Source: a bacterium (lineage in GTDB: Bacteria > Patescibacteriota > Minisyncoccia > Phycocordibacterales > UBA9973). From it: a DNA stretch of 64,000 nucleotides. The position numbers were made by a program, and so were the translations under genes. Under the pieces are notes generated by a model. It ran no database searches, was not told the origin of the DNA, and worked only from the letters and a program-made list of their open reading frames with translations. This document shows, piece by piece, positions 1-64,000 of the stretch; the first letter of the stretch is position 1; each line of letters starts with the position of its first letter. Where the stretch lies: contig JBBCGN010000001.1 of assembly GCA_037200905.1 (NCBI GenBank), positions 244,795 through 308,794 on the forward strand. The letters are read 5' to 3'.

Positions 1-835
1 ATTTTGGCCTTCGTTCGTATCCTGATGTTCGTCTACTAATATGTACTGATATTTCTCCGATACATCTGCCTTGAAATCAGGATTTTTTTCTAGTTCAGCT
101 CGCACATACAAAATCATATCTGAAAAATCATATAAGCCTCGCTTCTTGATCTCTTCTTGGTATTTAATAAAAATATTTCCAAGCTCTTCGGCACGAGCGA
201 CTTTCTTGTTAACCTTTTCCACTTCAGTTGGTTTTAAATCACCCTTTTTATATTCCCCTGTTGCTCGTTTGTAATACATGTCATCACTCGCAAGCATATC
301 TTTCTTCCAGAGCGGCAATTTCGCCAGAAATTCATCAGGTGAAAGTCCTTCTTTTTTTATTGCGAGAATAGCGTTTACAATTTTTTTCAAAAAAGAAAAT
401 TCATCGTGAAAAGAAACAAGTTCTTTAAATTTATTTTTTTTGGATTATTGATTCTATAATTTCAACTCTTTCGAGATCAGTTACTACTCGTGCTCCTTGC
501 AACGCTGAAAAATAAAAGGGGAATTCTTTAATGAGATGCTCGCAGAATGCATGAAATGTAAAAATATTAACTCTATAACCACTATCACCGATGAGATTGA
601 CAAGTCTTTCACGCATAGAAATAACGCCGGCCGTAGTGTATGTCAGCGCTAAAATACTCTCGGGTTCATTGTGAGTATTGAGTATATTGGCAATACGAAA
701 TGTCAAAATTTGAGTCTTGCCAGTACCTGGCCCTGCAATCACCATTACAGGACCATCGATAGCTTTGACTGCTTTCTTCTGAGCATCGTTTAGGCCTTCT
801 AATGCTCGTTTAAAATCTTCTTCATACTGCTTCAT
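1..835 (-). pseudogene. UvrD/PcrA-family DNA helicase, N-terminal part (runs off window; frame broken at an A8 run near 434-441)
   Basis: Tail of ORF 431..1600 from M at 835 reads MKQYEEDFKRALEGLNDAQKKAV..IAGPGTGKT (Walker A). My translation of the minus strand of 1..430 in another frame gives ..YQYILVDEHQDTNEGQN (helicase motif II). Confidence 0.8.
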
Positions 836-837
836 GT

Positions 838-1600
838 CTACATAATACTCCTCTTGCCCCATTTGCCCAACTTGGTGCGCTCGATAGAGAAAGCCAGGGC
901 CGGAATGCCGAGGCGCTCGCCGAGCGAGTTCGCGATAGCGCGGACATACGTGCCGCCGCCGCAGGCGATCTTGAAATCCGCGATAAAAAATTCTTCTTTC
1001 GGCAGAGAAAGTTCTTTCTGCCCAGACTTTGAGAATCTCATCCTGCCTGAAATCACCTTTTACCTTTTTCACTCTGTTTGAAATGATTCTGAGCAATGCC
1101 CGTGAAGCGATTTTCTTCATGCTGCCGAGAGCAAGACTCTTCACTGATACTTTTTGAGCAGGAGATTCTACCGCTTCGCCTCCGCGCGCATAGGAAAAGA
1201 GCGGCCGGCCGTTCACCGTCCGCGACGAATACATCGGATACTCCTGCATGAACAAGCCGGTAAAGTGCTTCAGATTCTCTTTGATCTCTTTCTTCAATTC
1301 TTTTCCGTCTTTCCGATACATGAATTTTCTCGCTCTGACTTTGCCGAGGATGTCGTATGTGTCCGTAGCGAAACCGAATAAGACTTGGAACTTGTATTCC
1401 TTGTCGAGCTTCAGATACTTTTCTTTCTTCTTCGCCTCATCTCCGGCCAGGACCAGAAGGACGCCGGAAGCCATCGGATCGAGCCGGCCGGCATAGGTCA
1501 TAGGCACGTCCTTATATGCGGGAACGCGAACGCAAAACCGCTTGAGAGCTTCAAGCGGAGTTTCGCCTTCTTTTTTATTGAGCAAAATTATGTTCTTCAA
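838..1600 (-). pseudogene. truB: tRNA pseudouridine synthase TruB (frame switch near 1015-1030)
   Basis: N-terminal part has YAGRLDPMASGVLLVLAG. The C-terminal motif CGGGTYVRAIANSLGERLG lies in a second frame (ORF 838..1056). TTG start overlaps the msrB stop. Confidence 0.8.
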
Positions 1601-1999
1601 GCTTTCTTGTTAAATTTAAGAGATCGCGAATTCACGCAGAAGCGCTTGCCAGTCGTTTCCTTCGGGCCGTCGGGAAAGACATGCCCCAAGTGCCCGCCGC
1701 AGCGAGAGCAGGGTGATCTCGATGCGCTTCATGCCGAGCGTATTGTCTTCGGTATACGTAACTGCTCCGGGAATGCTCTCGTCGAACGCCGGCCAGCCGC
1801 AGCCGGAATCGTATTTATGAGTCGAATCGAAAAGCTGCGTGCCGCAAGCGGCGCATACGTACATGCCGTCTTCGAACTTCGTGTCATACTCGCCGGAAAA
1901 AGGCACCTCGGTGCCTTTTTCGCGCAGGATGCGGTACTCGTCCGGCGTGAGCTCTTTCTTCCATTCCTCTTCAGTTTTGGTCATTTTTTCTTCAGGCAT
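1597..1999 (-). pseudogene. msrB: Peptide-methionine (R)-S-oxide reductase MsrB (1-nt frame break at CCC about 1711-1713)
   Basis: GEYDTKFEDGMYVCAACGTQLFDSTHKYDSGCGWPAF in the ORF. After IEIT the expected [33 protein letters not shown] appears only in the +1 frame. Confidence 0.85.
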
Positions 2000-2037
2000 T
2001 ATTGCATCATGGCGCCGAAGCTGATTTCTGATAGAAG

Positions 2038-2609
2038 TTATTGCGCCTTCACGCTCGACATGTCTTGGAACTTGATGCTCGCAGGCAGGGCGAATTTCGC
2101 AGCATCGGCAGTCCAGGCTGTGCAGTTATAGTCGCCGATCTGATCGGCGTTCCACGAATACGTGCCGGAAGCGCCGGCGCCGGTATCAGTTGCCGCATCG
2201 GCAGATACTTTCATCTTCCAGGCCCATGTTCGGCATCATCGACGACCATGTGTACGAGTATCCGTCTTTCATGACGAAAGAGGTATCGATAGTCCTGCCT
2301 TCCGCTACGGTATTGTATTCGCCAGCAATATTGCCGCCGCTGATGTAGACGGTGCCGGTGTTATCCATATCGCTCAAGTACTGCTTCACCTCGCATTTGT
2401 ACGAGCCGCCTTGCTTTACGAATTGCGAGAAAGCCACTTTCTTGCCGCTTGTCGCAGGAGCCTGCTCTTCGGGGCTCGTGGAATCCGCGACAGCCGGGGC
2501 ATTTTCCGTCCTCTGCCGCCTGCTTGGAGCGGGAGACCGAATAAATGCCATAGCCTATGATGGCAACCGCTGCCACCCACAGGAGCGTTGTTTGTATTGT
2601 TTTTGACAT
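2038..2609 (-). pseudogene. Hypothetical secreted/membrane-anchored protein (two frame breaks)
   Basis: N-terminal TM segment MSKTIQTTLLWVAAVAIIGYGIY. ORFs 2361..2609 and 2186..2551 plus a third frame ending ..IKFQDMSSVKAQ join into one protein. Confidence 0.5.
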
Positions 2610-2627
2610 ATGCGTATTATACCATGC

Positions 2628-2657
2628 AAAAGAAAATACCGGCTACTTGCCGGTATC
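2628..2657 (-). terminator. Rho-independent terminator candidate after the 2692..3021 gene
   Basis: Hairpin taccggc/gccggta followed by a T-run on the minus strand. Confidence 0.5.
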
Positions 2658-2691
2658 GTCCTCGTATTACTTGGTGTTGTAGTAGAATTTC

Positions 2692-3021
2692 TCAATTCAC
2701 TACTTTGCCATCCTTCCAGTGCTGTACCGCCACCTGGCTGCGGGCGATGCGCCCGTAATCCTTATGCGTGACATCCATCGACGATTCGATGGTCGAGTAA
2801 TCCTCCCCGACAGCGACGCCGAGGACCTTGCCGTCATGGAATTCGGTGATGCCTTCGACGAAAGCCTTTTCATATCCGCGATTCGTCTCCTTGCCGACGC
2901 GAGGCGCATCTTCATTTTCCTGCATCACTACGTCCTCTGCATAATATTTTTCGAAGGCTTCCAATATCTTTCCTTCGCTGACCATCTTTGCCAGATCTTC
3001 CGCTAGTTCTTTTGTATTCAT
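2692..3021 (-). CDS. SnoaL-like / NTF2-fold family protein
   Basis: Intact 109-aa ORF. The size and pattern (..KYYAEDVVMQEN..GKETNRGYEKAFVEGI..) resemble SnoaL-like polyketide cyclase-fold proteins. Confidence 0.5.
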   Translation of the reverse strand: MNTKELAEDLAKMVSEGKILEAFEKYYAEDVVMQENEDAPRVGKETNRGYEKAFVEGITEFHDGKVLGVAVGEDYSTIESSMDVTHKDYGRIARSQVAVQHWKDGKVVN

Positions 3022-3025
3022 AATT

Positions 3026-3306
3026 TTATTTGTGTTCCTTTAATTTGATAATATTACCTTCAATGAGTGCCTTAGAAACTTTTTTATAAGCAGACGTCAA
3101 AATGCGCTGAAAAGTACTCTGCGAGATGCCCATCTTCTTGGCAGCCTCGCTCTGATCGAGATTCTCGATATTCTTCAAAACGAAGAGCTTCAGACTCTTC
3201 GATCTCTATCTCGACGAGCTTCATGCCTTTCGGACAGCCTTCAGGCTTGAATTCCTTGTATGTAGGACAGAAGTCCACTTTTTTGTCGCATTTTCGGTCT
3301 CACCAT
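3026..3306 (-). pseudogene. DUF134 (UPF0251) family DNA-binding protein (two frame breaks, one in a T6/A6 run near 3279-3284)
   Basis: Reconstructed as [78 protein letters not shown]. Confidence 0.65.
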
Positions 3307-3481
3307 ATAACGTTATTTGATTCTAACACACCATGCTCTGCAGATAATGGACGTTATGCACAGCATGGTGGAGCTAGAATCGCTTGCTATTAATCTCGAC
3401 CTCCTGTATTATGAATATATACCCATAACAAAAAGAAGTCAATTGTGGAAAACTTTTATGAATAATTACCCTATATAATAT

Positions 3482-4132
3482 ATGGAAAATAAAGAGACAA
3501 GAGAAAAGATACTCACCGCTATGAACTGGCGCGCTACGCAACGCAGGTGTTCGACAAGGAGAAAAAAGTCGCCGCGGAAGATATTCATACCATACTCGAA
3601 GCCGCTCGCCTCTCCCCCAGCTCGATCGGCATCGAGGCCTGGAAATTCTTGTCATCGAAAGTCCGGAAATACGCGAAAAGATATTCCAAGTCGGCAAGCA
3701 GCCGAAGATGCGGGATGCATCGCATCTTGTTGTTATCGCTTACCGTACTGATGCTGCAGAAAATATTACCCGTGAACGACTCGAACGCACTGCAAGATAC
3801 AAAACCAAAAAATTGAAAATCTCGACGGGCTCAAGGCCACACTCGAACGAGGCATCAATGCAAAGATACAAAGCGGCACGCTTGAAGCTTGGGTAAAATC
3901 CCAGACGTATATACCGCTCGGTATCATGATAGAGGCCGCATCGCTCTTGGGCATCGATAACGGACCCATGGAAGGCTTCCCGCCAGAACAGATCGATGAG
4001 ATTCTCGGACTGAAGGAGCAGAATTTAAAATCGGCGACGATGCTCGCGCTCGGCTATCGCGATGACGCAGACCCGGCCAGCCTGCGTCCGAAAGTGCGCC
4101 GCGCATTCGGCGACGTCGTGCAATTCATCTAG
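3482..4132 (+). pseudogene. NAD(P)H nitroreductase family protein (about three frame breaks)
   Basis: ORFs 3482, 3547, 3708 and 3926 join. Segments include ..[26 protein letters not shown].., ..[12 protein letters not shown].. and ..IEAASLLGIDNGPMEGF..ATMLALGYRDD. Confidence 0.75.
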
Positions 4133-4141
4133 GCCAATCGT

Positions 4142-5185
4142 CTAGCATTTGACACCAGTAGTAGGGCTGAATATCGTAGTCGGAGTACAGCCTGCTTTCG
4201 ATGTTGTCGTAGTGGCAGTTGCTGATAGAGCGGCGCGCGATTTCGCGCCGAACACTCCGTCCGCTATCAGCCCTTTGCTCTTTTGAAAAGCGATGACTGC
4301 GGCTTTGGTCTTCGGGCCGAAACTGCCGTCCGCGGCTATGCCGAGGCTTTCTTGCAGCGCCGCCACGTCATCGCCTTTCGAGCCGAGCTGGAGTACGCGC
4401 GCGATAGATGACGCTTGCGCTACCTTGTTCGCGAGAGCTTCGGTGATGGAGCTTGGTAATGCGATATCGAGCGCCTGGGCCTGCACGAGGTCCTTGCGAT
4501 ACAGCGCGACCACGCTCTCGGCCAGGGCTTTTTCGTCCTTGGCGTCGTCGAGGATCTTTTCCAGATAATCGATTTTGTCCGCGACGGGAAAGATCCTCGT
4601 CAGCCTCGGAAAGGGATCAGTAGCCGTCTTGTCTTCGCGCACTTCGAAATGCAGGTGCGTGGCTCCGCCTGCGGCATTCCCCGTGTTTCCGACATAGCCG
4701 ATCAGGTCGCCCGTTTCGAGCACATCGCCTTCGCTGATATCGGCGATCTCGTCGAGATGCATATAGGCGAAAGTTTCGCCGCCCGGATTGGCCGTGTATA
4801 CGTAATTGCCCGCGCTGTCGCCCGTGCCGGTACTGAGCACCACGGCCTCGGTCGGAGACACGACCAATGCCCGTCGGGGCGCCATGATATCGAGTCCTTC
4901 ATGGGTGCGGCCGCCCGAGCGCGGATCGCCGAAGTTCCGGGTAAGGTTGTCCGGGGTCAGTCCGAAGAGTATCGGCAGCGGCAAGTCTTCCACCATATCG
5001 TCGTCGAGCTTGCTGATCTTGTTTTGCAAAGCACTATTGCGCCCGCGGATATGGCTCCAGTCGCCGCCGAAAGGACTCTCTCCTTCCCTCGTCTGGGCAG
5101 AAATGGTTCCGGGCGCGAGACCGGCACAGAGGAACAAGAGGACGGCAAAGCCGGTAATTCTAAAGATGCGTTGTTTTTTTATCAT
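4142..5185 (-). CDS. M23 family metallopeptidase with C-terminal peptidoglycan-binding domain
   Basis: HEGLDI..GNTGNAAGGATHLHFEV (M23). The C-terminus has GSKGDDVAALQESLG..DGSFGPKTKAAVIAFQ (PG_binding_1). Signal/TM segment at the N-terminus. Confidence 0.85.
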   Translation of the reverse strand: MIKKQRIFRITGFAVLLFLCAGLAPGTISAQTREGESPFGGDWSHIRGRNSALQNKISKLDDDMVEDLPLPILFGLTPDNLTRNFGDPRSGGRTHEGLDIMAPRRALVVSPTEAVVLSTGTGDSAGNYVYTANPGGETFAYMHLDEIADISEGDVLETGDLIGYVGNTGNAAGGATHLHFEVREDKTATDPFPRLTRIFPVADKIDYLEKILDDAKDEKALAESVVALYRKDLVQAQALDIALPSSITEALANKVAQASSIARVLQLGSKGDDVAALQESLGIAADGSFGPKTKAAVIAFQKSKGLIADGVFGAKSRAALSATATTTTSKAGCTPTTIFSPTTGVKC

Positions 5186-5244
5186 ATATACCTATGGGGC
5201 GCATGCACGCGCTCGCCGCATGCGCATTACGTGCGGATGAATGA

Positions 5245-6305
5245 TTAATCTTTGTCTCCGAAGCGGAGTCCGGTGCGGAGAAAGATGCCGGCTTCTTTGG
5301 CCGAACTCTCCGAATCGATAAGTTTCGAGTATGCGCTGGCGCGGTCTCCCCTGCTGCTGTCATCGTCCGCTTCCTTGAGAAGCTCTCGTGCCTGATCGAG
5401 GGTCTTATGCGTATCGTCGATGATTTTCCTGCGGCGCGCGGACGCATCGGAAGAATCGTCGCCTGAATGCTGCGTATTGAGGTTGTCTACCGTCGAATCG
5501 ATAATAGATTGAATAGCGTTCTTATGCTTTGAATATGCATCGCTCTTGCCTGCATTGCCGCCCTTCCAGCTGCCGCGCATGTTCTCTGCATTGTCGCGGG
5601 CGGTGTTTGAAATCTTCGACGCATCGTCAGCGCTGCTCGGGTCATCCGCATCCGGGCCGTGGCCCCGGAGGACGTCGAGCACGCGGGCATGGCATTCATC
5701 TCCGCCTTGAAATTCGTCACGATCTCTTCGTCGCCGTCGTTCGAGTTCTTGCCGGCATCATCGCCGCGAGAAGCGGCCTTTTTCTCGGCACGGATCTTGC
5801 CCAAAGCCTTGTTGAGGGCATCGGCATGATTCTCGAGCAAGAGATTCAGCTCCGCTTCCTTGGAGGCATCGAGCTTGTTGTCGCTTGCGAGAGTCTCGGC
5901 TTCGATCAGGCGCTCCGTGGCGAGGTGGCTCTCGTACTCGGCCTTCGCTTCGAGCGAGAATGTCAGGGCGGAACGGAGCGGCTCGACGACATCGGTCTTC
6001 AGCGGATACAGGGCATTGCCGGGCAGGCTGCCGGACGAAGCATAGACCAGGCTCGTGCCGCCGAGCACGAGGACCAAAGTGCACGCTGCCGTATAAAAGG
6101 CGAACGTATGTTTTTTTGAAAATGAAGCGAAGGTATGCCTAAGCCACGGGCTGCGGACAGGTTTTGCCGGAAGCGGCGTTTTGAGCACTTGTTCGAGCAC
6201 GCGCTTCTTCTCCTCGGCAGTCATGCCGATCTTTCGTATTTCTTTGGCTCCAAATTGTATGTGTTCTTCGTTCATATGATTTTGCAAATCATGTCGCATC
6301 TTCAT
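5245..6305 (-). pseudogene. Anti-sigma-like membrane protein with DUF5667-type domain (one frame break near 5690)
   Basis: Lies directly downstream of the ECF sigma gene. It has a TM segment followed by the PGNALYPLK motif. ORFs 5487..6305 and 5245..5682 join. Confidence 0.6.
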
Positions 6306-6331
6306 TTGGAATGCGACGGGCGCGACGCTAT

Positions 6332-6901
6332 TTATACTTCCTCGGTATCGTATCCCGTGCGCTTACGGAGCTCGAGCATCCCCCGATTGATCCGCACCGA
6401 CGCCGCATTGGCGGATATGCCGAGGATCTTGGCGATGTCTTGCGGCAGCATGCCCTCCACGAAGCGCAGATAGAGCGGCTGGCGGTAGCTTTCGGGCAGA
6501 GCATCAAGGGCTTCGAGCAATTGCCTGCCTTCCGCTCCGGCCTCGATATTTTCTTTCGTCGTGGTCTCGTCCGCGACATCGAAGTCCGCCTCGCCTTCCT
6601 TGTGCATCATGGCATCGAGCGAGACGCTCTTCTTCTTGCGGTACCAGTCGATGACCAAGCGATGGGCTACGGTGAACAAGAAAGCCCTATTATTCAATAC
6701 TTCTTTCTCCAGGCTGAGGGTCTGCCACAGGCGCAGGAACGTTTCTTGGACGAGATCGAGCGCCTGCTCGCGGTTCGACACGCGGGTCAGGCAGAATCTG
6801 AAAATGGCATCGGATTCTTCCTCATATATCTTTTGAAATGTCAGGGTTGTATTCGATTCCATATGGATAAGACGCAGCACATGACCAATTCTTACTGCCA
6901 C
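6332..6901 (-). CDS. RNA polymerase sigma-70 factor, ECF subfamily (probable start 6862)
   Basis: ..DAIFRFCLTRVSNREQALDLVQETFLRLW.. (region 2) and ..LPESYRQPLYLRFVEGMLPQDIAKILGISANAASVRINRG.. (region 4). Confidence 0.85.
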   Translation of the reverse strand: MAVRIGHVLRLIHMESNTTLTFQKIYEEESDAIFRFCLTRVSNREQALDLVQETFLRLWQTLSLEKEVLNNRAFLFTVAHRLVIDWYRKKKSVSLDAMMHKEGEADFDVADETTTKENIEAGAEGRQLLEALDALPESYRQPLYLRFVEGMLPQDIAKILGISANAASVRINRGMLELRKRTGYDTEEV

Positions 6902-7040
6902 TCTCTATACAAAATACAGCAGTTACGGGCCGATGTCCATGTAAGAGTAGCTCCGCCTGGCTCGTCTACCCTGTCGCAGGGCCCGCATTCTGGCGCGCGT
7001 CCCGGCACATTATCAATATTGGAATAACAAATTACATAAT

Positions 7041-7865
7041 ATGAAAACACTCAATACCAAAGTAAAGATCATGGCCGCAAGCGCATTATTGGCTCTCGCC
7101 ATCGTGGCCCTTCCGGGCGCCGCTTCGGCTCATGGCGATGACAAGAAAGGTGGCGATCACCGCGGCGTAGAAGTATCAGAACATGCAGGCATCAAGCTCG
7201 GGCACTTCCGTTTCCATCCTCTGTGGTGGAGCCACTTCCGCACGTGGTTCGAGCACAAGCATGACACGGACGGCACCACTGCCTCAAAGCCGGTCATCAG
7301 CGATATCGACACGACGGACATCACCGATGACGAAGCTACCATTACCTGGACGACCGACGTGAACGCGTCCACGCTCATCTGGTACGGCGCCGATGCTTCC
7401 ATAGGCACGTCGGAGAACCCGACCATCACCCGCAGCGTGGCCGCAGGCAAGAGCCACAGCATCCACCTGACCGGCCTCAATGATGGCACAAAATATTACG
7501 TCATAGTCGGTTCGGCCACGGGCGCGGGCAGGACGCTGTCTTCGAAGTTCTCGTTCACCACGGACGACGATGCCGATAATGACGATCCGACCATCTCCAA
7601 TATCAGTGCGACCACAGGCTCCACCTCGACGACCATCACCTGGACCACGGACGAGCCCGCCACGTCCAAGGCCTACTACACTACCAATGCTTCGGTTGAC
7701 AAGGATGACAGCGCCACGAAGAGCGACAATACCCTGACCACTTCGCACTCCCTGCATATCACCGGGCTCAACATCGGCACGCTCTACCGCTATATCGTAG
7801 AGTCGATCGACGGCTCGGACAACAAGACTGATTCGAGCGAACACACCTTCACGACAAGCTCTTAA
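7041..7865 (+). CDS. Secreted protein with two fibronectin type III-like domains
   Basis: Signal peptide, then two repeats of ..ATITWTTD..HS(I/L)H(L/I)TGLN.GT.Y...V... Confidence 0.7.
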   Translation: MKTLNTKVKIMAASALLALAIVALPGAASAHGDDKKGGDHRGVEVSEHAGIKLGHFRFHPLWWSHFRTWFEHKHDTDGTTASKPVISDIDTTDITDDEATITWTTDVNASTLIWYGADASIGTSENPTITRSVAAGKSHSIHLTGLNDGTKYYVIVGSATGAGRTLSSKFSFTTDDDADNDDPTISNISATTGSTSTTITWTTDEPATSKAYYTTNASVDKDDSATKSDNTLTTSHSLHITGLNIGTLYRYIVESIDGSDNKTDSSEHTFTTSS

Positions 7866-7886
7866 GAGTAATGACGGACGACCGAT

Positions 7887-7918
7887 AAAAAAACCGCCAT
7901 TCTCATGGCGGTTTTTTT
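7887..7918. terminator. Bidirectional Rho-independent terminator
   Basis: aaaaaaaccgccattctcatggcggttttttt lies between convergent genes. Confidence 0.8.
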
Positions 7919-7919
7919 A

Positions 7920-8435
7920 TCATTTACATTCTTCTTCGGCGTAAGCGACGAGCTTCGGCTCGCTCGTCTTGTCGGGCACGAGCATCTTGTCTTTTTCTAC
8001 GAGCGCGTAGCGCGATTTCACGAGCGAATCATTCTTGAATTCATACTCTTCCTGTTCTTTGTTCTGCGAGCCTTCCACGGTATACGCATAGATCGCGACG
8101 ATCGAGTTGCCGGTCCTCGTGCCGCTCAATGTTCCCGTATAGCCGTTGGTCATGCCTGGGCCTGCCTGCATGCCCTCTTTCGTGCCGGTGACAGCGCTGC
8201 CGGCCACGCGGAGAGCGATGTGCTCTTCGACGCTGTACGGCTCGGCGTCGCTAGCCTTCTGTGTCCGGGAAAAGCAATAGGCACCGTCGGCAAGATCCAC
8301 GGAAGCAGCAGTGCCAGCCGCCGTATCCGCTTGCTCGGGGTCAGGAACCGCCTCGAACTGGCGCTGTTTGTACAGTACCGTGGCGATAGTGGCGACGAGG
8401 AGCAGGAGGAGGAGCATCCAGAGGATTTTCTTCAT
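7920..8435 (-). CDS. Hypothetical secreted protein
   Basis: Intact ORF with an N-terminal hydrophobic anchor. It looks paralogous to 39419..39884 (shared ..G.Y......GT.SGTR.G.. pattern). Confidence 0.5.
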   Translation of the reverse strand: MKKILWMLLLLLLVATIATVLYKQRQFEAVPDPEQADTAAGTAASVDLADGAYCFSRTQKASDAEPYSVEEHIALRVAGSAVTGTKEGMQAGPGMTNGYTGTLSGTRTGNSIVAIYAYTVEGSQNKEQEEYEFKNDSLVKSRYALVEKDKMLVPDKTSEPKLVAYAEEECK

Positions 8436-8439
8436 GAGA

Positions 8440-9213
8440 CTATTTGTACGGAGCCGCGAGATACGTATCGAGCTCAGTGAGCGGTATCAGGAACGGCACC
8501 GCGCCGAGCACGCCGGGACCGATCTCGTACTTGTCGAAATAAATAGTGAGATTCTTGCTATCCATAGACCAGCTGTCAAACGAAGAAAAGTTCAAGTCGC
8601 CGACTGCATCTGCGAAGACCACGTTCGTATCGGAACCCTGCGGGCGCCAGGCGATGAGCTTCTTCTTCACGAAGGCGGTAAAGGCTGCCTGCTGGTCGCT
8701 CTTGATGGCGTCGGAGAGAGTGATCATCTTGCCTGTCGCGTGCGACGCGGTAAAGACCTTGTACGAGCTGTTGCCGTTGGCGCCGCCGGTATACGCGTAT
8801 CCCGTCAGGATGATGGAATCCGTCTTGCCTCCCTTCTGGTACTTCGCTTCGATCTCGATGGTATACGTCGCCGGAGGGCTGTCCGCGCCGAATTTGGCCC
8901 GCATGTCGGGCACGTCGGCATTGGCCTGGGTTCTGAAATCGCCTACCGTCTTGTCTATGTACGCGCGAGCGGCCGTCGCGATCTCCGCGGAACCGGTGAT
9001 GACGGGCTGCTTGCCGGTGAAATTATCTTCCTTGATGTCTTTCTCGCTTATGGAAATAGGTGTAGCGGCCGGAACAGGCGCGGGAGCCGCAGGCGCGGTC
9101 TCCTTCGCCGGCGCCGGAGCTTTCTTAGTGTAATGGTATAGCAGCGTCGCGATGATGACGACCAAGATTGCGATGACTATATTTTTTATATTGGATTGGG
9201 TTTTTTTCTTCAT
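8440..9213 (-). CDS. DUF3298/DUF4163 (RsiV/PdaC-like) domain protein
   Basis: N-terminal anchor, then ..AARAYIDKTVGDFRTQA..YTIEIEAKY..TGGANGNSSYKVFT..NLTIYFDKYEIGPGVLG.. Confidence 0.6.
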   Translation of the reverse strand: MKKKTQSNIKNIVIAILVVIIATLLYHYTKKAPAPAKETAPAAPAPVPAATPISISEKDIKEDNFTGKQPVITGSAEIATAARAYIDKTVGDFRTQANADVPDMRAKFGADSPPATYTIEIEAKYQKGGKTDSIILTGYAYTGGANGNSSYKVFTASHATGKMITLSDAIKSDQQAAFTAFVKKKLIAWRPQGSDTNVVFADAVGDLNFSSFDSWSMDSKNLTIYFDKYEIGPGVLGAVPFLIPLTELDTYLAAPYK

Positions 9214-9215
9214 GA

Positions 9216-9867
9216 TTATGACGAGAGGCTCGCAGTCTGGATGACGGCATCGATCAAGGGATCAAGAGCGAAAGTATCTTTCTCCTTCTGGCACTCGCTC
9301 GCTTTCGGCTCGTCGTAGTTCGCGCATTGCGGAGCGCGGAGGGTGAAGGTGAAATAGAGGGTCTTGTCCCCCTCTTGCCATGCGTACGCGTACTGCGTGT
9401 AGGTGCTGCCGGCTGCGCCTTCAGCTTCGGTAGTGACGCAATAGGTATGGCCGTTAATGGTCTTAGTCCCAGTTTTGCCTGCAGGAGCATCTTGCTCTCC
9501 GGCATCGTTGCAGGAGAGCGAACCGGTGATACCGGTGACAGCCTGGACTTTCGGCGGCCAGTCTACGGTCTGGATATATGTCGTTGCAAGTTTCTCGGGA
9601 TATTTGAATGTCACCCCGCCGCTCGTAGAGGTCTTCCAGGTGCTCGTATCTACTTTCACTTCCGGGCAGGCCGCCGAACTCGCAGGCCGGGCCGGTGCGG
9701 CCCACGTAGGTGACGCCGTCCGGGCAGAGCTTGGCCTCCATGGTGCACATCACGCCCTGATCCGCCGCCTGTTCCTTGTTCTTGTGCGATACGTATATGC
9801 CGACGCCGAGAGCGATGACGAGCAGTACCACGAGCAATATGTTGTTTTTGGAATTATGACTTGCCAT
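9216..9867 (-). pseudogene. Hypothetical Cys-containing secreted protein (one frame break near 9665)
   Basis: ORF 9463..9903 (from MASHNSKNNILLVVLLVIALG) joins ORF 9216..9659. Confidence 0.45.
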
Positions 9868-9935
9868 GTGATCAGTATAGCACGTTCGGATATTTTCCTT
9901 CATCTCTTGGAGCTATAGAATGCCTGAGGACCGGA

Positions 9936-10714
9936 CTAAGGCTGCGGATACCAGTCGAGCTGCACCACGTCGATTGCGGGATTCTCGGCATTCACCAGCT
10001 CTTTGAACTTCGCCACGTCGCTGAAGCCGTCCTTGGTGCGATAGTGATACGGATAGACTTTCTTCGGAACGAATGCGAGCACGGCATCAGCCGCTTCTTC
10101 TATTCCCATGGTATACGGCAGGTTCATAGCCACGAACGCCATATCGATATCTTTCAGAGCTTTCATCTCCGGAGTGCCGGACGAATCGCCGGAGATGTAT
10201 ACCCGAGTACCCGCTTTTTCTATGACATAGCCGTTGCCCGCTCCCTTCGGATGAAAGCTTGTAGGCGTCTCCGCAGGTTGTACATGGGAACTGCTTCGAC
10301 GGAAAAGCCCAAGACATCAGCCTTGTCGCCGTTCTTCATGACGCGTACGTTTGATTTCAATTCTTCCGGCATGGCGTCCGCCACCGCCTGCGGCGCCATG
10401 ATGACGGTATTCGGGCTTAGTAACGGCCTTGAGCGTGGCCGCGTCGAAATGGTCGGCATGCCCGTGCGTGAGCAGTATGATGTCCGCACCGGCTTGCCCG
10501 TGTACAGGTCCGCCCCGACCGGATCGGCGTAGACGGCACTGCCGTCCCAGCCGAGGATCAGGCTGGCGTGCTCGATAGGATCCACGCTGACCGCGCTTGC
10601 AGGATTCACTGGCGCCGTATTGGCATTGTCTTCCCTGTGGTTCATCTTGATGATTATGAATATGACTATCGCGATGGCTATGATGAAAAGCACGATGTTC
10701 CTCATATTGTTCAT
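9936..10714 (-). pseudogene. MBL-fold metallo-hydrolase (several frame breaks)
   Basis: ADIILLTHGHADHFD lies in ORF 10317..10730. The flanking pieces 10220..10768, 10087..10317 and 9936..10166 join into one protein. Confidence 0.7.
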
Positions 10715-10802
10715 GCCGTAAGTATAGCATGCATCATTACTTGACAATTCTTTAAAAACTAGTATCATTTAGGAAAAGACTTGTATATGGATAAAGAAAT
10801 GG

Positions 10803-11129
10803 ATGCGCGCTGGCATTATTATCAGGTCCAGTACGCGAAAGGCAAAAAAATTCCTTTACGAATTCGGAAAAATCAGAAGAGATTCAGGGGCCTGCGTCAA
10901 GAAGCTCAACAGGATGGAACTTCTCGGCTTCATCGCCGGAGCCGTGGCGGGGTTCCTCGTCGCATTGATCATCATGGTCATTTTCGGCCGCCGGGCAGAC
11001 AGGGACATGGTCGTCTGGATAGCGGTAACCGTATTGGTGTGGAAGATCGTCGAAGCGCGGCTGCGGAGAAAGCTCATGGAGAAAAGAGATTTCCTCGAGT
11101 CCGACCGGCAGCTGCAATGTGTGTTCTGA
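10803..11129 (+). CDS. Hypothetical small membrane protein (start uncertain, possibly 10914)
   Basis: MELLGFIAGAVAGFLVALIIMVIF..VVWIAVTVLVW gives two TM segments. A terminator hairpin follows at about 11140-11175. Confidence 0.4.
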   Translation: MRAGIIIRSSTRKAKKFLYEFGKIRRDSGACVKKLNRMELLGFIAGAVAGFLVALIIMVIFGRRADRDMVVWIAVTVLVWKIVEARLRRKLMEKRDFLESDRQLQCVF

Positions 11130-11221
11130 AAGGAACTAAAACGGGATACTCATATATGTATGTATCCCGTTTTTTCTTGACAAAATGCCCATAAGCCGTA
11201 TTGTAAAGAAAACTTTGAAAT

Positions 11222-11664
11222 ATGAAATACAACAAGGAAGTTCTTCAGAGAGTGCTTTCCTCCTCTCGTCGCGGCAGGATCGTTATCGCGATCGAATGGG
11301 GCATACTGGCAAGCCTGGTATCCGCGCTAGTCTACGGAGCCGGAGCCTATTTCGTGGGATTCGGCGCGGACCTACGGTCGCCTCTGCAGCCATGGGTAGT
11401 ATTCCTCGTCTTTTTCGGCATCGGCTTCCTCTTCGGTTGTCTGTTCGGCTTAGCGAGCGAGCGTCCGTGTTCGCATGGAAGATCTGGCCGCCGAGCGCGG
11501 AACAGGTCGAAGCCTACAACCGCGAGCAAAGAGAAGAAAAGAAACTCGACCTGCTGGTGGAAATGGACTGGAACCAGAAATTCATATATGAGAAACTGGA
11601 TGAAGTATCCGCGCTGCAGCAGAAGAACACTTCTCTGAAGAGCGAATTCGACAAACTATCCTGA
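11222..11664 (+). pseudogene. Hypothetical membrane protein (one frame break near 11465)
   Basis: ORF 11222..11638 (TM-rich N-terminus) joins the tail of ORF 11185..11664 (..EQVEAYNREQREEKKLDLL..). A terminator hairpin follows at 11697-11730. Confidence 0.4.
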
Positions 11665-11731
11665 CCGTCATCGCGGTAAAATCGCTCTGACATCTTCAAT
11701 TCCCTTTTCAGCAATGAAAGGGAATTTTTAT

Positions 11732-11759
11732 TTGACAAAAGGCGTACAAAATGTAATAT
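11732..11759 (+). promoter_or_regulatory. Sigma-70-type promoter candidate
   Basis: TTGACA (11732-11737), 16-nt spacer, TAATAT (11754-11759), upstream of 11776. Confidence 0.5.
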
Positions 11760-11775
11760 CAGGAAAACGTCGCAC

Positions 11776-12237
11776 ATGGAAACAAAAGAAATGAGGCTGA
11801 ATTTTCAGGGCAATCACATGCCCCGCCCGCTGTTCCTGGAAAGGGGTGAAAAGCGATCTGCTTCCCTTCATCAGCATACATACGCTCCAGTGGAACATCT
11901 TCGCCATGCTCGTCGTCGAGATGATCAAGAATATCTACGACCATGCCGAAGGCGTCGGCTATGCCCGTTTGAGAAGGATACGGATGCCATCATCTTCGAG
12001 ATCCGGGACTACGGCAAAGTTCCTTTCAAGTATGACGTGATGTCCGCGACAGGGCAAAGCACGAGCGCCAAGGAGCACAACAGGGGGCCTCGGGCTTGCC
12101 ATCATCAGCGAACTCGCCAAGCAGCTCAAGATAGAGCTCGACATAGAGCAGTCGAAAGGGCTTATCTACAAGGGCTCCTGGGCGGTACAACAGATAGCAC
12201 GTTCGCGTGTTGTCTGTTTTTTATTTCATCTGAGTAA
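11776..12237 (+). pseudogene. HATPase_c-like ATP-binding protein (RsbW-type kinase-like; frame breaks, 3' end uncertain)
   Basis: Pieces read ..AMLVVEMIKNIYDHAEGVGYARL.., ..AIIFEIRDYGKVPF.. and, in a third frame, NRGLGLAIISELAKQLKIELDIEQSKG. Confidence 0.45.
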
Positions 12238-12429
12238 CTTTGACGACGCTGCCGTCCTTGGCATACGTGGTCCATTCTCCGACCTGCTTATTCTGCTTCA
12301 GATACCCGTACGCATTTTTGTACCGTCTTTGCGGAACCATTGCCAATATCCTTCCATCTTGCCACCGAGCATGAACCCCTTGGCCCAGACCGTACCGTCC
12401 TTATGATAATGCGTATATTTTTTCTTCAT
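12221..12429 (-). pseudogene. MORN-repeat (YwqK-like) small protein (one frame break)
   Basis: My translation gives MKKKYTHYHKDGTVWAKGFMLGGKMEGYWQWFRKDGTKMRTG / YLKQNKQVGEWTTYAKDGSVVKV. It is absent from the ORF track because both pieces are shorter than 60 aa. Confidence 0.55.
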
Positions 12430-12432
12430 GAT

Positions 12433-12761
12433 TTATTCGAATACTTCGATCGGATAGACATCGGTCGCAGGTTCTTCATATGGATGCACGTCCTTGATAG
12501 CCTTGAGCACTGCTTGCAATGCGTCGCCTTCGCAGACAGTCTCGATGCGGTCTTCGGAAATTTCTTCGAGCTTGCCCACTTCGCCGATCGCGGGATGCGC
12601 GCCGGTGCCGGGCTTGAACCTGCCCGTGCCCTTGATGGTAAAAGTGCAATACGTATACTTGCCTATCACGCCGCACCGGCAGCGCCTATAGCTTCGCGCA
12701 ATCGATCCGCGTCAGGCTCCGGAACATATACCACTATTTTATATCTTTTCTTTGGATTCAT
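12433..12761 (-). pseudogene. COG3323 / Nif3-associated PII-like domain protein (one frame break near 12670)
   Basis: MNPKKRYKIVVYVPEPDADRLREAIGAAGA joins VIGKYTYCTFTIKGTGRFKPGTGAHPAIGE..HPYEEPATDVYPI. Confidence 0.55.
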
Positions 12762-13000
12762 ATTTTTGATGACTGTTAATTTTTCTGCTCTTGATAATCT
12801 TTTCAAAGCTCCTTCTCGTGCTCGGGCCTTGGCATACGTCCGCACCCGTTCGGAATATTTCAGAGTGACCGGCCGGCGGATCTTGGTGTAGTGCGCGCCG
12901 TTCTTGGAATTGTTGTGCTGATGCAGTCTTTTTCTAAATCGTTAGTACTGCCTACATAGAGCGTCTTGTCTTTGCACTCGAGAATGTATACGAAGAACAT
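12762..13000 (-). pseudogene. Small GIY-YIG nuclease family protein (frame break; no stop before the next gene)
   Basis: MFFVYILECKDKTLYVGSTNDLEK, then in another frame RLHQHNNSKNGAHYTKIRRPVTLKYSE..AREGALKRLSRAEK. Confidence 0.65.
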
Positions 13001-13046
13001 GTATAAAGTATAGCAGATTCTCGGTGTCAGGGCCGGATGCCTGTAT

Positions 13047-13075
13047 TTGACAAAATATAACTTTAGATGTAATAT
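13047..13075 (+). promoter_or_regulatory. Sigma-70-type promoter candidate
   Basis: TTGACA (13047-13052), 17-nt spacer, TAATAT (13070-13075). Confidence 0.55.
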
Positions 13076-13355
13076 AAAGAAAACTATTCTTTCACAAAAA
13101 CAAATACACATGAAACACAAATCACTGAACATCGCCCTCACCTGCCTGATGGGCGGACTGATCGGCACCTTCGTCGGACTGCGATTCGCTTCTATCATCG
13201 GACTGATTGTCAGCATCTGTACGGCGGACTTACGGGCTACCTGCTCTGGGAAGTCAAAAAAGTATTCGCGGCCATTCCCGTAGCATTCACGGAAACAGGT
13301 CATGCTCTTAGAACATTCTTCAGGGTGCCATGGAGAAAGATAGGGGACGTTTATA

Positions 13356-13919
13356 TTGTTTCTCCTCATCGGCGTTTATGTTTTTCTGCTTATGACGATA
13401 AGCATACAGCTTGTGCAGGGTATGAGTATTACGAAGTCCGTTCATAACGTTGGAAATCTATTTGCTGATGATTTGGAGAACATGCCGTTTCTGTCCCGGG
13501 TATTATTGCATACCATCGGCATCATAATCTGCAGCTTCGGCGGAATGATATTCGGCGCTTTAGCTACATCAGGTAAAGCGTCAGGAAGAGAAGTAATGCG
13601 GAAGTTCTGGACGTATTATAATCCCGTCGTAGTGCCTTTTTTCCTCTTGTATTGGGCCGTATATGCTCTCGCACAGACTATCATCGCCGTCGCCAGGGCG
13701 CTGAAATTCACGGCAACGTTCGCAGGAGTATTCAGCAAGAAGCTTTTCCTGCTCATCCATTCGGAGCTCAGGCTGCTCTGCCTCACGGATTCGGCCATCG
13801 GCGCCGCGGTCGGCTACCTGTATCATTCCCCCATCATCGGCGGCATCATCGGGGCGGTCTTCGGCCTGGCGAACTATTGGATCGTAACGATCAAGATACT
13901 GAAACTGCAGCCGAAATAG
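13356..13919 (+). CDS. Hypothetical multi-pass membrane protein (may extend 5' to about 13110 through frame breaks)
   Basis: 187-aa ORF with several hydrophobic segments. ORF 13047..13283 upstream is also TM-rich. A terminator hairpin follows at about 13935-13975. Confidence 0.45.
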   Translation: MFLLIGVYVFLLMTISIQLVQGMSITKSVHNVGNLFADDLENMPFLSRVLLHTIGIIICSFGGMIFGALATSGKASGREVMRKFWTYYNPVVVPFFLLYWAVYALAQTIIAVARALKFTATFAGVFSKKLFLLIHSELRLLCLTDSAIGAAVGYLYHSPIIGGIIGAVFGLANYWIVTIKILKLQPK

Positions 13920-14039
13920 AAGTTGGACGAATAAGCTTTCTGAAGCCCTCTTATCCGAGAGGGCTTTTTATTTTCAGGAATTAATTGAAGACATGATATT
14001 CTCCTTCGGAAACGACCTCAACCTTGTCGCCATCGACTT

Positions 14040-14687
14040 TTACTGCGACATATCATCGAGCGCATAGATTTTTTCTGGAATCTGTTTCGCGATCTCAGCG
14101 ATATACTGATTATTTGCATGCGGAAAGTGGGATGAATTGAAATGCGGACGGATATAGAAATCTACGAAGTGCAGCGCATCATTGCTGGTGTAGCCGAATT
14201 CTTCTTCATAATAAATTTTCTTGTCATTATTCGAGAGCGCGAGGTTTGGCGCAGTGACCATGCTGCCGGCGCTGATACCTGCCCACACGCGAGTCTCCAG
14301 CAGCTTTGGCAATTCTGCCTGCAATCCTGACTGCACGATCCAGCGCATGAGGTGCACGCTGTTGCCGCCAGAAAAAAATAATACATCCGCAGCTTCGAAT
14401 TGCTGCCGGAATTCTGCTACGTTTTTATTCTCGATATCTATAATCTCAAATGACGCAAGGCTTTGCTTCTTGATGTTCTCGATATCAGTCATCAGCCAAT
14501 CCTTATCTCCTTCCTCGACATTCGCTGCCGTCGGAATAAAAACGATCTTTGTCTCGCTCGCCGGTTTTCCAACCAGCTCAAAAAGCGCCTTTGCGATAGA
14601 TGGATTAGAGAGACCGTTCGAAGTAAGCAGTAATTTCATTCTCTGCATTATCTCATACAAATCAAACTCTTCACTACTTATCCACAC
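14040..14687 (-). CDS. Peptidase S51 (dipeptidase E-like) family protein (probable start 14639-14648)
   Basis: MKLLLTSNG..KIVFIPTAA..ADVLFFSGGNSVHLM..WAGISAGSMV. Confidence 0.75.
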   Translation of the reverse strand: MWISSEEFDLYEIMQRMKLLLTSNGLSNPSIAKALFELVGKPASETKIVFIPTAANVEEGDKDWLMTDIENIKKQSLASFEIIDIENKNVAEFRQQFEAADVLFFSGGNSVHLMRWIVQSGLQAELPKLLETRVWAGISAGSMVTAPNLALSNNDKKIYYEEEFGYTSNDALHFVDFYIRPHFNSSHFPHANNQYIAEIAKQIPEKIYALDDMSQ

Positions 14688-14695
14688 ACACTACC

Positions 14696-15073
14696 TTGCA
14701 TTACAAGGTAGCTCGAGTTATATTCAGAATATGCGGAAAAGACAATGTAGAAAATGTAAAAGCCCAGATGCGCAAAGGCAGCCTCGAATTCTGCATCCTG
14801 CTCATCATCTCGCGCGGCGAAGTATACGCGAGCGACATATTGAAAGAGCTGAAAGCGGCGGACCTGATCGTGGTCGAGGGCACCCTCTATCCCCTGCTCT
14901 CCCGGCTCAAGAGCATGGAGCTCCTCGCCTATACCTGGAAAGAATCCGAAGAGGGCCCGCCGAGAAAGTACTACACCCTCACGGAGAAAGGAAAGAAGAA
15001 TCTGGAACAATTAAAACAAACATGGTCGAAGCTTAAGCAGTCGATTAACTCACTTAGAAAGAAAATTATATGA
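14696..15073 (+). CDS. PadR family transcriptional regulator (start possibly 14768)
   Basis: ..MRKGSLEFCILLIISRGEVYASDILKELK..EGTLYPLLSRLKSMELL..PPRKYYTLTEKG. Confidence 0.85.
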   Translation: MHYKVARVIFRICGKDNVENVKAQMRKGSLEFCILLIISRGEVYASDILKELKAADLIVVEGTLYPLLSRLKSMELLAYTWKESEEGPPRKYYTLTEKGKKNLEQLKQTWSKLKQSINSLRKKII

Positions 15074-16771
15074 AAAAAACTATACCCACAACGCTTGCAG
15101 GCACTCTCTTCTACATAGAAGAAGACGCATACGAAAAATTGAGCGCGTATCTTGATTCCATCAAGAAGCATTTCGCCGGCGACGCGGACAGCGCGGAGAT
15201 CATCTCCGACATCGAGAACCGCATGGCCGAGCAGTTCCTGGAGCACAGCAACAAGGACAAGGTGGTGACCCTCGCCGAAGTCGAGACGCTCATCGCTTCC
15301 ATGGGCCACGCCGAGGATTTCGGAGACGAAAACATGAACGGCGGCAAGGCCGGCACGGAGGAAGCCGCAGGCGGCATAAAGAGCAGGAAGCTCTTCCGCA
15401 ACCCGATGACAAGATGATCGCGGGCGTGGCGAGCGGACTGGCGGCCTTCTTCGGCATCGGACGCCGCGATCGTGCGCATCATCTTCGTCATCGTCACGCT
15501 CTTCGGCGGCTCGGGCGTGCTCATCTACATCATCCTCTGGCTCATCGTGCCGGAGGCCAAGACCAGCGCGGAAAAATTGGAAATGCGCGGCGAGAAGATA
15601 AATCTCGAATCACTGAAAGAAATGGCCAAGGAAAAGATAAACGAAGTCAAAGACAATCCCCGCGCACGCAGCAGCTTCCGCGAAGCCGTCCGTCTGCCCT
15701 TCGTTATCCTCCGTAAAATCCTGCATGCTATCGTTCCCATTATCCGAAAAATTGTCGGTATCTGCATCACTCTCGGCGCGAGCATCACGCTCCTCGGTTC
15801 GCTCTTCATCCTGACCGTGACGGTATTCAATATCCACTCCCCGTACGTCGACTTCCCGGTATTCGCCCTCGGGCACACTGCCCTGATATACGCGGTACTC
15901 TTTGCCGTCTTCTTTATCATCTTCATCCGATCATGTTCATCTTTCTGGCGGGCGTACGTCTGACGAGCAACACGAGGGTATTCCATCCGGCCGCAGCACT
16001 ATCGCTCGCAGGCTTGTGGTGCCTCTGTATCATATTCGCCGGCGCCGCCGGCACGCGCCTCGTGCCTGAATACCGGGATTACATCGCAACGAGTCCGGAC
16101 TATCAAGTAGCCACTCAAGATTTCCCGCTCGCTGATTTCACCGGCATGCGCGTAGAGAACGGCAACAAGGTCACCTTGGTTCATGACGCTACCTTCAAAG
16201 TCAGTGCTACTGGCACGGAAAAATCCATCTCCAATCTCTCCATGACAGTCGTCGACGGAGAGCTCGTCATAAACAGCACAAAGCATTGGTGGCTGTGCAT
16301 CTTCTGCAACGAGAGCCGTCCGGATATTTCTGTCACCATGCCGGAAATACAAACACTTTCTCTGGCGAACGGCTCGCGCCTGACTGCAAACGGCATCGCC
16401 GCGGATGATCTGACCCTCACTCTTGCCAACGGCTCGCGCGCGGACATGAGGTTTTGACGCCAAGAATTTCACCCTCGACGAAGCAAACGCTTCATGGGTG
16501 AAGCTCTCCGGCACGGCCGATGCGGCGGACTTCAAGCTCGCCAACGGCTCCGATGCCGATGCGAAAAAGCTCATCGTCGACGTCATGAAGATAATCGCTG
16601 AGAACGGCTCGGTAGCCGATATCCATGCCGACAAGACTCTCGACGCCCGATCTCGCGAACGGTTCCATCGTCACCTACACCGGCGACGCAAAAATCACCA
16701 AGGACATCAAGAACGGCTCGCGATTGCAGCAGAAAATGGAGAGCCTGGAATATATCCAGCCTGCGATATAA
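15070..16771 (+). pseudogene. PspC domain membrane protein with C-terminal DUF2807 (head GIN)-like repeats (about four frame breaks)
   Basis: KLFRNP..KMIAGVASGLAAFFGI..VRIIFVIVTLFGGSGVLIYIILWLIVPE (PspC). Later come repeated ..LANGSR.. beta-strand units. ORFs 15070, 15472, 15933 and 16498 plus a final frame join. Confidence 0.7.
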
Positions 16772-16811
16772 TGCGCAACGAAAAAAGACAGCAGATGCTG
16801 TCTTTTTTCGA

Positions 16812-17915
16812 TTATTCTTTTTCTCCCATGAGGAGGAGCGCGGAGTGGAGACGGCTATGACATTGAAACGCAAACGGCCGATGATCTTGCCTTCGGTCGT
16901 TTCGACGTTTACGCGCCATTTGCCGGGTGTAAGGTTCGAACGCATAGAGTAGGTACGGAATCCCCCGTCGCGCCCGCCGATGACCGGCAGGCTGATGATG
17001 CCTGTGGTGGCCCAGGCTCGTTCCGATTCGTCGTAATACTGCCATTCATGGAGAATGGTAATGTTCAGATTCCTCGGGGAGAATACGGCGCTGTAGGCAT
17101 ACGCTCCCGCGCCGGGCGCGGCGGTAAACGTCTTGAACAGCCTGAAGTAATCTTTCCACGAGTGCTTTTCATCAGAGACGTAATAATTGCCGCCAGCCAC
17201 TTTCTCTACGGAGTGATACACGCCGCCCTCCTTGAGCGACAGCGGGATGGGCGGAATGAGGTTGGTGAAATAAAGCGCGTTCACGATGGCGAAGATGCCG
17301 AGGATGAGCAGGGCGATCATCTTCCTGCTCTCGTACTTGTCGCGGACGGATTTATCCTTGATGAAATGAAAGAGTATCACGATGAATAGGCCGATGAACG
17401 CGAGGCTGGCGGCGCCGGAGAGCAGGAAGACCCACGTGCCGATGCGGTGCAAGACTACCGGCACGAGGAATATGGCGAAAGAATAGATCGACAGGAAGAA
17501 TAGGCTGATCTGGAAGCTGAAGCGGATGTAATGGCGCTTGAAAGACTGGTTTGCCACGAACGCCGCCACGAGGAGCAGGATGAATGGCCAGGTCACGAAG
17601 ATATCCGCGCTGCGGAAATAAAATACCAGATAGGTTGGAGAGGATGCCGCCGAAGAAGAACTGCAGGATATTCACGTACCAGAAGTGGGCCTTGTGGGGG
17701 TCTTTCTCGTCCCCCGCCTTGCTCTCCTGCACGTGTATGAGGATGATGAACACTGCCACGATAAGGAGATGGGCCAAGATCCAGACATTTTCCCAGAGCG
17801 TGTCCACGCGCTCGAGGGTAATGGCATCGAAGACGAATCCGGTGATGAGAGAGACGGAAGAGGATCGACCGCTCGAAGCGGCCGTAGAAATTCGTATCGG
17901 TGTGATCAAAAACAT
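16812..17915 (-). pseudogene. DUF2914-like integral membrane protein (two or more frame breaks)
   Basis: The middle of ORF 17352..18101 (MFLITP..WENVWILAHLLIVAVFIIL..) joins ORF 16583..17596 (..ITILHEWQYYDE..GKWRVNVETTEGKIIG..). The true stop is probably at 16812, just after the terminator at 16783-16810. Confidence 0.5.
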
Positions 17916-17946
17916 GCCATCAGTATAGCAAATCCCGGATAGACTG

Positions 17947-18411
17947 CTACGCCACTCCCTCTTCCTCGAAGACTTGCCTGACCTTGCCGCGAATGCCGAA
18001 GACCCGGCCGTACATGATGCCGGCCAGTATGGCGAAAGAAACGGCAAGAACGGACGGACCGTGCACGAAATAGCCGACGATCTTCGATCGGAATACCTCA
18101 AAGACGACGTACAGCACGAGAATGATTACCCCGACAGCATCGAACTTTGAGATGACTTGCGCGGCATTCTTGTCCCAGGAAATCTTGTACATGCGCGCCA
18201 CGACCGTGCCGATGACGATGCCGACGAGCAATCCCACGAGAGCCAGAAACGCGTTCGCGCCGTCTTTCAGGATATGGAAAATGGAAACGCCGAGGACCAC
18301 GATGGATATGACGAAGTATATGATGACGCGCATGCGTAAACGCTTGTGCACCTTGTCTTTCAGATCATTGAATGGAGGCATAGATATGATTCTATTATAT
18401 TTATGCCTCAC
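17947..18411 (-). CDS. Hypothetical 4-TM membrane protein (start possibly 18381)
   Basis: Intact ORF with four hydrophobic segments. A TATAAT on the minus strand lies at 18394-18399. Confidence 0.45.
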   Translation of the reverse strand: MRHKYNRIISMPPFNDLKDKVHKRLRMRVIIYFVISIVVLGVSIFHILKDGANAFLALVGLLVGIVIGTVVARMYKISWDKNAAQVISKFDAVGVIILVLYVVFEVFRSKIVGYFVHGPSVLAVSFAILAGIMYGRVFGIRGKVRQVFEEEGVA

Positions 18412-18553
18412 ATGCTAGACTCGTATATGATAGATCTTTCTCTCGTCGGAAAAAGAATCGCCCTAGAAAGCGAGCGCCGCTGCAAAGGATTCCCTGCGGG
18501 GATTCGGACTGCCTTATCATGTACCAGCGGGTCAGCCCCGACCAAATCGTACT

Positions 18554-18582
18554 AAGCCTCCGCCATGCCGGAGGCTTTTTTA
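18554..18582 (+). terminator. Rho-independent terminator
   Basis: gcctccgccatgccggaggc followed by tttttt. Confidence 0.7.
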
Positions 18583-18583
18583 T

Positions 18584-18612
18584 TTGACAAAACTAAATAT
18601 TATTGATATAAT
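18584..18612 (+). promoter_or_regulatory. Consensus sigma-70 promoter
   Basis: TTGACA (18584-18589), exact 17-nt spacer, TATAAT (18607-18612), 28 nt upstream of the ATG at 18640. Confidence 0.7.
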
Positions 18613-18639
18613 AGTAATGTACATTTAAAACTAAAGATA

Positions 18640-19059
18640 ATGAAAAGCTATTCATTCTTCCAAGCCTTCGTACTTCTGTACACCGCACTCTCCGCAGTAG
18701 CCGTCATGTATATGATATATACGCGGATCTTTCATCCCTATCGCATGAGCAGAGGATATTCTTACCGCACGCGGCAGCGTCTGCAGAGAAAGAAGACCGC
18801 CGTGTTCGCTATCCACGTGATAACGGCATGCTTCATCTTTGCCTGGCTGGCCCTTGCACTGCCCTGGATCGATACTATCATCGGCACCCATTGGTTCACC
18901 ACGCTGCACGATGGCACCATGACCACGTGGTTCGGGAACTTCCGCGATAACCTAGGCGACAAGTATTTCGTAACGGTCCTGCTCGGCATCGCCGGAGTAA
19001 AAGGGGCACTGCTGGTGACGCTGAAGGTCAGTGTTTCCACCCGGCAGCGGGTATGGTAA
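18640..19059 (+). CDS. Hypothetical membrane protein
   Basis: Intact 139-aa ORF with TM segments, its own promoter, and a terminator hairpin at about 19095-19120. Confidence 0.45.
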   Translation: MKSYSFFQAFVLLYTALSAVAVMYMIYTRIFHPYRMSRGYSYRTRQRLQRKKTAVFAIHVITACFIFAWLALALPWIDTIIGTHWFTTLHDGTMTTWFGNFRDNLGDKYFVTVLLGIAGVKGALLVTLKVSVSTRQRVW

Positions 19060-19202
19060 AAAGACGCAGTTTTCATGAATTTTCATCAGCAATCAAGAGC
19101 ACCGGCATCGGTGCTCTTTTATTTGACAATGCCTGATTTTAATGTAAAGTATGGGCAAACAGAGCTCTCTAAAAACTATTTCATACACTAAAACTACTCA
19201 TC

Positions 19203-20153
19203 ATGGACAACAAAGAACAGGCCGAGCTCCTCGGCTTGAAGTTTTACCAGGGCAAGGTGCGCGACACCTTTGCCAAAGACGGCTATATCTGCCTGGTCGC
19301 TACGGACCGCATCAGCGCGTTCGATCACATCCTGCCGAAAGACGTGCCAGGCAAGGGCATCGTCCTCAACGAGATGACGAAGTACGCCCTCGGAAAAATC
19401 GGTACTACCGTACCCCATTGGCTGATCGAGAGCCCGCATCCGAACATACTCTTCGGCCATGCCTGCAAACCCTTCAAGATTGAAGTGGTGATGCGCGCAT
19501 ATATCGTCGGAAGCCTCTGGCGGAAGTACAGCAAGGACCGCGTCAGAGAATGCTGGGGTTACCGCCTGCCGGAAGGCATGCAGGAAAATCAGAAGCTCGA
19601 CGAGATCATGCTCACGCCGACGACCAAGGCAGAAGAAGGGCATGATCTGGATATCACCGAAGCCGAGATCCTAGAACAAGGTCTCGCCACTGAAGAGCAG
19701 TGGAATACCATAAAGAAGTATTCCGAAGAGCTGTTCAATATCGGCACCCGAGCGGCGAAAGAACGTGGTCTGATACTGGTAGATACCAAATATGAGTTTG
19801 GTACAGATCCCCGCGGCACCATCCGCCTCATCGATGAGGTCCACACGCCGGATTCTTCCCGCTACTTTTATGCGGACGAATACGAAGAGCGCTTTACCAT
19901 GAAGGAGAAGCAGAAGCAGTTGAGCAAGGAATTCGTCCGCGAATGGCTCATGGCGCACGGCTTCGAGGGCAAAGAAGGACAGTTCATGCCCGACATTACC
20001 GACGAAGTCGTAGATCTGTGGCAGACCCGCTACTTCGAATTGCTCCAGGTCATGACGGGCGAAACCATGCATCATGCCCCGCCAAGCATCAACATGGACA
20101 ATGTCATGGAAGTGATGAAAAATACTTTCAAGAAGCACATCACGCCAGCGTGA
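19203..20153 (+). CDS. purC: Phosphoribosylaminoimidazole-succinocarboxamide (SAICAR) synthase
   Basis: ..YQGKVRDTF..LVATDRISAFD..GKG..LIDEVHTPDSSRY.. Intact 316 aa. TTGACA at 19123-19128 and TAAAGT at 19145-19150 lie upstream. Confidence 0.85.
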   Translation: MDNKEQAELLGLKFYQGKVRDTFAKDGYICLVATDRISAFDHILPKDVPGKGIVLNEMTKYALGKIGTTVPHWLIESPHPNILFGHACKPFKIEVVMRAYIVGSLWRKYSKDRVRECWGYRLPEGMQENQKLDEIMLTPTTKAEEGHDLDITEAEILEQGLATEEQWNTIKKYSEELFNIGTRAAKERGLILVDTKYEFGTDPRGTIRLIDEVHTPDSSRYFYADEYEERFTMKEKQKQLSKEFVREWLMAHGFEGKEGQFMPDITDEVVDLWQTRYFELLQVMTGETMHHAPPSINMDNVMEVMKNTFKKHITPA

Positions 20154-20154
20154 G

Positions 20155-20194
20155 AAAAAATCACAGCGATACGGGAAACCGTATCGCTTTTTTA
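20155..20194. terminator. Bidirectional Rho-independent terminator
   Basis: aaaaaa-tcac-agcgatacgggaaaccgtatcgct-ttttt lies between convergent purC and 20192..20509. Confidence 0.75.
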
Positions 20195-20509
20195 TTTGAA
20201 TTCGAACAATTTGTCGCGAAAGTTCACGATGCGGTTCTTTGCATCGAGCTTGATGCCTTCTTTTTTATAGAGCGCGAGACGCTTGGCTTTATGCTCATTG
20301 TCGAGCCAGACCTTGCCGTCGGCATAGACGATGCGATGGAACGGGATATTCTTCACGCCTTCATCCTCAGCCTTGCCGAGGATAGCCGTGATGCTCATGG
20401 CCGCCCGTGCTCCCCCGCCCGCGGCCCGGGCCATGGCGCCGTATGTGGCAACCCTACCCTTGGGGATCTTGAGCGCCATTTTTATGATACGTTCGCTGAA
20501 AGTTTGCAT
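20192..20509 (-). CDS. MGMT-family DNA-binding protein lacking the catalytic Cys (alkyltransferase-like)
   Basis: IPKGRVATYGAMARAAG..NIPFHRIVYADGKV. The canonical PCHRV motif reads PFHRI here. Confidence 0.7.
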   Translation of the reverse strand: MQTFSERIIKMALKIPKGRVATYGAMARAAGGGARAAMSITAILGKAEDEGVKNIPFHRIVYADGKVWLDNEHKAKRLALYKKEGIKLDAKNRIVNFRDKLFEFK

Positions 20510-20528
20510 ATGGTAATTGTAGCAGATA

Positions 20529-20987
20529 TCACGACAAGGTCCGCTTCAGGGCGCGCAAGGGCTTGAAGAGCCAGGGTGCCCGGCGTACTCGATCAGCGAG
20601 CATGGTTCGCGAAGTGGCAAAGAGTATCTTCCAGTCACGCGGCACGAAACGCCATCTGCCACCCTCATTGCGAACCCAAGCTACGACTTCTCCGACATCG
20701 AAATTTCGCAGAGAACTCGTGATGCTCCTCGAAAAATGCCTTACGAGCATAGGTACCGCAGACTGCTGATTGGCAGGCTTCGTATCGGAAAGAAAGCTCT
20801 TGATGCCTGCGGCAAAGCGAGCCGGATCGGCGTCGGCCCTGTGCCAATTGTCCCAGGAATTATTCTTCAGGAGCCACGAGCCTTTGCGGGCATATACGTC
20901 CACCGTGCACCCGGCCCGCTTGAACAACCCCGGAATCTCTCCCGACAAGTCGGCATTGCTATGGTCGAAGAGAAGGACTCGAGACAT
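20529..20987 (-). CDS. Hypothetical protein
   Basis: Downstream part of ORF 20529..21092 from MSRVLLFDHSNADL. No motif recognised. Confidence 0.35.
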   Translation of the reverse strand: MSRVLLFDHSNADLSGEIPGLFKRAGCTVDVYARKGSWLLKNNSWDNWHRADADPARFAAGIKSFLSDTKPANQQSAVPMLVRHFSRSITSSLRNFDVGEVVAWVRNEGGRWRFVPRDWKILFATSRTMLADRVRRAPWLFKPLRALKRTLS

Positions 20988-21025
20988 ACGGGATATGTAT
21001 GAGATTTCGGAATCCACGGTCGAGA

Positions 21026-22141
21026 TTACGATCCGCCGTCCATATCGAATAGGGCCGTGACAGCAAGAGAGTTCGTCATGGTGATGATGCATGCCCCGGT
21101 ACCCGAACAGCCGCTACCGAACCAGCCGACAAAGTGAGTACCGCTGTTCGGAGTTGCGGTTAGGGTAACCGTTGCGTCCGAATAGAAGTAGGCCGCGCAT
21201 ACCATCCCGCAGTTTATGCCGAATGGAGAGCTCGTGACCTGTCCGCTCGCGCTGCCGGCTTGGTTGACGGTCAAGATATATCTGTCGAAGTCAAAGGTTG
21301 CTGTCACGAAGGTATCATTACTGAGAGTAACTGTACACATGCCGGTCCCTGAACAGCCGCCGCCGGACCAGCCGACAAAGTGAGAACCATCAGATGCAGA
21401 GGCAGTCAAAGTGACGACGGTACCTGAATCGTAAGAATGGGAACAAGTCACACCGCAGTCGATAACAGGATCATCGGTAACCGTACCCAAACCTGTGCCG
21501 GCTTTAGCGACGGTCAAAAGAAAAGCTTCTGCTGGCGGCGGTTCCTCGTCTTCGCAGGCATTGCCGATACCGTCATTGTCATCATCCGCCTGGCCGGCAT
21601 TGAATATTGCAGGACAGTTGTCGCATGAGTCGCCCACGCCGTCGGCATCTTCATCTATCTGATCCTCGTTCGAGGTATTCGGACAGTTGTCTGCGGTATC
21701 GGCTATGCCGTCTCCATCTTCGTCAACGATATTCTGCCTCGATGACGAGCGATGGCTGCCGCGATGCTGCGTTGCCCCCAGCAAATTCACGGTCGCCCCG
21801 ACACCCAGTGTCGATGCGCTGATATCCTTCTGGGACGTCAATTCGAGTATCTTGGCCCGGGTGATGGGACCGGCGATGCCGACAGGGTCGATGGCATACG
21901 CTTTTTGGAATGCGATGACCGCGTCTTTGGTTATCGGGCCGAAGTACCGCGTCGGAGATGGAAAATTAAAAAGTCCCTTATTCAAGAGAAATCCCTGAAG
22001 CAAAGCCACGTCATCGCCGCGAGACCCGCCCATGAGCGTGTGAGTGAGATTGAGAGGACTGGTCTGCGCATGGGCCACGAGAACAGGAGCGCCGACAGCG
22101 ATGGATAGGAATAATACAATCGAAACAATGTATTTTTTCAT
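21026..22141 (-). CDS. Secreted protein with a PG-binding domain, thrombospondin type-3-like Ca-binding repeats and two divergent InlB B-repeat-like domains
   Basis: Signal peptide. GSRGDDVALLQGFL..FGPITKDAVIAFQ. DEDGDGIADTADNCPNTSNEDQIDEDADGVGDSCDNCP. Two copies of ..GSHFVGWSGGGCSGTGMCTV../..GTHFVGWFGSGCSGTGACII.. Confidence 0.7.
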   Translation of the reverse strand: MKKYIVSIVLFLSIAVGAPVLVAHAQTSPLNLTHTLMGGSRGDDVALLQGFLLNKGLFNFPSPTRYFGPITKDAVIAFQKAYAIDPVGIAGPITRAKILELTSQKDISASTLGVGATVNLLGATQHRGSHRSSSRQNIVDEDGDGIADTADNCPNTSNEDQIDEDADGVGDSCDNCPAIFNAGQADDDNDGIGNACEDEEPPPAEAFLLTVAKAGTGLGTVTDDPVIDCGVTCSHSYDSGTVVTLTASASDGSHFVGWSGGGCSGTGMCTVTLSNDTFVTATFDFDRYILTVNQAGSASGQVTSSPFGINCGMVCAAYFYSDATVTLTATPNSGTHFVGWFGSGCSGTGACIITMTNSLAVTALFDMDGGS

Positions 22142-22200
22142 GGGGAAATTATATCATCCGGCAGGATGATATGCCAAGCCCGGCCGCCGGCGCAGGATCC

Positions 22201-22539
22201 TTACGCGCCCGGCTGGACGAACATGTACATGATGATATTGAGAACGGTCAGGACGAGGCTGAAGATCATGGCCGTGAACAGGCCGTTGATCCGGAATCCG
22301 GGCACGATGGCGCTCGCGAGCATGATGAGCAGGCCGTTGATGACCAGCGTGAAGAGGCCGAGGGTCAGCACGTTGACCGGCAGGGTGAGAAGGATGATGA
22401 AAGGCCGGATAAAGACATTGATAAGACCGATGACGACAGCAGCTCCCAGGGCCGAGAACGCCCCTACCGTGGCGCCGGGAACCAAGAACGCCGTCAAGCC
22501 GATGAGGATTGCTGACACTATCCAATGAATGATGAACAT
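22201..22539 (-). CDS. DUF360 / phage-holin-IV family membrane protein
   Basis: 112 aa with four TM segments: ..ILIGLTAFLVPG..GLINVFIRPFIILLTLPVNVLTLGLFTLVINGLLI.. Confidence 0.65.
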   Translation of the reverse strand: MFIIHWIVSAILIGLTAFLVPGATVGAFSALGAAVVIGLINVFIRPFIILLTLPVNVLTLGLFTLVINGLLIMLASAIVPGFRINGLFTAMIFSLVLTVLNIIMYMFVQPGA

Positions 22540-22734
22540 GGTTTTGAATTACTATTTAAAAATTCGCTAATAATAATATAAGTATGGCACATGCCGCATC
22601 AAGAAAAGATAAAGAAGTGGTAAAGAAAAGCATAAGATACTAGCCCCGTAAAGCCTTCGCTCTGCGGAGGCTTTTTGCTTAAAACTTAGGCTGAGAGAAG
22701 AAATCTTGATTGTCCCAAACCGCCATACGCTATA

Positions 22735-24816
22735 TTATTGCCCATTGGCTACCGCCATGCTCATCGTTCCGAAAAAACCCGTTCCCCGAGTGAGGTGTAT
22801 CGGACGCAAGATAACGGAAGCGTTGGCCTCCTGGAACTTGATGAGCGCCGCTTCGGTAGCAGGGCCAAAATAATGGGTCTCGTTAGCAAGAGAACCCGGC
22901 AGGGGCGACGGCGCCACCGCAAAGCCATGGGCATTGAGGTATTGCTGCAGATGGTAGACATCCGTATCGGTCATCCCCCGTCGCAGAGTCTTAGTGAAGA
23001 GGTATGCAGGAGACTCGGGCAAAATGACAGGCACGGATGAAGCCGGCGTCACAGTGCGCGCCCTGCCTCCTCCGCTTCCCCCGCTCGAATGCGAAGAGGA
23101 GCGCCGCGGTTCGGACTCGAGCGCAATGGTGACGGAATCTTCCGCCGTACCTCCCGGACCCGTGCATGAGAGCGTGAAAGTGCTCTCTGAATCAAGGGCG
23201 GCAGTAGTCTCCGTGCCGGCTGACGGCTTAGCGCCGCTCCAATCTTCCGAGGCAGTACAGGTGCCGTCATAGAGGTTGGCGACGGACCACGTGAGTTCGG
23301 CGGTGCCGCCACTTGGGACCGTATCGTGATCCGCGGTAAAAGTAATTACCGGAGCGATGGGGTCGCCGACGGTAATAGAGGCATCTTCTTCCGCCGTTCC
23401 TCCGGGGCCGGTACAGGAAAGCGTGAATGTGCTGTCTCCTGTCAGGTTCTCGACCGTTTCCGTGCCGCTTGAGGCTTTGGAGCCGGACCAGTCGCCGCTC
23501 GCAGTGCAGGAATCAACATATCCTGTAACATTCCATGAGAGTTCAACGGATCCGTCGTACGCTACGGTGTCGGAATCAGCAGAGAATGCAATAGCAGGAG
23601 CCGCAAAGCCGAGGCGGACAACAGCGCCCGTGGTAGTGCCGTTGTATGTAGTAAATGCTCCTCCCGCAAGCACATTGTCGTCGGGATCGATAAGAAGCGC
23701 ATTCAAAGTACTATTAAATCCGCTACCCGCATCGAACATATCATCGCGCGTCCCATCGGCATTGAGGCTGACGATCCTATTAGTGGTAGTGGCGTTAAAC
23801 GACGTGAAGCTGCCGCCGACGAGAATCTTGCCGTTGCCGTCGACCGCGATGGAGGACACGATGTTATTGCCAAACCCTGTTCCAGGATTGAAGCTCCCAT
23901 CGACCGAGCCGTCAGCATTCAAGCGGATGATCCTGTTTGCCGTCGTGCTGCCATACAACGTGAAGCTGCCGCCGACGAGAATCTTGCCATCATCAAGAGT
24001 GATGGCTCGCACGGTTCCGCCAGTTCCGCCGATGCTGAATCCGGTCCCCGTGTCAAAATCTTCATCAATCGAACCGTCCGTGTTCAAACGGGCGAGCCTG
24101 TTGGCGGTCGTACCGTCAAATGACGCGAAATCTCCGCCGACAATCACTTTTCCGTCAGATTGGAGTGCGACGGTCCGGACGGTGGCGGCGGCGAATCCTG
24201 TGCCGATATCGAACGACGTATCGAGCGTTCCATCAGCGTTGAGGCGCATGATGCGAGAAGGAGTATCAGCGCCGTACGCTATGAAGTTCCCTCCGACGAT
24301 ATATTTCCCGTCCGGCTGGAGGGCGAGCGCCGTCAGCGTGCTGATGCCGGTGAATAAACTGGTGAACGTCTCGTCGCGGGAGCCGTCGGCGTTGAGGCGA
24401 ACCAGCATGTTGGTAGTAGCGCCGTCGTACGCGCTAAAAGAGCCGCCGACGAGAACCTTGCCGTCTGGCTGGAGTACGAGCGCGAACACCCCTGGGCTTG
24501 CGCCTCCTGAGATGCCAGTGCCAATATCGAAAGTTTCGTCTCGCGAGCCGTCGGCGTTGAGGCGGATGATCCTATTAGCAGCGATGCCCTTATACGAGGT
24601 GAAGGTGCCGCCGACGAGAACCTTGCCGTCTGGCTGGCGGGCTAAGACACTCACGGTGCCAGAAGGGGCGAATCCCGCGCCGGTATTGAAGCTCGCATCG
24701 AGTGTTCCGTCGGATGCGGAGGCATGCAACGGCAAAAAAGAACTCAGTAAAAAGAGAGAAAGTATACTAAAGAAAAAATACTTCTTCATAATACTATATA
24801 AGTATAGTATATTCAT
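22735..24816 (-). CDS. Large secreted protein with delta-60-type repeats, Ig-like domains and a C-terminal PG-binding domain (probable start 24789)
   Basis: About eight repeats of DG(T/S).D.(S/T)F..G.GF....V..(L/I).(L/V)Q.DGK(V/I)LVGG.F. The C-terminus has ..TDVYHLQQYLNAHGF..FGPATEAALIKFQ. Confidence 0.7.
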   Translation of the reverse strand: MNILYLYSIMKKYFFFSILSLFLLSSFLPLHASASDGTLDASFNTGAGFAPSGTVSVLARQPDGKVLVGGTFTSYKGIAANRIIRLNADGSRDETFDIGTGISGGASPGVFALVLQPDGKVLVGGSFSAYDGATTNMLVRLNADGSRDETFTSLFTGISTLTALALQPDGKYIVGGNFIAYGADTPSRIMRLNADGTLDTSFDIGTGFAAATVRTVALQSDGKVIVGGDFASFDGTTANRLARLNTDGSIDEDFDTGTGFSIGGTGGTVRAITLDDGKILVGGSFTLYGSTTANRIIRLNADGSVDGSFNPGTGFGNNIVSSIAVDGNGKILVGGSFTSFNATTTNRIVSLNADGTRDDMFDAGSGFNSTLNALLIDPDDNVLAGGAFTTYNGTTTGAVVRLGFAAPAIAFSADSDTVAYDGSVELSWNVTGYVDSCTASGDWSGSKASSGTETVENLTGDSTFTLSCTGPGGTAEEDASITVGDPIAPVITFTADHDTVPSGGTAELTWSVANLYDGTCTASEDWSGAKPSAGTETTAALDSESTFTLSCTGPGGTAEDSVTIALESEPRRSSSHSSGGSGGGRARTVTPASSVPVILPESPAYLFTKTLRRGMTDTDVYHLQQYLNAHGFAVAPSPLPGSLANETHYFGPATEAALIKFQEANASVILRPIHLTRGTGFFGTMSMAVANGQ

Positions 24817-25065
24817 GTAAAAAATGAAGAGTATGCTCTCTCGAGAGGCAATTATCTCAGCCGTAGGAGAGATACGAATCTATACAATCTTATAGAAACG
24901 TTTTCTAAACGCGTCTCGGGCGCAATAACCTCGCACGACTTGGCTGCAATGTCTGGTCATGAAACTAATCACGCCAGACGTCATAAGGGTATTCTAACAC
25001 TTTCCCGTCTTCCAAACTAACGGCTTTGGGTCTATATATAATATAAGCCCTTTACAGCATAACGA

Positions 25066-25083
25066 TATAATCAAATATTTGAT
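25066..25083 (+). promoter_or_regulatory. -10 box overlapping a perfect 14-bp palindrome (candidate operator)
   Basis: TATAAT at 25066-25071. ATCAAATATTTGAT at 25070-25083 is its own reverse complement and ends 12 nt upstream of the ATG at 25096. Confidence 0.45.
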
Positions 25084-25095
25084 ACAATGTGATAC

Positions 25096-25623
25096 ATGAA
25101 ATTAGGAAGCGATGCAAAGGAACGGCTCAAGCAAATCGTCAGAAACGCGGTAGCGCTCGACCCTATGATTTCCCTTCGAGACCTGCAGGCAGTACTTCTC
25201 CAGAAAGGCATCAAGATCGGCAACCTCAATTCGCTGGCTAGGATCAGGAAAGAACTGACCGAAGATGCGATAGAGGAAATGGACCGGCCACAAGTGCTCA
25301 AGCGGTATGCGGATATGGAGGAACGGATGCGGGTGCTCCGAACGGAGCTATTCAAGATCATCTACCCTGACGGCAAGAGCGGTATGTATCCGAGCTACAG
25401 CGAACAGATCTCTGCGATGAAGATATTGATGGAAAGCGACATCAAGCTCTTCCGAGCCGGACTTGATATGGGTATCTACCGCAAGGACGTGGCTAAAGGA
25501 AAGAAGTATACGAAAGAGGAAGAGTTGGCTATGCGAAATAGGCCATTGAATCCTGAGCACAGAGAAAGTATGTTAAAGGCGTTCAAGAACTTTGGATTGA
25601 TTCCGAAGGATGCGGAGATATAA
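25096..25623 (+). CDS. Hypothetical protein, possible HTH partner/antitoxin of the downstream AbiEii-type gene
   Basis: 175-aa intact ORF. Its stop is 4 nt before the next start. The N-terminal ..ISLRDLQAVLLQKGIKIGNLNSLARIRKEL.. looks HTH-like. I see no resemblance to the AbiEi families. Confidence 0.35.
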   Translation: MKLGSDAKERLKQIVRNAVALDPMISLRDLQAVLLQKGIKIGNLNSLARIRKELTEDAIEEMDRPQVLKRYADMEERMRVLRTELFKIIYPDGKSGMYPSYSEQISAMKILMESDIKLFRAGLDMGIYRKDVAKGKKYTKEEELAMRNRPLNPEHRESMLKAFKNFGLIPKDAEI

Positions 25624-25627
25624 ATAT

Positions 25628-27049
25628 ATGATTTTAAAAGACGAGATTGATCAAAAATCAAAAGAGCAACAAATAACAACCGCTAACGTGCAGCGGGATT
25701 ATCTTTTTGGTTGGCTGTTAAATTATATTTTCACTCAGAGCGAATTGAAGGACTCACTTTTCCTTAAGGGCGGAAACGCACTGAGAAAAGCCTATTTTAT
25801 AAAAACTCGTTTTTCAACCGATCTGGATTTCGGTACTCCAAACGATATTGACCAAGAATTTTTGAAACAAGAGATTGAAAAAGCGTGTCAGTTCGTAAGC
25901 GAGAAAGCTGGTATCGCTTTTGTCCTTGAAAGGAACGACGTAAGGGAAAAGTTCAATTGGAACGAACCGCGCTGGAAAGTTTTTGAGGTAAAAATTTATT
26001 TTAAAGATTTCTATGGAAACTCTGATCACATCACCCTCAAAATCTCTCTCGATGTAACCAGATTTGATAAAACATATCTTGATATACAGGAACGCACGCT
26101 TCTGCATCCCTACTCAGATGTAGCCGAGGTGGCATGCCAAATAAAATGCATGCAACTGGAAGAAGTTTTGGCGACAAAGTTAAAATGCTTGCTACAACGC
26201 GACCATGCGCCAGACCTTTTTGATTTTATATACAGTATCTATTTGAATACAGACATACCGATCAATAAGGCAGACATTCGAAGAGTTTTCCTTCAGCGAA
26301 CAATTTTTGAACGCAGTCCTCTCGTCGCAAAGAATATTCTTCTCAAATTACCATTCGAATACATGAAGGCGGTATGGCTAAAAACGATTATCTGTACACA
26401 AGATATTCTCTTTGAGTTTGATGATGCCTTTGCAAAATTCACTTCTGAAATTGAGGCCTTGTTTGCGGAGGACACAGAGAATCCGTGGCATGACCGCTTT
26501 TTCTTTGAAGCGGACGTACGAAATAAAATTATGAAGGCCGGAAAGGATCAAACTCTTTTGCGTATCGTTTACCAAGGATCGGAAAGACTTGTTGAACCCT
26601 ATTCTTTGAAGTTTCAAGAGAAGAGTGACGGTGCTACAAAAGAGTACCTGTATGTTTGGAATAGAAACGGTGGAAGTAGTCCCAAGCCTGGAATACGAAT
26701 GTTTGTTCCTGAGAATCTGACATCTATAGAAAATACCGAAGAAAAATATGAGCCTCAGTACGAGATAGAATTATGCCGTGCAGGAGAATACCCTGAAGAC
26801 AGATATCTATACGATGTAAAAAAGAAGCGAGAGAAAGAACATAACAAACTGTATAAAGTAAAAGCGCCTCGACAATCTCGACCGACCAGAACGAGAGTGT
26901 CTTCTTTTGGCCCTACTTACGTTTACAAGTGCGGTAACTGCGGAAAACTATCATATCGCAAAACCATGGACGGAACCTTAAAGCCACACAAAAGCAAGAA
27001 TGGTTATTTGTGTTACGGATATGGAATCTACCAGACCACAAAATTTTAG
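25628..27049 (+). CDS. AbiEii/AbiGii-type nucleotidyltransferase (DUF1814) fused to a WYL-like domain and a C-terminal zinc ribbon
   Basis: VQRDYLFGWLLNYIF..LFLKGGNALRKAYF..RFSTDLDF is the DUF1814 signature. LLRIVYQGSERLVEPYSLKF..EYLYVWN..IRMFVPENLTSIE fits the WYL pattern. YKCGNCGK..HKSKNGYLCYGYG is CxxC..H..C. Confidence 0.75.
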   Translation: MILKDEIDQKSKEQQITTANVQRDYLFGWLLNYIFTQSELKDSLFLKGGNALRKAYFIKTRFSTDLDFGTPNDIDQEFLKQEIEKACQFVSEKAGIAFVLERNDVREKFNWNEPRWKVFEVKIYFKDFYGNSDHITLKISLDVTRFDKTYLDIQERTLLHPYSDVAEVACQIKCMQLEEVLATKLKCLLQRDHAPDLFDFIYSIYLNTDIPINKADIRRVFLQRTIFERSPLVAKNILLKLPFEYMKAVWLKTIICTQDILFEFDDAFAKFTSEIEALFAEDTENPWHDRFFFEADVRNKIMKAGKDQTLLRIVYQGSERLVEPYSLKFQEKSDGATKEYLYVWNRNGGSSPKPGIRMFVPENLTSIENTEEKYEPQYEIELCRAGEYPEDRYLYDVKKKREKEHNKLYKVKAPRQSRPTRTRVSSFGPTYVYKCGNCGKLSYRKTMDGTLKPHKSKNGYLCYGYGIYQTTKF

Positions 27050-27057
27050 ACTCCATT

Positions 27058-27130
27058 CGACCGTTTATAGCTTAACTTCCTTCTTTAAAATTGTGTAGTT
27101 GACTTGTTAGCTATATTGCTCCGTAAATCT
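27058..27130. repeat. Left copy of a ~72-bp direct repeat flanking the ABC/TrmB cassette
   Basis: cgaccgtttatagCTTAACTTCCTTCTTTAAAaTTGTGTAGTTGACTTgttagctatattGCTCCGTAaaTCTC, compared with 30477..30548. The 35-bp core has one mismatch. Confidence 0.85.
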
Positions 27131-27803
27131 CTTTACGCAATTGATTAAATTCCTCGGTAAATTTAATTTCTGGATTTCGTGGTCTTGGAAACGGAACGAT
27201 GAATTCTTTTGTAAAACCCGTCGGATGAAGAACCAATACTCGGTCAGCTAAAAATAGTGCTTCCTCAATATTGTGAGTAACAAAAATGACTGTCTTTTTG
27301 TGCGTGGTCCACACATCCAACAACCACTTCTGCATTTTATCTCTGGTATACGCGTCAAGCGCTCCGTATGGTTCGTCCATAAGAAGAACATCTGTGTTGT
27401 GAGCAAGTGAACGCGCAATAGCAACTCGCTGAACTTGTCCCCCAGATAGCTCGTCAGGGTACGCGTCCGCTTTGTCTTCCAGTTCTGCAAGCTTGAGGTG
27501 TTCATTTACCATTGCACAATTGTCTTTTGTATCACCTTTCAATCCGAAAGCTATATTTTCGGAAACTGTCAGCCATGGGAAGGCGGCATAATTTTGGAAA
27601 ACCATTCCAATGTTTCCAGACAAAGAGACCTCTCCTTGATACGGAATGAAATTCGCAAGAGCATGAAGCAAGCTACTTTTACCACTTCCAGATTTACCGA
27701 CAATCGCTACAAATTCTCCTTTGCTCACTTCGAAGGAAACATTCTCAAGTGCAGAGTGGTTCTTGTAACTTACATTTAGATTTTTGACAGTTATCTGGTT
27801 CAT
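27111..27803 (-). CDS. ABC transporter ATP-binding protein (nitrate/sulfonate/taurine NitT-type)
   Basis: GKSGSGKSSLL (Walker A), LSGGQVQRVAIARSL (signature), VLLMDEPYGALD (Walker B). Confidence 0.85.
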   Translation of the reverse strand: MNQITVKNLNVSYKNHSALENVSFEVSKGEFVAIVGKSGSGKSSLLHALANFIPYQGEVSLSGNIGMVFQNYAAFPWLTVSENIAFGLKGDTKDNCAMVNEHLKLAELEDKADAYPDELSGGQVQRVAIARSLAHNTDVLLMDEPYGALDAYTRDKMQKWLLDVWTTHKKTVIFVTHNIEEALFLADRVLVLHPTGFTKEFIVPFPRPRNPEIKFTEEFNQLRKEIYGAI

Positions 27804-28555
27804 TTTTGTGAAAGAGTTAGCCATGGAAAGATTCGGCGAGTAGCCAACACAAAGAGTTGATCGGTAACAGCGCCGAGCGTCCCTAGAACAACTAATGCCG
27901 CTATCATTTCATCAATCCGGTACGAAAGAGATGATATTGAGATTCGATATCCAATACCGCTTGAGGCTCCTGACAGTTCAGACACGAAGACCATTACAAA
28001 CCCGATTGCGATAGCTGTTCGAATACCGGAAATAATGAAAGGAAGACTTGCAGGAAAAATTACTTCCCGAAACATCTTGAAACGAGACAAAGCAAAAAGT
28101 CTTGCGCTCCACAAGAACGTCTGCGGTATTTGTTGGGCGCCGATATATGCACCAATCCATACTGGGAAAAAGACAGCGAATGCTATGGAAAATATCTTTG
28201 CGCCATCATCAATACCAAACCAAACAATAATGAGTGGGATAATGGCTACAGGAGGCAACGGCCTAAGTATCTGAATGATAGGGTTTATTGCCTTTGCTAT
28301 GGACTTTATACGGCCTGTAACTAAACCGGTACAAATACCGATAACTGAACCGAGAGTCAGCCCGACTACAAGTCTCCAAAGACTGTCTCTGAAATCATAA
28401 AAGACAGTACCGGATATAATCATTTCCCAAAGAGCTATGGCAACTTTTGATGGTGGCGGAAATAAAGCAGGATTAACAAAACCACTACGAGATACTAATT
28501 CCCACAGTATACATACTGAAATAATTGGAAGAATAAACCATAGGAATTTTTTCAT
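27800..28555 (-). CDS. ABC transporter permease (NitT/TauT family)
   Basis: 251 aa, six TM segments, BPD_transp_1-like ..FREVIFPASLPFIISGIRTAIAIGF.. Confidence 0.8.
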   Translation of the reverse strand: MKKFLWFILPIISVCILWELVSRSGFVNPALFPPPSKVAIALWEMIISGTVFYDFRDSLWRLVVGLTLGSVIGICTGLVTGRIKSIAKAINPIIQILRPLPPVAIIPLIIVWFGIDDGAKIFSIAFAVFFPVWIGAYIGAQQIPQTFLWSARLFALSRFKMFREVIFPASLPFIISGIRTAIAIGFVMVFVSELSGASSGIGYRISISSLSYRIDEMIAALVVLGTLGAVTDQLFVLATRRIFPWLTLSQK

Positions 28556-28571
28556 GGGTCATGAGATTGCT

Positions 28572-29591
28572 TTAAATACCAACTGCTCCCGAAGAAATCT
28601 TTTTGAGCGGAGCACTGTAGATAACATCCTGGAAATTTGGAATTACAGTATCTTTAGTTACTTTACCGCTATCTTTAGCCCACTGTGCTTCTCGATTCAA
28701 GTATTCGAGCAATTGAGGAGTAAGAGCGATGCGGAAATCAAAACTACCCCAGATTCCATCGACTGTTTCCTTGTCGAGTTTTGTGTATTTCATCACTACA
28801 GCTTTTGCTTCCTCTGGATTGTTCTTGGTAAACTTTTCTGCTTCAACAAGTCCTTTCAATAGTTTTTCAAGTGTTGCAGGATTTTCTTTAACAGACTCTT
28901 TTGCTTCTATGACATAAAGTTCTGAATAAATACTCGCGTCAGTGAAAGTGATGGATTTATCACCAAGCTGCTTTTCAGCTATGTACGCGAATGGATCAAA
29001 TACTGCAATAGCATCTACACTTCCACTTATTAGAGCAGCCGGCATATCCTTTGGCGCCTGACTCACGATTTCAACTTGGTCTTTGGAAATACCGAGCTTG
29101 TTCAAAAATTCATAGGTAAAGAATTCCGGCCCACCACCAATAGACGTAGCTATCTTTCGCTTCTTTGCTTTGAAGTATTGATCAGAAGTCTCGAGTCCTG
29201 CTTCTTTGCGCGCAACAACTCGTACTTCATTCTGAGTCTTGCCAACTACTTGCGCAGGCACAACAAATTTATTTCCCTGAAGGGAGGCAAGAGTTACTGG
29301 AACATCACCAGAAATTGAAAAATCCAAAGATCCTCCGAGAAATGCTTCGAGGGCAAACTTACCAGCAGTAAATTCCTTGAGCTCAACATTAAGTCCCTCT
29401 TTTTCAAAAAAGCCTTTGTCTTTTGCCACCATGACCAAGGCCATAGCAGGAGAGGTTTGAATTCCCACTGTTACATGTTCCAGTTCTTTGGGCTGCTTTA
29501 ATCTGGCATGCCAAGCAAATAACCCACCTATTAAGGCAAGGATGATAATGGTCCACAAAATATTTTTTGATGTTTTTGACATATACACCAC
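28572..29591 (-). CDS. ABC transporter substrate-binding protein (NMT1/SsuA-like; probable start 29582)
   Basis: N-terminal anchor, then ..VTVGIQTSPAMALVMVAKDKGFFEKEGLNVELKEFTAGKFALEAFLGGSLDF.. Confidence 0.75.
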   Translation of the reverse strand: MVYMSKTSKNILWTIIILALIGGLFAWHARLKQPKELEHVTVGIQTSPAMALVMVAKDKGFFEKEGLNVELKEFTAGKFALEAFLGGSLDFSISGDVPVTLASLQGNKFVVPAQVVGKTQNEVRVVARKEAGLETSDQYFKAKKRKIATSIGGGPEFFTYEFLNKLGISKDQVEIVSQAPKDMPAALISGSVDAIAVFDPFAYIAEKQLGDKSITFTDASIYSELYVIEAKESVKENPATLEKLLKGLVEAEKFTKNNPEEAKAVVMKYTKLDKETVDGIWGSFDFRIALTPQLLEYLNREAQWAKDSGKVTKDTVIPNFQDVIYSAPLKKISSGAVGI

Positions 29592-29670
29592 AATCTACAG
29601 TTTTGGTAAAGTATTGTAAACACTGTTGTACATTATTGACAACATAAACCGACTTTGATAGCATGAGGAT

Positions 29671-30489
29671 ATGATTGAAGACATACTCAAAAAGCTTGAT
29701 TTGCGCGACGAGGAAATAAAGGCCTTCCTTTTCCTTCTGGAGAACGGACCTCAAACGGCTGGCAATCTAGCTAAAAAGACCGGCCTATCCCGCCCTTCCC
29801 TATATGGGTTCATGCGCAAACTCCAAAAAATGGAGCTAGTTATTGAATCTCAGAAAAACGGCATCAAGACTTTCACAGCAAGTTCAAAAGAAAAAGTTTC
29901 TAGCCTTTTCGATGAGAAAATACAAGAACTAGAGCAAGGCAAGCTCTCAATCGAAAAAGTCTACAGCGAAATCCTCAAAACCGGAGCGACTATCAGTCCG
30001 AAGTTTCAATTATTTGAAGGCAAAGATGGAATGAAGCTCGTACTCAAAGACATGCTTATGTATCGAGACATTGAGACGAAATCATATTGGCCTATAAAAG
30101 CCATGATTGAAATTCTCTCTGAAGATTTTTTCAAAACATTAAATAAGGAGCGTATCCAGCGAAAACTTACGACTCGAGCAATCTGGCCCCAGAACCAAGT
30201 CGTGGATATAAAAAAATACCCTTATCTTGGGACTGGAGAGAAATTTCTCCGAGAAATCCGTGTAGCACCGAAAGATATTGGTTTCTCTATGGGTTACTGG
30301 ATATACGGAAATAAAGTTGCTTTTATTTCTTCCAAGAAAGAAGCTTTCGGATTTATTATCGAGAGTAAGGAGCTCGTTGAAATGCTCTCTTCTCAGTTTG
30401 AAGTCATGTGGAAACTTTCACGTCCCATAAAAGCAAAAGAGAGTGATTCCGCAGAATTTTTAAAAGAACTAAAAAACGACCGTTCGTAA
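29671..30489 (+). CDS. TrmB family transcriptional regulator
   Basis: LDLRDEEIKAFLFLLENGPQTAGNLAKKTGLSRPSLYGFMRKLQKMELV is a TrmB-type wHTH. Transcribed divergently from the ABC operon. Confidence 0.75.
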   Translation: MIEDILKKLDLRDEEIKAFLFLLENGPQTAGNLAKKTGLSRPSLYGFMRKLQKMELVIESQKNGIKTFTASSKEKVSSLFDEKIQELEQGKLSIEKVYSEILKTGATISPKFQLFEGKDGMKLVLKDMLMYRDIETKSYWPIKAMIEILSEDFFKTLNKERIQRKLTTRAIWPQNQVVDIKKYPYLGTGEKFLREIRVAPKDIGFSMGYWIYGNKVAFISSKKEAFGFIIESKELVEMLSSQFEVMWKLSRPIKAKESDSAEFLKELKNDRS

Positions 30490-30548
30490 CTTAACTTCCT
30501 TCTTTAAATTTGTGTAGTTGACTTATATCTTATTCTGCTCCGTATCTC
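30477..30548. repeat. Right copy of the ~72-bp direct repeat
   Basis: cgaccgttcgtaaCTTAACTTCCTTCTTTAAAtTTGTGTAGTTGACTTatatcttattctGCTCCGTATCTC. It overlaps the TrmB stop codon and precedes the recombinase gene. Confidence 0.85.
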
Positions 30549-30592
30549 GTTATTCACTAGACTTCGCACGTTGTTCCGGTATGTTCGTGTGT

Positions 30593-31924
30593 ATGGAACA
30601 AATAGCACCATATGGAGCTCAAATAGGCATACCTCCAGTATTGCAGACAGAGCCAGTCAGATACTGTTTATATGCCCGTAAATCGAGCGAGGCAGAAGAA
30701 AAGCAAGCACTCTCAATTGATTCTCAAGTAAAGGAGATGCTCGATATCGCTCAAAAAGATAATCTGAACGTTACCGATATGTACCGCGAATCTCACTCGG
30801 CAAAAGATTGCGGACAGAGACCAGTTTTCAATAAATTACTTCTTGATATCCGTGAGGGTAAATTCGATGGCGTCCTCGTTTGGCATCCAGACCGCCTCTC
30901 TCGAAACGCTGGTGACCTCGGCGCTATAGTCGATTTGCTTGACCAGAAAAAATTGATTGAGATACGGACATATAGCCAGCGCTTTACCAATAATCCAAAT
31001 GAGAAATTCCTTTTGATGATTCTCGGATCACAAGCAAAACTCGAAAATGACAACAAGAGCATCAATGTGAAGCGTGGATTACGAACTCGAGTTGAAAGTG
31101 GTCTATGGCCCAGCGTTGCTCCTACCGGATATCTTAATCACCCTGATCGAACAATGAAATGCCATGTGATTGTTGATCCATTACGATCGCATGTAATACG
31201 ACTCATTTTTGAGAAAGCGGCCTATGAGAAAATGAGTATCCGAAAACTATTCCGCTGGCTCAAAGAGGACGTCCGATTTACTACGAGACATGGAAAACCA
31301 CTCAGTCTAAGCAATATCCAGCTCATTCTTCGTAATAATTTCTATATGGGACTGATCGAATATCCACGAGGGTCAAGCAAGTGGTACCCTGGCAAACACG
31401 AACGCATAATTAGTGAAGAACTTTTCAAAAAGGTTCAGGAAAAATTGGATGCAAGTAAAAATGGTGAACAACGCACTAAAAAAGAGTTCGCGTTTACCCG
31501 TCTTATGAAATGCGGTATGTGTAAATCCGGAGTGACTGCTGAAGAAAAGTTCAAGAACTTAATTGATGGAAGTGTTGCAAAGTACATTTATTATGGCTGT
31601 ACAAGGTTCAATGATAAAAATTGCAAGAATACTTACCTACGCGAAGATAATCTAATTGAGCAATTGCTCGAGATTGTAGATCGAATTGATATCAATAACG
31701 TAGGCATCAAAAGTAAACTTGAAAAAGAAATCGAACGTTTTGGAGAATTTAGAAGCAAGGTTTTGGGAACCACTGAACAAGAGAAAATCGTACAGACAAA
31801 AATTGATGTACGAAACTATATGAAATACCTACTCCGAGAAGGAACGATTCAAGAAAAGCGAGATTTGATGCAGTCGTTCACGAGTAAGCTCATTTTGATC
31901 AACAAAAGAGTTGTGCTCGAGTAA
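30593..31924 (+). CDS. Large serine recombinase (resolvase domain, recombinase domain, zinc ribbon)
   Basis: YCLYARKSSEAEEKQALSIDSQ (catalytic Ser region), VWHPDRLSRNAGD, ..CGMCKSGVTAEE..YYGCTRFNDKNCKN. Start taken as MEQIAPYG; an alternative start is 30581. Confidence 0.85.
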   Translation: MEQIAPYGAQIGIPPVLQTEPVRYCLYARKSSEAEEKQALSIDSQVKEMLDIAQKDNLNVTDMYRESHSAKDCGQRPVFNKLLLDIREGKFDGVLVWHPDRLSRNAGDLGAIVDLLDQKKLIEIRTYSQRFTNNPNEKFLLMILGSQAKLENDNKSINVKRGLRTRVESGLWPSVAPTGYLNHPDRTMKCHVIVDPLRSHVIRLIFEKAAYEKMSIRKLFRWLKEDVRFTTRHGKPLSLSNIQLILRNNFYMGLIEYPRGSSKWYPGKHERIISEELFKKVQEKLDASKNGEQRTKKEFAFTRLMKCGMCKSGVTAEEKFKNLIDGSVAKYIYYGCTRFNDKNCKNTYLREDNLIEQLLEIVDRIDINNVGIKSKLEKEIERFGEFRSKVLGTTEQEKIVQTKIDVRNYMKYLLREGTIQEKRDLMQSFTSKLILINKRVVLE

Positions 31925-31928
31925 AAAA

Positions 31929-32768
31929 CTATTCTGATTTTACTTCTCCAGATTCAAGCTTAGTAACGATTTCATTCATAGTGTAATGCACAAATTGTTT
32001 TCCAAGCTCAGTTAATTCATATTGTTTATCATCATCAAAAGCAGAGGTAGCATAGCGCACACTACCCGCAGGCTTCGATGTTTTTTTGCTGGGACGTATT
32101 ATTACATTTCCTTGATAATCCCTTTCTTTATGCTGTCTTATTACATGCCCTGTACTTAAATCATGTACGAGTAACTTAAATAAATCTGCTTCGGCCGAAT
32201 CTTCTCGAACAGCTTCACCGTGTATTTGATCCCAAATTTCTTGCCTTGTATAACCTGGATTATTAAATACAACTCTTACAACAGCAAAGTGAGCTTCTGA
32301 ATATATGTCAATCCATGAGACAAACATGCGAACTACATCATCTGAGCAAATTTTAGTAGAAGCCGAATTTGCAAGTAAATTTCTTATCAACTTTCTCTTC
32401 TCTTCGCTTTCTGCCGCAGACCAATCTCGGAAACACTTTTTCACAATCTTTAAATACTCAGGACTTTGCAACCTTTCTCTAATTTTTTCATCGGTTTGAT
32501 CTACACGTGCCATAACTTCCATGATAGTTATGGCAATCTCTTTTATTTCATCCTCTTGTAGTTTAAGCCATGTACCAAATATGTTATTCAAATTTTCTTG
32601 CTCTTTTTCAGACCATGATCCTCCTATGCCACCAATGGCTCCCCCAATAACCGGAATAGCACTTAAACAAGCAAGTGCAAAGCGAGCAGCTTTTGGTCCT
32701 GAACCTGATTCTAAAGCTTCATCAAGTTGTTTTCTTAAGTCACTTTTTTCTTCTTTGTCATCTTTCAT
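31929..32768 (-). CDS. Hypothetical protein with an N-terminal glycine-zipper hydrophobic segment
   Basis: ..AARFALACLSAIPVIGGAIGGIGGSW.. followed by a helical region. It lies 16 nt downstream of the HEPN-like gene on the same strand. Confidence 0.4.
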   Translation of the reverse strand: MKDDKEEKSDLRKQLDEALESGSGPKAARFALACLSAIPVIGGAIGGIGGSWSEKEQENLNNIFGTWLKLQEDEIKEIAITIMEVMARVDQTDEKIRERLQSPEYLKIVKKCFRDWSAAESEEKRKLIRNLLANSASTKICSDDVVRMFVSWIDIYSEAHFAVVRVVFNNPGYTRQEIWDQIHGEAVREDSAEADLFKLLVHDLSTGHVIRQHKERDYQGNVIIRPSKKTSKPAGSVRYATSAFDDDKQYELTELGKQFVHYTMNEIVTKLESGEVKSE

Positions 32769-32784
32769 ATTAATTTACTTTAAA

Positions 32785-33576
32785 CTACTTAGAGCTTTTA
32801 TCTGCTAATTTAGCAAGTAAACTTACGAAAGCAATGAACTCTAGAGCCATTTCTGGATCATCTTTTATAATTTTATGTGCACGAGGATTTCTTAAGCCAG
32901 CGACTGCACCCGAGAACATCATCATGAATCCTTTTTGCTCATCAATATCTGAAGTATCTGCAAGAGTATTAAATTTCAATACAGGACTCTTGGAACTAAA
33001 TACAAACTCCATAAGTGCTATTCCGTCTTTATCATCAATCCCACTATTCATTCTCACAAGAGCATTTAATGCTTTAACTGCATCTTCAATCGCGTTGGAA
33101 TAATGCCCATCTTTAAAAAGATTTCCAACTGCTCTTTCAATTGCAGGATGAAGCTCAAGACCCTCATATGCTTTAAGTGTTTTCCCAGATGAAGTTTGCC
33201 CAGCATCCCCAAGTTCTTCTAAAAAGATTGCTTTTATACCCTCAAGTTGTTGCCTAGATTCTGTTACTGATTCACTGACGCTTTGTTTAATTTCTCCAAG
33301 AGTTATATCTGGCCACCAACTACCTGGATTAAGGCTAGTAACACCATGGCGGTATCTTTCATACTCAACCGTATTAGTTCCAAAAATAGAAGCCAGAGTA
33401 GCCTCAAGGGTTTTTTCTAATGTAAGAACTGTGGGATCGCCATATTTAGTGATCGAATTTATATCTAGATTTTCTAGATCTTTGATTCTTCTGTCGATCT
33501 TAGGAATAGCTGCTTGCATCTGTTGAAATGACAAATTAGCTTCTACAGGTTCTGATTTCTTAGGTTTTTGGGACAT
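32785..33576 (-). CDS. TIGR02391 (Hypoth_Ymh)-like protein with an Rx4H HEPN-type motif
   Basis: ELHPAIERAVGNLFKDGHYSNAIEDAVKALNALVR..GFMMMFSGAVAGLRNPRAHK.. The N-terminal ~130 aa look like coiled coil. Confidence 0.65.
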   Translation of the reverse strand: MSQKPKKSEPVEANLSFQQMQAAIPKIDRRIKDLENLDINSITKYGDPTVLTLEKTLEATLASIFGTNTVEYERYRHGVTSLNPGSWWPDITLGEIKQSVSESVTESRQQLEGIKAIFLEELGDAGQTSSGKTLKAYEGLELHPAIERAVGNLFKDGHYSNAIEDAVKALNALVRMNSGIDDKDGIALMEFVFSSKSPVLKFNTLADTSDIDEQKGFMMMFSGAVAGLRNPRAHKIIKDDPEMALEFIAFVSLLAKLADKSSK

Positions 33577-33652
33577 ATATAAATTATACTCTTAATCTTA
33601 ATTTTTAAACGAACAGACCACTTTAGGTCACTGGGTACGAAAAACTAAACTG

Positions 33653-33723
33653 CTGGGAGACTAGGACTCGAACCTAGATAAACAGGACCAGAACCTGTTG
33701 TCCTACCATTAGACGATCTCCCA
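33653..33723 (-). tRNA. tRNA-Gln (anticodon CTG)
   Basis: TGGGAGA TC GTCT AATGGTA GGAC A ACAGG TTCTGGT CCTGT TTAT CTAGG TTCGAGT CCTAG TCTCCCA G. Cloverleaf drawn by hand. No encoded CCA. Confidence 0.85.
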
Positions 33724-33726
33724 ATG

Positions 33727-33963
33727 CTACATCTTCGATCTTAACTCCTTCTTTCCTTTTGCAGTCTTGTAGTACCTTTCTTTACGGAATGCCTCATATT
33801 TATCATCATACGGTTCGAAATATAAAATCTCAAATGGAACACGAGATTTGGTAGATTTTACTTTGCCCGAATTGTGATAATTCAAACGATTTTCTAAAGA
33901 TTCAGTACAACCAATATATTGGTTATCGTCCTTTTTGCTTTTTAAGACATACACGTAATGCAT
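33727..33963 (-). CDS. Small GIY-YIG nuclease family protein
   Basis: MHYVYVLKSKKDDNQYIGCTESLENRLNYHNSGK..R.PFEILYFE..KYEAFRKERYYK. Its stop codon is 3 nt from tRNA-Gln position 1. Confidence 0.8.
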   Translation of the reverse strand: MHYVYVLKSKKDDNQYIGCTESLENRLNYHNSGKVKSTKSRVPFEILYFEPYDDKYEAFRKERYYKTAKGKKELRSKM

Positions 33964-33964
33964 A

Positions 33965-34032
33965 CTGTTGTCCTACATTAGCCTCGCCCGTAGGCTGGAG
34001 CCTTCGGGCTACGGCCGAGGGACGATCTCCCA
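33965..34032 (-). pseudogene. Decayed copy of the tRNA-Gln 5' half, interrupted by a 39-nt GC-rich hairpin
   Basis: Minus strand reads TGGGAGATCGTC[CCTCGGCCGTAGCCCGAAGGCTCCAGCCTACGGGCGAGG]CTAATGTAGGACAACAG, against the intact TGGGAGATCGTCTAATGGTAGGACAACAGG. Confidence 0.8.
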
Positions 34033-34116
34033 ATACCCGTATACATTACTAGAAAACCGGACTTTTTTCAACTTTTGCCATTTTTGACTTTCGGGAATTA
34101 AAGGTATAATAAGCCA

Positions 34117-34377
34117 ATGGTTTGCCCGGTGTCACAAATGGATATTTTCTTCATCATCTCGTCGATCGGGTTCGTCTCGGTGTGGATCTTCGGCACCATC
34201 GTCCTGGTGCGTCTGGCGCGCATCCTGGGCACGTTCCGCCGCATAGCGGACGGGCTCGAGAAGAACATCGAGAACATCGGCGACTCCGCCGAAGAGATGG
34301 TGGAGGACGTGCGCGACAGTACAGCGTACCGCCTGCTGTTCGGCAAGAAGAGGAGGAAGCACAAAAAGAGCGAATAA
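34117..34377 (+). CDS. Small membrane protein (DUF948-like)
   Basis: One N-terminal TM segment and a charged helical tail. TTGACT at 34084 upstream. Confidence 0.45.
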   Translation: MVCPVSQMDIFFIISSIGFVSVWIFGTIVLVRLARILGTFRRIADGLEKNIENIGDSAEEMVEDVRDSTAYRLLFGKKRRKHKKSE

Positions 34378-34460
34378 GTTCTTATTATTAGCAGATTAAA
34401 AGTAATCCAGATGCGTCGCGTTCCTTTTCGACAGTGCGCGACGTGATTTTGCAAAATCAT

Positions 34461-34820
34461 ATGGCAACAAAAAAGAAAGGCATGAGCATGGGCAAGAAAG
34501 TGGCGATAGGCGCAGGAGTGGCGGCAGTCGGCGCGGGAGCGTATTACTTCCTCGGCCCGAAGGGCAAGAAGCACCAGAAGGACGCGAAGGCATGGGCTAC
34601 GACGGCCGAGAAGAAATTCATGACGGAAGTCGGCAAGGCGGAAAAAGTACTGACCGGCAAGGCCAAAGCCGTCGCGGGAAAGGCCATGAAGATGGAAAAG
34701 AAGATCGTTGCCAAGGCCAAGAAAGTGCAGGCCAAAGTCACGAACAAGGCGAAGGCCGCGGTCAAGAAGGCTGCCGGCAAAGTAGCGAAGAAAGCTACGA
34801 AGATCGCCAAAAAGAAATAA
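34461..34820 (+). CDS. Lys/Ala-rich small protein with an N-terminal glycine-rich anchor (YtxH-like)
   Basis: MATKKKGMSMGKKVAIGAGVAAVGAGAYYFLG, then KA-rich repeats. Confidence 0.45.
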   Translation: MATKKKGMSMGKKVAIGAGVAAVGAGAYYFLGPKGKKHQKDAKAWATTAEKKFMTEVGKAEKVLTGKAKAVAGKAMKMEKKIVAKAKKVQAKVTNKAKAAVKKAAGKVAKKATKIAKKK

Positions 34821-34829
34821 TCGAAATGG

Positions 34830-34877
34830 AAAGGCAAATAAAAATCCCGCAGTCTGCGGGATTTTTATTTGCCTTTT
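34830..34877. terminator. Long bidirectional terminator palindrome
   Basis: aaaggcaaataaaaatcccgcag-t-ctgcgggatttttatttgccttt. The right arm overlaps the pyrG stop codon. Confidence 0.8.
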
Positions 34878-36520
34878 TGCTTGATGCAGGCTTTGACGAA
34901 TGCCGTGAAGAGCGGATGCGGACGGAGCGGGCGGGCCAAGAATTCCGGATGGAACTGCGTGCCGAGGAAGAACGGATGCACTTTCTTCGGCAGCTCGGCG
35001 ATCTCCATCAGATGGCCGTCAGGAGAGCGGCCGGAGAACACCAGTCCCTTGGCCTCGAGATCGGCCACATAGGCCGGATTGACCTCGTAGCGATGCCTGT
35101 GGCGCTCGGTAACGACTTTCTCGCCGTACGCAGTACGAGCGATGGTCCCTTCGCGCAAAGTGGCCTTATAAGCGCCAAGACGCATACTGCCGCCATAGCG
35201 ATTGTTAGCCAAGACATCCTTTTGGGACTCCATGACGTCGATGACGATATTCTTCGAGCTCGGGTTCACTTCCCTGGTATTGGCGTCCCGGAGGCCGAGA
35301 ACGTCGCGGGCGTATTCGATGACGATCATCTGCATGCCGTAGCATAGGCCGAAATACGGGATCTTGTTCTCGCGGGCATACTTCACTACCTTCAGCTTGC
35401 CTTCGACGCCGCGGGTGCCGAAGCCTCCGGGCACGATGATGCCGTCGTATTTCTTCAAATCTTTGAGCTTGTTCGGATCCTTCTCGAAATCCACGGAATT
35501 GAGCCATGAGATGACCGGCTTCTTGTTCTGCGCGTATGCGGAATACTTGATAGCCTCGATGACGGAAAGGTACGAGTCGGAAAGCACGAAGTCACCTGTC
35601 TCGAAGTATTTGCCTACCATGGCGATGGAGATAGTTTCTTTGCCGTTATGGGAATGCTTGGTAAAGGCTTTCCATGCGTTCCAATTCTTCTGGTCCGGCT
35701 TCTTGCAGGCGACGCCGAGAATGTCGCAGAGCTTGTCGGAGAGGCCTTCTTTCTCGAAATTGATCGGGATGTCATAGATGCTCTCTACGTCCGGCGCGGA
35801 CACCACTCGGTCCGGCGGCATGTTGCAGAAGAGCGAGAGTTTTTCCTTGCGCTTTACGTCGAGGCTCGTCGTAGCGCGGGCGATCATGATGTCGGGCTGG
35901 ATGCCGGAAGCGTTCAAGGCTCGCACGGCGTGCTGGGTCGGCTTGGTCTTCATCTCTCCGACCGTGCCCGGCGTCGGCAGATAGGAAACCATGACGAACG
36001 CCACGTCTTTCGGGCGCTCGAGCTTCATCATGCGGCCAGCCTCGAGGAAGAGCATGTTCTGATACTCGCCGATGGTGCCGCCGATCTCGATGACCACGAC
36101 GTCCGCCTTGGCCTTCTTCCCCGCTTCCTTGATGCGATGGATGACTTCCATCGGGATATGCGGCACCACTTCCACGCACTTGCCGCCGTATTCGAGATTG
36201 CGCTCCCGCTCGATGACCCTCTGATAGACGCGGCCGGTAGTCATATAGTTCACGCGGGTGAGGTTGAGATCCAGGAAGCGCTCATAGTTGCCCATGTCCT
36301 GGTCGCACTCGTCGCCGTCGCCCAAAACAAAAACCTCACCGTGCTCGGTGGGGTTCATAGTGCCTGCGTCGACGTTGATGTAGGGATCGATCTTGATAGC
36401 GGTAACATTGAGTCCGCGATTCTTGAGGATGAGGCCGAGCGAGGAGGATGTTATGCCTTTCCCTACTCCGGAAATGACGCCTCCCACTATGAATATGTAT
36501 TTCGTTTCTTGCTTGGCCAT
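34865..36520 (-). CDS. pyrG: CTP synthase
   Basis: KYIFIVGGVISGVGKGITSSSLG..GLCYGMQM..RHRHRYEVN. Intact 551 aa. Confidence 0.95.
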   Translation of the reverse strand: MAKQETKYIFIVGGVISGVGKGITSSSLGLILKNRGLNVTAIKIDPYINVDAGTMNPTEHGEVFVLGDGDECDQDMGNYERFLDLNLTRVNYMTTGRVYQRVIERERNLEYGGKCVEVVPHIPMEVIHRIKEAGKKAKADVVVIEIGGTIGEYQNMLFLEAGRMMKLERPKDVAFVMVSYLPTPGTVGEMKTKPTQHAVRALNASGIQPDIMIARATTSLDVKRKEKLSLFCNMPPDRVVSAPDVESIYDIPINFEKEGLSDKLCDILGVACKKPDQKNWNAWKAFTKHSHNGKETISIAMVGKYFETGDFVLSDSYLSVIEAIKYSAYAQNKKPVISWLNSVDFEKDPNKLKDLKKYDGIIVPGGFGTRGVEGKLKVVKYARENKIPYFGLCYGMQMIVIEYARDVLGLRDANTREVNPSSKNIVIDVMESQKDVLANNRYGGSMRLGAYKATLREGTIARTAYGEKVVTERHRHRYEVNPAYVADLEAKGLVFSGRSPDGHLMEIAELPKKVHPFFLGTQFHPEFLARPLRPHPLFTAFVKACIKQKGK

Positions 36521-36565
36521 TCTGATGACTCTGTTACTGGTGACGTTCCATTATACCACTCTCGA

Positions 36566-37483
36566 TCATCTGTTCAAGTATTTCCGGACGGCGAGGAAGG
36601 AAGAGAACACGCCGAGGAGCACGCCGGAGACGAGGATGATGAGCATGATCTGGAAAAGGTTCGAGACATAGTACTGGTAGAGGTCGAGGCCGAGGAAAGC
36701 CGTCATGTGGTGGCCGAACCAGGAGGTCACGGGCCAGAGGACGAGCAGGGTGATGACCGTGGCGATGGCCCCGTAGATCACGCCCTCGATGAGGAACGGG
36801 CCGCGGACGCGCATCTTGGATGCCCCCACGAGGCGCATGACGCCGATCTCTTCCTTGGAGATGAAGATGGTCAGGCGGATGGTGTTGAAGGTGATGATGA
36901 CGGAAATGACGATCAGGAGGAGCGTCAGCAGGTAGCCGAGGCGGTTGGCCCCGGCGATGATCGAGTCGAGGCGCTCGATGACGAGCTTGTTCTGGTAATA
37001 ATTGATCTTGTCGATGATGGAGGCCGAACCGAGCACCATGGCATTGTCGGATTTCATGAAATTTGCGATGCTCTCGTACTGCGACACTTCCTTGGCCTTG
37101 ACGTTCAAGTAGGCGCCGAGCGGGTTCTCCCCTATCTCGTCGAGGGCCTGGATGGTCGGATAGTCGTCAGAATGCCTCTCTCGGAACAGGTCGAGGGCCT
37201 CGTCGGCGCTGGTATAGGTGACGCTCGCCACCTCGGGCAGCTTCTCGAGCGAGCCCTTCAGGGCCATGATCTTGTCCTCGGAGGTGCCGACGTTGAAGTA
37301 GATGGTGACGTCGACCTTGTTCTTGATCTGGTCGAGCGAGAAGTGCAGCACCGCCTGCAGGAGGATGATGGTGGAGATGACGAAGAGCGTGATGGTGACC
37401 ACGAGCACCGCCGCCCACGAGGTGATGCCGCTCCGGCGGAAGTTGATGAAACCTGATTTGATTATTCTTCGCAATATGCTCAT
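36566..37483 (-). CDS. ftsX: Cell division permease-like protein FtsX
   Basis: 305 aa. TM1, an extracellular domain, then three C-terminal TM segments. Downstream of ftsE. Confidence 0.85.
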   Translation of the reverse strand: MSILRRIIKSGFINFRRSGITSWAAVLVVTITLFVISTIILLQAVLHFSLDQIKNKVDVTIYFNVGTSEDKIMALKGSLEKLPEVASVTYTSADEALDLFRERHSDDYPTIQALDEIGENPLGAYLNVKAKEVSQYESIANFMKSDNAMVLGSASIIDKINYYQNKLVIERLDSIIAGANRLGYLLTLLLIVISVIITFNTIRLTIFISKEEIGVMRLVGASKMRVRGPFLIEGVIYGAIATVITLLVLWPVTSWFGHHMTAFLGLDLYQYYVSNLFQIMLIILVSGVLLGVFSSFLAVRKYLNR

Positions 37484-37574
37484 AGTGATTGATTATAACA
37501 ACAAACGAGGAGCATAAACAAGATCGCTTGTTTGATGTCCGAGTGCCGTTGTTATATGGTACTCCATATAACAA

Positions 37575-38255
37575 CTACATCATGTATTTGCCGGCCTTGT
37601 CGTCGCGGACTATCTTGCCCTTTTCCATGGTGATGACGCGCTTGCCGACGGACTCCACGACACCGCGATTGTGGGTGGTCAGAATGACTGTCGTGCCAAG
37701 ATCATTGATCTTTTTAAGAATCTGGACGATTTCGTAGGTATTGACCGGATCGAGGTTGCCGGTCGGCTCGTCGGCGATGATGAGCTCGGGCTGGTTGATG
37801 ATGGCGCGGGCGATGGCCAGGCGCTGCTGCTCGCCGCCCGACATCTGATGCGGAAAATGATGGGCTCGAGGGGCGAGATTCACCAGTTCGAGCACGTGCG
37901 GCACGTCAGTCTTGATCTCCTTGTCGGTCTTGCCGACCGCTTCCATGGCGAAAGCGATATTCTCATAGGCGGTCTTGTTCGGCAGGAGCTTGAAGTCCTG
38001 GAAAATGGCGCCGATGCGGCGGCGGAGCTTGGTCAGATTCTCGTTCTTCACTTTGTGCACGTTGATAGACTCGAAAAAGACCGTGCCATTGGACGGACTT
38101 TCGTCGGCAAGGATCATTTTGATGAGAGTGGACTTCCCGGCTCCGGAATGGCCCACGATAGAAACGAATTCCCCCGCAGTGACCGTAAATGTGACATCAT
38201 CGAGCGCCAGAAGGTCTTTGTTATACAGCTTTGAAACATTGTTGAAATAAATCAC
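37575..38255 (-). CDS. ftsE: Cell division ATP-binding protein FtsE
   Basis: [37 protein letters not shown]. Confidence 0.9.
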
Positions 38256-38309
38256 CCATCTATCTTAACATACATCAGGCTCTGGCGACAACGGAAAAGA
38301 GGCCAGATT

Positions 38310-39197
38310 CTACAAGCCTTTCTCGGCCTCGATGAACATATCCAGGTCCCCGTCCAGGACTTCTTTGACATTGGCCGTTTCTACGCCCGTACGGAGATCT
38401 TTCACTAATTTATAGGGATGCAGGACATAGTTCCTGATCTGGTTTCCCCATTCGATGTCAGTTCCTTTGCCTCCCTGCATGCTCTCGACGAGGGATTTGT
38501 GCTCGTCCTCGGATTTCTTATAGAGCTTGCCGCGCAGGAGCTCGAGCGCGCGCTCCCGGTTCTGCTCCTGGCTGCGCTCTTCCCTGACATGGACGGTTAT
38601 GCCGGTCGGCGTATGCGTGGCCCGTACGGCGGTCTCGCGCTTGTTCACGTTCTGGCCGCCCGGGCCGCCGGACTTGGCGAAGTCTATCTCGACATCAGCC
38701 TCGCGGAGCTCGGGCATGGCCGCCTTCGGGATTTTCGGTATGACTTCCACCAGGGCGAAGCTAGTGCTGCGCTTGGCTTTCGAGTTGAACGGACTGGTAC
38801 GCACCAGGCGATGCACGCCGGACTCGTGCTTGAGGGTGCCATAAGCATTCTTGCCGGAGACTTCGAACATGATATTCTTGATGCCGTTGTGCTCGTTCCA
38901 ATGGTCATGGACCAGAGCGGCGGAAAAATTCTTCGAGGAAAAATATTTGCCGTACATGTCGTAGAGCATGCGGGCGAAATCTTCGGCGTCGTCCCCTCCC
39001 GCCCCGGAGATGATGCTCATGATGGCGTCTCCGCGGTCAAAAGCTGCGAGACCTTCTTTTTTTGCCTTCAGATCTGCGAGCGTACGAAGCGAAGCCTGAG
39101 CCTTGTCCTTGTCGCTCCAGAAATCCGACGCTTGCATGGCCGCTTCGAGAGCGGCAATCTGCTTGTCTATTTCGCTTTCATCTCGAGATTCGTTCAT
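38310..39197 (-). CDS. prfB: Peptide chain release factor 2 (short form, single frame)
   Basis: The SPF tripeptide (RTSPFNS) and SGGPGGQNVNKRETAVR (GGQ) are present. 295 aa. Confidence 0.9.
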   Translation of the reverse strand: MNESRDESEIDKQIAALEAAMQASDFWSDKDKAQASLRTLADLKAKKEGLAAFDRGDAIMSIISGAGGDDAEDFARMLYDMYGKYFSSKNFSAALVHDHWNEHNGIKNIMFEVSGKNAYGTLKHESGVHRLVRTSPFNSKAKRSTSFALVEVIPKIPKAAMPELREADVEIDFAKSGGPGGQNVNKRETAVRATHTPTGITVHVREERSQEQNRERALELLRGKLYKKSEDEHKSLVESMQGGKGTDIEWGNQIRNYVLHPYKLVKDLRTGVETANVKEVLDGDLDMFIEAEKGL

Positions 39198-39198
39198 G

Positions 39199-39271
39199 AG
39201 CCGAAGGTGAGGATTGAACTCACGACCCCGTCTTTACGAAAGACGTGCTCTACCAACTGAGCTACTTCGGC
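39199..39271 (-). tRNA. tRNA-Thr (anticodon CGT)
   Basis: GCCGAAG TA GCTC AGTTGGTA GAGC A CGTCT TTCGTAA AGACG GGGTC GTGAG TTCAATC CTCAC CTTCGGC T. Confidence 0.85.
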
Positions 39272-39288
39272 AGCTTGGTTCCCTTTGG

Positions 39289-39361
39289 AGCCGTTGATCG
39301 GGATTGAACCGATGACCTCGTCATTACCAATGACGTGCTCTACCAACTGAGCTACAACGGC
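39289..39361 (-). tRNA. tRNA-Thr (anticodon GGT)
   Basis: GCCGTTG TA GCTC AGTTGGTA GAGC A CGTCA TTGGTAA TGACG AGGTC ATCGG TTCAATC CCGAT CAACGGC T. Confidence 0.85.
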
Positions 39362-39418
39362 AAAACTGCATAGCGCTCATACTACTATAATTTTGCCTTA
39401 TTTTCAATTGGTGCGACC

Positions 39419-39884
39419 TTACGAGGCGCAGTTCGGAGTATTGACGAACGTCGTGCTGGCGTCGTATGTCACGTTTGACGGATCGACGAAATTCTCGCCC
39501 TGGGCATCATACGCGCCGAAACCTTCGATAAAATCATTGCCGCTCTTCTTGAATATGACCTGGCGGACGGAATCCATGCCTTCGGAGCTGAAGGAATAAT
39601 TGCCGAGCAGGATGCCGTCGCGGTTAGGTGCCGCTGAACGTGCCATGAGAACTGTCTTTCTCGAAATTGTCATAGGCGAGAGTGCCGGAGAACATATCGA
39701 GATCCTGCGAATTCACGTGCAGGGTATAGACGTCCTGAGCCAAATGGGCAACATAACAGCCGGTAATGGATTCCGGAGCAGGCGGTAGGACAGCCTGTTC
39801 GTCTGCCTTCTTATGATAAAAGGAAAACCACGCGATAAGGATAATAGCGATGATAACCAACAGCCAGATTGTAAATTTCTTCAT
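39419..39884 (-). pseudogene. Hypothetical secreted protein, paralog of 7920..8435 (one frame break near 39640)
   Basis: ORF 39624..39884 (MKKFTIWLLVIIAIILIAW..) joins ORF 39419..39673. Confidence 0.45.
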
Positions 39885-39914
39885 ATATAGGTAGACGTTT
39901 CAGGAGAGCTTTTA

Positions 39915-41108
39915 TTACGAAGGCTCTTTCCCGGGGAAAATCCTTTTAATGTGGTAGGCCATGCGCACCTTGTATTTGCGCCAGACGAACGGCAGCAGGT
40001 CGCGCTTGCGTTCGAGCCCCCAAGCCTGTGCGAGATAATCCACAAAGCGGTATGCGTCGCGAGAAGACTTCCCTTTTGCTTCGAATTGCCAATAGGTGCG
40101 CCACAGCCTCGGCACCCCGCCCCAGGGGGCATGGACCGTATTGGTCTTTTTATAATATGCTCTGACTTTCTGCGATTCGAGCGGCAAAGCGAGGATTGCC
40201 GCTTTTGCTGGTTCCGGCAAGGAGATGAAATTACTATTAAGCAGATAGCGAAATGCCATATATATTTCCACCTCAAAACCGTATTTCTTCGTCTTTTCCA
40301 GAAACAAGTCCCAGTCGATCGGCAGCGTACGGATGAGATATACTGCATCGGTGACGAAATGCAATGTCTTTACGGGAGCGCCTTCGGCGCCGTGGACAAT
40401 GACATGAATGAGCATGTCTTCGGCACGCAATGTGCGATACTGTTTTTCTTTATACGCGAATGCCCGAGCATGCCCCCATACGTCGCGAGCAAGAACGGTT
40501 TCCCGCTCATCAATGCCGCCTTTGGCTTCGAAGATCCGCCAGTGCATGTCGATTTCCATGCGCTGCTCATTCATGAACGTAATTTCTTTGACGATGCGCG
40601 GCAGGCTCTCGTCGGAGAAGTGGTCGAGCTTCGGAAATTGCCTGGTTTTCAGCTTCCAGCCGGCACCGAGCATGAGCGTAATGGCCCGCTTTGCGTTCTC
40701 GGGATGAACAAGCACGTCGGAATCGCCCAAGAATCGCGCACCTTCATCTTTATAGGCCTCGATCAATAGCGGTATGCCCTTGAGAAGCAGCACAGGGATG
40801 CGGTTTTCTTCGAGCAACGCGACAGTTTTTGCCATAGCGTCAAGCAGTCCCTGATTCTTCACCCAAGCCAGTTTGTACACGCCCCTGATCCTCCCCAAGA
40901 GGGGATCCTGCATGTTCAGTTTCTTGAGACGGATGGCGAGGAGCGGCAGGAGACGGAGAGTGCCATGGTCGACGGCATCGAAAGCGACAGCGTTCTTCCA
41001 CGCGTCCCACAGGAGCGGGAAATCCTTGTCGGCGCACAGCAGGAGATCGAGAAACAGCTGCTCGTCTTTGTCGGGAAAACTCTTGGGAAAAGGCAGAGGG
41101 GCTGACAT
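39915..41108 (-). CDS. Uncharacterised nucleotidyltransferase family protein (NTP_transf_5-like)
   Basis: 397 aa. ..LLLKGIPLLIEAYKDEGARFLGDSDVLVHPENA.. matches the family pattern. Last gene of the PqqD/kinase operon. Confidence 0.6.
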   Translation of the reverse strand: MSAPLPFPKSFPDKDEQLFLDLLLCADKDFPLLWDAWKNAVAFDAVDHGTLRLLPLLAIRLKKLNMQDPLLGRIRGVYKLAWVKNQGLLDAMAKTVALLEENRIPVLLLKGIPLLIEAYKDEGARFLGDSDVLVHPENAKRAITLMLGAGWKLKTRQFPKLDHFSDESLPRIVKEITFMNEQRMEIDMHWRIFEAKGGIDERETVLARDVWGHARAFAYKEKQYRTLRAEDMLIHVIVHGAEGAPVKTLHFVTDAVYLIRTLPIDWDLFLEKTKKYGFEVEIYMAFRYLLNSNFISLPEPAKAAILALPLESQKVRAYYKKTNTVHAPWGGVPRLWRTYWQFEAKGKSSRDAYRFVDYLAQAWGLERKRDLLPFVWRKYKVRMAYHIKRIFPGKEPS

Positions 41109-41113
41109 ATTAC

Positions 41114-41803
41114 TTATTTCTCTTTTTTCCTGCCGAGAGACTCCCTGACGATCTTCAGATAATCGGCGCGGGAAGCGCGTTCCGTGACACCGGTATTAGT
41201 CTCATGGATGCGGCGCATCAGGAACACTTCCGGAATGACCTCCGACACGAGGCCCGCTTCTTCGGCTTTGGCGATCCAGTCGATGAATTCCCCCACCCGC
41301 CATCTCGGATCGAACAGTCCGGCTTTCCGGAAAAACGATGCTCGCGCGAGCATCGTCCCCGCGATGCGTCCCGGCATGGGATCGGGATCGCAGTAGCGCA
41401 GCTTCTTCACTTCGTCGGAAAGCTCGGGACTCGCGAAGCACTGCAGATGGGTGAACGACAGATCGAGGGCGGGATTTGCCGCGAAGCGATCGAGCTGGGC
41501 CGCCAGCTTGCCCGGCTTCCAGACGTCGTCGGCATCGAGGAACGCGATGAAGTCTCCCCCTGCCAGGGACACCCCCTTGTTGCGCGCTTCGCCGCTGCCC
41601 GTATTCTCGGGACTGTCGATCAGCCGTATCGCGTCGCCGAACGACCTGAGCACCTCGAGTGAACCGTCTGTCGACGCGTCATTGACGCAGATGATCTCGA
41701 TATGCCGATGCATTTGCGCCAAAACGCTTTCGACGGCTTCCTTGACATATTTTTCGGCGTTGAATACCGGCATGATGACGCTTACGAGCGGTTGGTCTTG
41801 CAT
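41114..41803 (-). CDS. Glycosyltransferase family 2
   Basis: VSVIMPVFNAEKYVKEAVESVLAQ..IEIICVNDASTDGS..FLDADD. Confidence 0.8.
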   Translation of the reverse strand: MQDQPLVSVIMPVFNAEKYVKEAVESVLAQMHRHIEIICVNDASTDGSLEVLRSFGDAIRLIDSPENTGSGEARNKGVSLAGGDFIAFLDADDVWKPGKLAAQLDRFAANPALDLSFTHLQCFASPELSDEVKKLRYCDPDPMPGRIAGTMLARASFFRKAGLFDPRWRVGEFIDWIAKAEEAGLVSEVIPEVFLMRRIHETNTGVTERASRADYLKIVRESLGRKKEK

Positions 41804-41811
41804 AAATACCG

Positions 41812-42879
41812 CTATATCATAGCACTTTTCAGGAATGATTTGATGGTGTCCGGAACTGTCCGCACATCCGGGCCGAGATCGAGGAAATAGCATGGGATTT
41901 TCTCTAGAATCTCCTTGAACATGGCGATCTTGTTCGTCTCGGCGAGCGGCAGTTGGAACAGCGTGGTCGGAGCGATAGCTATCATGGCTTCCATCTTCGA
42001 AGCTCGCACGATACGCGTCTCGGTACTAGTAATGCGCGGGATGAGCACGGCCCTGAGCGGCGATGCGCGCTTCACCTGTTCGGGAAAGATATCCGAGAGG
42101 AATATGACCGCTTTCTCGCGCTCTCCGAAATCCTTGTTCCAGATTTTTTCGGCAAACTCTGGAAAGTGAGTGAGTCCTTCCCGCGTAACTATAGCTGAAT
42201 GATACAGGCTGTGCGCCATAACCTTGTCCGCTGTCTCGATCGCCACGTAATCATCGCCCAAGTAATCCATGCCGGAGAGGATCGAGGAAAGGGCAGTAGT
42301 CGATTTCCCGGAGCCGCTTTTTGCGGTCAGAAGTACCGATATTCCATCCTGTCCCACTACTGCGCCATGGATGAAATGAATGCGAGATTCGCTGAAGAAC
42401 CAGTGGAAGATAGTGCGAAATGGTGCGCCGAGCACCCAGTCCGGCAACTGCGATGCATCCTGGGTCCAAAAATATCCGACGTGTTTTTCCTTATCATAAA
42501 AATTGAGCGACTCTTCGCCGCCGACATATACTCCGAGGAAAGAATCGCCGTCTATAGCGGCATCTTTCTCGAAACTGCTGTCGTTCCACGGCGGAATGAC
42601 TTCCGTCGCGGCCCCTTTTGAATCCCATGCGTGGATAGTGAGATCAGCGTGAAATGATTCATGTGTTTCATTATGCGCGAGAGCGAGAGTAAAGATGTTG
42701 GCAACTTCCCTGCCATAGAGATGGACTGCAATTCGCTTGTCTGCGATGACGTAATGCTTCACTGTCGGAGGAGATATCCTTTTTCTCTCTTCAAGAGAAG
42801 GTACCATGATGCGCTTGAAATACTCACGCGACACCGCGAGAAAATTCTTCATGAGGATGTGTCGGGGTTTGAAACTCAT
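41812..42879 (-). CDS. HPr kinase-related (HprK-like) P-loop protein
   Basis: FIHGAVVGQDGISVLLTAKSGSGKSTTALS. Start taken at MSFKPRH (42879), 4 nt after the upstream GT2 stop. Confidence 0.65.
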   Translation of the reverse strand: MSFKPRHILMKNFLAVSREYFKRIMVPSLEERKRISPPTVKHYVIADKRIAVHLYGREVANIFTLALAHNETHESFHADLTIHAWDSKGAATEVIPPWNDSSFEKDAAIDGDSFLGVYVGGEESLNFYDKEKHVGYFWTQDASQLPDWVLGAPFRTIFHWFFSESRIHFIHGAVVGQDGISVLLTAKSGSGKSTTALSSILSGMDYLGDDYVAIETADKVMAHSLYHSAIVTREGLTHFPEFAEKIWNKDFGEREKAVIFLSDIFPEQVKRASPLRAVLIPRITSTETRIVRASKMEAMIAIAPTTLFQLPLAETNKIAMFKEILEKIPCYFLDLGPDVRTVPDTIKSFLKSAMI

Positions 42880-42883
42880 ATCG

Positions 42884-43555
42884 TTATCCTGCCTGGCCGC
42901 GGGCGCGGGCCAGCTTTTTCCTGAGAGAAGCCATCTGCCCTTGCGCGACATAGCCCCTGTCATTGGTCTGATTGTTTTCGTGCCTGCGGAACATGAACGT
43001 CACCTCGGGAATGCGCTTTTCCCTCGCGGCGCTTTCTCGGAGCCGTATGTTCCAGTCAAAGTCTTCCCCTTTACGCATCGTCTCGTCAAAAAAGCCGACC
43101 ATATTGAAGACTTCCCTCTTGTACAATGCCGCTCCCAAAAGTTCCGGATGGAAAAGCGTCTCGATCACCTCTCTCGTCCGGTCCGGCTGTATGCGGAAAA
43201 TTTCTGTCACTCCTTGCGCGTAATCGTACCCATCGTTTCCGAGATGCGGCAAAAGAAGTTTGATGTGTTCGTCCGTCCACAGATCGTCTTGATCGATAAA
43301 TGCAATGATGGAACCCTTCGCATGCTTCAAGCCGAGGTTTCTCGCGGCCGCCTGGCCCTTGTTCTCTTGCGAGAGCAAGGTGATGCGATCCCCGTAGGGC
43401 GCGAGCACAGCGAGAGATTCTTCCGGAGAACCGTCATTGACCACGATCACTTCCAGAGTCGCATACTTCTGCCTAAATATCGATTCAAGCGCGAGAGCGA
43501 TGAATCGCTCGCCTCTGTAATACGGTATGATCACTGAGATGAGCGGCGCTTCCAT
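42884..43555 (-). CDS. Glycosyltransferase family 2
   Basis: ISVIIPYYRGERFIALALESIFRQKYATLEVIVVNDGSPEES..FIDQDD. Confidence 0.8.
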   Translation of the reverse strand: MEAPLISVIIPYYRGERFIALALESIFRQKYATLEVIVVNDGSPEESLAVLAPYGDRITLLSQENKGQAAARNLGLKHAKGSIIAFIDQDDLWTDEHIKLLLPHLGNDGYDYAQGVTEIFRIQPDRTREVIETLFHPELLGAALYKREVFNMVGFFDETMRKGEDFDWNIRLRESAAREKRIPEVTFMFRRHENNQTNDRGYVAQGQMASLRKKLARARGQAG

Positions 43556-43558
43556 GAG

Positions 43559-43994
43559 TTATTTATTTTCCTTCAGCTTCGGCCAGCCCGCGATGTCCAC
43601 GTCGTGGATCGGATCGGCAAGGAGCATCTCCTGCATGTCGGAATACTTGGTGATGCCCGGCACGATAAAAGATTTTTTCTCCGCCTGAGTTTCCGGTACG
43701 AGCAGTGCCGGAGCTGTTGGGGATTCCGAGATAAGATTATCAGCTTGGAGCGATGCGATAAGATCTGTTACAGATTTTTCTATCGTTTCGATAGACGCAT
43801 CGTAGCGAGCAGCCAGAGCTTGCGTGATTTGCCCGAGAGAATGCCCGGCTTTGAGATATTCCCAGACCAGGCTGCCTGTCTCGTTCATGCTGTAATACGT
43901 GCCGTTCTGTAGATCGATGATGATGGTCTCGCCGTCGAGAGTCTCGCTGATGGCGCGGGAATGCGTTTATCGCATACGTTTTATCTGAAGACAT
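43559..43994 (-). pseudogene. PqqD-family (RRE-type) protein (one frame break near 43945)
   Basis: MSSDKTYAINAFP, then in another frame AISETLDGETIIIDLQNGTYYSMNETGSLVWEYLKAGHSLGQITQALAARY..SVTDLIASLQADNLI..LLADPIHDVDIAGWP. Confidence 0.7.
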
Positions 43995-44105
43995 ACCGCT
44001 ATATTATACAAAAAATACCGAAAAGCAAAGGCACGCAGCAATATGACTAGGATTGTTACCCATCAGATGTGGAGAATACATTTCCACAGATCTCGTCGGC
44101 GCGAA

Positions 44106-44785
44106 CTAGCGAGCGCCGGTTGAACCGTTGATTTCAGTGGAGGCTGCCGGCTCGATGACGCTGAAGGTGCTCTGTTCGCTCGTGCCGAGAAACGGCACCG
44201 CTCTTCGCGATGGCCTGCACGTCCCAGGCGAAGTCGCACAAATACGGCGGCTTGCACGGACCGGTATATATGCCGCTCACTGCCACCTCTGTGGCAGTAC
44301 CCGCGTCTTTCGTGACGATAGGCTGGCTTGATTTCATGGCCGGCGTCCCGTTTCTGCCCCTGCATCAATTGCCAGAACCCTGAGGCGGTACGTGACCGGT
44401 TCTTTCGGCTTCGGGACAAGAGGCGTCCATCTGAAGGCGATAGCCTTGAGCGCCTCATCGGCTGCCAGTTTTTTCTTGTCTTCGGGAAGAAGATTATGAG
44501 CATTTTCCTGCTGCTCATTCTTTTCACTGATTTTAATATCAGAATCTATGACGGCGTTGAATTGGCCTGCCGTCGGCTTGTCGCCCTTGGCTGAATCCCG
44601 TCCAGCCGGAATATCTCCGTCTTGGAATTTATCTTTCAGTTCGGTTCTCTGGCTTTCAGCGGGCTTGTCCCCTTTTTCAAATAACTCTTCAATGCCTCGC
44701 GCTTGACGACGGCTTATGTTCCGGCACCAACTAAAATTACGATTAATACAATAAAGATAGGCGAAAATCCTTTTTGATTTTTCAT
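44106..44785 (-). pseudogene. Hypothetical protein with a pilin-like N-terminal anchor (three or more frame breaks)
   Basis: My translation gives MKNQKGFSPIFIVLIVILVGAGT / ..GIEELFEKGDKPAESQRTELKDKF.. / ..KSSQPIVTKDAGTATEVAVSGIYTGPCKPPYLCDFAWDVQA.. / ..AVPFLGTSEQSTFSVIEPAASTEINGSTGAR. Confidence 0.4.
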
Positions 44786-44941
44786 ATCCAGATTATACCA
44801 CTTTTCTCTCTGCGCGACTTAGTGGACGATGTTAGAACTGCTATTAGGAATTATAATAAGCATATTTATATCCCTGATTTAACATCTTTTATTTTATCTT
44901 GATTCTTTCTAAATTCAACACCCTGCATACCATTATCACTA

Positions 44942-45253
44942 TTACCTCCCTTCTGCTATGGGATTAGGAGGAATTAAGCCTACAATATTATCCCAACTCG
45001 TTTTTAAATTTTGAATAGTTACTCCACTTTGAGGTTTGAAAATTATAGCAATTTGTCCATTGTTTTCAGTAACAATTATATCTGAAGACAAGCTTGTCCG
45101 TATTAAATCGATATTTGCTCCTTGGGCTTGAAGAAAAATAGCTTGGGTTCCTTGTAATAAATCGTAAAACCAGAACCTATTGGGTCGGTAACCTTTTTTA
45201 TATAATTCGAAAACAGCATCGCGGACTTGCGTTTCAAGCTGTTCTCGATACAA
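44942..45253 (-). CDS. Hypothetical protein (TTG start, or continuation of 45256..45615 through a frame break)
   Basis: AT-rich. The frame stays open about 14 codons upstream of the TTG. No motif recognised. Confidence 0.35.
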   Translation of the reverse strand: MYREQLETQVRDAVFELYKKGYRPNRFWFYDLLQGTQAIFLQAQGANIDLIRTSLSSDIIVTENNGQIAIIFKPQSGVTIQNLKTSWDNIVGLIPPNPIAEGR

Positions 45254-45255
45254 GC

Positions 45256-45615
45256 CTAAGTTATACTCATCTTCTGTCGCAAGCGGATTATCAGCTCTCT
45301 TTGTTCAAGCTCCTTTTTATTTTTTATAACTTCTCCATTGCGTATTCGAATATTTTGCGCGATAAACTTCGCTTCTTCCGGAGACAAAACTCTTTCACTA
45401 ATGGCATAGAAAATTAAGTCGAAGTAATCGGGATAATCTCTAATTAACGCCTGAAGTTCTTTGCTGTCTTTAACATTTTGTAAGTAGTTTTCCTTGTTTT
45501 TTTGCAATGAGGGTCCTGTTATATCGTGAAAATATAACCCTAACTTCTCGTCGAGGCCATCAAGATTTAATGGAATATCCTGAGAACTATTACTGAACGA
45601 AGCTTCAATGCTCAT
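45256..45615 (-). CDS. Hypothetical protein
   Basis: Start taken as MSIEASFSNSS at 45615, 3 nt below the tRNA-Asp 3' end. The longer track ORF reads into the tRNA. Confidence 0.35.
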   Translation of the reverse strand: MSIEASFSNSSQDIPLNLDGLDEKLGLYFHDITGPSLQKNKENYLQNVKDSKELQALIRDYPDYFDLIFYAISERVLSPEEAKFIAQNIRIRNGEVIKNKKELEQRELIIRLRQKMSIT

Positions 45616-45618
45616 ATG

Positions 45619-45692
45619 CGCGACCGAGCGGATTTGAACCGCCAACCTCCCGCGTGACAGGCGGGTGCTCTAACCAGTTGAGCTACGATCGC
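45619..45692 (-). tRNA. tRNA-Asp (anticodon GTC)
   Basis: GCGATCG TA GCTC AACTGGTTA GAGC A CCCGC CTGTCAC GCGGG AGGTT GGCGG TTCAAAT CCGCT CGGTCGC G. Confidence 0.85.
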
Positions 45693-45739
45693 ATTTTTTT
45701 CTTGCTACCATACCTTTCTCAATTATACCTGTCCGCCTC

Positions 45740-45782
45740 GGCGGGTGCTCGCTACAGTCTAATTGAGTTGAGCTACGAACGC
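45740..45782 (-). pseudogene. Decayed copy of the tRNA-Asp 5' half with a D-loop insertion
   Basis: GCGTTCGTAGCTCAACTCAATTAGA[CTGTAGCGA]GCACCCGCC, against the intact GCGATCGTAGCTCAACTGGTTAGAGCACCCGCC. Homology stops at the anticodon loop. Confidence 0.7.
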
Positions 45783-45801
45783 ATTTTTCCTCTAACGAGG
45801 G

Positions 45802-45874
45802 TGTCGGCGACAGGGATCGAACCTGTGACCTGAGGCTTATGAGTCCTCCGCTCTACCGACTGAGCTACGCCGAC
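45802..45874 (-). tRNA. tRNA with CAT anticodon (Met type)
   Basis: GTCGGCG TA GCTC AGTCGGTA GAGC G GAGGA CTCATAA GCCTC AGGTC ACAGG TTCGATC CCTGT CGCCGAC A. One A/G mismatch at the base of the anticodon stem. Confidence 0.8.
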
Positions 45875-46080
45875 ATGAAGCAAACTGCTTTGCTTCATGT
45901 CGAGGACGATACCGCGAGGTGAAGCATAAGGACGATGCGAGGCTGAAGGCCGAGCCGTCCTTTCAAGCAACTTATCTAAAACGAGCAAACTGCTTTGCTT
46001 CATGTCCGATGGCGATACCACCGAGTATAGCAAGAGGGCGATGCGAGGCGGTAGCCGAGCAGCCCTTTCAAGCAATTTAC
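45875..46080. repeat. Two tandem ~100-105-nt units, each starting (plus strand) with an 8-10-bp hairpin
   Basis: Unit A is 45875-45976 and unit B is 45983-46080. Shared blocks are gcaaactgctttgcttcatgtc, cgatacc, gcgatgcgaggc, gccgagc and cctttcaagcaa. Confidence 0.8.
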
Positions 46081-46129
46081 TACTTACTACTTCGGCGTGA
46101 GAGACACTGGCATGTCACTTGCCGACTTG

Positions 46130-46200
46130 TTGCGGGGTCCGGAATTGAACCGGAGTCTCAAGGTTATGAGCCTTGCGAGATACCTCTTCTCTACCCCGCT
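46130..46200 (-). tRNA. tRNA with CAT anticodon (Met or Ile2 type; A1/A72 mismatch)
   Basis: AGCGGGG TA GAGA AGAGGTA TCTC G CAAGG CTCATAA CCTTG AGAC TCCGG TTCAATT CCGGA CCCCGCA A. Confidence 0.7.
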
Positions 46201-46233
46201 ATATATTTAATCATAACAAGGAGATTTCGGTAT

Positions 46234-46295
46234 GGCTCATAACCTTGGTTATTCGCGCTTATCGTCCTTTCGGAGATACCTTTCTCTACCTCGCT
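46234..46295 (-). pseudogene. Decayed copy of the CAT-tRNA 5' half with an insertion and an inverted anticodon hairpin
   Basis: AGCGAGGTAGAGAAAGGTATCTC[CGAAAGGACGATAAGCGCGAATAAC]CAAGGTTATGAGCC. The loop TTATGAG is the exact complement of CTCATAA. Confidence 0.65.
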
Positions 46296-46337
46296 ATAAA
46301 GCGTTCAAAATAGATTTTTACGCTTTGCCTATTCTAC

Positions 46338-46935
46338 TCATATTTGGCAGAAAAGCAAGCCAAATGAGGCTATATATACCCGAAAATCCCTGAAAATGTC
46401 CTCGTACAGGGCCGTCACCCGCTTGGCCTCGTGAGCGGAGAGATGGAACTGCGGTGCCCTCGTGGGCGACGCGGTTGCGCACCGCATGGGCCTCCCAGGC
46501 GGCGGTCAGATGCGGAAAGGTCTCGCGGTCGGCTTCCCTTGAGCTTGTCGCCGAGCGTTTCGCCCTTGAAGCCCATCTGATGAAGCAGATCTTCGAGCAT
46601 GGAATCAGCCTCGATAATGGCGATCTTCCAGTCCGCGGGCGTCGGAGAAAAGACATGGTCGAGGACCTGGTTCCAGCGGGGATTTTTCGAGCGTGCGCCC
46701 CTCTTGGTCTTCTTGGCCTCCTCGGCGTGGTGGTGGGCATACTCGGCGAGCTCATGCTGCAGAAATTTTTTCTCCTTCGCCCGATCTCAAAGATCCTGAC
46801 CACGGAATACGAGATCAGGAACAGGAAAAAGATGGCGAAAAATGGAAAATACGTCGCGAGGATATTCCCAAGCACCACGAAGTGCGGAAAAGCGATATGC
46901 GGCAGGGCGATGTGAGGGAGGGTGAAAGAAGGCAT
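46338..46935 (-). pseudogene. Membrane-anchored hypothetical protein with a C-terminal Rx4H (DUF4145/HEPN-like) motif (frame breaks; 3' end uncertain)
   Basis: MPSFTLPHIALPHIAFPHFVVLGNILATYFPFFAIFFLFLISY.., ..MLEDLLHQMGFKGETLGDKLK.., ..FPHLTAAWEAHAVRNRVAHEG.. Confidence 0.4.
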
Positions 46936-46974
46936 ATGGATATGATGACCCCTAGATTATAGCACGCCCTCCGG

Positions 46975-48405
46975 CTAGCGGATCGCTTCGAATTTCTTGC
47001 CGGCCTCGAAACAAGGCATCCTCGTCCCAGTGCGAGGCCATGAACTGGATGGAAAGCGGCAGACCCTCGTCGGTCTTGCCGGAAGGGCACCGCGAGCGAC
47101 GGCACGCCCGGGAGAGGTTTGCCGGCGCGGAGAAAATGTCGGAGAGATACATGGAAACAGGATCGTTCACCTTTTCTCCGATCTTGAATGCCGGGGTCGG
47201 CGTGGTAGGAGTGGCGATCAGGGAGACGCCTTCAAAGGCCTTCTTGAGCTCGGCGCGGATCCTTTCGCGCACCTGCACGGCCTTGTTGTATAGGCATCAT
47301 AGTATCCGTGCGAAAGCACGTACGTGCCGAGACAGTATGCGCCTGCGGGCTTCCTTGCCGAAGCCCTTTCCCCCTGCTCTTCTTGTAGACTTCCATCAGG
47401 TTCGCGCTTTCGCGGTCGGTGTAGCCGTAGCGGATGCCGTCGAAGCGGGACAGGTTGGTGGAAACTTCCGCCGGCATGATGATGTAATACGCCGCGAGGG
47501 AATATCTGCACTCTGGAAGCTCGACGTCGACGATCTCATAACCCGCATTTTTGAGCTTTTCGACAGACTGTTTGAAATTTTCCATGACGACGGGATCCAC
47601 GCCATCGGTAAAGAGGTGCCACGGCACGCCGATCTTTTTCATATTCTTCGCATCTCCTTTTTTGACGCGCTTATCCTCTGGGACAGAAGTAACTGTCGTG
47701 CTCGTCATATTTTGAGAGCGCTTTGAAAATTATTTCCGTATCATTCACGGTTTTCCCCGAAGGGCGATACCTGGTCGAGAGAGTTTCCCATGGGGATGAT
47801 GCCCTGGCGTGAAAGGGCGCCGTAGGTGGGCTTGAGCCGACCAGGCCGCAGAAAGACGATGGTTCGCGCACCGAGCCGCAGGTCTCCGTTACCGAGAGCC
47901 ACGAGGGCCATGTCGGCCGCCACGGCGATGGCCGAGCCGCCCGAAGATCCGCCGGGTACGCGGGAAGTATCATGCGGATTGCGAGAAACGCCATAGGCGC
48001 TGTTTTCCGTCGAGGAACCCATGGCGAACTCGTCCATGTTCGTACGGCCCAAAAATACCGCTCCCGGCCGCTTTCAATTCCCTGGATGACCGTGGCATCA
48101 TAGCTGGCAGATAGTTTTCCAAGATTTTTGACGCTGCGGAAGCGATGCGTCCTTCGATCAGGATATTATCCTTATAGCGAACGGTATGCCAGTGAGAAGC
48201 GTGGCCGAGCCGTCGGAAAATTTCTGCTGCGCTACTTCAGCTTGTGCCAGCACGTCGCCATAGACTTCGAGGTAGGCATGGAGCTCGGTATTTTTCTCTG
48301 CAATAACCCCAAGATATGCTTCCGCTAATTCTTTGCAGAGTGCAATCGCCCGCCTTGAGCGCTGCATGAGCTTTTTTCGATTGTCAGATGTTCCAGATCG
48401 ATCAT
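46975..48405 (-). pseudogene. gatA: Glu/Asp-tRNA amidotransferase subunit A (five or more frame breaks)
   Basis: [36 protein letters not shown] in ORF 47741..48052. N-terminal, middle and C-terminal pieces lie in ORFs 48158, 47232 and 46952. The reconstructed end is ..DALFEAGKKFEAIR. Confidence 0.8.
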
Positions 48406-48676
48406 AGTATCTTTTTTACTTTCAGGAAACCGTCTTGCGAATCCGGAAACTGCCTGACGATAAGCTCCTTGGAAAATGGGAACGGCGCGCTCGCGTCTTC
48501 GCGCCAGGCATTATAAAGCTCGGGAGTAAACAGCCGAGCTGTCCGCTTCCGCTTTTTCGATGATCTTCACGTATGCGATGACGCCGCCCAAGATCGGCGA
48601 GCATCTCTCTCTTCTCTTCTGCCGACAGATCGAGCCGGGCCAGTTCCATTAAATTTTCTACAGCTTTGATATCCAT
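48402..48676 (-). pseudogene. gatC: Glu/Asp-tRNA amidotransferase subunit C (frame breaks)
   Basis: MDIKAVENLMELARLDLSAEEKREMLADLG, then in other frames ..VIAYVKIIEKAEAD.. and ..FPDSQDGFLKVKKIL. The stop overlaps the gatA ATG (ATGA). Confidence 0.7.
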
Positions 48677-48680
48677 ATCA

Positions 48681-49574
48681 TTATTCGTGCCCGACAAGAG
48701 CCTGGATGCGGGCCGGTATCGGCGGATGGGTCGAGAACAGGTTCGAGACCCTCTTGCCGAGACTGCCGCCGAAAGGGTTGGCGATAAAAAGGTGGGCGGT
48801 CGCGGTATTGGCGTATTTCATCGGCTTGGCATACTGGTCGATCTTCTTGAGCGCGCTCGCAAGGCCCTCGGGATAGCGGGTCAAAAGGGCGCCCGAAGCA
48901 TCGGCCAGGAATTCCCGCTTGCGCGAGATGGCGAGCTCTATGAGAGTGGCGATGATCGGCGAGAGGATGGAAAGTATCACGCCTATGAGCATGAGTATGC
49001 CTCCGCCACGAGTGTCATCGTCCCTTCTCGCGCCTGCCCAGGTGAGCGAACGCAGGAACATGTTTGCCGCCAGAGAGATGAATCCCACCAGGACGACTAC
49101 CACGGTCGAAAGCAGGATGTCGCGGTTGCCGATATGCGAGAGCTCGTGCGCGATCACGCCTTCGAGTTCGGCCTTGTCGAGGATCGCCAAGATGCCGGTC
49201 GTCACCGCCACTACGGCATGCTCCTTGTCCCTGCCAGTGGCGAAAGCGTTCGGAGCCGGGTCGGCGATGATGTAGACTTTCGGCATCGGCAGGCCCGCCG
49301 TGATGGCGAGATTTTCCACGATATTCCAGAGCATCGGATTATCTTCTTTCTTGACCGGCTTGGCATGATTGACCGCCAGAGCCACCTTGTCCGAATACCA
49401 GTAGCCCGCCACGTTCATGACGATGCTGAAAATGACGAAGACGTAGAGGATGTCCGGATTGCCGTAATACTGCGAGAAGAAGAAGCCGATAGCGATGACA
49501 ATGACGAAAAAGATGCTCATCAGGAGCCATGTTTTCGAGACATTTTTCGATTGCTGGGTATATAACGTGGCCAT
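48681..49574 (-). CDS. htpX: Zinc metalloprotease HtpX (M48 family)
   Basis: Four TM segments. HELSHIGNRD (HExxH). ..FSTHPPIPARI.. Confidence 0.9.
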   Translation of the reverse strand: MATLYTQQSKNVSKTWLLMSIFFVIVIAIGFFFSQYYGNPDILYVFVIFSIVMNVAGYWYSDKVALAVNHAKPVKKEDNPMLWNIVENLAITAGLPMPKVYIIADPAPNAFATGRDKEHAVVAVTTGILAILDKAELEGVIAHELSHIGNRDILLSTVVVVLVGFISLAANMFLRSLTWAGARRDDDTRGGGILMLIGVILSILSPIIATLIELAISRKREFLADASGALLTRYPEGLASALKKIDQYAKPMKYANTATAHLFIANPFGGSLGKRVSNLFSTHPPIPARIQALVGHE

Positions 49575-49576
49575 AG

Positions 49577-50101
49577 GGTCATTGTATCACGACGGGAATG
49601 TCGATGGTCTTTTCGTTTTTTTTCATCCCCTGACGGATTGTCATTATGGATTTCGATATATCCCGGGCCTTTCGGCGCTTTCGAGAAATCGATGTCAGCG
49701 CCGAAGGTTACCGGCCCGGCGGTCATCCAGTCCGTAGTGGCCGTGCCGTGCGTCTCAAAGACGTGTTTCTTGTCCGCATCGAGCGCGTGAATGACGATGT
49801 TGCCTTCGAAGAAGTAATTATTCTTAACCACGCCCGTGACATGAGTCATGCCATGCACAGCTCCTCCGGGAGCGATAGAGAAAGACACGAGATCATCCTT
49901 GTTCGGGCCTATGACTGCAGGCACGGCATCGGCGCTATCGCCTTTCGGCGATGCGTCTCCCATCTGCATATCGTCCGAGTTTGGAAAATATACCTGCTTG
50001 TTCTGGTACATGAAACGGAGGGCGATGACCATGAGTATAATCAACACCAGAAGTAGTGCCGTATTGAGCTTTGAGCCGAAAAACCAGTATTTCTTATCCA
50101 T
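49577..50101 (-). pseudogene. Gmad2 Ig-like domain protein with an N-terminal anchor (one frame break in an A8 run at 49616-49623)
   Basis: ..VTGVVKNNYFFEGNIVIHALDADKKHVFETHGTATTDWMTAGPVTFGADIDF.. The shifted frame ends ..GMKKNEKTIDIPVVIQ just before htpX. Confidence 0.6.
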
Positions 50102-50105
50102 GATC

Positions 50106-50654
50106 TTAGAATTTCACTTCTACGGGATTCTGCGCCGCATCGTTGTCCGGCAGGTCGAAGAATTCCATTTTCGTGAAGTGAAAGGCGCCGGCAAGAATAT
50201 TCGAAGGAAAGACTTCGATCTTGGTATTGAAGTCGCGGACGTTCGCGTTGTAGAAACGGCGAGCGGACTGAATCTTGTTCTCGGTATCGGAGAGTTCGTT
50301 CTGCAAGGCCAGGAAATTCTGATTGGCCTTGAGATCCGGATAGGCTTCAGCGACGGCAAAGACGGATTTCAACGCGCCCGTGAGCATGTTTTCGTTCGCC
50401 GCCTTGTCGGAGAGGCTCCCCCCGCTCATGGCGGCCGCGCGGGCTTTGGTCACGTTGTCGAATGCCGTGGACTCGTGCGTGGCATAGCCCTTGACCGTAT
50501 TCACGAGGTTCGGAATCAGGTCATATCTGCGCTTGAGCTGGACCTCGATGTCCGCCCAGGCTTCCTTGGCGCGATTGCGCAGCGTCACCAGGCCGTTGAA
50601 GGCGAAAATGACCCACAGAACTATAATGCCCAATATTATCAATATGATTGTCAT
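50106..50654 (-). CDS. lemA: LemA family protein
   Basis: ..FNGLVTLRNRAKEAWADIEVQLKRRYDLIPNLV..AEAYPDLKANQNFLALQNEL.. Confidence 0.9.
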   Translation of the reverse strand: MTIILIILGIIVLWVIFAFNGLVTLRNRAKEAWADIEVQLKRRYDLIPNLVNTVKGYATHESTAFDNVTKARAAAMSGGSLSDKAANENMLTGALKSVFAVAEAYPDLKANQNFLALQNELSDTENKIQSARRFYNANVRDFNTKIEVFPSNILAGAFHFTKMEFFDLPDNDAAQNPVEVKF

Positions 50655-50688
50655 AATGAGGAGTATATCACAATCCTGAAAAATTGTG

Positions 50689-51606
50689 TTATTTGCTTTT
50701 CTTGCTTGCCGCCTTCTTGGCCTGCGCTTCTTCGATTATGACGAGAAGCGGAGACGCGAGGAAGATCGAGGAATACGTTCCGAAGAACATGCCTGCGGTC
50801 ATCATGAGCGCGAAGTATTTCGTGGATACGGGGCCGTAGAAGAAGAGCGAGAGCAAGACGAGGATGACAGTAAGCGATGTGCAGATAGATCGGACATACG
50901 ACTGCTTCAAGCTCATGCCCACGATTTCCGCGAATTGCGTCTTGGCAACGTTCGCCTGATTCTTCAAGTTCTCGCGGATGCGGTCGAAGACCACGATGGT
51001 ATCGGAGATGGAAAGACCGAGCACTGTCAGCACTGCGACGACGAACAGCGTGTCCATCTCCGCGCCATAGTAGTGCGAAAGGATGGCGAAGATGCCGACC
51101 GGGATGGCCACGTCATGGAGCAGGGTGATGATAGCGATGATGCCGTACCTCCAAGAAGACACCGGCTTGGAAACTTTCCTGAAGGCGTATGCGATGAAGA
51201 GGATGATGGCGAGCGACACCAGGATGCCGGCCACGATGGCCTTGCGGGTCAGCTCATGGCCGACGGAAGGGCCGATGGAATTGAAGCCCTTTTCTTCGAG
51301 CGGAAAGGCGCCGTCCTTGGAAAGGACCTTGAGCAGGGCCGCGTGTTCCGCATCGGAAATATCACGGCTCTTGATGATATAGCCCGTGTCGCCGGTCGGC
51401 TGCACAAGCACTTCGCCGATGTTGAGCGGAGCAAGATTGAGATCAGCCTGGGCCGGGCGGGCGGCGGTATAAGCGACTTCCGTCAGCGCTCCCCCTTTGA
51501 AGTCGATGCCGACGTTGAGGCCGAAATACGCGAGCGCGCCGATGGCCAGTATGACGAGCGCTATGGAGATGCCGACGAATATTTTTTTGTATTTGATGAT
51601 GAACAT
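50689..51606 (-). CDS. secF: Protein translocase subunit SecF
   Basis: ..GIDFKGG.. with six TM segments. ..TIVVFDRIRENL.. Directly downstream of secD. Confidence 0.9.
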   Translation of the reverse strand: MFIIKYKKIFVGISIALVILAIGALAYFGLNVGIDFKGGALTEVAYTAARPAQADLNLAPLNIGEVLVQPTGDTGYIIKSRDISDAEHAALLKVLSKDGAFPLEEKGFNSIGPSVGHELTRKAIVAGILVSLAIILFIAYAFRKVSKPVSSWRYGIIAIITLLHDVAIPVGIFAILSHYYGAEMDTLFVVAVLTVLGLSISDTIVVFDRIRENLKNQANVAKTQFAEIVGMSLKQSYVRSICTSLTVILVLLSLFFYGPVSTKYFALMMTAGMFFGTYSSIFLASPLLVIIEEAQAKKAASKKSK

Positions 51607-51609
51607 AAA

Positions 51610-53004
51610 TTATTTTGAAAAGCCGCTCGAGAAAAGGAATCTGGTAAATCTGTTCTCTTTCTTGAAACGCATGGTCGAAAGGAATACACGGGTCACCGTG
51701 ATGGCCGAGAACATGGATATGAGCACGCCCAAGCCGAGCGTCAGGGCGAAGCCCTTGATGAGCGACGTGCCGAACCAGTACAGGATGACTGCAGTGATGA
51801 GGCTCGAAGAATTCGAATCGCGGATAGAAGACCAGGCTCGGGCAAAGCCGTGAGATACGGCATCGGCAATAGTGCGTCCGGTATGCAGTTCCTCCTTGAT
51901 GCGCTCGAAGATGAGCACGTTGGCATCGACGGCGATGCCCATGGAAATGATGAAGCCGGCGATGCCTGCCGCGGTGAGGGTGACAGGGATCAATTTGAAC
52001 AATGCCAGCATGATGACGATGAAAATAGAAAGCGAAATAGTTGCGATCAATCCCGGCAGCCTGTACCAGACGATCAGGAAAAGGGCGACAAGCAGGAAAC
52101 CGATGACTCCGGCTTCGATGCCGGCACGGACTGCCGTACCACCAAGAGTGGCGCCGATGGTCTGCTTCGAGAGCAATGTGATCGGTACGGGCAAGGCGCC
52201 GGAATTCAAGCGGCCGACGAGCTGCTTTGCTTCGCTCGGAGTGAACTTCCCGGAAATGACCGCGGTGCCGTCAGGGATTTCCTGGCGGACTACCGGGGTA
52301 GATATGGGCGCGCCGTCGAGATAAATGGCGACAGTCTTGCCGATGTTGTTCTTGGTGATGTCCGCGAAGAGCTTCGTGCCCGTATCGTCGAACTGCAGCG
52401 TCACCGTCGGCTCGCGCGTAGTCGGATCGAATTGCAGGATTGCCTTCTTCAGATATCTGCCTGTAAGATCCGTAGAGACGTATGGAGAAATATTGCCGAT
52501 GTTCACCGAAGGCTTGCCGTCCTTGCCGACAGTGATGTCCTGCACGGGCACAGGCGTATTGGCATCGCGTTCCGTCTTGAATTCGAGCAGCGGCGTCTGG
52601 CCGATCATGGCGGTGGCTTTTTCGACATCAGTGATGCCCGGCAGGTCGACGACGAGCTTCTGTTCCCCGCCCGAGACGAGGCCGCCCTTCTGCACCTGCA
52701 CGACAGGCTCGGAAACGCCGAAGAGGTTCACGCGGCGCTCGATGACGTCGCGGAGGGCGTCCATGGATTCGCTGACTTGGCCCGGTTCGACGGCGCTCAC
52801 GTCAGCCTTGTACACCAGATGGCTGCCGCCGGAGAGATCGAGACCGAGGCGGAATTCATGGTTCTGGAAGAAATGCTTCTCCGTGCCGAAATGCGGATTG
52901 AGCTTGTACTCGGACTTATAGACGAAAAGCCCGACGCCCGCGCCGAGGATGAGTATTATGAGGGCCAAAACTCTTTTCTTCCACATATAGGTATTGAGAG
53001 ACAT
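51610..53004 (-). CDS. secD: Protein translocase subunit SecD (start 53004 or 52986)
   Basis: ..LGLDLSGGSHLVY..GISMGIAVDANVLIFERIKEE.. Confidence 0.9.
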   Translation of the reverse strand: MSLNTYMWKKRVLALIILILGAGVGLFVYKSEYKLNPHFGTEKHFFQNHEFRLGLDLSGGSHLVYKADVSAVEPGQVSESMDALRDVIERRVNLFGVSEPVVQVQKGGLVSGGEQKLVVDLPGITDVEKATAMIGQTPLLEFKTERDANTPVPVQDITVGKDGKPSVNIGNISPYVSTDLTGRYLKKAILQFDPTTREPTVTLQFDDTGTKLFADITKNNIGKTVAIYLDGAPISTPVVRQEIPDGTAVISGKFTPSEAKQLVGRLNSGALPVPITLLSKQTIGATLGGTAVRAGIEAGVIGFLLVALFLIVWYRLPGLIATISLSIFIVIMLALFKLIPVTLTAAGIAGFIISMGIAVDANVLIFERIKEELHTGRTIADAVSHGFARAWSSIRDSNSSSLITAVILYWFGTSLIKGFALTLGLGVLISMFSAITVTRVFLSTMRFKKENRFTRFLFSSGFSK

Positions 53005-53091
53005 GATATACGCAAACGGCCGAAGATGCAAGCAAACAAAGCGCGCAGCGGACATTTGCGCCAAAGGGTTATTTTCTATACAATATCAGGT

Positions 53092-53817
53092 ATGAAAAAC
53101 CTCAACAAAAACTACATAGCGTTCGCGGCCATCCTGGGCCTGTCTCTCGTCCTGTCCTTTATCATCGCTTCGGCCACGTTCTACCACCTGCGTTCCGAGG
53201 ATTCCCTCACGTCGACTGGCAGCGCCAAGCAGTCTGTCACTTCCGACAAGGTGAAGTGGACGTCGAGCATTTCGCGCCCGGTCACCGTCTCGACCATGAG
53301 CGCCGGCTATGCCAAGATGGACGCCGACCTCAAGGCCGTGAAGGACTTCATGTCCGCGAACGGCATCGCCGCGGACTCGCTCGACATCTCTCCCGTCTTC
53401 ATGAACGAAGTCTATGACCAGAACTACAGCGCCGAGAAACGTTACAATCTCCTGCAGAATATCACCGTACAGTCGGACGACGTGGCAAAGATCGATAATC
53501 TCTCCAAGAACACGAGCTCGCTCGTCACGGAAAAGGGCGTGCTATTCGCCACCAATTCCGTGGAATACTATTACTCCAAGCTCGCCGATGCCCGCGTCGA
53601 GCTCCTGGCCGCCGCTGTCGCCGATGCCAAGGCCCGAGCCGGACAGCTCGCCGTCGCAGGAGGCAAGAAAATCGGCGTGCTTAAATCCGCTTCGAGCGGC
53701 GTGGTACAGGTCATGGCTCCGAACTCCGTCGAAGTTTCCGACTACGGCTCATATGATACCTCGTCCATCGACAAAGAGATAATGGTCACGGTCAAAGCGA
53801 CCTTCGGTATAAAATAA
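53092..53817 (+). CDS. SIMPL (DUF541) domain protein
   Basis: This is the real 3' part of the artefactual ORF 51850..53817, from MKNLNKNYIAFAAILGLSLV. ..LAAAVADAKARAGQLAVAGGKKIGVLKSASSG.. is typical of SIMPL. Confidence 0.7.
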   Translation: MKNLNKNYIAFAAILGLSLVLSFIIASATFYHLRSEDSLTSTGSAKQSVTSDKVKWTSSISRPVTVSTMSAGYAKMDADLKAVKDFMSANGIAADSLDISPVFMNEVYDQNYSAEKRYNLLQNITVQSDDVAKIDNLSKNTSSLVTEKGVLFATNSVEYYYSKLADARVELLAAAVADAKARAGQLAVAGGKKIGVLKSASSGVVQVMAPNSVEVSDYGSYDTSSIDKEIMVTVKATFGIK

Positions 53818-53824
53818 ATCTCCT

Positions 53825-54613
53825 CTAGAGCAGGAACAAGAGAATAAGTACGCCCGCGATGATGCGGTACCATCCGAAAATGACGAAGGAGTGCTTTTTG
53901 ATATAGCCGAGCAGCCATTTGACGACGGCGAGGGCAACTATGAAAGAGACAATGAAGCCGAGGGCAATGGTGCCCCACTCTCCGCCAGTGAAAGCGAAAC
54001 CGGATTTGTATAGATCGTATGAGGTCGCCGCGAGCATGGTGGGTATGGCGAGCAGGAACGAAAACTCGACGACTGCGGCGCGGGAAAGCCCGCGAGCGCG
54101 GCCGGAAAGGATGACCGCGAGCGAGCGGGATACGCCGGGCACGACGGCGAGGGCCTGGGCAGTACCGATCAGGAGCAGATCTTTGACCGAAAGCTGTTCG
54201 ACGTTCTTGTGAAAGATATTGTCCACTTTATGGAGTTCTGCTTCCCTCTCGCGGTATTCGAAAAAGATGATCAGTATGCCGCCGATGATGAGCATGGAAG
54301 CAGAGAGCATGATATTGCCGAGGAGATACGACTTGATGAGCTTGTAGAGCAGGAATCCTATGATGCCCGTCGGGATGAAAGCGATGGCGATATTGCGGAA
54401 ATACGTCCACGAGGTGAAAACTTTCTTCCAGTACAAGAGCACCACGGCGAGGATGGCGCCGAGCTGGATGACGATCTCGAAGCTCTTGATGAAGTCGCTG
54501 TCGGCGATATGGAGCAGGGTCCGGGTGATGTCAAGGTGCGCAGTCGAAGATATCGGCAGGAATTCCGTCACCCCCTCGACGATGCCCATGATGATAGTGT
54601 GTAAGAATGTCAT
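53825..54613 (-). CDS. uppP: Undecaprenyl-diphosphate phosphatase
   Basis: GIVEGVTEFLPISSTAHL..PGVSRS.. 262 aa, multi-TM. Confidence 0.9.
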   Translation of the reverse strand: MTFLHTIIMGIVEGVTEFLPISSTAHLDITRTLLHIADSDFIKSFEIVIQLGAILAVVLLYWKKVFTSWTYFRNIAIAFIPTGIIGFLLYKLIKSYLLGNIMLSASMLIIGGILIIFFEYREREAELHKVDNIFHKNVEQLSVKDLLLIGTAQALAVVPGVSRSLAVILSGRARGLSRAAVVEFSFLLAIPTMLAATSYDLYKSGFAFTGGEWGTIALGFIVSFIVALAVVKWLLGYIKKHSFVIFGWYRIIAGVLILLFLL

Positions 54614-54825
54614 GATTCTATTATATCAGAACCGTGATAGTTATATGCTTTGAAAAAGGCTTACTTAGAGCAATAAAGTGATACCGTATCGTACCAACAA
54701 GAATAACTACCAAAAGTTATATATGATATATATTGACTAAATCTTTAAACTGTAATATAATATTGTTAGATTTTTACTCGTTATTATTTGACAACAAAAT
54801 TGCTCACAATCAAAATCATTAAGTC

Positions 54826-56037
54826 ATGAAGCTACATGAACTAGACTTTAACTCCCCACTCACGACATCGATTTATTGTGAAAGGTACATTAATGACTCA
54901 AGGGGTCGTTTCGATCAGTACTCGGATGTAAATCCTATATATGACCCGCAAGGAACTTTATCTGAACTTCAGGTACCGTTTATGTGGATACAGGAAGAAG
55001 ACCTTGAAGTGTACAGCTTCAACCCGTCAACGATGCTTTTAGCAAGTGTTTTCAGTAAAAATGCCTACAAATTCTTTTGGCATCCTGATACTATCCGCAA
55101 AGGCTTTGAAATTGATGGATATGCTGTGATGCAGCCAACAAGTTCAACAAGGACAATGCTCGAAATGGGAACGATGCTGTATTACGTTAAAACTGATCTT
55201 GACAAGAAACATTTCCGCTTCGTTCGAAGATTGAAAAAAGACTCTGTTATTCACAGCATAGAAATCTGTAGAGATCTGCACCTTTTAACATCGCAACTAA
55301 TTGCGAATTCAAGATACAGTTTTCTGCCCGAATCACTCGGTCTCGTCATTGCCAACGGTGCCCACAAAGAATCTGGTGTTCTCTTTAGAGATACCACGCC
55401 ATTTCCTCTTCGTGAGGATAGAAGAGTTTTGATACCTTACCATTCACTCTACGCTGATGATCAAAATGACATCGAATCAAAACCATTATTAATTCAGTTA
55501 TGCGAAAGACATTCGCAGTTTGATCCGCTTGGATTCTTTTTGGAACACATTGTAGGTTATATACAAGATGCTTGGGCGTTATTAGTTACCAAACGAGGTT
55601 TATTGCCTGAACTACATGGGCAAAATTCTTTGATTGAAATTGATGAGAACCTATTTCCTCAAAGGATTGTTCATCGTGATTTTCAAGGAACTTACAGTGA
55701 TTCTAAAATCAGAGCATCTCTTGGTTTGAAATTGTTCAATAAGCATCTTGCCGGTGAGGAATCCGGAACAACAAGGCAGTCCCAATACAGCCATGTCTAT
55801 GACGGAATGATTGGTAGGTATTTACTTGAAAGAATGACGAAGACCTTCTGTGCTTATTACGGCAGGTATAGTTATAAAATTGTTGCTCAAGAAATTGCTC
55901 GACGATTTAACCTGATTCCAGGAAACGCAATTGAGATGTTTCCGTCAACTACTTACAAATTTAAGAACACGGCAATAGAGCAAGATGGGAATGATGTAGA
56001 ACTGATAGATACAGGAGAATCACCTGATTTCCGTTGA
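54826..56037 (+). CDS. IucA/IucC-like (NIS synthetase-like) family protein, divergent
   Basis: ..FFWHPDT..MQPTSSTRTM..YVKTDLDKKHFRFVRRL..LPELHGQNSLIEID..IVHRDFQGTYSD resemble the IucA/IucC motifs (HPWQ, S.RT, lKlsl..R.l, EaHgQN, RDf.g). Pattern recognition only. Confidence 0.45.
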   Translation: MKLHELDFNSPLTTSIYCERYINDSRGRFDQYSDVNPIYDPQGTLSELQVPFMWIQEEDLEVYSFNPSTMLLASVFSKNAYKFFWHPDTIRKGFEIDGYAVMQPTSSTRTMLEMGTMLYYVKTDLDKKHFRFVRRLKKDSVIHSIEICRDLHLLTSQLIANSRYSFLPESLGLVIANGAHKESGVLFRDTTPFPLREDRRVLIPYHSLYADDQNDIESKPLLIQLCERHSQFDPLGFFLEHIVGYIQDAWALLVTKRGLLPELHGQNSLIEIDENLFPQRIVHRDFQGTYSDSKIRASLGLKLFNKHLAGEESGTTRQSQYSHVYDGMIGRYLLERMTKTFCAYYGRYSYKIVAQEIARRFNLIPGNAIEMFPSTTYKFKNTAIEQDGNDVELIDTGESPDFR

Positions 56038-56110
56038 TTTAGCTAAAAGAATGATAAGAACTGCTCGGCATAAATATGCTTTGCAGTCCTATATTTTTTA
56101 ACGTAAAATA

Positions 56111-56896
56111 GTGACAATGAAAGAAACATTAAGAACATCGGATTTCGGCACGGGATTAACTGAACTGCATGTATATGAATCCAGGAATAAAACAAGCCGG
56201 GTCATCTTGCTTCTTAAGGGCATCTATAGTTATCATTTCGAACTTGATGATTTCAAAACAGACTTGACTGGATTAAAATGGGATCAGGCTTTTGTCAGGT
56301 ACTTTCTTGAACATGCTCATGTCATATGCGTAAATACTTCCAGATTGGCGGATCATGACCAGACTATTTTTTCTCAGAGGGAAGATTCATTCTATGGGAA
56401 AAATTATTCGCAAGAAGTCTCGGATGTCAAAATTGCATTTGAGAAAGCCCTCCAGATACTTGGTGCAAAAGGCGTACAAGAGCCTATCATTCATCTCATC
56501 GGTAAATCATTCGGCGGTACGGTTTTTCTCGGAATGCCGGAAGTCACTTCAAAAGCTTGCTCGATCGCTATGCTCGGGAGCGGCTGCGGTCGTAGCAAAG
56601 AAACCGCAAAACCGCTTCTGAGTACTCTGCCAGATGAGGAAAAATTGCTTGAAACAATCCGCGATTATTCGGGATTCTTTTCATTGTATAGGGGCGAGTT
56701 TGACGAAGTTGTTCCTATCGAATCGCAAGAAAAGATCGTAAAGGCAAGCGGCGCAAAAGTGACGAATTATGTCACCATAAGAGATACCGATCATGAGTTC
56801 GAAAAAATAAATGGTCAAGACAGCCTGGAGCCGGGCATCTTACTTAGAAAGATGTTATTAGACACCATCCTATTAAGCGAAAAACATAGAACCTAG
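56111..56896 (+). CDS. Alpha/beta hydrolase fold protein (ATG at 56117)
   Basis: HLIGKSFGG is a GxSxG nucleophile elbow. ..GEFDEVVP.. and ..RDTDHEF.. are candidate acid and His residues. Confidence 0.6.
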   Translation: MTMKETLRTSDFGTGLTELHVYESRNKTSRVILLLKGIYSYHFELDDFKTDLTGLKWDQAFVRYFLEHAHVICVNTSRLADHDQTIFSQREDSFYGKNYSQEVSDVKIAFEKALQILGAKGVQEPIIHLIGKSFGGTVFLGMPEVTSKACSIAMLGSGCGRSKETAKPLLSTLPDEEKLLETIRDYSGFFSLYRGEFDEVVPIESQEKIVKASGAKVTNYVTIRDTDHEFEKINGQDSLEPGILLRKMLLDTILLSEKHRT

Positions 56897-56924
56897 CATG
56901 CATTGTTAGGTTCTATTTATTTTG
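56888..56924 (+). terminator. Rho-independent terminator
   Basis: agaaccta-gcatgcattgt-taggttct followed by atttatttt. It overlaps the stop codon. Confidence 0.65.
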
Positions 56925-56948
56925 AACTTCTGATCGCGGTTAGATGGG

Positions 56949-57440
56949 TCATATCTTTTTGAATAATTTTACGTATAAGATCGCTACGATCGAACCCACT
57001 AAAAATCCTCCCAGCACGTCTATGGGATAATGCACGCCGAGGATGATGCGCGAGAGGCCGACCAAGACTGCGAGGATGCCGAGAGCGACGCCTGCCCGCT
57101 TGTGGATGAAAAACATGCTCACGGCCAGGGCCGAGAAGACGGCGCAATGCTCTGACGGGAAGGAATAATTGCTCTGATACACGAGCGGCGTGATGCCGAG
57201 CTCGACGAACGGCCGCGATACGTGAAAGATAAGCTTGAGGGTATGGGCGATGATCCAGGCCGATCCGCTCGAGACGAGGAGAAGCAGGATAGTGAACAAT
57301 TTGTGCGTGGCGAAAGAGATGACCCATACGATGATGAGCACGAGAAAGACGTAGGTGAACTTGTTCAGGAAGACGGCCGCGCCGGCGATGACCGGATTGG
57401 TAGAAAGGCTGAATATGAAATTGAAGAATAAGCTACTCAT
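56949..57440 (-). CDS. PAP2 family phosphatase
   Basis: ..KLIFHVSRPF..SFPSEHCAVF..SRIILGVHYPIDVLGG.. (PAP2 motifs KxxxxxxRP, PSGH-like, SRxxxxxHxxxD). Confidence 0.8.
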   Translation of the reverse strand: MSSLFFNFIFSLSTNPVIAGAAVFLNKFTYVFLVLIIVWVISFATHKLFTILLLLVSSGSAWIIAHTLKLIFHVSRPFVELGITPLVYQSNYSFPSEHCAVFSALAVSMFFIHKRAGVALGILAVLVGLSRIILGVHYPIDVLGGFLVGSIVAILYVKLFKKI

Positions 57441-58305
57441 GTGATTCAGCGGAATCATGCCGCGCAACGTCCTTTGAAGCGCGACGCTTGGCGACGGCGA
57501 GCACATTCTCGAGGAGCATGGCCACCGTCACCGGACCGACTCCCCCGGGCACGGGCGACAGGCATGCCGCTTTTTTCGCTACTGATTCTCGATCGATGTC
57601 GCCGACGATGCCGCTGCCGGATTCCGACGTGCCGGCATCGACGAGCACGGCGCCCTCTTTGATCATATCGCCCGTGATGTAGTTCCCTCGGCCGATGCCG
57701 GAAATGATGACGTCGGCCTCCTCGATGATCTTTTCCTTGCCGGGCGTATCATTGTCGACGGCGACGGGCGCGAATCCTTTCGAGCGGAGCAGGGCCGTGA
57801 CCGGCCTGCCGACGAGCTGGCCCTGGCCGAGCACCGCGATCTTCTTGCCCGCGAGATCGAGGCCGAGAGATTCGAGCACCTTCATGCAGGCGAGCGCCGT
57901 CGGGAAACCGAGGCCGGGCAGACCGCCATAGAACCGCGCGCTCGCCGCCGCGCCCAGGCAGTCGACATCGAGCTCGGGATCAATGCTGTCCAGAACCCTA
58001 GCTATATCGATAGATACTGGCAACGGCAGCTGGGCGATGATGCCGCACATATGCGGCACGGCGTTGAGCTTTTGTATCTCCCCTATCAGGGCGTCGGTCG
58101 TGATAGTTGCGGGAAATTCCGCGCGCTCGAAACGAATGCCGGCCGATTCGGCAGTCTTTTCCTTCATGCGTACGTACTGGAGCGAGGCCGGATCGCCTCC
58201 CACCAGGATGTCCGAGAACACCGGCTGGAACGGCAAGGCTGCCACCTCTTTGCTGACGTGTTCCAAAATTTCGTCTCTCAATTTTCTGCCGTCAATTATT
58301 TGCAT
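57433..58305 (-). CDS. folD: Bifunctional methylenetetrahydrofolate dehydrogenase/cyclohydrolase
   Basis: MQIIDGRKL..VGGDPASLQYVRMKEK..GQLVGRPV..PVPGGVGPVTVAMLLEN. Confidence 0.9.
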   Translation of the reverse strand: MQIIDGRKLRDEILEHVSKEVAALPFQPVFSDILVGGDPASLQYVRMKEKTAESAGIRFERAEFPATITTDALIGEIQKLNAVPHMCGIIAQLPLPVSIDIARVLDSIDPELDVDCLGAAASARFYGGLPGLGFPTALACMKVLESLGLDLAGKKIAVLGQGQLVGRPVTALLRSKGFAPVAVDNDTPGKEKIIEEADVIISGIGRGNYITGDMIKEGAVLVDAGTSESGSGIVGDIDRESVAKKAACLSPVPGGVGPVTVAMLLENVLAVAKRRASKDVARHDSAESHE

Positions 58306-58365
58306 AGGCTTTAGGCTTTAGGCTTTAGCATCTTATTGCGAGCGCCTAACGGCCTGTGTTAACCA

Positions 58366-59496
58366 TCATACTCCCAAGAACTCGTGCTTCATGTCGTCGC
58401 GATGGACGCTGCGGGCATAGCGGCTCATGCTCATGAGGATGCCGAGGCCCATGAACTCGGTCAGGAGGTGCGACCCGCCGTAGCTCATGAACGGCAGCGG
58501 GATGCCCGTGACCGGCAGGAGCCCCATGTTCATGCCGATATTTATCAGTATATGCGCGGAGAGATAAATTGCCAGGCCCATGCCGAAGAGCATCTCGAAA
58601 TTCGTGGCGCCGAACGACGCATGATGCAGGATGCGCCAGATGACGAGCCCGAAGAGCACGAGCACCAGGAGCGAGCCGATGAAGCCCCACTCCTCCGCGA
58701 AGGCGGCGAAGATGAAGTCCGTCTGGTATTCCGGCAGGAAGTTCAGGCGGGACTGCGTGCCGAAGCCCAAGCCTTTGCCCATGACCTGCCCCGAGCCGAC
58801 GGCGATGGTTGACTGGAAGGCGTTGTAGCCCGAGCCGTGGATATCGGCGAGCGGATTGAGGAAGTTCATGATGCGAGCTTTCTGATAGGGAGCAAAAGCG
58901 AAAGCCCAGAGCAGCGCGAATATCGCCAGTCCGGACACGAACACTACGAGCAGGTGCCTCTTCGAGATGCCGGACACGAGCACCATGCCGAACCAGATGA
59001 AGAATATGATCATGGCCGAGCCGAAGTCGGGCTGCAGGAACACGAGCACGAACGGCACGAGGGCGTAGAATCCGGAAATGAATATGTGCTTGATGTCACG
59101 GATTTCCACGTGCCGGCGGGAAAAATACTTGGCGAGGATGAGCACGAGCACGAGCTTCATCATGTCCGCCGGCTGGAAGGAAAAGCCGCCGAACGAGAGC
59201 CAGCTCTGGGCGCCGTGCGATATGTGCCCGAGCACGAAGAGCACGAGCAGCAGGCCGCAGAGAGTGAGGAATATTGTTATCAGGACGTCAGTGCGTTTCA
59301 GGAACCGGAAATCGATGAAAGAGAATATGAAGAATACCGCGAGCGATATGACGCACCAGATGATCTGCCTGCCGAAGAAGTTTCCGGCGTTCTCTTCCGG
59401 GACGAAGGCTTTCATGGTGACGAGGCCGGAGAGCAGTATCGGGACAATGAAAAAAACCAAGAGCCAGTCTATTCGTTTGATCGCCTTTTCCGCCAT
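58366..59496 (-). CDS. FtsW/RodA/SpoVE family peptidoglycan glycosyltransferase
   Basis: 376 aa with about ten TM segments. ..LQPDFGSAMIIF..PEYQTDFIFAAFAEEWGFIG..TGIPLPFMSYGGS.. Confidence 0.9.
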   Translation of the reverse strand: MAEKAIKRIDWLLVFFIVPILLSGLVTMKAFVPEENAGNFFGRQIIWCVISLAVFFIFSFIDFRFLKRTDVLITIFLTLCGLLLVLFVLGHISHGAQSWLSFGGFSFQPADMMKLVLVLILAKYFSRRHVEIRDIKHIFISGFYALVPFVLVFLQPDFGSAMIIFFIWFGMVLVSGISKRHLLVVFVSGLAIFALLWAFAFAPYQKARIMNFLNPLADIHGSGYNAFQSTIAVGSGQVMGKGLGFGTQSRLNFLPEYQTDFIFAAFAEEWGFIGSLLVLVLFGLVIWRILHHASFGATNFEMLFGMGLAIYLSAHILINIGMNMGLLPVTGIPLPFMSYGGSHLLTEFMGLGILMSMSRYARSVHRDDMKHEFLGV

Positions 59497-59499
59497 GGC

Positions 59500-60282
59500 T
59501 TACTTGAAGGTCACTTCGAAGATGTTGTACATCGGCAGGATGTCTTCGGAGACGATATGCTCCGGAAACGGCTCCGGCCAGGTGAAGCTGAGATCGGCCG
59601 ATCCCTCGGGCAGGAGGGCGCTCACGTACGTGCGGCTGGCGTTGACGGCGTCGCCTTTCTGATTGTACAGGATGCTCACGACGCTGATATCGGGGATGCG
59701 CCACAGCGAATCGTTGGTGATGGTAGCAGTCAGGCGCGGGCTCGTCGTTTCGCCCTCGAGATCGATGCCGTTGACCGCTATCTTGAGCTGGTCGATCTTC
59801 GCCTGCGACACTTTCACCCAAGTCGGCTCCTCGGTGAACTGGAACGTCGTGTATACCGGCATGCCGGTGCCCACGTCGATGGCCGGCTCGAAGACCGCGA
59901 AACGGCCGGACGGCGGCACCGACGTCACGCCCGTGCGCTTGCCGAGATAGACGTTGTCCTTGTCGGCGAAGCGGAACTCATAATGCACCTGCCCGACGGC
60001 ATTGTTGGTATTCTTGTTCTCGAGATAGGCCACGGCGTTATACCTGTCGCCGACGACGCGGAACGACCGCGCCCACAGCACCGCCACGGGGTCCACTTCG
60101 GCGTTGCAGGATTTGGCGCACGAGCCGCCGCAGTCGATACCCGTCTCGTCCCCGTCCTTCTGGAAATTGAAACAGCTCGGCGCCTTGTGCAGATACGGAT
60201 AGCTGACGAAGAATCCGAGTGCCAGGAAGAACGCGAGGAGGATGCATACGTAGAGGAATTGTCTCCGCAGGGCCCATGTCAT
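59500..60282 (-). CDS. Hypothetical membrane-anchored extracytoplasmic protein
   Basis: MTWALRRQFLYVCILLAFFLALGF, then CFNFQKDGDETGIDCGGSCAKSC and a beta-rich region. Confidence 0.45.
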   Translation of the reverse strand: MTWALRRQFLYVCILLAFFLALGFFVSYPYLHKAPSCFNFQKDGDETGIDCGGSCAKSCNAEVDPVAVLWARSFRVVGDRYNAVAYLENKNTNNAVGQVHYEFRFADKDNVYLGKRTGVTSVPPSGRFAVFEPAIDVGTGMPVYTTFQFTEEPTWVKVSQAKIDQLKIAVNGIDLEGETTSPRLTATITNDSLWRIPDISVVSILYNQKGDAVNASRTYVSALLPEGSADLSFTWPEPFPEHIVSEDILPMYNIFEVTFK

Positions 60283-60363
60283 AATGCCTATTATACCCTT
60301 TGTAGGAATTTTTATCAAAAAATCAGCCAGTAAAACAAAGGAGAAAACAGCATATCGCTATAC

Positions 60364-60392
60364 TTGACATTTATCATAAAAAATGATATAGT
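60364..60392 (+). promoter_or_regulatory. Near-consensus sigma-70 promoter
   Basis: TTGACA (60364-60369), 17-nt spacer, TATAGT (60387-60392). Confidence 0.6.
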
Positions 60393-60460
60393 TTATACAG
60401 ATTACAGTATTGTAGTTCTTGGCAGGGGTATTCCCTGTCAATATTCAAAAACTGAATAAA

Positions 60461-60943
60461 ATGAAATTGTTTAAAAGTAAAAAGAGGCAAATCCTTCTTT
60501 CAAATTCCACAGTATGCATGTACGAAACAATCGAAAACGCATTATTGTTTCTTTACAAGGAAAACTGGGGAAAAGCTGAAGATGAAAGACGGCTACGTAA
60601 AGTTTTCAGCACCAGGGGCATAGCAATTACCGCCCTAGATGTATCAGAGGATAAAAGTGAAGAAATCCTTGATGTAAAAGCAGAGATGAGGTATGTGTTG
60701 AGTTTCCTGTCAGGCGGACCTCACCTTGTCAAAATGCACTTCACTGTACACAGATACCATGCGATGGCTGATTGGTATTTGAAAACGAACTCAACAATCA
60801 ATGTTAAGTTCATCAGGGAGTACCATTATACAAGGCGTTTAGAAGTACCAGAAATTAATGAGCACAACTTAACGGTTGACGAAAAAAGTTTTATTGTTTC
60901 TAGCGAAAAAATTCCACAGGTTTTCGATTACGATTTAAAGTGA
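60461..60943 (+). CDS. Hypothetical protein (AT-rich orphan)
   Basis: ATG at 60461 (MKLFKSKKRQ..). No motif recognised. It has its own promoter and terminator. Confidence 0.4.
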   Translation: MKLFKSKKRQILLSNSTVCMYETIENALLFLYKENWGKAEDERRLRKVFSTRGIAITALDVSEDKSEEILDVKAEMRYVLSFLSGGPHLVKMHFTVHRYHAMADWYLKTNSTINVKFIREYHYTRRLEVPEINEHNLTVDEKSFIVSSEKIPQVFDYDLK

Positions 60944-60952
60944 TTAAGCTTG

Positions 60953-60982
60953 AAGCGACTGATATCCTCAGTCGCTTTTTTA
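60953..60982. terminator. Rho-independent terminator between convergent genes
   Basis: aagcgactg-atatcct-cagtcgctt followed by tttttt. Confidence 0.7.
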
Positions 60983-60992
60983 TTTTTAGAAA

Positions 60993-62672
60993 CTATGCCG
61001 CATCCAGTTCGAGCGAGAATGTCGAACCTTTGCCTGCTCCTTCCGAGTCCGCCCAGACGCGGCCCTTGTGCGCTTCGGCGATGATGCGGGCGAGATAGAG
61101 GCCGAGGCCGGAGCCGGTGGTATTCATCTTGGCGCCCTCGCCGCGGGCGAATTTCTGGAAGAGCGTTTCCTTTATCTCGGGAGGGATGCCCATGCCAGTG
61201 TCGCTGACGGACCACGTGATTTTTTTCTTCTTGTCGTCCTTTGCGAGCTTCACCTTGATGCTTCCCTCTTTGGTGTACTTGATAGAGTTGTCTATCAGGT
61301 TGAGCATGACCTGGCGCAGCTTCTCCATATCGCCATTCACAGTGTACGGAGCTTTGCCGTCGGTCTCGAACGAGAGCTTCAGACCTTTCTTTTCTGCGGT
61401 GACCGAGAGATCAGTCGCCAAATCCTTCGCCGCCTTCTCGAAATCGAACGGCGCCATGGTGTACTTCATGCCGCCCTGCTCTATCTTTGAAACGTTGAGC
61501 AAATCTTCGACGACGGTTGTCAGGTGTCTGCTCGATTCGAAGACGCGATCGATCATTTCCTTCTGCTTGTCGTTCACTGCGCCGAAATCTCCTGCAAGGA
61601 GCATGGAAGTATAGCCATTGATAGCGGTCAGCGGGCTGCGCAGCTGATGGCTCGCGAGCGACAGGAATTCCGTCTTTAATTTATCGAGTCCCTTGAGCTT
61701 ATCGTTGGCATCTTCGAGCTTCAAGTTCGATTCCTCAATCCTCATCTTCGATGCCTGCAATTCGCCGGAGAGCTTTTCGATACGCACGCGCTGATCGGAT
61801 TCTTTTTTAAGGTTTCTGAAGAGAATGACGCTCAGACCGAGAGTTATGACGATAGTAAGTATCGTCAGAAGCCTGTCAGTCTCGCTCGAGATGAAAAATA
61901 ATTGTCCGGCGATGAGCACCATCAAGCCGATGACCAAATAGTGCGTGCCAATGATCTTGAAATTGAAGATGTCGAGCTCGAATACCGAATAAATGATGGC
62001 GATGAGAAATATCGGCAGGAGGAACAGGCTGTAGAGATTCATCTCGTAATACCCCGTCGTAGAAGCCAGGTATTCAGTCACGCCGAATGTCGCGAGGAAC
62101 AGGAACATGGATCCGAGCACGATAAGGTCGGCTGCTTTTGCTTTCGTCGTCAGCTTCTTCAGGAAAGGCACCAGCATATAAATGGCCATGACGATGAGAA
62201 TCAGCGATTCGAGCGCCAATTTGTAATAGCCGAGAAAATCATTATTGAATGCTTCGCACATCGGCTGGTTGAAGCCGAGCACAGACTGCTTGGTGACGGT
62301 CATATAGAGCGCAGGCACGGTCAAAGCGAAGAAGGCGATCTTGAGAAGCGCAGAGATATCGGATTTCCTGATGAACACCGTGGCGAAATACAGTCCGAGT
62401 ATATAAAAGACTATTTCGAGATAATCGAGGAATGACCAGACCGTGTAGATAAGACGATAGTTGGTGGCAGTCCAAGTAATCAGGTCTCCGATGAGCCAGA
62501 GTGAGAACACCACGATGAACGCGAGGAATAATCGGGAGAAAAGATTCTTCGACTTGAAGAAGACAAGGCACCCTAGGATGAGCGAGAGGACGATCGGAAT
62601 GATATGGGAATAATTTGCCAGCGTGACCTGGGTAGTGTTGAGCGTCGTGACGAAAATGTAGCAAGAATTCAT
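60993..62672 (-). CDS. Sensor histidine kinase with an N-terminal 7TM domain
   Basis: About seven TM segments, a coiled coil, ..FLSLASHQLRSPLTAI.. (H box), then ..DNSIKYT..DTGMGIP..GSGLGLYLAR.. (N, G1, G2 boxes). Confidence 0.9.
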   Translation of the reverse strand: MNSCYIFVTTLNTTQVTLANYSHIIPIVLSLILGCLVFFKSKNLFSRLFLAFIVVFSLWLIGDLITWTATNYRLIYTVWSFLDYLEIVFYILGLYFATVFIRKSDISALLKIAFFALTVPALYMTVTKQSVLGFNQPMCEAFNNDFLGYYKLALESLILIVMAIYMLVPFLKKLTTKAKAADLIVLGSMFLFLATFGVTEYLASTTGYYEMNLYSLFLLPIFLIAIIYSVFELDIFNFKIIGTHYLVIGLMVLIAGQLFFISSETDRLLTILTIVITLGLSVILFRNLKKESDQRVRIEKLSGELQASKMRIEESNLKLEDANDKLKGLDKLKTEFLSLASHQLRSPLTAINGYTSMLLAGDFGAVNDKQKEMIDRVFESSRHLTTVVEDLLNVSKIEQGGMKYTMAPFDFEKAAKDLATDLSVTAEKKGLKLSFETDGKAPYTVNGDMEKLRQVMLNLIDNSIKYTKEGSIKVKLAKDDKKKKITWSVSDTGMGIPPEIKETLFQKFARGEGAKMNTTGSGLGLYLARIIAEAHKGRVWADSEGAGKGSTFSLELDAA

Positions 62673-62678
62673 GGCGAT

Positions 62679-63488
62679 TTATATTTTAGGGATAAAATTT
62701 TTAACTTCCGGCATGTGACTGATCCAATACTCTTCGTCCTCCATGTCCATCAGCGACAGCGGGACGATCAGCGGTTTTGCGCCGGTGAGTTCGGTGATCT
62801 CTTCGATCGCGGGAAGCACGACGTCTTTCGAAAAGGCGCCTTCCCGGCCATTCGTCAGATAGTTCTCGAAAAGAATGCCATGCGTTACGAACAGCAGTAA
62901 GTAGTTGCGATAAAATTTCACCGCTTCGGGGCCGTTGCGATGGAACCATTCCGAAATATCGTAAAAAATCAGATCCTCCGGAAGCTTGCACTGGGTGAAG
63001 AGCTTCCTGTGGAAGTCGATCAATGGCTCGCCCCAGAGCGTCGCGATGTCTTTCAATTTTTTCCCGTCGTTCTTGACCATGTCGATGATATTTATCTTTT
63101 CAAGCAGGTCATTGCCATTCTTGTTGAAGCCGCTGTTGATCCTGATCTGGCTCAAAGAATGCTTGAAAGCGTTGTTCGAGGTGAACTTGTCCTCGGGATA
63201 TTCGAAAAGCACCGTTTCAAGCCCATTTTCCTTGGTTATTTTGACAAAGCGCCTCGTATCGAAATTCGGCGTGGCGAGCTGCCTGGCGAACACCCCGCAT
63301 TTCTTGCTCCTGAAAAATTCTGGAATATCTCCTTTCAATATCTCTTCCACCTTTGCCACGAGATCGGGATCATTTCTGCGCTCCTCAAGCAGCCGCAGCG
63401 CTTCCGACAAAGGAGTATATATCGCCTGATTGAAGGCGTTCTTGTCGGACAATATGCCGCTGTAGTCCCGCACGGGTGTATTACTCAT
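62679..63488 (-). CDS. Hypothetical protein
   Basis: Start taken as MSNTPVRD (63488), overlapping the upstream stop. Intact, no motif recognised. Confidence 0.4.
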   Translation of the reverse strand: MSNTPVRDYSGILSDKNAFNQAIYTPLSEALRLLEERRNDPDLVAKVEEILKGDIPEFFRSKKCGVFARQLATPNFDTRRFVKITKENGLETVLFEYPEDKFTSNNAFKHSLSQIRINSGFNKNGNDLLEKINIIDMVKNDGKKLKDIATLWGEPLIDFHRKLFTQCKLPEDLIFYDISEWFHRNGPEAVKFYRNYLLLFVTHGILFENYLTNGREGAFSKDVVLPAIEEITELTGAKPLIVPLSLMDMEDEEYWISHMPEVKNFIPKI

Positions 63489-63864
63489 CGTTGTGCTGTT
63501 CCGCGACAGGGATACTGCAAGACTCTCCGACGGTAAGGTCTTCTGTGCACTCGATTTGTTCGCATTGTATTTCTCCGCTCGCGCATGCGCTGGTGCAGTC
63601 TTCGTCTGCGCACGATGCATAGTCCTTGGCGCTTACGCTATAGCGGTTGAAGTCCGAAAGCCCGTTCGGTGGACAGTCATCAGGATTGGTGCAGTCGCGC
63701 TGAAAACATGTTTCGGTGAGCGGATCGCACGAAGTCTCCACTATAAAATCAAAATCTTTCTTGAAATAGAAGAAATAGAACGAAACGAGAATCACGATCA
63801 CCGAGCATATCAAGAGCGCCCACAAGAACCAGCCGTTCGATTTCTTTTCCTCTGTTTCTCCCAT
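63481..63864 (-). CDS. Hypothetical membrane-anchored Cys-rich protein
   Basis: ..WFLWALLICSVIVILVSFYFFYF.. followed by about 12 Cys. Confidence 0.45.
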   Translation of the reverse strand: MGETEEKKSNGWFLWALLICSVIVILVSFYFFYFKKDFDFIVETSCDPLTETCFQRDCTNPDDCPPNGLSDFNRYSVSAKDYASCADEDCTSACASGEIQCEQIECTEDLTVGESCSIPVAEQHNDE

Positions 63865-63930
63865 AATGGTATTATTTTAGCATAAAAACAGAGAATAGTA
63901 GAAACTGCTATCTCGTGGTAAAATCCACTC

Positions 63931-64000
63931 ATGAAAGACAATACCGACAAAATAAGGAGACTGCCTATCGTACTCGAGGCAAGGAGAATAGGCCTAAAAG
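63931..64000 (+). CDS. Start of an unidentified gene (runs off window)
   Basis: ATG at 63931, MKDNTDKIRRLPIVLEARRIGLK.., open to the window edge. Confidence 0.3.
   Translation, partial: MKDNTDKIRRLPIVLEARRIGLK

Follow-up and report, generated by a model that had tools for sequence, protein, structure and literature searches.

Among the closest described counterparts of the arrangement reported here is collaborative homing, the pairing at one site of a free-standing endonuclease with an intron that lacks an ORF, which has so far been described in phages (PMC3984707). The likeness is twofold: in relatives of the studied genome a free-standing LAGLIDADG gene lies beside an ORF-less intron at tRNA-Asp, and in the analysed stretch of DNA (64,000 nucleotides, hereafter the window) a piece of tRNA-Asp ends 2-3 nt from the site of that intron. 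The known cases, however, concern phages and protein-coding genes and include no stranded gene piece, whereas here we deal with a cellular bacterium, a tRNA target and a 5' pseudo-copy, and both endonuclease and intron are gone from the window.

In Allomyces, a mobile GIY-YIG ORF carries a foreign atp6 C-terminus. Truncated gene copies accompany endonuclease genes in fungal mitochondria (PMC4162613), and these cassettes share with the present case the succession of partial target-gene copy, endonuclease ORF and intact gene. Such cassettes bring along a substitute for the portion of the gene that they displace, and a pseudo-fragment is left. While in the mitochondrial cassettes the 3' (C-terminal) parts of organellar protein genes are duplicated, the piece duplicated here is a 5' one and comes from the tRNA gene of a bacterium, and the stop codon of the ORF lies inside the tRNA. 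A homing endonuclease is also found among the tRNA genes of the T4/T6 cluster, where SegB (GIY-YIG) carries out intronless homing and drives the tandem amplification of units made of tRNA and segB (PMC2330249, PMC13096335), as breaks are repaired into repeats by way of short sequences that the 5' end of the tRNA has in common with the 3' end of the ORF (PMC13096335). Such a process could account for the 86-96-nt repeats described below, including the array of one relative (L086). SegB repeats, however, are unstable structures of phages that comprise whole tRNA genes together with the ORF, whereas the present repeat is a partial and decayed tRNA, free of any ORF and stable over long evolutionary time.

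Partial tandem repeats flank the tyrT gene of E. coli, in 178-bp units that each hold the last 19 nt of tRNA-Tyr. As in the present case they are arranged head to tail beside a tRNA gene and include part of it, but they lie downstream, involve the 3' end and have no link to an endonuclease or an intron. More generally, fragments of prokaryotic tRNA genes have been ascribed to integrating elements and CRISPR spacers, as 3' or internal pieces (PMC9897764), and they occur at the integration sites (attL/attR) of genomic islands and prophages (Williams 2002; PMC9897764). Such integration-site fragments resemble the one studied here in being partial tRNA copies near an intact gene, and the window does have a scar of this sort 3' of tRNA-Asp (44811-44838); they are, however, 3' pieces that flank an integrase-bearing element, whereas the present fragment is a 5' piece with nothing between it and the gene. 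We found no description of the present arrangement in Patescibacteria.

The window contains six tRNAs, as called by both ARAGORN and Rfam, and the two that frame the fragment lie on the minus strand. Upstream stands a tRNA-Met of elongator type (MetE; anticodon CAT, 45799-45875, Rfam 68.8 bits), and after a gap of 16 nt (45798-45783) the fragment begins. Reading from 45782, the strand runs through GCGTTCGTAGCTCAACTCAATTAGACTGTAGCGAGCACCCGCC (the fragment, 45740-45782), GAGGCGG directly 3' of it (45739-45733), ACAGG (45732-45728) and TATAAT (45727-45722; the two together 45722-45732), and then through a spacer of 29 nt (45693-45721) into an intact and intron-free tRNA-Asp (GTC, 45618-45692, Rfam 69.5 bits). 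The fragment comprises the acceptor 5' strand, the D stem, an enlarged D loop (with 45751-45765 in place of GGTTA) and the 5' arm of the anticodon stem together with C32; the T arm and the acceptor 3' strand are missing. Its last bases form, with the sequence that follows, the palindrome CCGCC-GA-GGCGG (45733-45744), centred at tRNA position 32/33. The hexamer AAAAAT (45783-45788), which precedes the fragment, is repeated directly before the gene. The only reading frame in the 47 nt between fragment and gene is one of 13 codons (ATG at 45709-45711) that enters the tRNA, and no real ORF is present in this interval.

Gapped local alignment matched tRNA-Asp positions 1-33 to the 106-nt spacer between the two tRNA genes with a score of 33, a value reached by none of 5000 dinucleotide shuffles of that spacer (mean 13.2, sd 2.1) and by none of 2332 other segments of the window (maximum 24). 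Apart from the D loop, larger by 10 nt, fragment and gene differ by a single substitution (A4>T), a detail to be read with caution, as are other single bases, since gatA in the window is split over at least three frames. Homology stops in the anticodon loop, at C32/T33, and a direct repeat of 23 nt (D6; 96% identical, spacing 90), which takes in the AAAAAT hexamer, spans fragment and gene. The observation of the sequence-only reading, which had described 45740-45782 as matching tRNA-Asp 1-32 with a D-loop insertion, is borne out, coordinates included: the similarity it had left to a formal alignment proved significant, a short inverted repeat and then TATAAT do come after the point in the anticodon loop where homology stops, and the interval up to the gene, 47 nt only, is free of ORFs. 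The stretch 45740-45782 is the 5' part of a tRNA-Asp, stranded upstream of the intact gene.

ARAGORN made no tRNA call on the fragment, and the covariance-model scan for pseudogenes that the sequence-only reading had proposed did not detect it, as RF00005 matched only the six real tRNAs even at E<=10 (24000-48000 scanned); TRF likewise left the fragment/gene repeat of the window uncalled. No 3' half complementary to the acceptor strand of the fragment lies within 15 kb in the window, and among 12 fragment-bearing loci a downstream 3' half was found in one (L028) only. A split tRNA of the Nanoarchaeum type is not indicated either, given that no 3' half of the CGAACGC type, T loop included, is found and that an intact tRNA-Asp adjoins the fragment. 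The group I intron model RF00028 had no match in the window, where tRNA-Asp is continuous. Comparison of 44000-48000 with phage records by blastn returned tRNA-sized matches only, and a scan of viral contigs with the fragment pattern gave 0 matches.

The genomic neighbourhood served as an entry to the relatives of this locus. A protein encoded beside tRNA-Asp assigned the window to contig JBBCBH010010871.1 (320 kb; GCA_037975565.1), and the window is patescibacterial (Paceibacteria). The M48 peptidase encoded near tRNA-Asp has matches in Patescibacteria only (Nomura-, Kaiser- and Taylorbacteria, 'Minisyncoccia'), at no more than 76% identity, and the order Met-i, MetE, Asp beside gatA is kept in 12 relatives found through this peptidase. 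One of them (L028), recovered independently of any fragment pattern, carries the fragment with the same D-loop change as the window, 38 nt upstream of its own tRNA-Asp. The block from MetE to Asp is 80% identical between the two over 278 nt and the fragment itself is identical at about 47 of 53 positions, while the spacer cannot be aligned. A scan of metagenomes with a fragment-specific pattern (24 of 55 positions fixed, the distance to tRNA-Asp left free; an example of the motif is AGCGAGCACCCGCCNNGGCGG) recovered 13 further loci (L082-L094), about nine of them distinct. All 13, like L028, show the D-loop change of the window and have MetE, fragment and intact tRNA-Asp in this order, with a period of 86-96 nt. 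The uniformity of this period fits one ancestral deletion and plain duplication equally.

By their GatA and M48 proteins, the fragment-bearing lineages are only 50-70% identical to the window, no closer than two relatives (L018, L070) that have the same tRNA-Asp as the window and lack the fragment. Given such protein divergence among the lineages that share it, the fragment is old, and its origin is an ancient event common to many lineages rather than a recent local accident. At the same time, the acceptor strand of the fragment tracks the tRNA-Asp of its own genome (GCGATCG, GCGGTCG, GCAGTCG or GCAGCCG).

A model built from the fragment sequence alone (R1, which scores the fragment of the window at 59.8 bits) was searched over 80 peptidase loci and led to two more (L015, L052). 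The fragment of L015 is of another form, with a normal D loop and a 35-nt GC hairpin in the D stem, and has the same truncated loop (CCCGCC-AAG-GCGGA) as the window-type fragments. In L052, the interval from MetE to tRNA-Asp is filled by a tRNA-Asp fragment in decay, by TATAAT and by a LAGLIDADG ORF (..LRGYFDGDGG..), and tRNA-Asp itself is split after CCCTGT by a group I intron (RF00028, 42 bits, E 8e-9, below the gathering score of 50). An early reading of ours, in which the hairpin was the retained anticodon stem and the feature a tandem duplication unrelated to any ORF, was revised upon these two loci in favour of one that involves a LAGLIDADG ORF and an intron.

The endonuclease gene occurs in the MetE-Asp interval of ten loci (L002, L052, L107, L108/109, L110, L111/112, L113, L114/115), always in the block order MetE, tRNA-Asp-derived leader, TATAAT or a close variant, LAGLIDADG ORF (PF14528) and tRNA-Asp 5' exon, and this block was the same in every context examined, though the flanking protein genes differ. 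The leader usually reads TGGTTAG, 8 nt, CCTGTCAC, nnGG and TATAAT (it is more decayed in L110, L113 and L114); in most of the loci TATAAT or its variant directly follows the ..CTGTCACnnGG of the fragment. Since the leader keeps the D loop and the anticodon loop of tRNA-Asp at exact tRNA spacing, with acceptor and stems lost, it too is a stranded tRNA-Asp fragment, one that has decayed differently. The ORF ends beside or inside the tRNA; in L002 and L052 its stop codon is the TAG of tRNA positions 8-10 (..KMRS*). The 5' exon ends in CCTGT and is followed by intron-like sequence, which RF00028 recognised as a group I intron in L052, L107, L108 and L111 at 39-48 bits (E 3e-7 to 6e-10), short of the gathering score of 50; in the remaining endonuclease loci the intron was read from the sequence. 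Joined at the insertion point after U35, the exons of L052 and L107 give tRNA-Asp(GTC) by ARAGORN. Three of the loci (L107, L110, L114) have the same type of tRNA-Asp as the window (GCGATCG..CACCCGCC..).

The state of the ORF varies among these relatives. L002 has it in full (220 aa, two LAGLIDADG motifs), in L052 it has suffered truncation and a frameshift, and of the copy in L041 only a C-terminal remnant is left. The family to which it belongs counts 2570 proteins at E<=1e-10 (PF14528), assigned to Patescibacteria wherever a name is given. In this clade, two selfish elements reside at tRNA-Asp, one of them a free-standing LAGLIDADG gene directly upstream.

The palindrome at which the fragment ends bears on how it arose. 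Its centre measures 0-2 nt (CCGCC-GA-GGCGG in the window, CCGCCT|AGGCGG in L086, CCGCCC-A-GGGCGG in L083), which is too tight for the loop of an RNA hairpin, and it takes in C32, which lies outside the tRNA stem. When GGCGG was assessed as a possible 3' arm of the anticodon stem by an extension test, 3118 of 5000 shuffles did as well, and thus the match is not significant. Judged by the relatives, a broken anticodon loop repaired by fold-back appears to account for the palindrome better than a retained stem. In L052 and L107 the site of the group I intron (U35|C36) is 2-3 nt away, on the 3' side of the palindrome; the partial copy ends, at C32/T33, close to the site after U35 that the intron occupies in relatives.

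The short spacers that separate fragment and gene recall different parts of the endonuclease gene. The C-terminus of the ORF (..LFLKRKxxKFExYIK) is kept in homologues down to about 52% identity, and its conservation at such distance indicates that the coding 3' end belongs to the ORF. In L028 the spacer matches this 3' end at the colinear position in 23 of 28 nt, a result equalled by 3 of 1000 shuffles (AGAGGCAGAAGGTTGAAAAGTAAACATA aligned with AGAGGGAAAAGTTTGAAAACTACATA of L107). The window spacer does not resemble the ORF 3' end significantly (732 of 1000 shuffles as good), but its 47 nt do resemble the promoter and first codons of six endonuclease leaders, with ACA-GGTATAAT..AGG..TG..AAAAAAA aligned with ACAGGGTATAAT..AGG..TGCCAATATATAAAAAAA of L108; this similarity is A-rich and modest (z=3.0; 10 of 1000 shuffles; p about 0.01). 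Comparison of the spacers with the whole 720-nt endonuclease region was uninformative because the sequence is AT-rich, and the signal appears in position-restricted tests only. The ACAGG and TATAAT of the window further correspond to the junction CACnnGG|TATAAT of the endonuclease loci. The TATAAT of the window is likely the former -10 promoter element of an endonuclease gene, and 45693-45721 is probably a remnant of the leader and first codons of that gene (ATG 45709-45711), fused to the tRNA.

We consider it probable (roughly 60%) that the fragment is the scar of a homing-endonuclease invasion at tRNA-Asp, from which both ORF and intron were later lost. In the order of events that we propose, a cassette would have entered an ancestor, and a break made in the anticodon loop (a cleavage site placed from the position of the intron only) would, once repaired, have stranded the resident 5' part beside what the cassette brought in: a promoter, the endonuclease gene and a tRNA-Asp in place of the old one. 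The broken end may have been sealed by a fold-back copy, the CCGCC-nn-GGCGG palindrome, which would also abolish the presumed target of the nuclease. In the lineage of the window the ORF would then have been deleted almost wholly and the intron lost, leaving the fragment, TATAAT, about 30 nt and the gene. The short distance would have allowed recombination between fragment and gene, by which the acceptor end and, in some lineages, the upstream flank were kept matched to the gene, and TATAAT may now help to transcribe tRNA-Asp. By analogy with SegB, a break followed by repair through microhomology between tRNA and ORF could yield the repeat structure of L082-L086.

Both forms of the fragment, that of the window and that of the endonuclease loci, occupy the same position and derive from tRNA-Asp; given their different decay (D and anticodon loops kept in the endonuclease loci), a single common origin of the two can only be inferred. 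The suggestion of the sequence-only reading that an inserted ORF had been lost at tRNA-Asp thus gains from the presence of such an ORF in the same interval of ten relatives and from the spacer similarities, and is held back by the fact that none of the 15 window-type loci has an ORF between fragment and gene. Aligning tRNA-Asp loci across relatives, as it had advised, did bring out fragment, endonuclease ORF and intron, but the window-type fragment and the ORF were never found combined. Its further claim, that the event was of the same kind as one at tRNA-Gln, is not supported as stated: the nuclease here is a LAGLIDADG protein accompanied by an intron, not a GIY-YIG one, and since at tRNA-Gln the GIY-YIG gene is conserved beside the tRNA also where relatives have no fragment, the two sites are not shown to record the same kind of event.

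The alternative that fares best, and that we still regard as rather unlikely, is plain local tandem duplication, which the sequence-only reading had itself named as the outcome that would overturn its account. Without any nuclease, slippage or unequal crossing-over would have duplicated, head to tail, a segment of about 90 nt that begins some 30 nt before tRNA-Asp and extends to roughly position 45; of the two copies the one upstream would have decayed (D-loop insertion, loop truncation), its 5' part being kept like that of the gene by further unequal crossing-over. The constancy of the 86-96-nt period in 15 of 15 loci agrees with this, as do the 19-30 nt upstream of fragment and gene that are identical in L082, L083, L085 and L086, and the two identical fragment units that precede the gene in L086 (TRF: period 96, 2.2 copies, 100%); the tRNA cluster of the window moreover has further tandem repeats of about 100 nt, namely the 105-nt repeat at 45879-46079. 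Duplication leaves unexplained, however, why homology stops at a palindrome in the anticodon loop beside the intron/endonuclease site, why the spacer of L028 resembles the 3' end of the ORF and that of the window its promoter and 5' end, and why a tRNA-Asp fragment and an endonuclease gene share the MetE-Asp interval at 10 other loci. The evidence from breakpoint and spacers weakens this alternative, even though several loci still look like plain 86-96-nt repeats.

The fragment might instead be an exapted control element, under selection in the 5' region of tRNA-Asp as, e.g., an upstream promoter half (with TATAAT as -10) or the structured leader of a MetE-Asp precursor, which would be compatible with either origin and which we judge improbable. 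Its retention in lineages so far apart that their housekeeping proteins share only 50-70% identity speaks for such a role, together with the close copy of L028 found independently of the pattern and with the columns free of the search pattern, where mean pairwise identity is 0.59 (D-loop insertion) and 0.66, versus 0.35 in the spacer; most of the sample, however, was ascertained by a pattern that fixes 24 of 55 positions, and in L018 and L070 the same tRNA-Asp occurs with no fragment before it. Of 12 leaders, three fold with significant stability, namely those of the window (z=-3.0), of L088 (z=-3.2) and of L087 (z=-2.3), but z is near 0 in most lineages, and fragment and spacer have no conserved RNA structure (consensus fold of -5 kcal/mol, 0 covarying pairs, hence no compensatory changes). 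Nor was a consistent promoter found upstream of the fragment, as a sigma-70-like -35 at the proper distance is lacking and -10-like hexamers occur at inconsistent positions.

Close to refuted is the idea of an attachment-site remnant, a part of tRNA-Asp displaced by the site-specific integration of an integrase-borne element: tRNA-Asp is indeed an insertion hot spot, with a low-GC islet (44811-45617) between the 3' end of the gene and a degenerate copy in the window and with three degenerate copies of the tRNA-Asp 3' end in L028, but integrase scars duplicate the 3' part of a tRNA and flank the element (PMC9897764), whereas the fragment of the window is a 5' part, 47 nt from the gene, with no element between and no matching 3' half within 15 kb.

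Taken as the scar of an endonuclease invasion, the fragment of the window is a non-coding relic, a fossil with a putative function at most, and the clade-wide system is of more interest than this relic itself. New relative to the known systems would be the bacterial tRNA gene as target, the stranded 5' pseudo-half, and a fossil that outlives its endonuclease. A still wider reading is tentative, and we offer it as a possibility: in Paceibacteria, collaborative homing would take place in cells and on tRNA genes, and each invasion would strand an immune, palindrome-sealed 5' half; such halves would persist, recombine with the gene and perhaps serve as promoter or leader. The window would then hold one such fossil of a contest between tRNA genes and homing endonucleases that runs through the whole clade, and the pseudo-halves of tRNA-Gln, Met-i, Thr and Ser would fall under the same explanation.

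The relic also points to a large system of cellular genomes, of which we found no description, where a tRNA gene is the common target of a free-standing endonuclease and of an intron that lacks an ORF. Its cycle would be readable from living relatives, from invasion and stranding, through decay of the endonuclease (L052, L041), to loss of the ORF (the window, L028). If true, this would give annotators a rule for 5' tRNA fragments, for which current accounts invoke only integrating elements or CRISPR spacers (PMC9897764), and the short pseudo-tRNA pieces that lie upstream of tRNA genes in bacteria of the candidate phyla radiation would be neither noise nor integrase scars, but traces left by homing endonucleases and by group I introns.

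At 33727-34032 (minus strand) of the window, a GIY-YIG ORF (PF01541, 7e-16) lies upstream of tRNA-Gln and has, upstream of it in turn, a 5' fragment of that tRNA in which the D arm holds a 40-nt GC-rich hairpin. The unit of fragment, ORF and tRNA-Gln was found again, entire, in the related loci L095 (1430-1815; from the same genome as L028, the relative with the orthologous tRNA-Asp fragment) and L098, the hairpin loop being altered among the copies. Two further relatives (L100 and L103) have no tRNA-Gln fragment, yet the GIY-YIG gene is still placed immediately 5' of the tRNA.

An initiator-like tRNA-Met also has a 5' fragment (46273-46298), which is followed by an antisense copy of the tRNA's own anticodon arm (46234-46247). 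The element at this gene (46201-46298, minus strand), ..GCGAATAAC..AGGTTATGAGCC, is kept in L015 (13400-13507) and in L070 (3240-3338), a relative with the same tRNA-Asp lacking its fragment. Since the initiator-like tRNA-Met stands on the opposite strand in many relatives, and contains a group I intron in L107 and L108 (loci with a LAGLIDADG ORF upstream of tRNA-Asp), the element may be an inversion or repair scar.

Fragments of other tRNAs were recovered from relatives. At L107 (2485-3024) a 5' fragment precedes each of two tRNA-Thr genes, the D loop of both fragments being interrupted by the palindrome CCTGCCTGCCGGCAGGCAGG; a GIY-YIG ORF occupies the space between the two genes, and its end falls within the second fragment. 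At L073 (11556-11810) and L075 (11041-11335) an intact tRNA-Ser(GGA) is nested within an older tRNA-Ser split between nucleotides 34 and 35, so arranged that the 5' half is followed by 70 or 138 nt, the intact gene, 11 nt and the 3' half, with the insert ends TTCCCGATTT..CAAATCGCAAT common to both loci. The outer halves of L073 have an acceptor stem that pairs with each other, unlike that of the inner gene; the outer 3' piece of L075 stops short of the acceptor strand.

On the 3' side of tRNA-Asp, a low-GC islet (44811-45617, 33-39% GC) is bounded by the gene's 3' terminus and, at 44811-44838, by a degenerate copy of that terminus (gttctaacatcgtccactaagtcgcgca); the two small ORFs in this islet had no family matches. 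Three degenerate copies of the tRNA-Asp 3' end bracket different cargo genes in L028 (15099-16580) and, together with the islet, have the appearance of successive insertions at the 3' end of the tRNA. Exact 15-19-nt copies of tRNA 3' ends were present 76-213 nt downstream of Ser, Val, Leu, Pro and Asp tRNA genes in many relatives (L024, L025, L026, L030, L035, L046, L047, L056 and L059); they resemble attachment-site repeats, but with very little DNA between. The tRNA-Asp gene of L015 (13856-13925) ends at about position 69 and continues as unrelated coding sequence, reflecting either a 3'-end insertion or an assembly join.

Directly 5' of the elongator tRNA-Met, a 105-nt tandem repeat (45879-46079; 1.9 copies, 82% identity) includes the hairpin AGCAAACTGCTTTGCT, which L026 and L114 have as well, in their case downstream of tRNA-Asp. 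Further along (46318-48100, minus strand), gatA (amidase) is spread over three or more overlapping frames. The adjoining ORF is broken as well, these being either pseudogenes or assembly insertion/deletion errors. A larger low-GC island (about 26000-33650; 37-41% versus about 55%), with a Hypoth_Ymh protein (PF09509, 32785-33576), lies downstream of tRNA-Gln. Flanked by tRNA-Asp and the tRNA-Thr pair, genes for PqqD, two family-2 glycosyltransferases, an HPr-kinase-like protein and an NTP_transf_5 protein (about 40000-43900, minus strand) form a cluster that resembles a peptide-modification cluster.

Follow-up and report, generated by a model that had tools for sequence, protein, structure and literature searches.

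A candidate structured RNA element, tandemly duplicated in front of a tRNA-Met gene in a Patescibacteria genome

In a tRNA operon of a CPR (Patescibacteria) genome, the gene for elongator tRNA-Met is directly preceded by two tandem, non-coding units of about 100 nt each. The available evidence supports a picture in which each unit is composed of three predicted hairpins on the tRNA strand and in which the last hairpin of the array is physically fused to the 5' end of the tRNA. One further copy exists at the same position in a distant relative (locus L009; the loci of related genomes carry L numbers in the following), and the three copies suggest that base pairs have been kept by compensatory changes across genomes. 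Our best explanation is a lineage-restricted structured spacer RNA that is co-transcribed with the tRNAs, removed during their processing, and was acquired and duplicated in a recombination hot spot; we propose it tentatively, granting it somewhat less than an even chance of being right. The element is undescribed, extremely rare and very narrowly distributed, and we present it as a candidate and not as a discovery.

The tandem units and their operon

The window, that is, the whole stretch of 64,000 nucleotides analyzed here, belongs to a cellular genome and not to a phage; it is part of the chromosome of a Paceibacteria-like CPR bacterium. Its genes include those for SecD/SecF, a release factor, TruB, a histidine kinase and an M48 protease, and the possibility of a phage origin was discarded after megablast and blastn searches against 50,697 phage records, which yielded matches to the tRNAs only. 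Read from 5' to 3' on the minus strand, which carries all features of the locus, the order is leader, tRNA-iMet, a 50-nt spacer, unit B, a junction, unit A, tRNA-Met, a partial tRNA-Asp and tRNA-Asp. The first tRNA of the operon (46130..46200) is an initiator-like tRNA-Met(CAU) with a 1:72 mismatch, found by ARAGORN and by Rfam (60 bits, with 1:72 flagged as non-standard). The elongator-type tRNA-Met(CAU) follows at 45802..45874 (Rfam, 68.8 bits; the ARAGORN bounds, 45799-45875, are slightly wider than those of Rfam), and the final tRNA is tRNA-Asp(GUC) at 45619..45692 (ARAGORN and Rfam). The repeat thereby lies in a spacer within the series of conserved DUF gene, tRNA-iMet, tRNA-Met and tRNA-Asp. 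A 44-nt core of the elongator tRNA-Met is identical in 13 MAGs by exact pattern match, and the whole tRNA is identical in nearly all of them; these MAGs, labelled Paceibacteria, Nomurabacteria or ‘Saccharibacteria’, have the gene order gatC-gatA-DUF protein-tRNA-iMet-tRNA-Met-tRNA-Asp in common.

No terminator-like site (a G+C-rich hairpin with a T run) was found in a scan of 45400-46500, and the only sigma-70-like promoter candidate of that interval lies at 45693-45722, outside the units. Since no promoter or terminator separates them from the tRNAs, the units would be transcribed as part of the tRNA precursor. We also considered an internal promoter, AAAGCAGT, which resembles the promoter regions of divergently oriented loci, and judged this resemblance to be coincidental.

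Tandem Repeats Finder delimits the repeat to 45879-46079, with a period of 105, 1.9 copies, 82% matches and a score of 279, and a repeat search yields three in-register blocks between the units (23 nt at 100%, 26 nt at 88% and 48 nt at 73%). This bears out the starting observation of two units with common conserved blocks. Neither conserved block turns up anywhere else in the 64-kb window, and the number of chance occurrences expected is 0; overall, the two units are 81% identical, and a spacing of 105 versus 106 shows that they differ by indels. Unit A, the tRNA-adjacent copy, extends over 45875..45972 and is supported by Tandem Repeats Finder, by its score of 107 bits with our covariance model R1, and by the consensus structure and its pair counts. 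Its hairpins are P2 (45929-45961), P3 (45891-45926) and a terminal hairpin (45875-45898). Unit B, the upstream copy at 45983..46077, rests on the same repeat call, a score of 96 bits and the consensus structure; it comprises P2 (46035-46066), P3 (45996-46032) and just a short terminal hairpin (45983-45995), its 3' arm being cut off by the duplication junction. From sequence reading and alignment, this junction is the 10-nt stretch GTTTTAGATA (45973..45982), which is similar to the sequence immediately upstream of unit B (…GTAGTAA).

We regard chance similarity and assembly artefact, taken together, as effectively refuted. Although an artefact could be suspected where neighboring genes are frameshifted, with gatA split into three ORFs, the copies differ at 19% of their positions, and an independent MAG from another study has the element at the same site. 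The frameshifts themselves, which affect gatA as well as the conserved DUF gene that precedes the tRNAs (46318-48400), reflect either pseudogenes or indel errors of the assembly. Given these frameshifts, small or single-base indel errors inside the units are possible.

The units fell into none of the following known classes. For Rfam membership, we required a covariance-model score that reached the gathering threshold or, failing that, E<=10; in a search of 45500-46450 against Rfam 15 at E<=10, only the three tRNAs were matched, and the units were not. An origin as tRNA or pseudo-tRNA was rejected, as neither ARAGORN nor Rfam detected one and as local alignments of all three units to six tRNAs, two pseudo-tRNAs and the spacer gave p>=0.085; the same applies to a direct copy of the leader/tRNA junction (p=0.13-0.53). 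Likewise, a small protein-coding ORF was dismissed: the only ORF at the units (45773..46075), which had been called not credible from the outset, traverses a tRNA, the copies differ by indels, and there is no ORF spanning the unit in L009.

A homologue in a distant relative and the predicted structure

The single copy in L009 (5088-5186) scores 101 bits with R1, a value that has to be read in light of L009 being itself among the three source sequences of this model. Independently of any model, blastn aligns L009 5013-5184 with positions 45801-45969 of the window at 84%. Its position is identical to that in the window, as it follows the conserved post-iMet spacer motif and borders immediately on tRNA-Met +1, and its identity is 75% to unit A and 72% to unit B. 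For comparison, gatA of the window and of L009 share 65.6% DNA identity overall and 35% at third codon positions, which is essentially saturated, and the only sequences of L009 that blastn aligns with the window are the tRNAs, gatA and the unit. Because a neutral, vertically inherited spacer of 100 nt could not stay so similar, purifying selection, lateral transfer more recent than the split of the genomes, or both would have been at work; as far as these sequences tell, either the structure is selected or a lateral transfer came first and selection after it. The search for homologues elsewhere, proposed in the original prediction as a check, was thus answered by one case, at the same position and with P2 kept through four double substitutions, considerably more than the one compensatory change noted in that prediction. 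A distant relative with a copy at the same spot and with compensating changes argues for a real structured element.

The RNAalifold consensus of the three copies consists of three successive hairpins. In P2, 4 of 11 pairs have changed on both sides, with zero one-sided changes and one broken cell across the three sequences; P3 is mostly invariant. The terminal hairpin contributes one double change in the consensus structure, and a longer version of it, described below, two further compensated pairs that we read from the sequences. In total, 93% of the cells of the consensus structure are paired, and 6 pairs show double changes. Column shuffles give 2.3±1.2, with 0 of 500 as high as 6, and controls with slid partners give 0-1; as the three sequences come from two genomes and two of them are paralogous, these covariation statistics are weak, and they are suggestive of a secondary structure conserved by compensatory changes rather than conclusive. 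The long-range helix that had been noted at the start, with its change from A-U to G-C, is present in both units, as AAGGACG...CGTCCTT in unit A (45929-45963) and as AGGGC...GCCCT in unit B. Three sequence elements are invariant in all copies: the loop GGUAUCG, the 5' segment UGCUUGAA and UCGACA. A Y-shaped fold with a closing stem, as obtained from single-sequence folds of units A and B, was abandoned because it is not conserved in L009.

The original prediction further held that the hairpin with the UAUCG loop forms better on the minus strand. This agrees with our counts for P3, where 38 of 42 cells pair on the tRNA strand, 9 of them as G-U (A·C on the other strand), and 30 of 42 on the other strand, a comparison that is biased since it was on this strand that the structure had been predicted. 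For P2, pairing is as good on one strand as on the other. The z-scores of folding are of modest size, with -2.9 and -3.1 for the tRNA strand and -4.25 and -1.7 for the opposite one, and as the energies are similarly good on both strands, energy alone cannot decide between them. In our proposal, the unit would fold on the tRNA strand and selection would act on the folded RNA.

The equal pairing of P2 would also suit another explanation, in which the palindromes are DNA-level sites for a recombinase, a single-stranded-DNA-hairpin transposase or a dimeric regulator, and in which pairing is selected in DNA hairpins. The 10+4+10 palindrome at the end of unit A is perfect, in line with this idea, and the 18-nt hairpin AAGCAAAGCAGTTTGCTT, which is part of both units, recurs exactly, and inverted relative to the tRNAs, in a different, tRNA-Asp-repeat-bounded element of L010 and L014. 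We nevertheless deem this explanation very improbable, given that dispersed copies were not found in the window and the fetched loci, that terminal inverted repeats or a target-site duplication are missing, that P3 would lose its G-U pairs if it formed on the other strand, and that the palindrome is imperfect in L009. Scans of viral contigs returned 0 matches at first and then a single one, a chance match in coding DNA. For similar reasons, we rejected a dispersed palindromic repeat or miniature mobile element: R1 detects two neighboring copies in the 64 kb of the window, a single copy in L009 and nothing in the remaining fetched loci, and neither terminal inverted repeats nor a target-site duplication were detected at the units.

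The palindrome itself was known from the beginning as a 10-bp hairpin, ATGAAGCAAA-CTGC-TTTGCTTCAT, that abuts tRNA-Met, and it is indeed present at 45875-45898. In the repeat search, however, it is part of a perfect inverted repeat of 14 bp with a 4-nt loop (45871..45902, with arms at 45871-45884 and 45889-45902) that runs across the leader/tRNA junction. Being 14 bp long and not 10, the repeat takes in nucleotides +1 to +4 of tRNA-Met (45871-45874). The equivalent arrangement at the junction in L009 is paired at 13 of 14 positions. When folded jointly with the tRNA, the window sequence prefers the junction hairpin by ~3 kcal/mol, while the L009 sequence does not. In these models, nucleotides +1 to +4 of the tRNA can be tied up by the terminal hairpin in the window as well as in L009.

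A variable slot in a probable recombination hot spot

Relatives of the locus were sought via the neighboring DUF, M48 and HAD proteins; the HAD gene proved not to be syntenic, and many contigs end exactly at the tRNA cluster. Among the ~18 distinct related genomes inspected, the unit is found only in the window and in L009. Nine relatives have the same co-oriented iMet-Met arrangement without a unit, with spacers that range from 26 nt (L040) to 76 nt (L013) or reach ~218 nt (L012) and ~325 nt (L011, L042/43), compared to 148 nt in L009 and 253 nt in the window. In the remaining relatives, where tRNA-iMet lies on the opposite strand, tRNA-Met comes with a promoter-like sequence of its own. A search with the covariance model R1 produced no copies beyond A, B and L009 in the 64-kb window or in any fetched locus, and a metagenome scan with one three-anchor DNA pattern gave 11 matches, all by chance and none of them unit-like or beside a tRNA-Met. 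The notion of a small RNA family is consequently not borne out, as there are three copies in two genomes only, to which neither R1 nor Rfam adds any. The processing signal and the decoy that the original prediction offered as further options may be regarded as guesses.

What else occupies the spacer differs between lineages. In L011 and L042/L043, GIY-YIG ORFs fill the iMet-Met slot, and in L012, it contains three tandem 56-nt pseudo-5' copies of tRNA-Met (~2137-2330) directly upstream of the gene. With different insertions in different lineages at the same site, the unit can be said to occupy a hypervariable slot. A conserved feature of this spacer is a short element after tRNA-iMet (46092..46125), whose motif CGGCAAGTGACATGCC (46109-46124) forms a GGCA/UGCC hairpin with a 7-nt loop, located between UCGGC (46121-46125) and GCCGA (46092-46096). 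The motif is found in eight genomes (the window, L003, L008, L009, L012, L013, L030 and L046), always with the same loop, and RNAalifold predicts four conserved pairs for the element, one of them compensatory. This looks like an ancestral spacer, after which the units were inserted.

Partial tRNA copies are a recurrent theme in the vicinity. In the window, a partial copy of the gene's own 5' part lies ahead of tRNA-iMet, and another ahead of tRNA-Asp. According to the repeat search, the operon leader (46205..46298) contains a partial 5' copy of tRNA-iMet, in which 46282-46298 matches 46187-46203, and an inverted copy of the iMet anticodon arm, in which 46234-46247 is the perfect 14-nt reverse complement of 46159-46172. 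The partial tRNA-Asp (45730..45790; repeat search and sequence) reaches up to the 5' strand of the anticodon stem; it carries an insert of ~15 nt in the D-loop and lies ~40 nt upstream of the true tRNA-Asp. Pseudo-iMet leaders are also seen in other genomes: those of L007, L011, L013 and L046 are homologous and have a conserved ATAGCGCGAATAACC insert, and a second type with a hairpin insert in the D-loop is found in L008, L030, L036 and L042. In L012, pseudo-5' copies furthermore precede tRNA-Asp and tRNA-Thr, all with an altered D-loop (GCTGTTTTGG/GCTGTTTTAG).

Some of these copies come with mobile genes. A tRNA-Gln cassette in the window (33652-34036, minus strand) comprises a partial 5' copy of tRNA-Gln with a 39-nt G+C-rich hairpin inserted in the D-loop, a GIY-YIG ORF (33727-33963; 78 aa, catalytic domain only, Pfam E=7e-16) and the intact tRNA-Gln (33652-33723). 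LAGLIDADG ORFs of 220 aa lie between tRNA-Met and tRNA-Asp in L004 (231-893) and L010 (2167-2829), each preceded by a fragment of the tRNA-Asp anticodon arm. L010 also has a group I intron in tRNA-iMet (3069-3288; Rfam, 76 bits), and intron-like inserts of ~230 nt are found in the tRNA-Asp of L010 (~1935-2140) and L014 (~465-680). The recurring architecture of partial tRNA copy, endonuclease ORF and intact tRNA explains the pseudo-tRNA pieces as insertion footprints.

Adjoining tRNA-Gln, we also noticed a block of low G+C content (~25600-34000; 37-41% versus ~52-56% elsewhere), in which an AbiEii-type toxin is encoded at 25610-27049 and a large serine recombinase at 30518-31924; the block is probably an integrated element. 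In another low-G+C stretch (~43900-45250), situated downstream of the tRNA operon, the public annotation calls no gene, and the ORFs have no Pfam match.

A different type of insert, a conserved structured element of ~190 nt, is located 3' of tRNA-Asp in L009 (~4720-4905), L010 (1700-1898) and L014 (150-430). A 21-nt direct repeat of the tRNA-Asp 3' end (TCAAGTCCGGTCGATCGCGCA) marks its borders, and it has no match in Rfam. In L010 and L014, this is the element that shares the 18-nt hairpin with the units of the window; the equivalent hairpin in L009 has the same loop and a different stem. Homology of whole units to it was rejected, since only the 18-nt hairpin is in common and the R1 scores are insignificant.

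Given this neighborhood, the main rival to our proposal is a selfish or neutral relic, which we consider possible yet rather unlikely. Here, the units would be the footprint of a mobile cassette (an endonuclease gene, an intron or a miniature integrative element) or of fold-back or template-switch repair at the 5' boundary of the tRNA; their hairpins would be by-products of inverted duplication, and they would persist because they are harmless or because they disrupt the target site of an endonuclease. This is close to the suggestion, in the original prediction, of scars of repeated insertions, and the context fits it well. GIY-YIG ORFs sit in the same slot in L011 and L042, the cassettes of this region have the very architecture described above, the terminal hairpin repeats the leader/tRNA junction in inverted form, another inverted copy, that of the iMet anticodon arm, lies 300 nt away, and the distribution is patchy; moreover, there is a published precedent for endonuclease-driven tandem amplification (PMC13096335). 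The part that fails concerns the units themselves, which have no significant or detectable similarity to tRNAs, pseudo-tRNAs, the spacer, GIY-YIG leaders, LAGLIDADG or intron regions. A blastn-short comparison of the units with the LAGLIDADG and intron cassette regions found none, and a derivation from a GIY-YIG cassette leader was rejected, as all that was found is one 11-mer shared between unit A and the leader of L042, which neither unit B nor L009 contains. Furthermore, neutral sequence should not hold 72-75% identity when silent sites are saturated, and four compensatory double substitutions in a stem of 6-8 bp are not expected under neutrality. The relic thus accounts for the context, but not for the conservation, the compensatory changes or the missing similarity to any cassette.

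Possible roles and relation to known systems

Coming back to the structured spacer RNA that we favor, its elements are unequally secured. The original prediction of structured RNA elements co-transcribed with the tRNAs stands in so far as the units appear structured, are non-coding and have a homologue in L009 that keeps the main helix; co-transcription is what we infer from the operon. Upon transcription, a structured spacer fragment would be freed by the RNase P cut at tRNA-Met +1 and by trimming of the iMet 3' end. Its role would most likely be in cis, in the folding and processing of the precursor, where the terminal hairpin, by pairing with tRNA +1 to +4, is predicted to compete with the acceptor stem. 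A cis role appears the most economical function. Against it stands that sequestration is thermodynamically preferred only in the window and not in L009 and that most relatives do not have the element; as ~16 relatives process the same tRNA without the unit, any cis role is dispensable. Entry into the slot and patchy spread probably proceeded by recombination between the near-identical flanking tRNA genes, and such a lateral exchange would explain why two genomes that are not close share the unit while most lack it. The duplication may have occurred via break-repair or slippage, in the same process that would explain why partial duplications and homing-endonuclease cassettes accumulate in this cluster.

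Instead of acting in cis, the excised units might represent independent small RNA genes whose products work in trans, perhaps by antisense regulation or by binding a protein, comparable to the stable non-tRNA RNAs of the phage T4 tRNA cluster. The loops and junctions conserved in the three copies (UGCUUGAA, GGUAUCG, UCGACA), the covarying stems and the retention of both copies after 19% divergence would be in keeping with such a role. We still find it unlikely, as no target, partner protein, own promoter or terminator has been identified and as the element is very rare and not in Rfam. About equally doubtful, and more speculative, is a reading of the iMet-Met spacer as a cassette slot, in which RNAs and endonuclease genes are swapped laterally among CPR bacteria. 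The flanking tRNA genes, identical across family-level divergence, could serve as universal homology arms, and the unit would be a selected RNA cassette with a gating or a protective effect: it may gate the maturation of tRNA-Met by RNase P through pairing with +1 to +4, or it may split the target of a GIY-YIG endonuclease and thereby protect the locus. Such an arms race could also involve the conserved pseudo-tRNA leaders nearby.

Several known systems resemble the locus in part. The tRNA cluster of phages T4 and T6 gives rise to stable non-tRNA RNAs (species 1 and 2, rnaC/rnaD), which are structured, have no known function and derive from the same precursor as the tRNAs. Both there and here, structured RNAs lie among tRNA genes, and a GIY-YIG nuclease gene is found in the tRNA cluster. 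Here, however, the genome is that of a cellular CPR bacterium, there is no sequence or structural similarity, transcription and processing of the units are predictions, and the small GIY-YIG ORFs, with 78-90 aa, consist of the catalytic domain only. The GIY-YIG endonuclease of T-even phages, SegB, is encoded within the tRNA cluster and cuts inside tRNA genes (PMC2330249; PMC13096335), and it drives the recombination-dependent tandem amplification of tRNA-containing segments in that cluster (PMC13096335).

Bacterial genomes offer further parallels. Distal to tyrT of E. coli, repeats of 178 bp represent a tandem spacer duplication beside a tRNA gene, include partial tRNA copies and are attributed to unequal recombination. 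The pseudo-5' copies of tRNA-iMet, tRNA-Asp and tRNA-Gln described here, together with the 56-nt triplet in L012, are of this kind; the 105-nt units, by contrast, contain no detectable tRNA fragment and are conserved across genomes with compensatory changes. Leader and spacer hairpins of tRNA precursors, the substrates of RNase P and 3' processing, likewise lie between co-oriented tRNAs and end exactly at tRNA +1, and the adjacent spacers of this operon also have small hairpins of conserved shape. The units differ from them in being far larger (~100 nt, three hairpins), conserved in sequence, present in 2 of ~18 genomes, and able, as predicted, to pair with the first four nucleotides of the tRNA. 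Finally, REP/BIME palindromic repeats and miniature mobile elements are similarly intergenic, palindromic, non-coding and patchy, but in the window and the fetched loci the units are not dispersed, with just two neighboring copies in 64 kb, and do not have the terminal inverted repeats or target-site duplications of such elements.

If they are functional, the units would be an undescribed structured RNA of the CPR/Patescibacteria, a group whose non-coding RNAs have hardly been charted. Beyond the units themselves, the locus shows homing endonucleases, introns and break-repair duplications to be actively at work in the tRNA operons of these reduced genomes, and it would offer a tractable setting for asking whether spacer RNAs modulate the maturation of tRNAs or the immunity against endonucleases.

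Follow-up and report, generated by a model that had tools for sequence, protein, structure and literature searches.

A conserved partial copy of the initiator tRNA, with a hairpin antisense to its anticodon arm, precedes the initiator tRNA gene in CPR bacteria: a candidate leader element

T-box leaders are 5′ leaders that contain sequence pairing to a tRNA anticodon and in which alternative pairings decide the outcome. They lie upstream of aminoacyl-tRNA synthetase or amino-acid genes, display a 3-nt codon within their specifier loop, detect the 3′ end of uncharged tRNA and switch a terminator. In archaeal and eukaryotic pre-tRNAs, sequence between the 5′ exon and the anticodon loop can pair with that loop in an anticodon-intron helix within a tRNA-like cloverleaf. 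At attachment sites of integrative elements, part of a tRNA gene is found as a direct repeat of the intact gene; there the 3′ part is duplicated, the copies flank a mobile element and an integrase gene is adjacent. The non-tRNA part of a tRNA precursor can itself have a base-pairing function, as in leuZ-type spacer RNAs; the known regulatory RNAs from tRNA spacers have small RNAs, rather than the tRNA, as pairing partners and are not tRNA copies. The tRNA cluster of phage T4 combines free-standing GIY-YIG-type endonuclease genes with local duplications, and a role for the endonuclease SegB in segmental duplication is reported to have been shown there by experiment (PMC2330249, PMC13096335).

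Here we describe a locus that shares features with all of these systems. It lies on the minus strand of a 64,000-nt stretch of contig JBBCGN010000001.1 (GenBank assembly GCA_037200905.1; hereafter the window). The window is part of a CPR/Patescibacteria chromosome: chromosomal CPR genes, including those for CTP synthase, SecD, FtsW, GatA and a release factor, are found across it, and its minus strand holds every tRNA. ORFs of GIY-YIG, HNH and LAGLIDADG-like types are placed between the tRNAs of the cluster. We considered and rejected a phage or prophage origin of this cluster, since BLAST searches against phage records matched the tRNAs alone, at 77–85% identity, and the window genes are chromosomal.

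The intact tRNA at 46129–46200 has the anticodon CAT. ARAGORN reports it as tRNA-Met (CAT), and Rfam RF00005 matches 46130–46200 with 60 bits against a family gathering threshold of 29. The original prediction had called its identity unclear, between elongator Met and Ile2, on the grounds of an A1/A72 mismatch and the lack of GGG/CCC in the anticodon stem. Both observations are correct: A1 lies opposite A72, and within the stem CAAGG/CCTTG only two G:C pairs (G30:C40 and G31:C39) adjoin the anticodon loop, where initiators are expected to have three (29–31:39–41). The absence of a Watson-Crick pair at 1:72 is an initiator feature, whose canonical form is C1xA72 and which appears with A1 or C1 in the initiator tRNAs of relatives. 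The D-stem GAGA/TCTC gives A11:U24, also an initiator feature, and the acceptor ends are GCGGGG/CCCCGCAAC, the latter forming the 3′ end. Most of this CPR group has the two-G:C anticodon stem, Saccharibacteria-type relatives have two or three such pairs, and an unbroken series of CPR sequences links the window tRNA to canonical CGCGGGGTGGAGCAG...CCCCCGCAACCA initiators. Judged by these signatures, the tRNA is of initiator type, with putative formylation and use in initiation, and not ambiguous between elongator Met and Ile2. In a comparison with E. coli for tRNA identity, three genomes matched at 77%, each with the match annotated as plain tRNA-Met, which was uninformative.

Upstream of the whole unit we read a putative promoter, TTGCTT (46358–46353) and TAGAAT (46336–46331) with a 16-nt gap (together 46331–46358), which a consensus promoter scan of the window did not list. 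Relatives have an equivalent TTGnnn-17-TAnAAT ahead of the half-copy or, if that is missing, ahead of the tRNA. A leader hairpin, AAGCGT...ACGCTT followed by TAT (46299–46326), comes next, in the same position as a hairpin and U-run that precede the tRNA in relatives without the element. The pseudo-5′-half follows at 46295–46273 (AGCGAGGTAGAGAAAGGTATCTC) and aligns with tRNA positions 1–24, that is, the 5′ acceptor strand and the D-arm, with the substitution G5>A and one D-loop G missing. The alignment (z = 10–12 against shuffled flanks) continues locally into CGAAAGG, compared with GCAAGG in the 5′ strand of the tRNA anticodon stem. This diverged copy of positions 25–31 and a linker, ACGATAAGC (family consensus GACTAATAGC), form a block at 46257–46272 whose positions carry 0.2–1.7 bits each, where the spacer background is 0.13. 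The upstream copy represents positions 1–31 alone, and no complete cloverleaf was found for it, with no Rfam tRNA match at 46201–46295 even at E ≤ 10.

The core hairpin occupies 46234–46256 and consists of the 5′ arm GCGAATAACC (46256–46247), a loop AA and the 3′ arm GGTTATGAGCC (46244–46234). The 3′ arm, which contains GGUUAUGAG, is antisense to tRNA positions 30–40, and the complementarity covers positions 30–42 when the loop AA is included. In total, 46247–46234 (CAAGGTTATGAGCC) is the exact reverse complement of GGCTCATAACCTTG at 46172–46159, 14 bases that correspond to tRNA positions 30–43. Two matches occur in the window against 0.04 expected, a number reached in none of 100 shuffles. 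The 5′ arm is the anticodon-loop sequence with UC changed to GA, and the local hairpin actually formed is ATAACC (46252–46247) with GGTTAT (46244–46239). These alignments bear out the original prediction on the upstream half-copy, on a 25-nt insertion (CGAAAGGACGATAAGCGCGAATAAC, 46272–46248) and on a 7-nt TTATGAG that is the exact reverse complement of the anticodon loop CTCATAA. They do not extend to a complete inverted anticodon hairpin, as TTATGAG-CC is followed by ATACC and not by CCTTG; the structure is better described as a two-piece hairpin with an altered sense arm (UC to GA) and an exact antisense arm. An AUG lies inside the antisense arm, 21–27 nt downstream of an SD-like AAAGGA; the peptide would have 9–15 codons and is not conserved.

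Between the hairpin and the tRNA lies an AT-rich spacer (46201–46233) that is unalignable between species except for its last two bases, AT, which alone are conserved. A trailer hairpin, GGCAAGTGACATGCC (46109–46123), stands directly 3′ of the tRNA and is seen after 28 of the 90 initiator tRNA 3′ ends in the fetched loci. RNAalifold returned no structure longer than the core hairpin; candidate outer stems can be drawn in three loci (L038, L041 and L057) and are lineage-specific. No repeat family that includes the spacer or the block was found in the rest of the window or in two related loci (L001 and L002), and no distant copies of the 5′ half mark a large inserted element.

This anatomy sets the element apart from the described systems. 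Like a T-box leader it places anticodon-pairing sequence in a 5′ leader, but it lies in front of a tRNA gene and derives from a copy of the same tRNA, has 8–14 nt of antisense sequence and contains no terminator or antiterminator. No T-box matched at the element in Rfam (gathering threshold and E ≤ 10), the gene downstream is a tRNA, and the element does not qualify as a T-box. We also rejected an attachment-site remnant, because here the 5′ part is duplicated, 72 nt separate the half-copy from the intact tRNA, no integrase gene was found within 10 kb on the relevant side of the initiator tRNA locus, and the intervening block is conserved across classes. Downstream of the elongator tRNA-Met in L001 and L002 there are 3′ fragments that are closer to the classical attachment-site kind. 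With the anticodon-intron helix of archaeal and eukaryotic pre-tRNAs the element shares its predicted fold, but splicing is neither needed nor implied, a second, complete 5′ half would lie within the “intron”, a bulge-helix-bulge is absent, and the organism is a bacterium.

An intron origin would make the pseudo-half an old 5′ exon and the antisense arm the former guide for both exon ends of an anticodon-loop intron, the downstream tRNA having been restored by recombination with a spliced copy. The copy does break at the junction of anticodon stem and loop, the antisense arm extends to either side of the anticodon, as expected of an internal guide sequence or an anticodon-intron helix, a GIY-YIG ORF lies between a pseudo-half and its tRNA at the tRNA-Gln locus of the window, and group I introns exist in cyanobacterial initiator tRNA genes. 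We nonetheless regard such a relic as very improbable, given that Rfam gives no group I intron signal (Intron_gpI) even at E ≤ 10, that the pairing is entirely Watson-Crick with no U·G wobble at a splice site, that the pseudo-half is without loop positions 32–36, that a complete tRNA and not a 3′ exon alone lies downstream, and that no intact intron turned up at any CPR locus.

The element stands upstream of the initiator tRNA in about 40 CPR species genomes (Saccharibacteria, Nomurabacteria, Paceibacterota and Minisyncoccia); L015, L016, L022 and L032 are among the carriers from Saccharibacteria. Their common layout is a copy of the genome’s own tRNA positions 1–24, a block C(G)AAAGGACTAATAGC, the hairpin GCGAATAACC-loop-GGTTATGA(GCC), an unalignable spacer of 33–48 nt and the intact tRNA. 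We defined a family by these five parts, with a covariance model (R1) and with the hairpin given as GCGAAUAACC-loop-GGUUAUGA; the window belongs to the family, and its layout is identical in 36 other complete units. R1 scores 53.6 bits at 46232–46275, and 29–65 bits in the CPR elements, in each case over the full model length. The exact core pattern has 75 matches in species-representative genomes (596 Gb), against about 100 expected by chance by our own arithmetic. Around 40 of the 75 are in CPR genomes, essentially all of them with the full layout; the non-CPR matches have the pattern alone and no other part of the layout, with partial R1 scores of at most 30 bits and a single outlier at 38.8 bits (L056). 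One Patescibacteria match, between tuf and rpsJ (L029), was tried as an intron-bearing locus and set aside as chance or unrelated, as it has no tRNA and nothing in Rfam. In Rfam (gathering threshold and E ≤ 10), neither the half-copy nor the hairpin nor the repeats that lie between the two Met tRNAs matched a family, and a literature search found no description of the element.

In lineages reached without using the element as a query, it was present in four of 14. Among these lineages it is either well preserved (the window, L002, L011 and ten contigs, L088–L097) or absent, and graded decay of the hairpin block was not seen. It sometimes occurs in tandem, and it is polymorphic in presence between near-identical strains (L001 and L002); in relatives that do not have it, the same upstream flank directly abuts the tRNA. 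Since half of the lineages are without the element, it is dispensable. The gap between the hairpin half-sites varies from 1 to 6 nt, and in variants with an altered sense arm (ATAAC- in L088–L097, GTAACC in L051) the antisense arm is kept. In Saccharibacteria-type and CAGG-stem lineages the antisense match declines to 8–10 nt. The original description of a stranded, broken piece does not fit an element that is conserved across many CPR genomes and is no leftover peculiar to this one. An assembly artefact, or heterogeneity from an invertible segment at the hairpin, might be suspected from several frameshifts in the genes adjoining the locus (46370–48420), which could signal poor local sequence quality; it is effectively refuted by the same architecture in dozens of independent assemblies from different projects, short-read metagenome assemblies among them, and nothing indicates that the hairpin is invertible.

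Partial copies are not confined to the initiator tRNA. At tRNA-Asp, the pseudo-5′-part (45782–45740) comprises positions 1–17, a 15-nt D-loop insert, GAGCACCCGCC and a short loop that replaces the anticodon loop; Asp pseudo-halves are also present in L025 and L032. At tRNA-Gln, the pseudo-5′-half (34032–33965) comprises positions 1–12, a 39-nt GC-rich hairpin (34020–33982) and positions 13–30, and is followed by a GIY-YIG ORF (33963–33727) and then by the intact tRNA-Gln; L011 is built likewise, its GC hairpin being 14 nt long. The replacement of the D-arm by stable GC hairpins in some Met and Gln pseudo-halves suggests that what is retained is an acceptor strand plus any hairpin. As originally predicted, three of the six tRNAs in the window (Met-CAT, Asp and Gln) carry upstream half-copies broken at the anticodon arm, and all three stop where the 5′ strand of the anticodon stem ends. 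Related genomes have 5′ pseudo-halves upstream of Asp, Gln and Thr tRNAs, and these cases, with the very strong conservation of the initiator element in relatives (about 40 CPR species genomes, and four of 14 independently reached lineages), agree with the original view that the mechanism is recurrent and not due to chance. The neighbouring elongator tRNA-Met has its own conserved and covarying leader, a 14-bp hairpin that includes the first four tRNA bases, which indicates that leaders competing with tRNA folding recur in this clade.

The main rival to a leader function is that the element is a neutral relic of duplication. Tandem duplications over the 5′ boundary of tRNA genes would be frequent, perhaps after breaks by homing endonucleases, and short-tract gene conversion would keep the copy similar without any function. 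In 458 kb of CPR loci, partial tRNA copies are 5′ pieces upstream and 3′ pieces downstream and of no other kind, as expected from boundary-spanning tandem duplication, and recent cases show duplicated upstream flank or whole tandem units (L032, L060, L038 and L041). The homing-endonuclease-like ORFs between the cluster tRNAs point the same way, as do the polymorphism between L001 and L002, the decay seen in some half-copies and, in phage T4, the segmental amplification that the tRNA-cluster endonuclease SegB is reported to drive (PMC13096335; see also PMC2330249). In the CPR cluster, however, endonucleases are only a candidate source of the duplication, and they leave the conservation of the hairpin block unexplained.

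Several comparisons bear on this rival. Positions outside the search pattern are conserved (ATAGC, 1.2–1.7 bits; GCC, 0.7–1.0 bits) beside a spacer at background (about 0.1–0.4 bits), and by this comparison the hairpin block is under purifying selection. The core is invariant by ascertainment and therefore gives no covariation signal, and the outer hairpin pairs are broken in about a third of copies. The block is not tRNA-like over ATAGCGCGA, so that gene conversion could not maintain it, yet it is conserved across CPR classes next to a randomised spacer, and it is found intact or absent. Direct repeats of 24 nt that lie about 100 nt apart should also soon be deleted; their persistence, together with the co-divergence of the block flanks with the tRNA 3′ half (Mantel r = 0.53, p = 0.0005), speaks for selective retention. 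Pseudo-halves have a mean identity of 0.90 to their own tRNA and 0.715 to the tRNAs of other species, and a perfect match of 24–27 nt to the own tRNA is present in 22 of 41 complete units despite species differences in the tRNA 5′ halves. Gene conversion or selection keeps the pseudo-half similar to the resident tRNA, and the element is probably old and vertically inherited. Differences between pseudo-half and tRNA are mostly G>A (the window, L019, L062, L076, L025 and L027) and would weaken, not preserve, pairing with the 3′ acceptor strand. On balance, we consider a purely neutral relic rather unlikely.

A site acting at the DNA level would be another use for a retained copy: the palindrome ATAACC-n-GGTTAT and the duplicated piece could serve a homing endonuclease or recombinase directed at the universally conserved anticodon region of the initiator tRNA gene, whether for recognition, for immunity or as a decoy. 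The cluster is rich in homing-endonuclease genes, conserved tRNA sequence is a typical homing target, and presence/absence polymorphism and tandem copies would be in keeping with such a site. The 1–6 nt variation of the gap, however, is easier to reconcile with a single-strand hairpin than with a dimeric DNA site, none of the endonuclease genes consistently co-occurs with the element, the hairpin pattern had 0 matches in the viral contigs scanned, and element divergence tracks vertical descent. We give this explanation a slim chance.

The reading that we favour, while placing it somewhat below an even chance, is that 46201–46295 is the local copy of an old, vertically inherited cis-acting leader of the CPR initiator-tRNA transcription unit, which acts as an anti-tRNA trap. 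Such a leader would have originated by partial tandem duplication spanning the 5′ boundary of the tRNA gene, with the copied anticodon-arm region remodelled into a hairpin of a sense arm carrying UC to GA and an exact antisense arm. The upstream promoter would transcribe the element within the tRNA precursor. The antisense arm would first be sequestered in its own weak hairpin and would then form a duplex of 8–14 bp with the real tRNA, covering its anticodon loop and the 3′ side of its anticodon stem, while the pseudo-acceptor strand would pair with the 3′ acceptor strand of the tRNA. The outcome would be an alternative, intron-like cloverleaf unusable as a tRNA, and the balance between trap and productive fold would gate or time the release of mature initiator tRNA. 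Co-transcription of the element with the tRNA, and any processing, are inferred. The AT-rich spacer could also be the site of a second promoter, and much of the tRNA would then be made without the leader.

Predicted folds are consistent with this trapping role for the leader. Of 37 precursors, 28 have a minimum-energy fold in which the antisense arm is paired to the real anticodon region, and in the three folds inspected (the window, L040 and L085) the upstream acceptor strand is also predicted to pair with the tRNA 3′ strand. An enforced antisense duplex beats an enforced local hairpin in 29 of the 37 precursors, by a mean of 3.6 kcal/mol, although nearest-neighbour folding underestimates real tRNA stability and the alternative fold may never be populated.

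The same complementarity might instead act in trans, if an RNase P-released leader persisted and bound the anticodon loop of free initiator tRNA, or some other target, as a sponge or regulator. The conservation evidence applies equally to this possibility, the arm holds the whole 7-nt complement of the anticodon loop, and regulatory RNAs derived from tRNA spacers exist in E. coli, for example the leuZ 3′ external transcribed spacer. We judge a trans-acting RNA improbable, as the element’s own stem takes up four of the seven complementary bases and there is no evident terminator or stabilising 3′ structure.

A broader form of the cis-acting leader, which we find possible but doubtful, is an anti-tRNA riboregulator within the CPR initiator-tRNA precursor. 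The precursor would adopt an inactive cloverleaf like that of an intron-containing pre-tRNA, and resolution of the trap would set the supply of mature initiator tRNA post-transcriptionally, and hence translation initiation and growth; the Asp, Gln and Thr pseudo-halves and the elongator Met leader would follow the same principle.

The R1 covariance model marks initiator tRNA loci in CPR genomes, and the element accounts for “pseudo-tRNA fragments” that annotation pipelines would flag as debris or misassembly. More broadly, these tRNA clusters emerge as meeting places of homing endonucleases, duplications and structured leaders. Even if neutral, the element would still show clearly how a 24-nt repeat can evolve in concert over long times. 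Translation initiation is limited by how much initiator tRNA is present, and CPR are very small, slow-growing and host-dependent bacteria. If the leader reading is true, these organisms would have a new form of control, in which a tRNA is regulated from inside its own precursor by a conserved, self-derived element complementary to its anticodon loop.

Rfam agrees with our reading that all six tRNA genes of the window lie on the minus strand. Upstream of the intact tRNA-CAT (AGCGGGGTAGAGAAGAGGTATCTCGCAAGGCTCATAACCTTG..., 46200-46129, minus strand, also recognized by Rfam), we read from the sequence, in order and on the same strand, a promoter-like TTGCTT-16-TAGAAT (46358-46331), a small leader hairpin (46326-46299), a pseudo-half AGCGAGGTAGAGAAAGGTATCTC copying the 5' part of the tRNA (46295-46273), CGAAAGG followed by ACGATAAGC, a hairpin GCGAATAACC-AA-GGTTATGAGCC (46256-46234) and an AT-rich spacer of 33 nt. 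The pseudo-half differs from tRNA positions 1-24 by G5>A and one missing G, and the likeness to the tRNA continues to the end of the anticodon stem's 5' strand (z = 10-12 relative to shuffled flanks). Also upstream of the tRNA is CAAGGTTATGAGCC, which reverse-complements tRNA positions 30-43 exactly; two matches of this type occur in the window, where 0.04 are expected. The original prediction is accurate except in one point: the upstream piece does not amount to a complete inverted anticodon hairpin. Locally, ATAACC can form a stem with GGTTAT.

The tRNA has an A/A mismatch at 1:72, A11:U24, the anticodon CAT and acceptor ends GCGGGG...CCCCGCAAC. Such features are marks of bacterial initiator tRNAs. 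Two of the three canonical closing G:C pairs are present in its anticodon stem. Because an unbroken series of homologues in CPR bacteria (Patescibacteria) leads from this tRNA to canonical initiators such as CGCGGGGTGGAGCAGCCTGGTCAGCTCGCGTGGCTCATAACCACGAGG...CCCCCGCAACCA, we read it as an initiator, rather than as the elongator Met or Ile2 tRNA between which its identity had been left ambiguous. The other CAT tRNA nearby (45799-45875) looks like the elongator.

The source of the window is a CPR bacterium. Its genes are chromosomal (CTP synthase, a release factor, an FtsX/FtsE-like pair, SecD, FtsW, GatA and an M48 peptidase); the CTP synthase shares 80-89% identity with Paceibacterota, Nomurabacteria and Patescibacteria MAG proteins, and an identical one is encoded on contig JBBCBH010010871.1 of GCA_037975565.1. 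A phage origin was rejected, as phage records match the tRNAs alone and the genes are those of CPR chromosomes. At 46370-48420 (minus strand), GatA and a conserved membrane-protein gene immediately upstream of the tRNA cluster are each broken up over several frames, unlike CTP synthase and other window genes, which are intact; relatives encode an intact GatA of 474 residues and an intact membrane protein of about 200-226 residues. Either local pseudogenization or assembly indel errors could account for this. The release-factor gene (38310-39197, minus strand; 295 residues, PCRF and RF-1 domains) starts right after tRNA-Thr(CGT), and its PCRF domain is missing the usual N-terminal part; its relatives have 294-314 residues. 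It may be a short CPR form or involve programmed frameshifting. A low-GC island (about 26000-34000; 37-41% versus about 54% elsewhere) adjoins tRNA-Gln and is probably an integrated mobile element, with genes for a large serine recombinase, an AbiEii-type nucleotidyltransferase, a TrmB-like regulator, an NMT1-type ABC transporter and a Hypoth_Ymh protein. It is absent at the corresponding position in two relatives' loci, L001 and L002.

These two relatives, with 89% CTP synthase identity to the window, differ from each other at the element site. In L001, a terminator-like hairpin and TTTTTTTAT are followed directly by the tRNA, and L002 has a 105-nt insert, homologous to the window element, exactly at this hairpin-TTTTTTTAT/tRNA junction. 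A metagenome scan using a tRNA-derived pattern independent of the element gave nine loci: L011 carries the same element as the window, in L007 and L008 the D-arm of a pseudo-half contains a GC-rich hairpin and the antisense hairpin is missing, L006 has a short pseudo-half, and the remaining loci have none. Species-representative genomes (596 Gb) were scanned for GCGAATAACC-N(1-6)-GGTTATGA, yielding 75 matches; by our arithmetic, about 100 would be expected by chance in 596 Gb. The non-CPR matches look like chance. About 40 of the 75 are from CPR (Saccharibacteria, Nomurabacteria, Paceibacterota, Minisyncoccia and 'Patescibacteria group'), and essentially all of these share one layout: a copy of positions 1-24 of their own initiator tRNA, C(G)AAAGGACTAATAGC, the hairpin, GCC(T), an AT-rich spacer of 33-48 nt and the intact initiator tRNA. 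Four genomes (L038, L041, L051, L060) carry tandem double units. The recurrence across about 40 CPR genomes upholds the earlier argument against chance; we consider an assembly artefact very unlikely.

A covariance model of the block (the hairpin region plus linker) scored the CPR elements at 29-65 bits over their full length and the chance pattern matches at no more than 30 bits and only partially, apart from one outlier (L056, 38.8 bits); it had no match in loci scored as element-free. Three further lineages were reached via the protein encoded upstream. In one, the element is present in 10 of 10 contigs with a variant sense arm, GCGAATAAC-TTA-GGTTATGAGCC, outside the reach of the genome-scan pattern; another has the tRNA inverted and adjoining an HTH/LAGLIDADG-like ORF; the third has no element and a -10 box 5 nt from the tRNA +1. 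Among 14 lineages not chosen via the element, four have the full element, three other pseudo-halves and seven none. Judged from these sequences, the element is conserved and not local debris.

Conservation is also seen outside the searched pattern, in ATAGC (1.2-1.7 bits), GAC with an A-rich run (0.4-0.9) and GCC (0.7-1.0), while the adjacent spacer is at background except for the final two bases, AT, before the tRNA. Pairwise divergence of the block flanks follows that of the tRNA 3' half, which lies outside the repeat (Mantel r = 0.53, p = 0.0005), a sign of long vertical co-descent and not of recent spread. Pseudo-halves have a mean identity of 0.90 to their own tRNA versus 0.715 to those of other species, and are identical to their own tRNA over 24-27 nt in 22 of 41 complete units; in decaying copies positions 4-17 are lost first and the block-adjacent part remains. 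A purely neutral account, in which pseudo-halves have no function, explains their origin and mutual likeness but leaves the conservation of the non-tRNA block unexplained, and we consider it unlikely. Repeats of 24 nt in direct orientation, 100 nt apart, should be easily deleted, and L001 and L002 show that such loss happens; as the block is nevertheless widespread and well preserved, it appears to be kept by selection. We are fairly confident that the element is both conserved and selected.

Aligned to the tRNA, the sense arm (5' hairpin strand) GCGAAUAACC corresponds to G31-C40 of the anticodon-loop region, except that GA replaces U33C34, and the antisense arm (3' strand) is the unmodified antisense of the anticodon region. 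CGAAAGG corresponds to the anticodon stem's 5' strand, and CUAAUAG resembles a degenerate CUCAUAA. The simplest origin that we infer would be partial tandem duplication to about position 40, then fold-back copying at the palindromic anticodon arm. The partial tRNA copies in 458 kb of CPR loci are always 5' pieces when upstream (Met, Asp, Thr, Gln) and 3' pieces when downstream, as tandem duplications across a gene boundary would produce. Small endonuclease genes abound in the cluster: GIY-YIG ORFs occur in the window (33727-33963) and before elongator tRNA-Met in L008, L011 and L089-L091, and tRNA clusters contain an HNH gene in L078 and a LAGLIDADG-like ORF in L098. Breaks made by cluster endonucleases are a plausible source of the duplications; SegB, the tRNA-cluster endonuclease of phage T4, is reported to bring about segmental amplification (PMC13096335, PMC2330249). 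That the element is itself a DNA target or decoy for an endonuclease was ranked below the neutral account.

Other tRNAs also have structured surroundings. Two tandem copies of an element of ~105 nt, with no match in Rfam, lie directly upstream of elongator tRNA-Met (45876-46090, minus strand); it is also found in L009, L038 (two copies), L072, L082, L088, L092 and L094. Its outer stem covaries (GGGC/GCCC, GGAC/GTCC, GTGACA/TGTCAC, GCGACG/CGTCGC), and it terminates at the 3' side in a perfect 14-bp hairpin, CGACAUGAAGCAAA-GCAG-UUUGCUUCAUGUCG, which extends over tRNA bases 1-4 and has compensatory changes in relatives. L088-L097 represent one species with an identical upstream protein, and have between the initiator and elongator Met tRNAs, depending on the strain, either the ~105-nt element or a ~340-nt GIY-YIG cassette; the cassette also occurs in L008 and L011 and is preceded by a GC-rich conserved hairpin, GCCCTGAGCTTGCCGAAGGGC. 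A pseudo-5'-half containing a GC-rich hairpin precedes tRNA-Gln in the window (33727-34032, minus strand) and L011 (1000-1240), with promoter-like TTGAAAAAAGnCCGGTTTTC upstream of both. In the window, a 78-residue GIY-YIG ORF before the tRNA-Gln gene ends 3 nt short of it; in L011, a copy of tRNA-Gln positions 10-72 lies 11 nt downstream.

Directly 3' of the initiator tRNA lies the hairpin GGCAAGTGACATGCC (46109-46123, minus strand). Of 90 initiator tRNA 3' ends in the CPR loci retrieved, 28 are followed by this hairpin, and GTAATCGTGGGTGACAG is a second common variant. A 19-22-nt copy of the elongator tRNA-Met 3' end, GATCCCTGTCGCCGACACC, lies 93 nt downstream in L001 (3264-3376) and L002 (520-632), with the classical appearance of an integrase attachment-site remnant; in L015, L032, L044, L069, L072 and L073, comparable 3' fragments lie after Asp, Thr and Met tRNAs. 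The initiator tRNA is inverted relative to the conserved upstream gene in two lineages, adjoining an ORF that combines an HTH domain with a LAGLIDADG-like motif in one (L098-L106; seen in L098) and a small regulator-like ORF in the other (L004/L005; seen in L004). One relative (L107-L115) has a -10 box, TAAAAT, 5 nt before the initiator tRNA +1, so that this tRNA may be transcribed with almost no leader. The initiators of many CPR start with A1, not C1, which would suit transcription initiation at +1.

The element is most likely part of the tRNA precursor, since the pseudo-half is preceded by a promoter-like motif both in the window and in relatives, and the same upstream flank adjoins the tRNA in relatives without the element. 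Its hairpin comprises six Watson-Crick pairs, tandem G.A/A.G and at most two more pairs, with a single-stranded tail, GAGCC(U), complementary to tRNA positions 29-34. When 37 complete precursors were folded computationally, the antisense arm formed 8-14 bp with the anticodon loop and 3' stem strand of the tRNA itself in the minimum-energy fold of 28, and an enforced antisense duplex was more stable than the local hairpin plus normal cloverleaf in 29 (mean 3.6 kcal/mol). The three structures inspected keep the T-arm as it is, loop out the real 5' half and pair the tRNA 3' acceptor strand with the one upstream. This alternative fold resembles an intron-containing pre-tRNA with an anticodon-intron helix, and as modelled cannot be a working tRNA; we ranked descent from an anticodon-loop intron lower.

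The element could therefore act in cis as a folding trap or switch that gates release of the mature initiator tRNA, a possibility we put forward tentatively, at somewhat less than even chances. It fits the two mismatches and single-stranded tail of the local hairpin, variants that change the sense arm and spare the antisense arm, and the unrelated, stable GC hairpins that stand in for the pseudo-D-arm in L022, L062, L007 and L008 and in the tRNA-Gln pseudo-halves of the window and L011. Several points speak against it: the core is invariant and so gives no covariation, some lineages have an antisense match of just 8-10 nt, the pseudo-acceptor strand is weakened by G>A changes, the element is missing from half of the lineages, and energy models are unreliable for tRNAs. 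A leader fragment acting in trans was ranked lower.

No Rfam family matches the element, and full-text literature searches gave no description of it. T-box leaders and intron-containing pre-tRNAs are similar in possible action, but the element does not have the defining features of either. We class it as a tRNA-derived leader predicted to pair with the tRNA, and it could count as more than this if the mechanism were confirmed.
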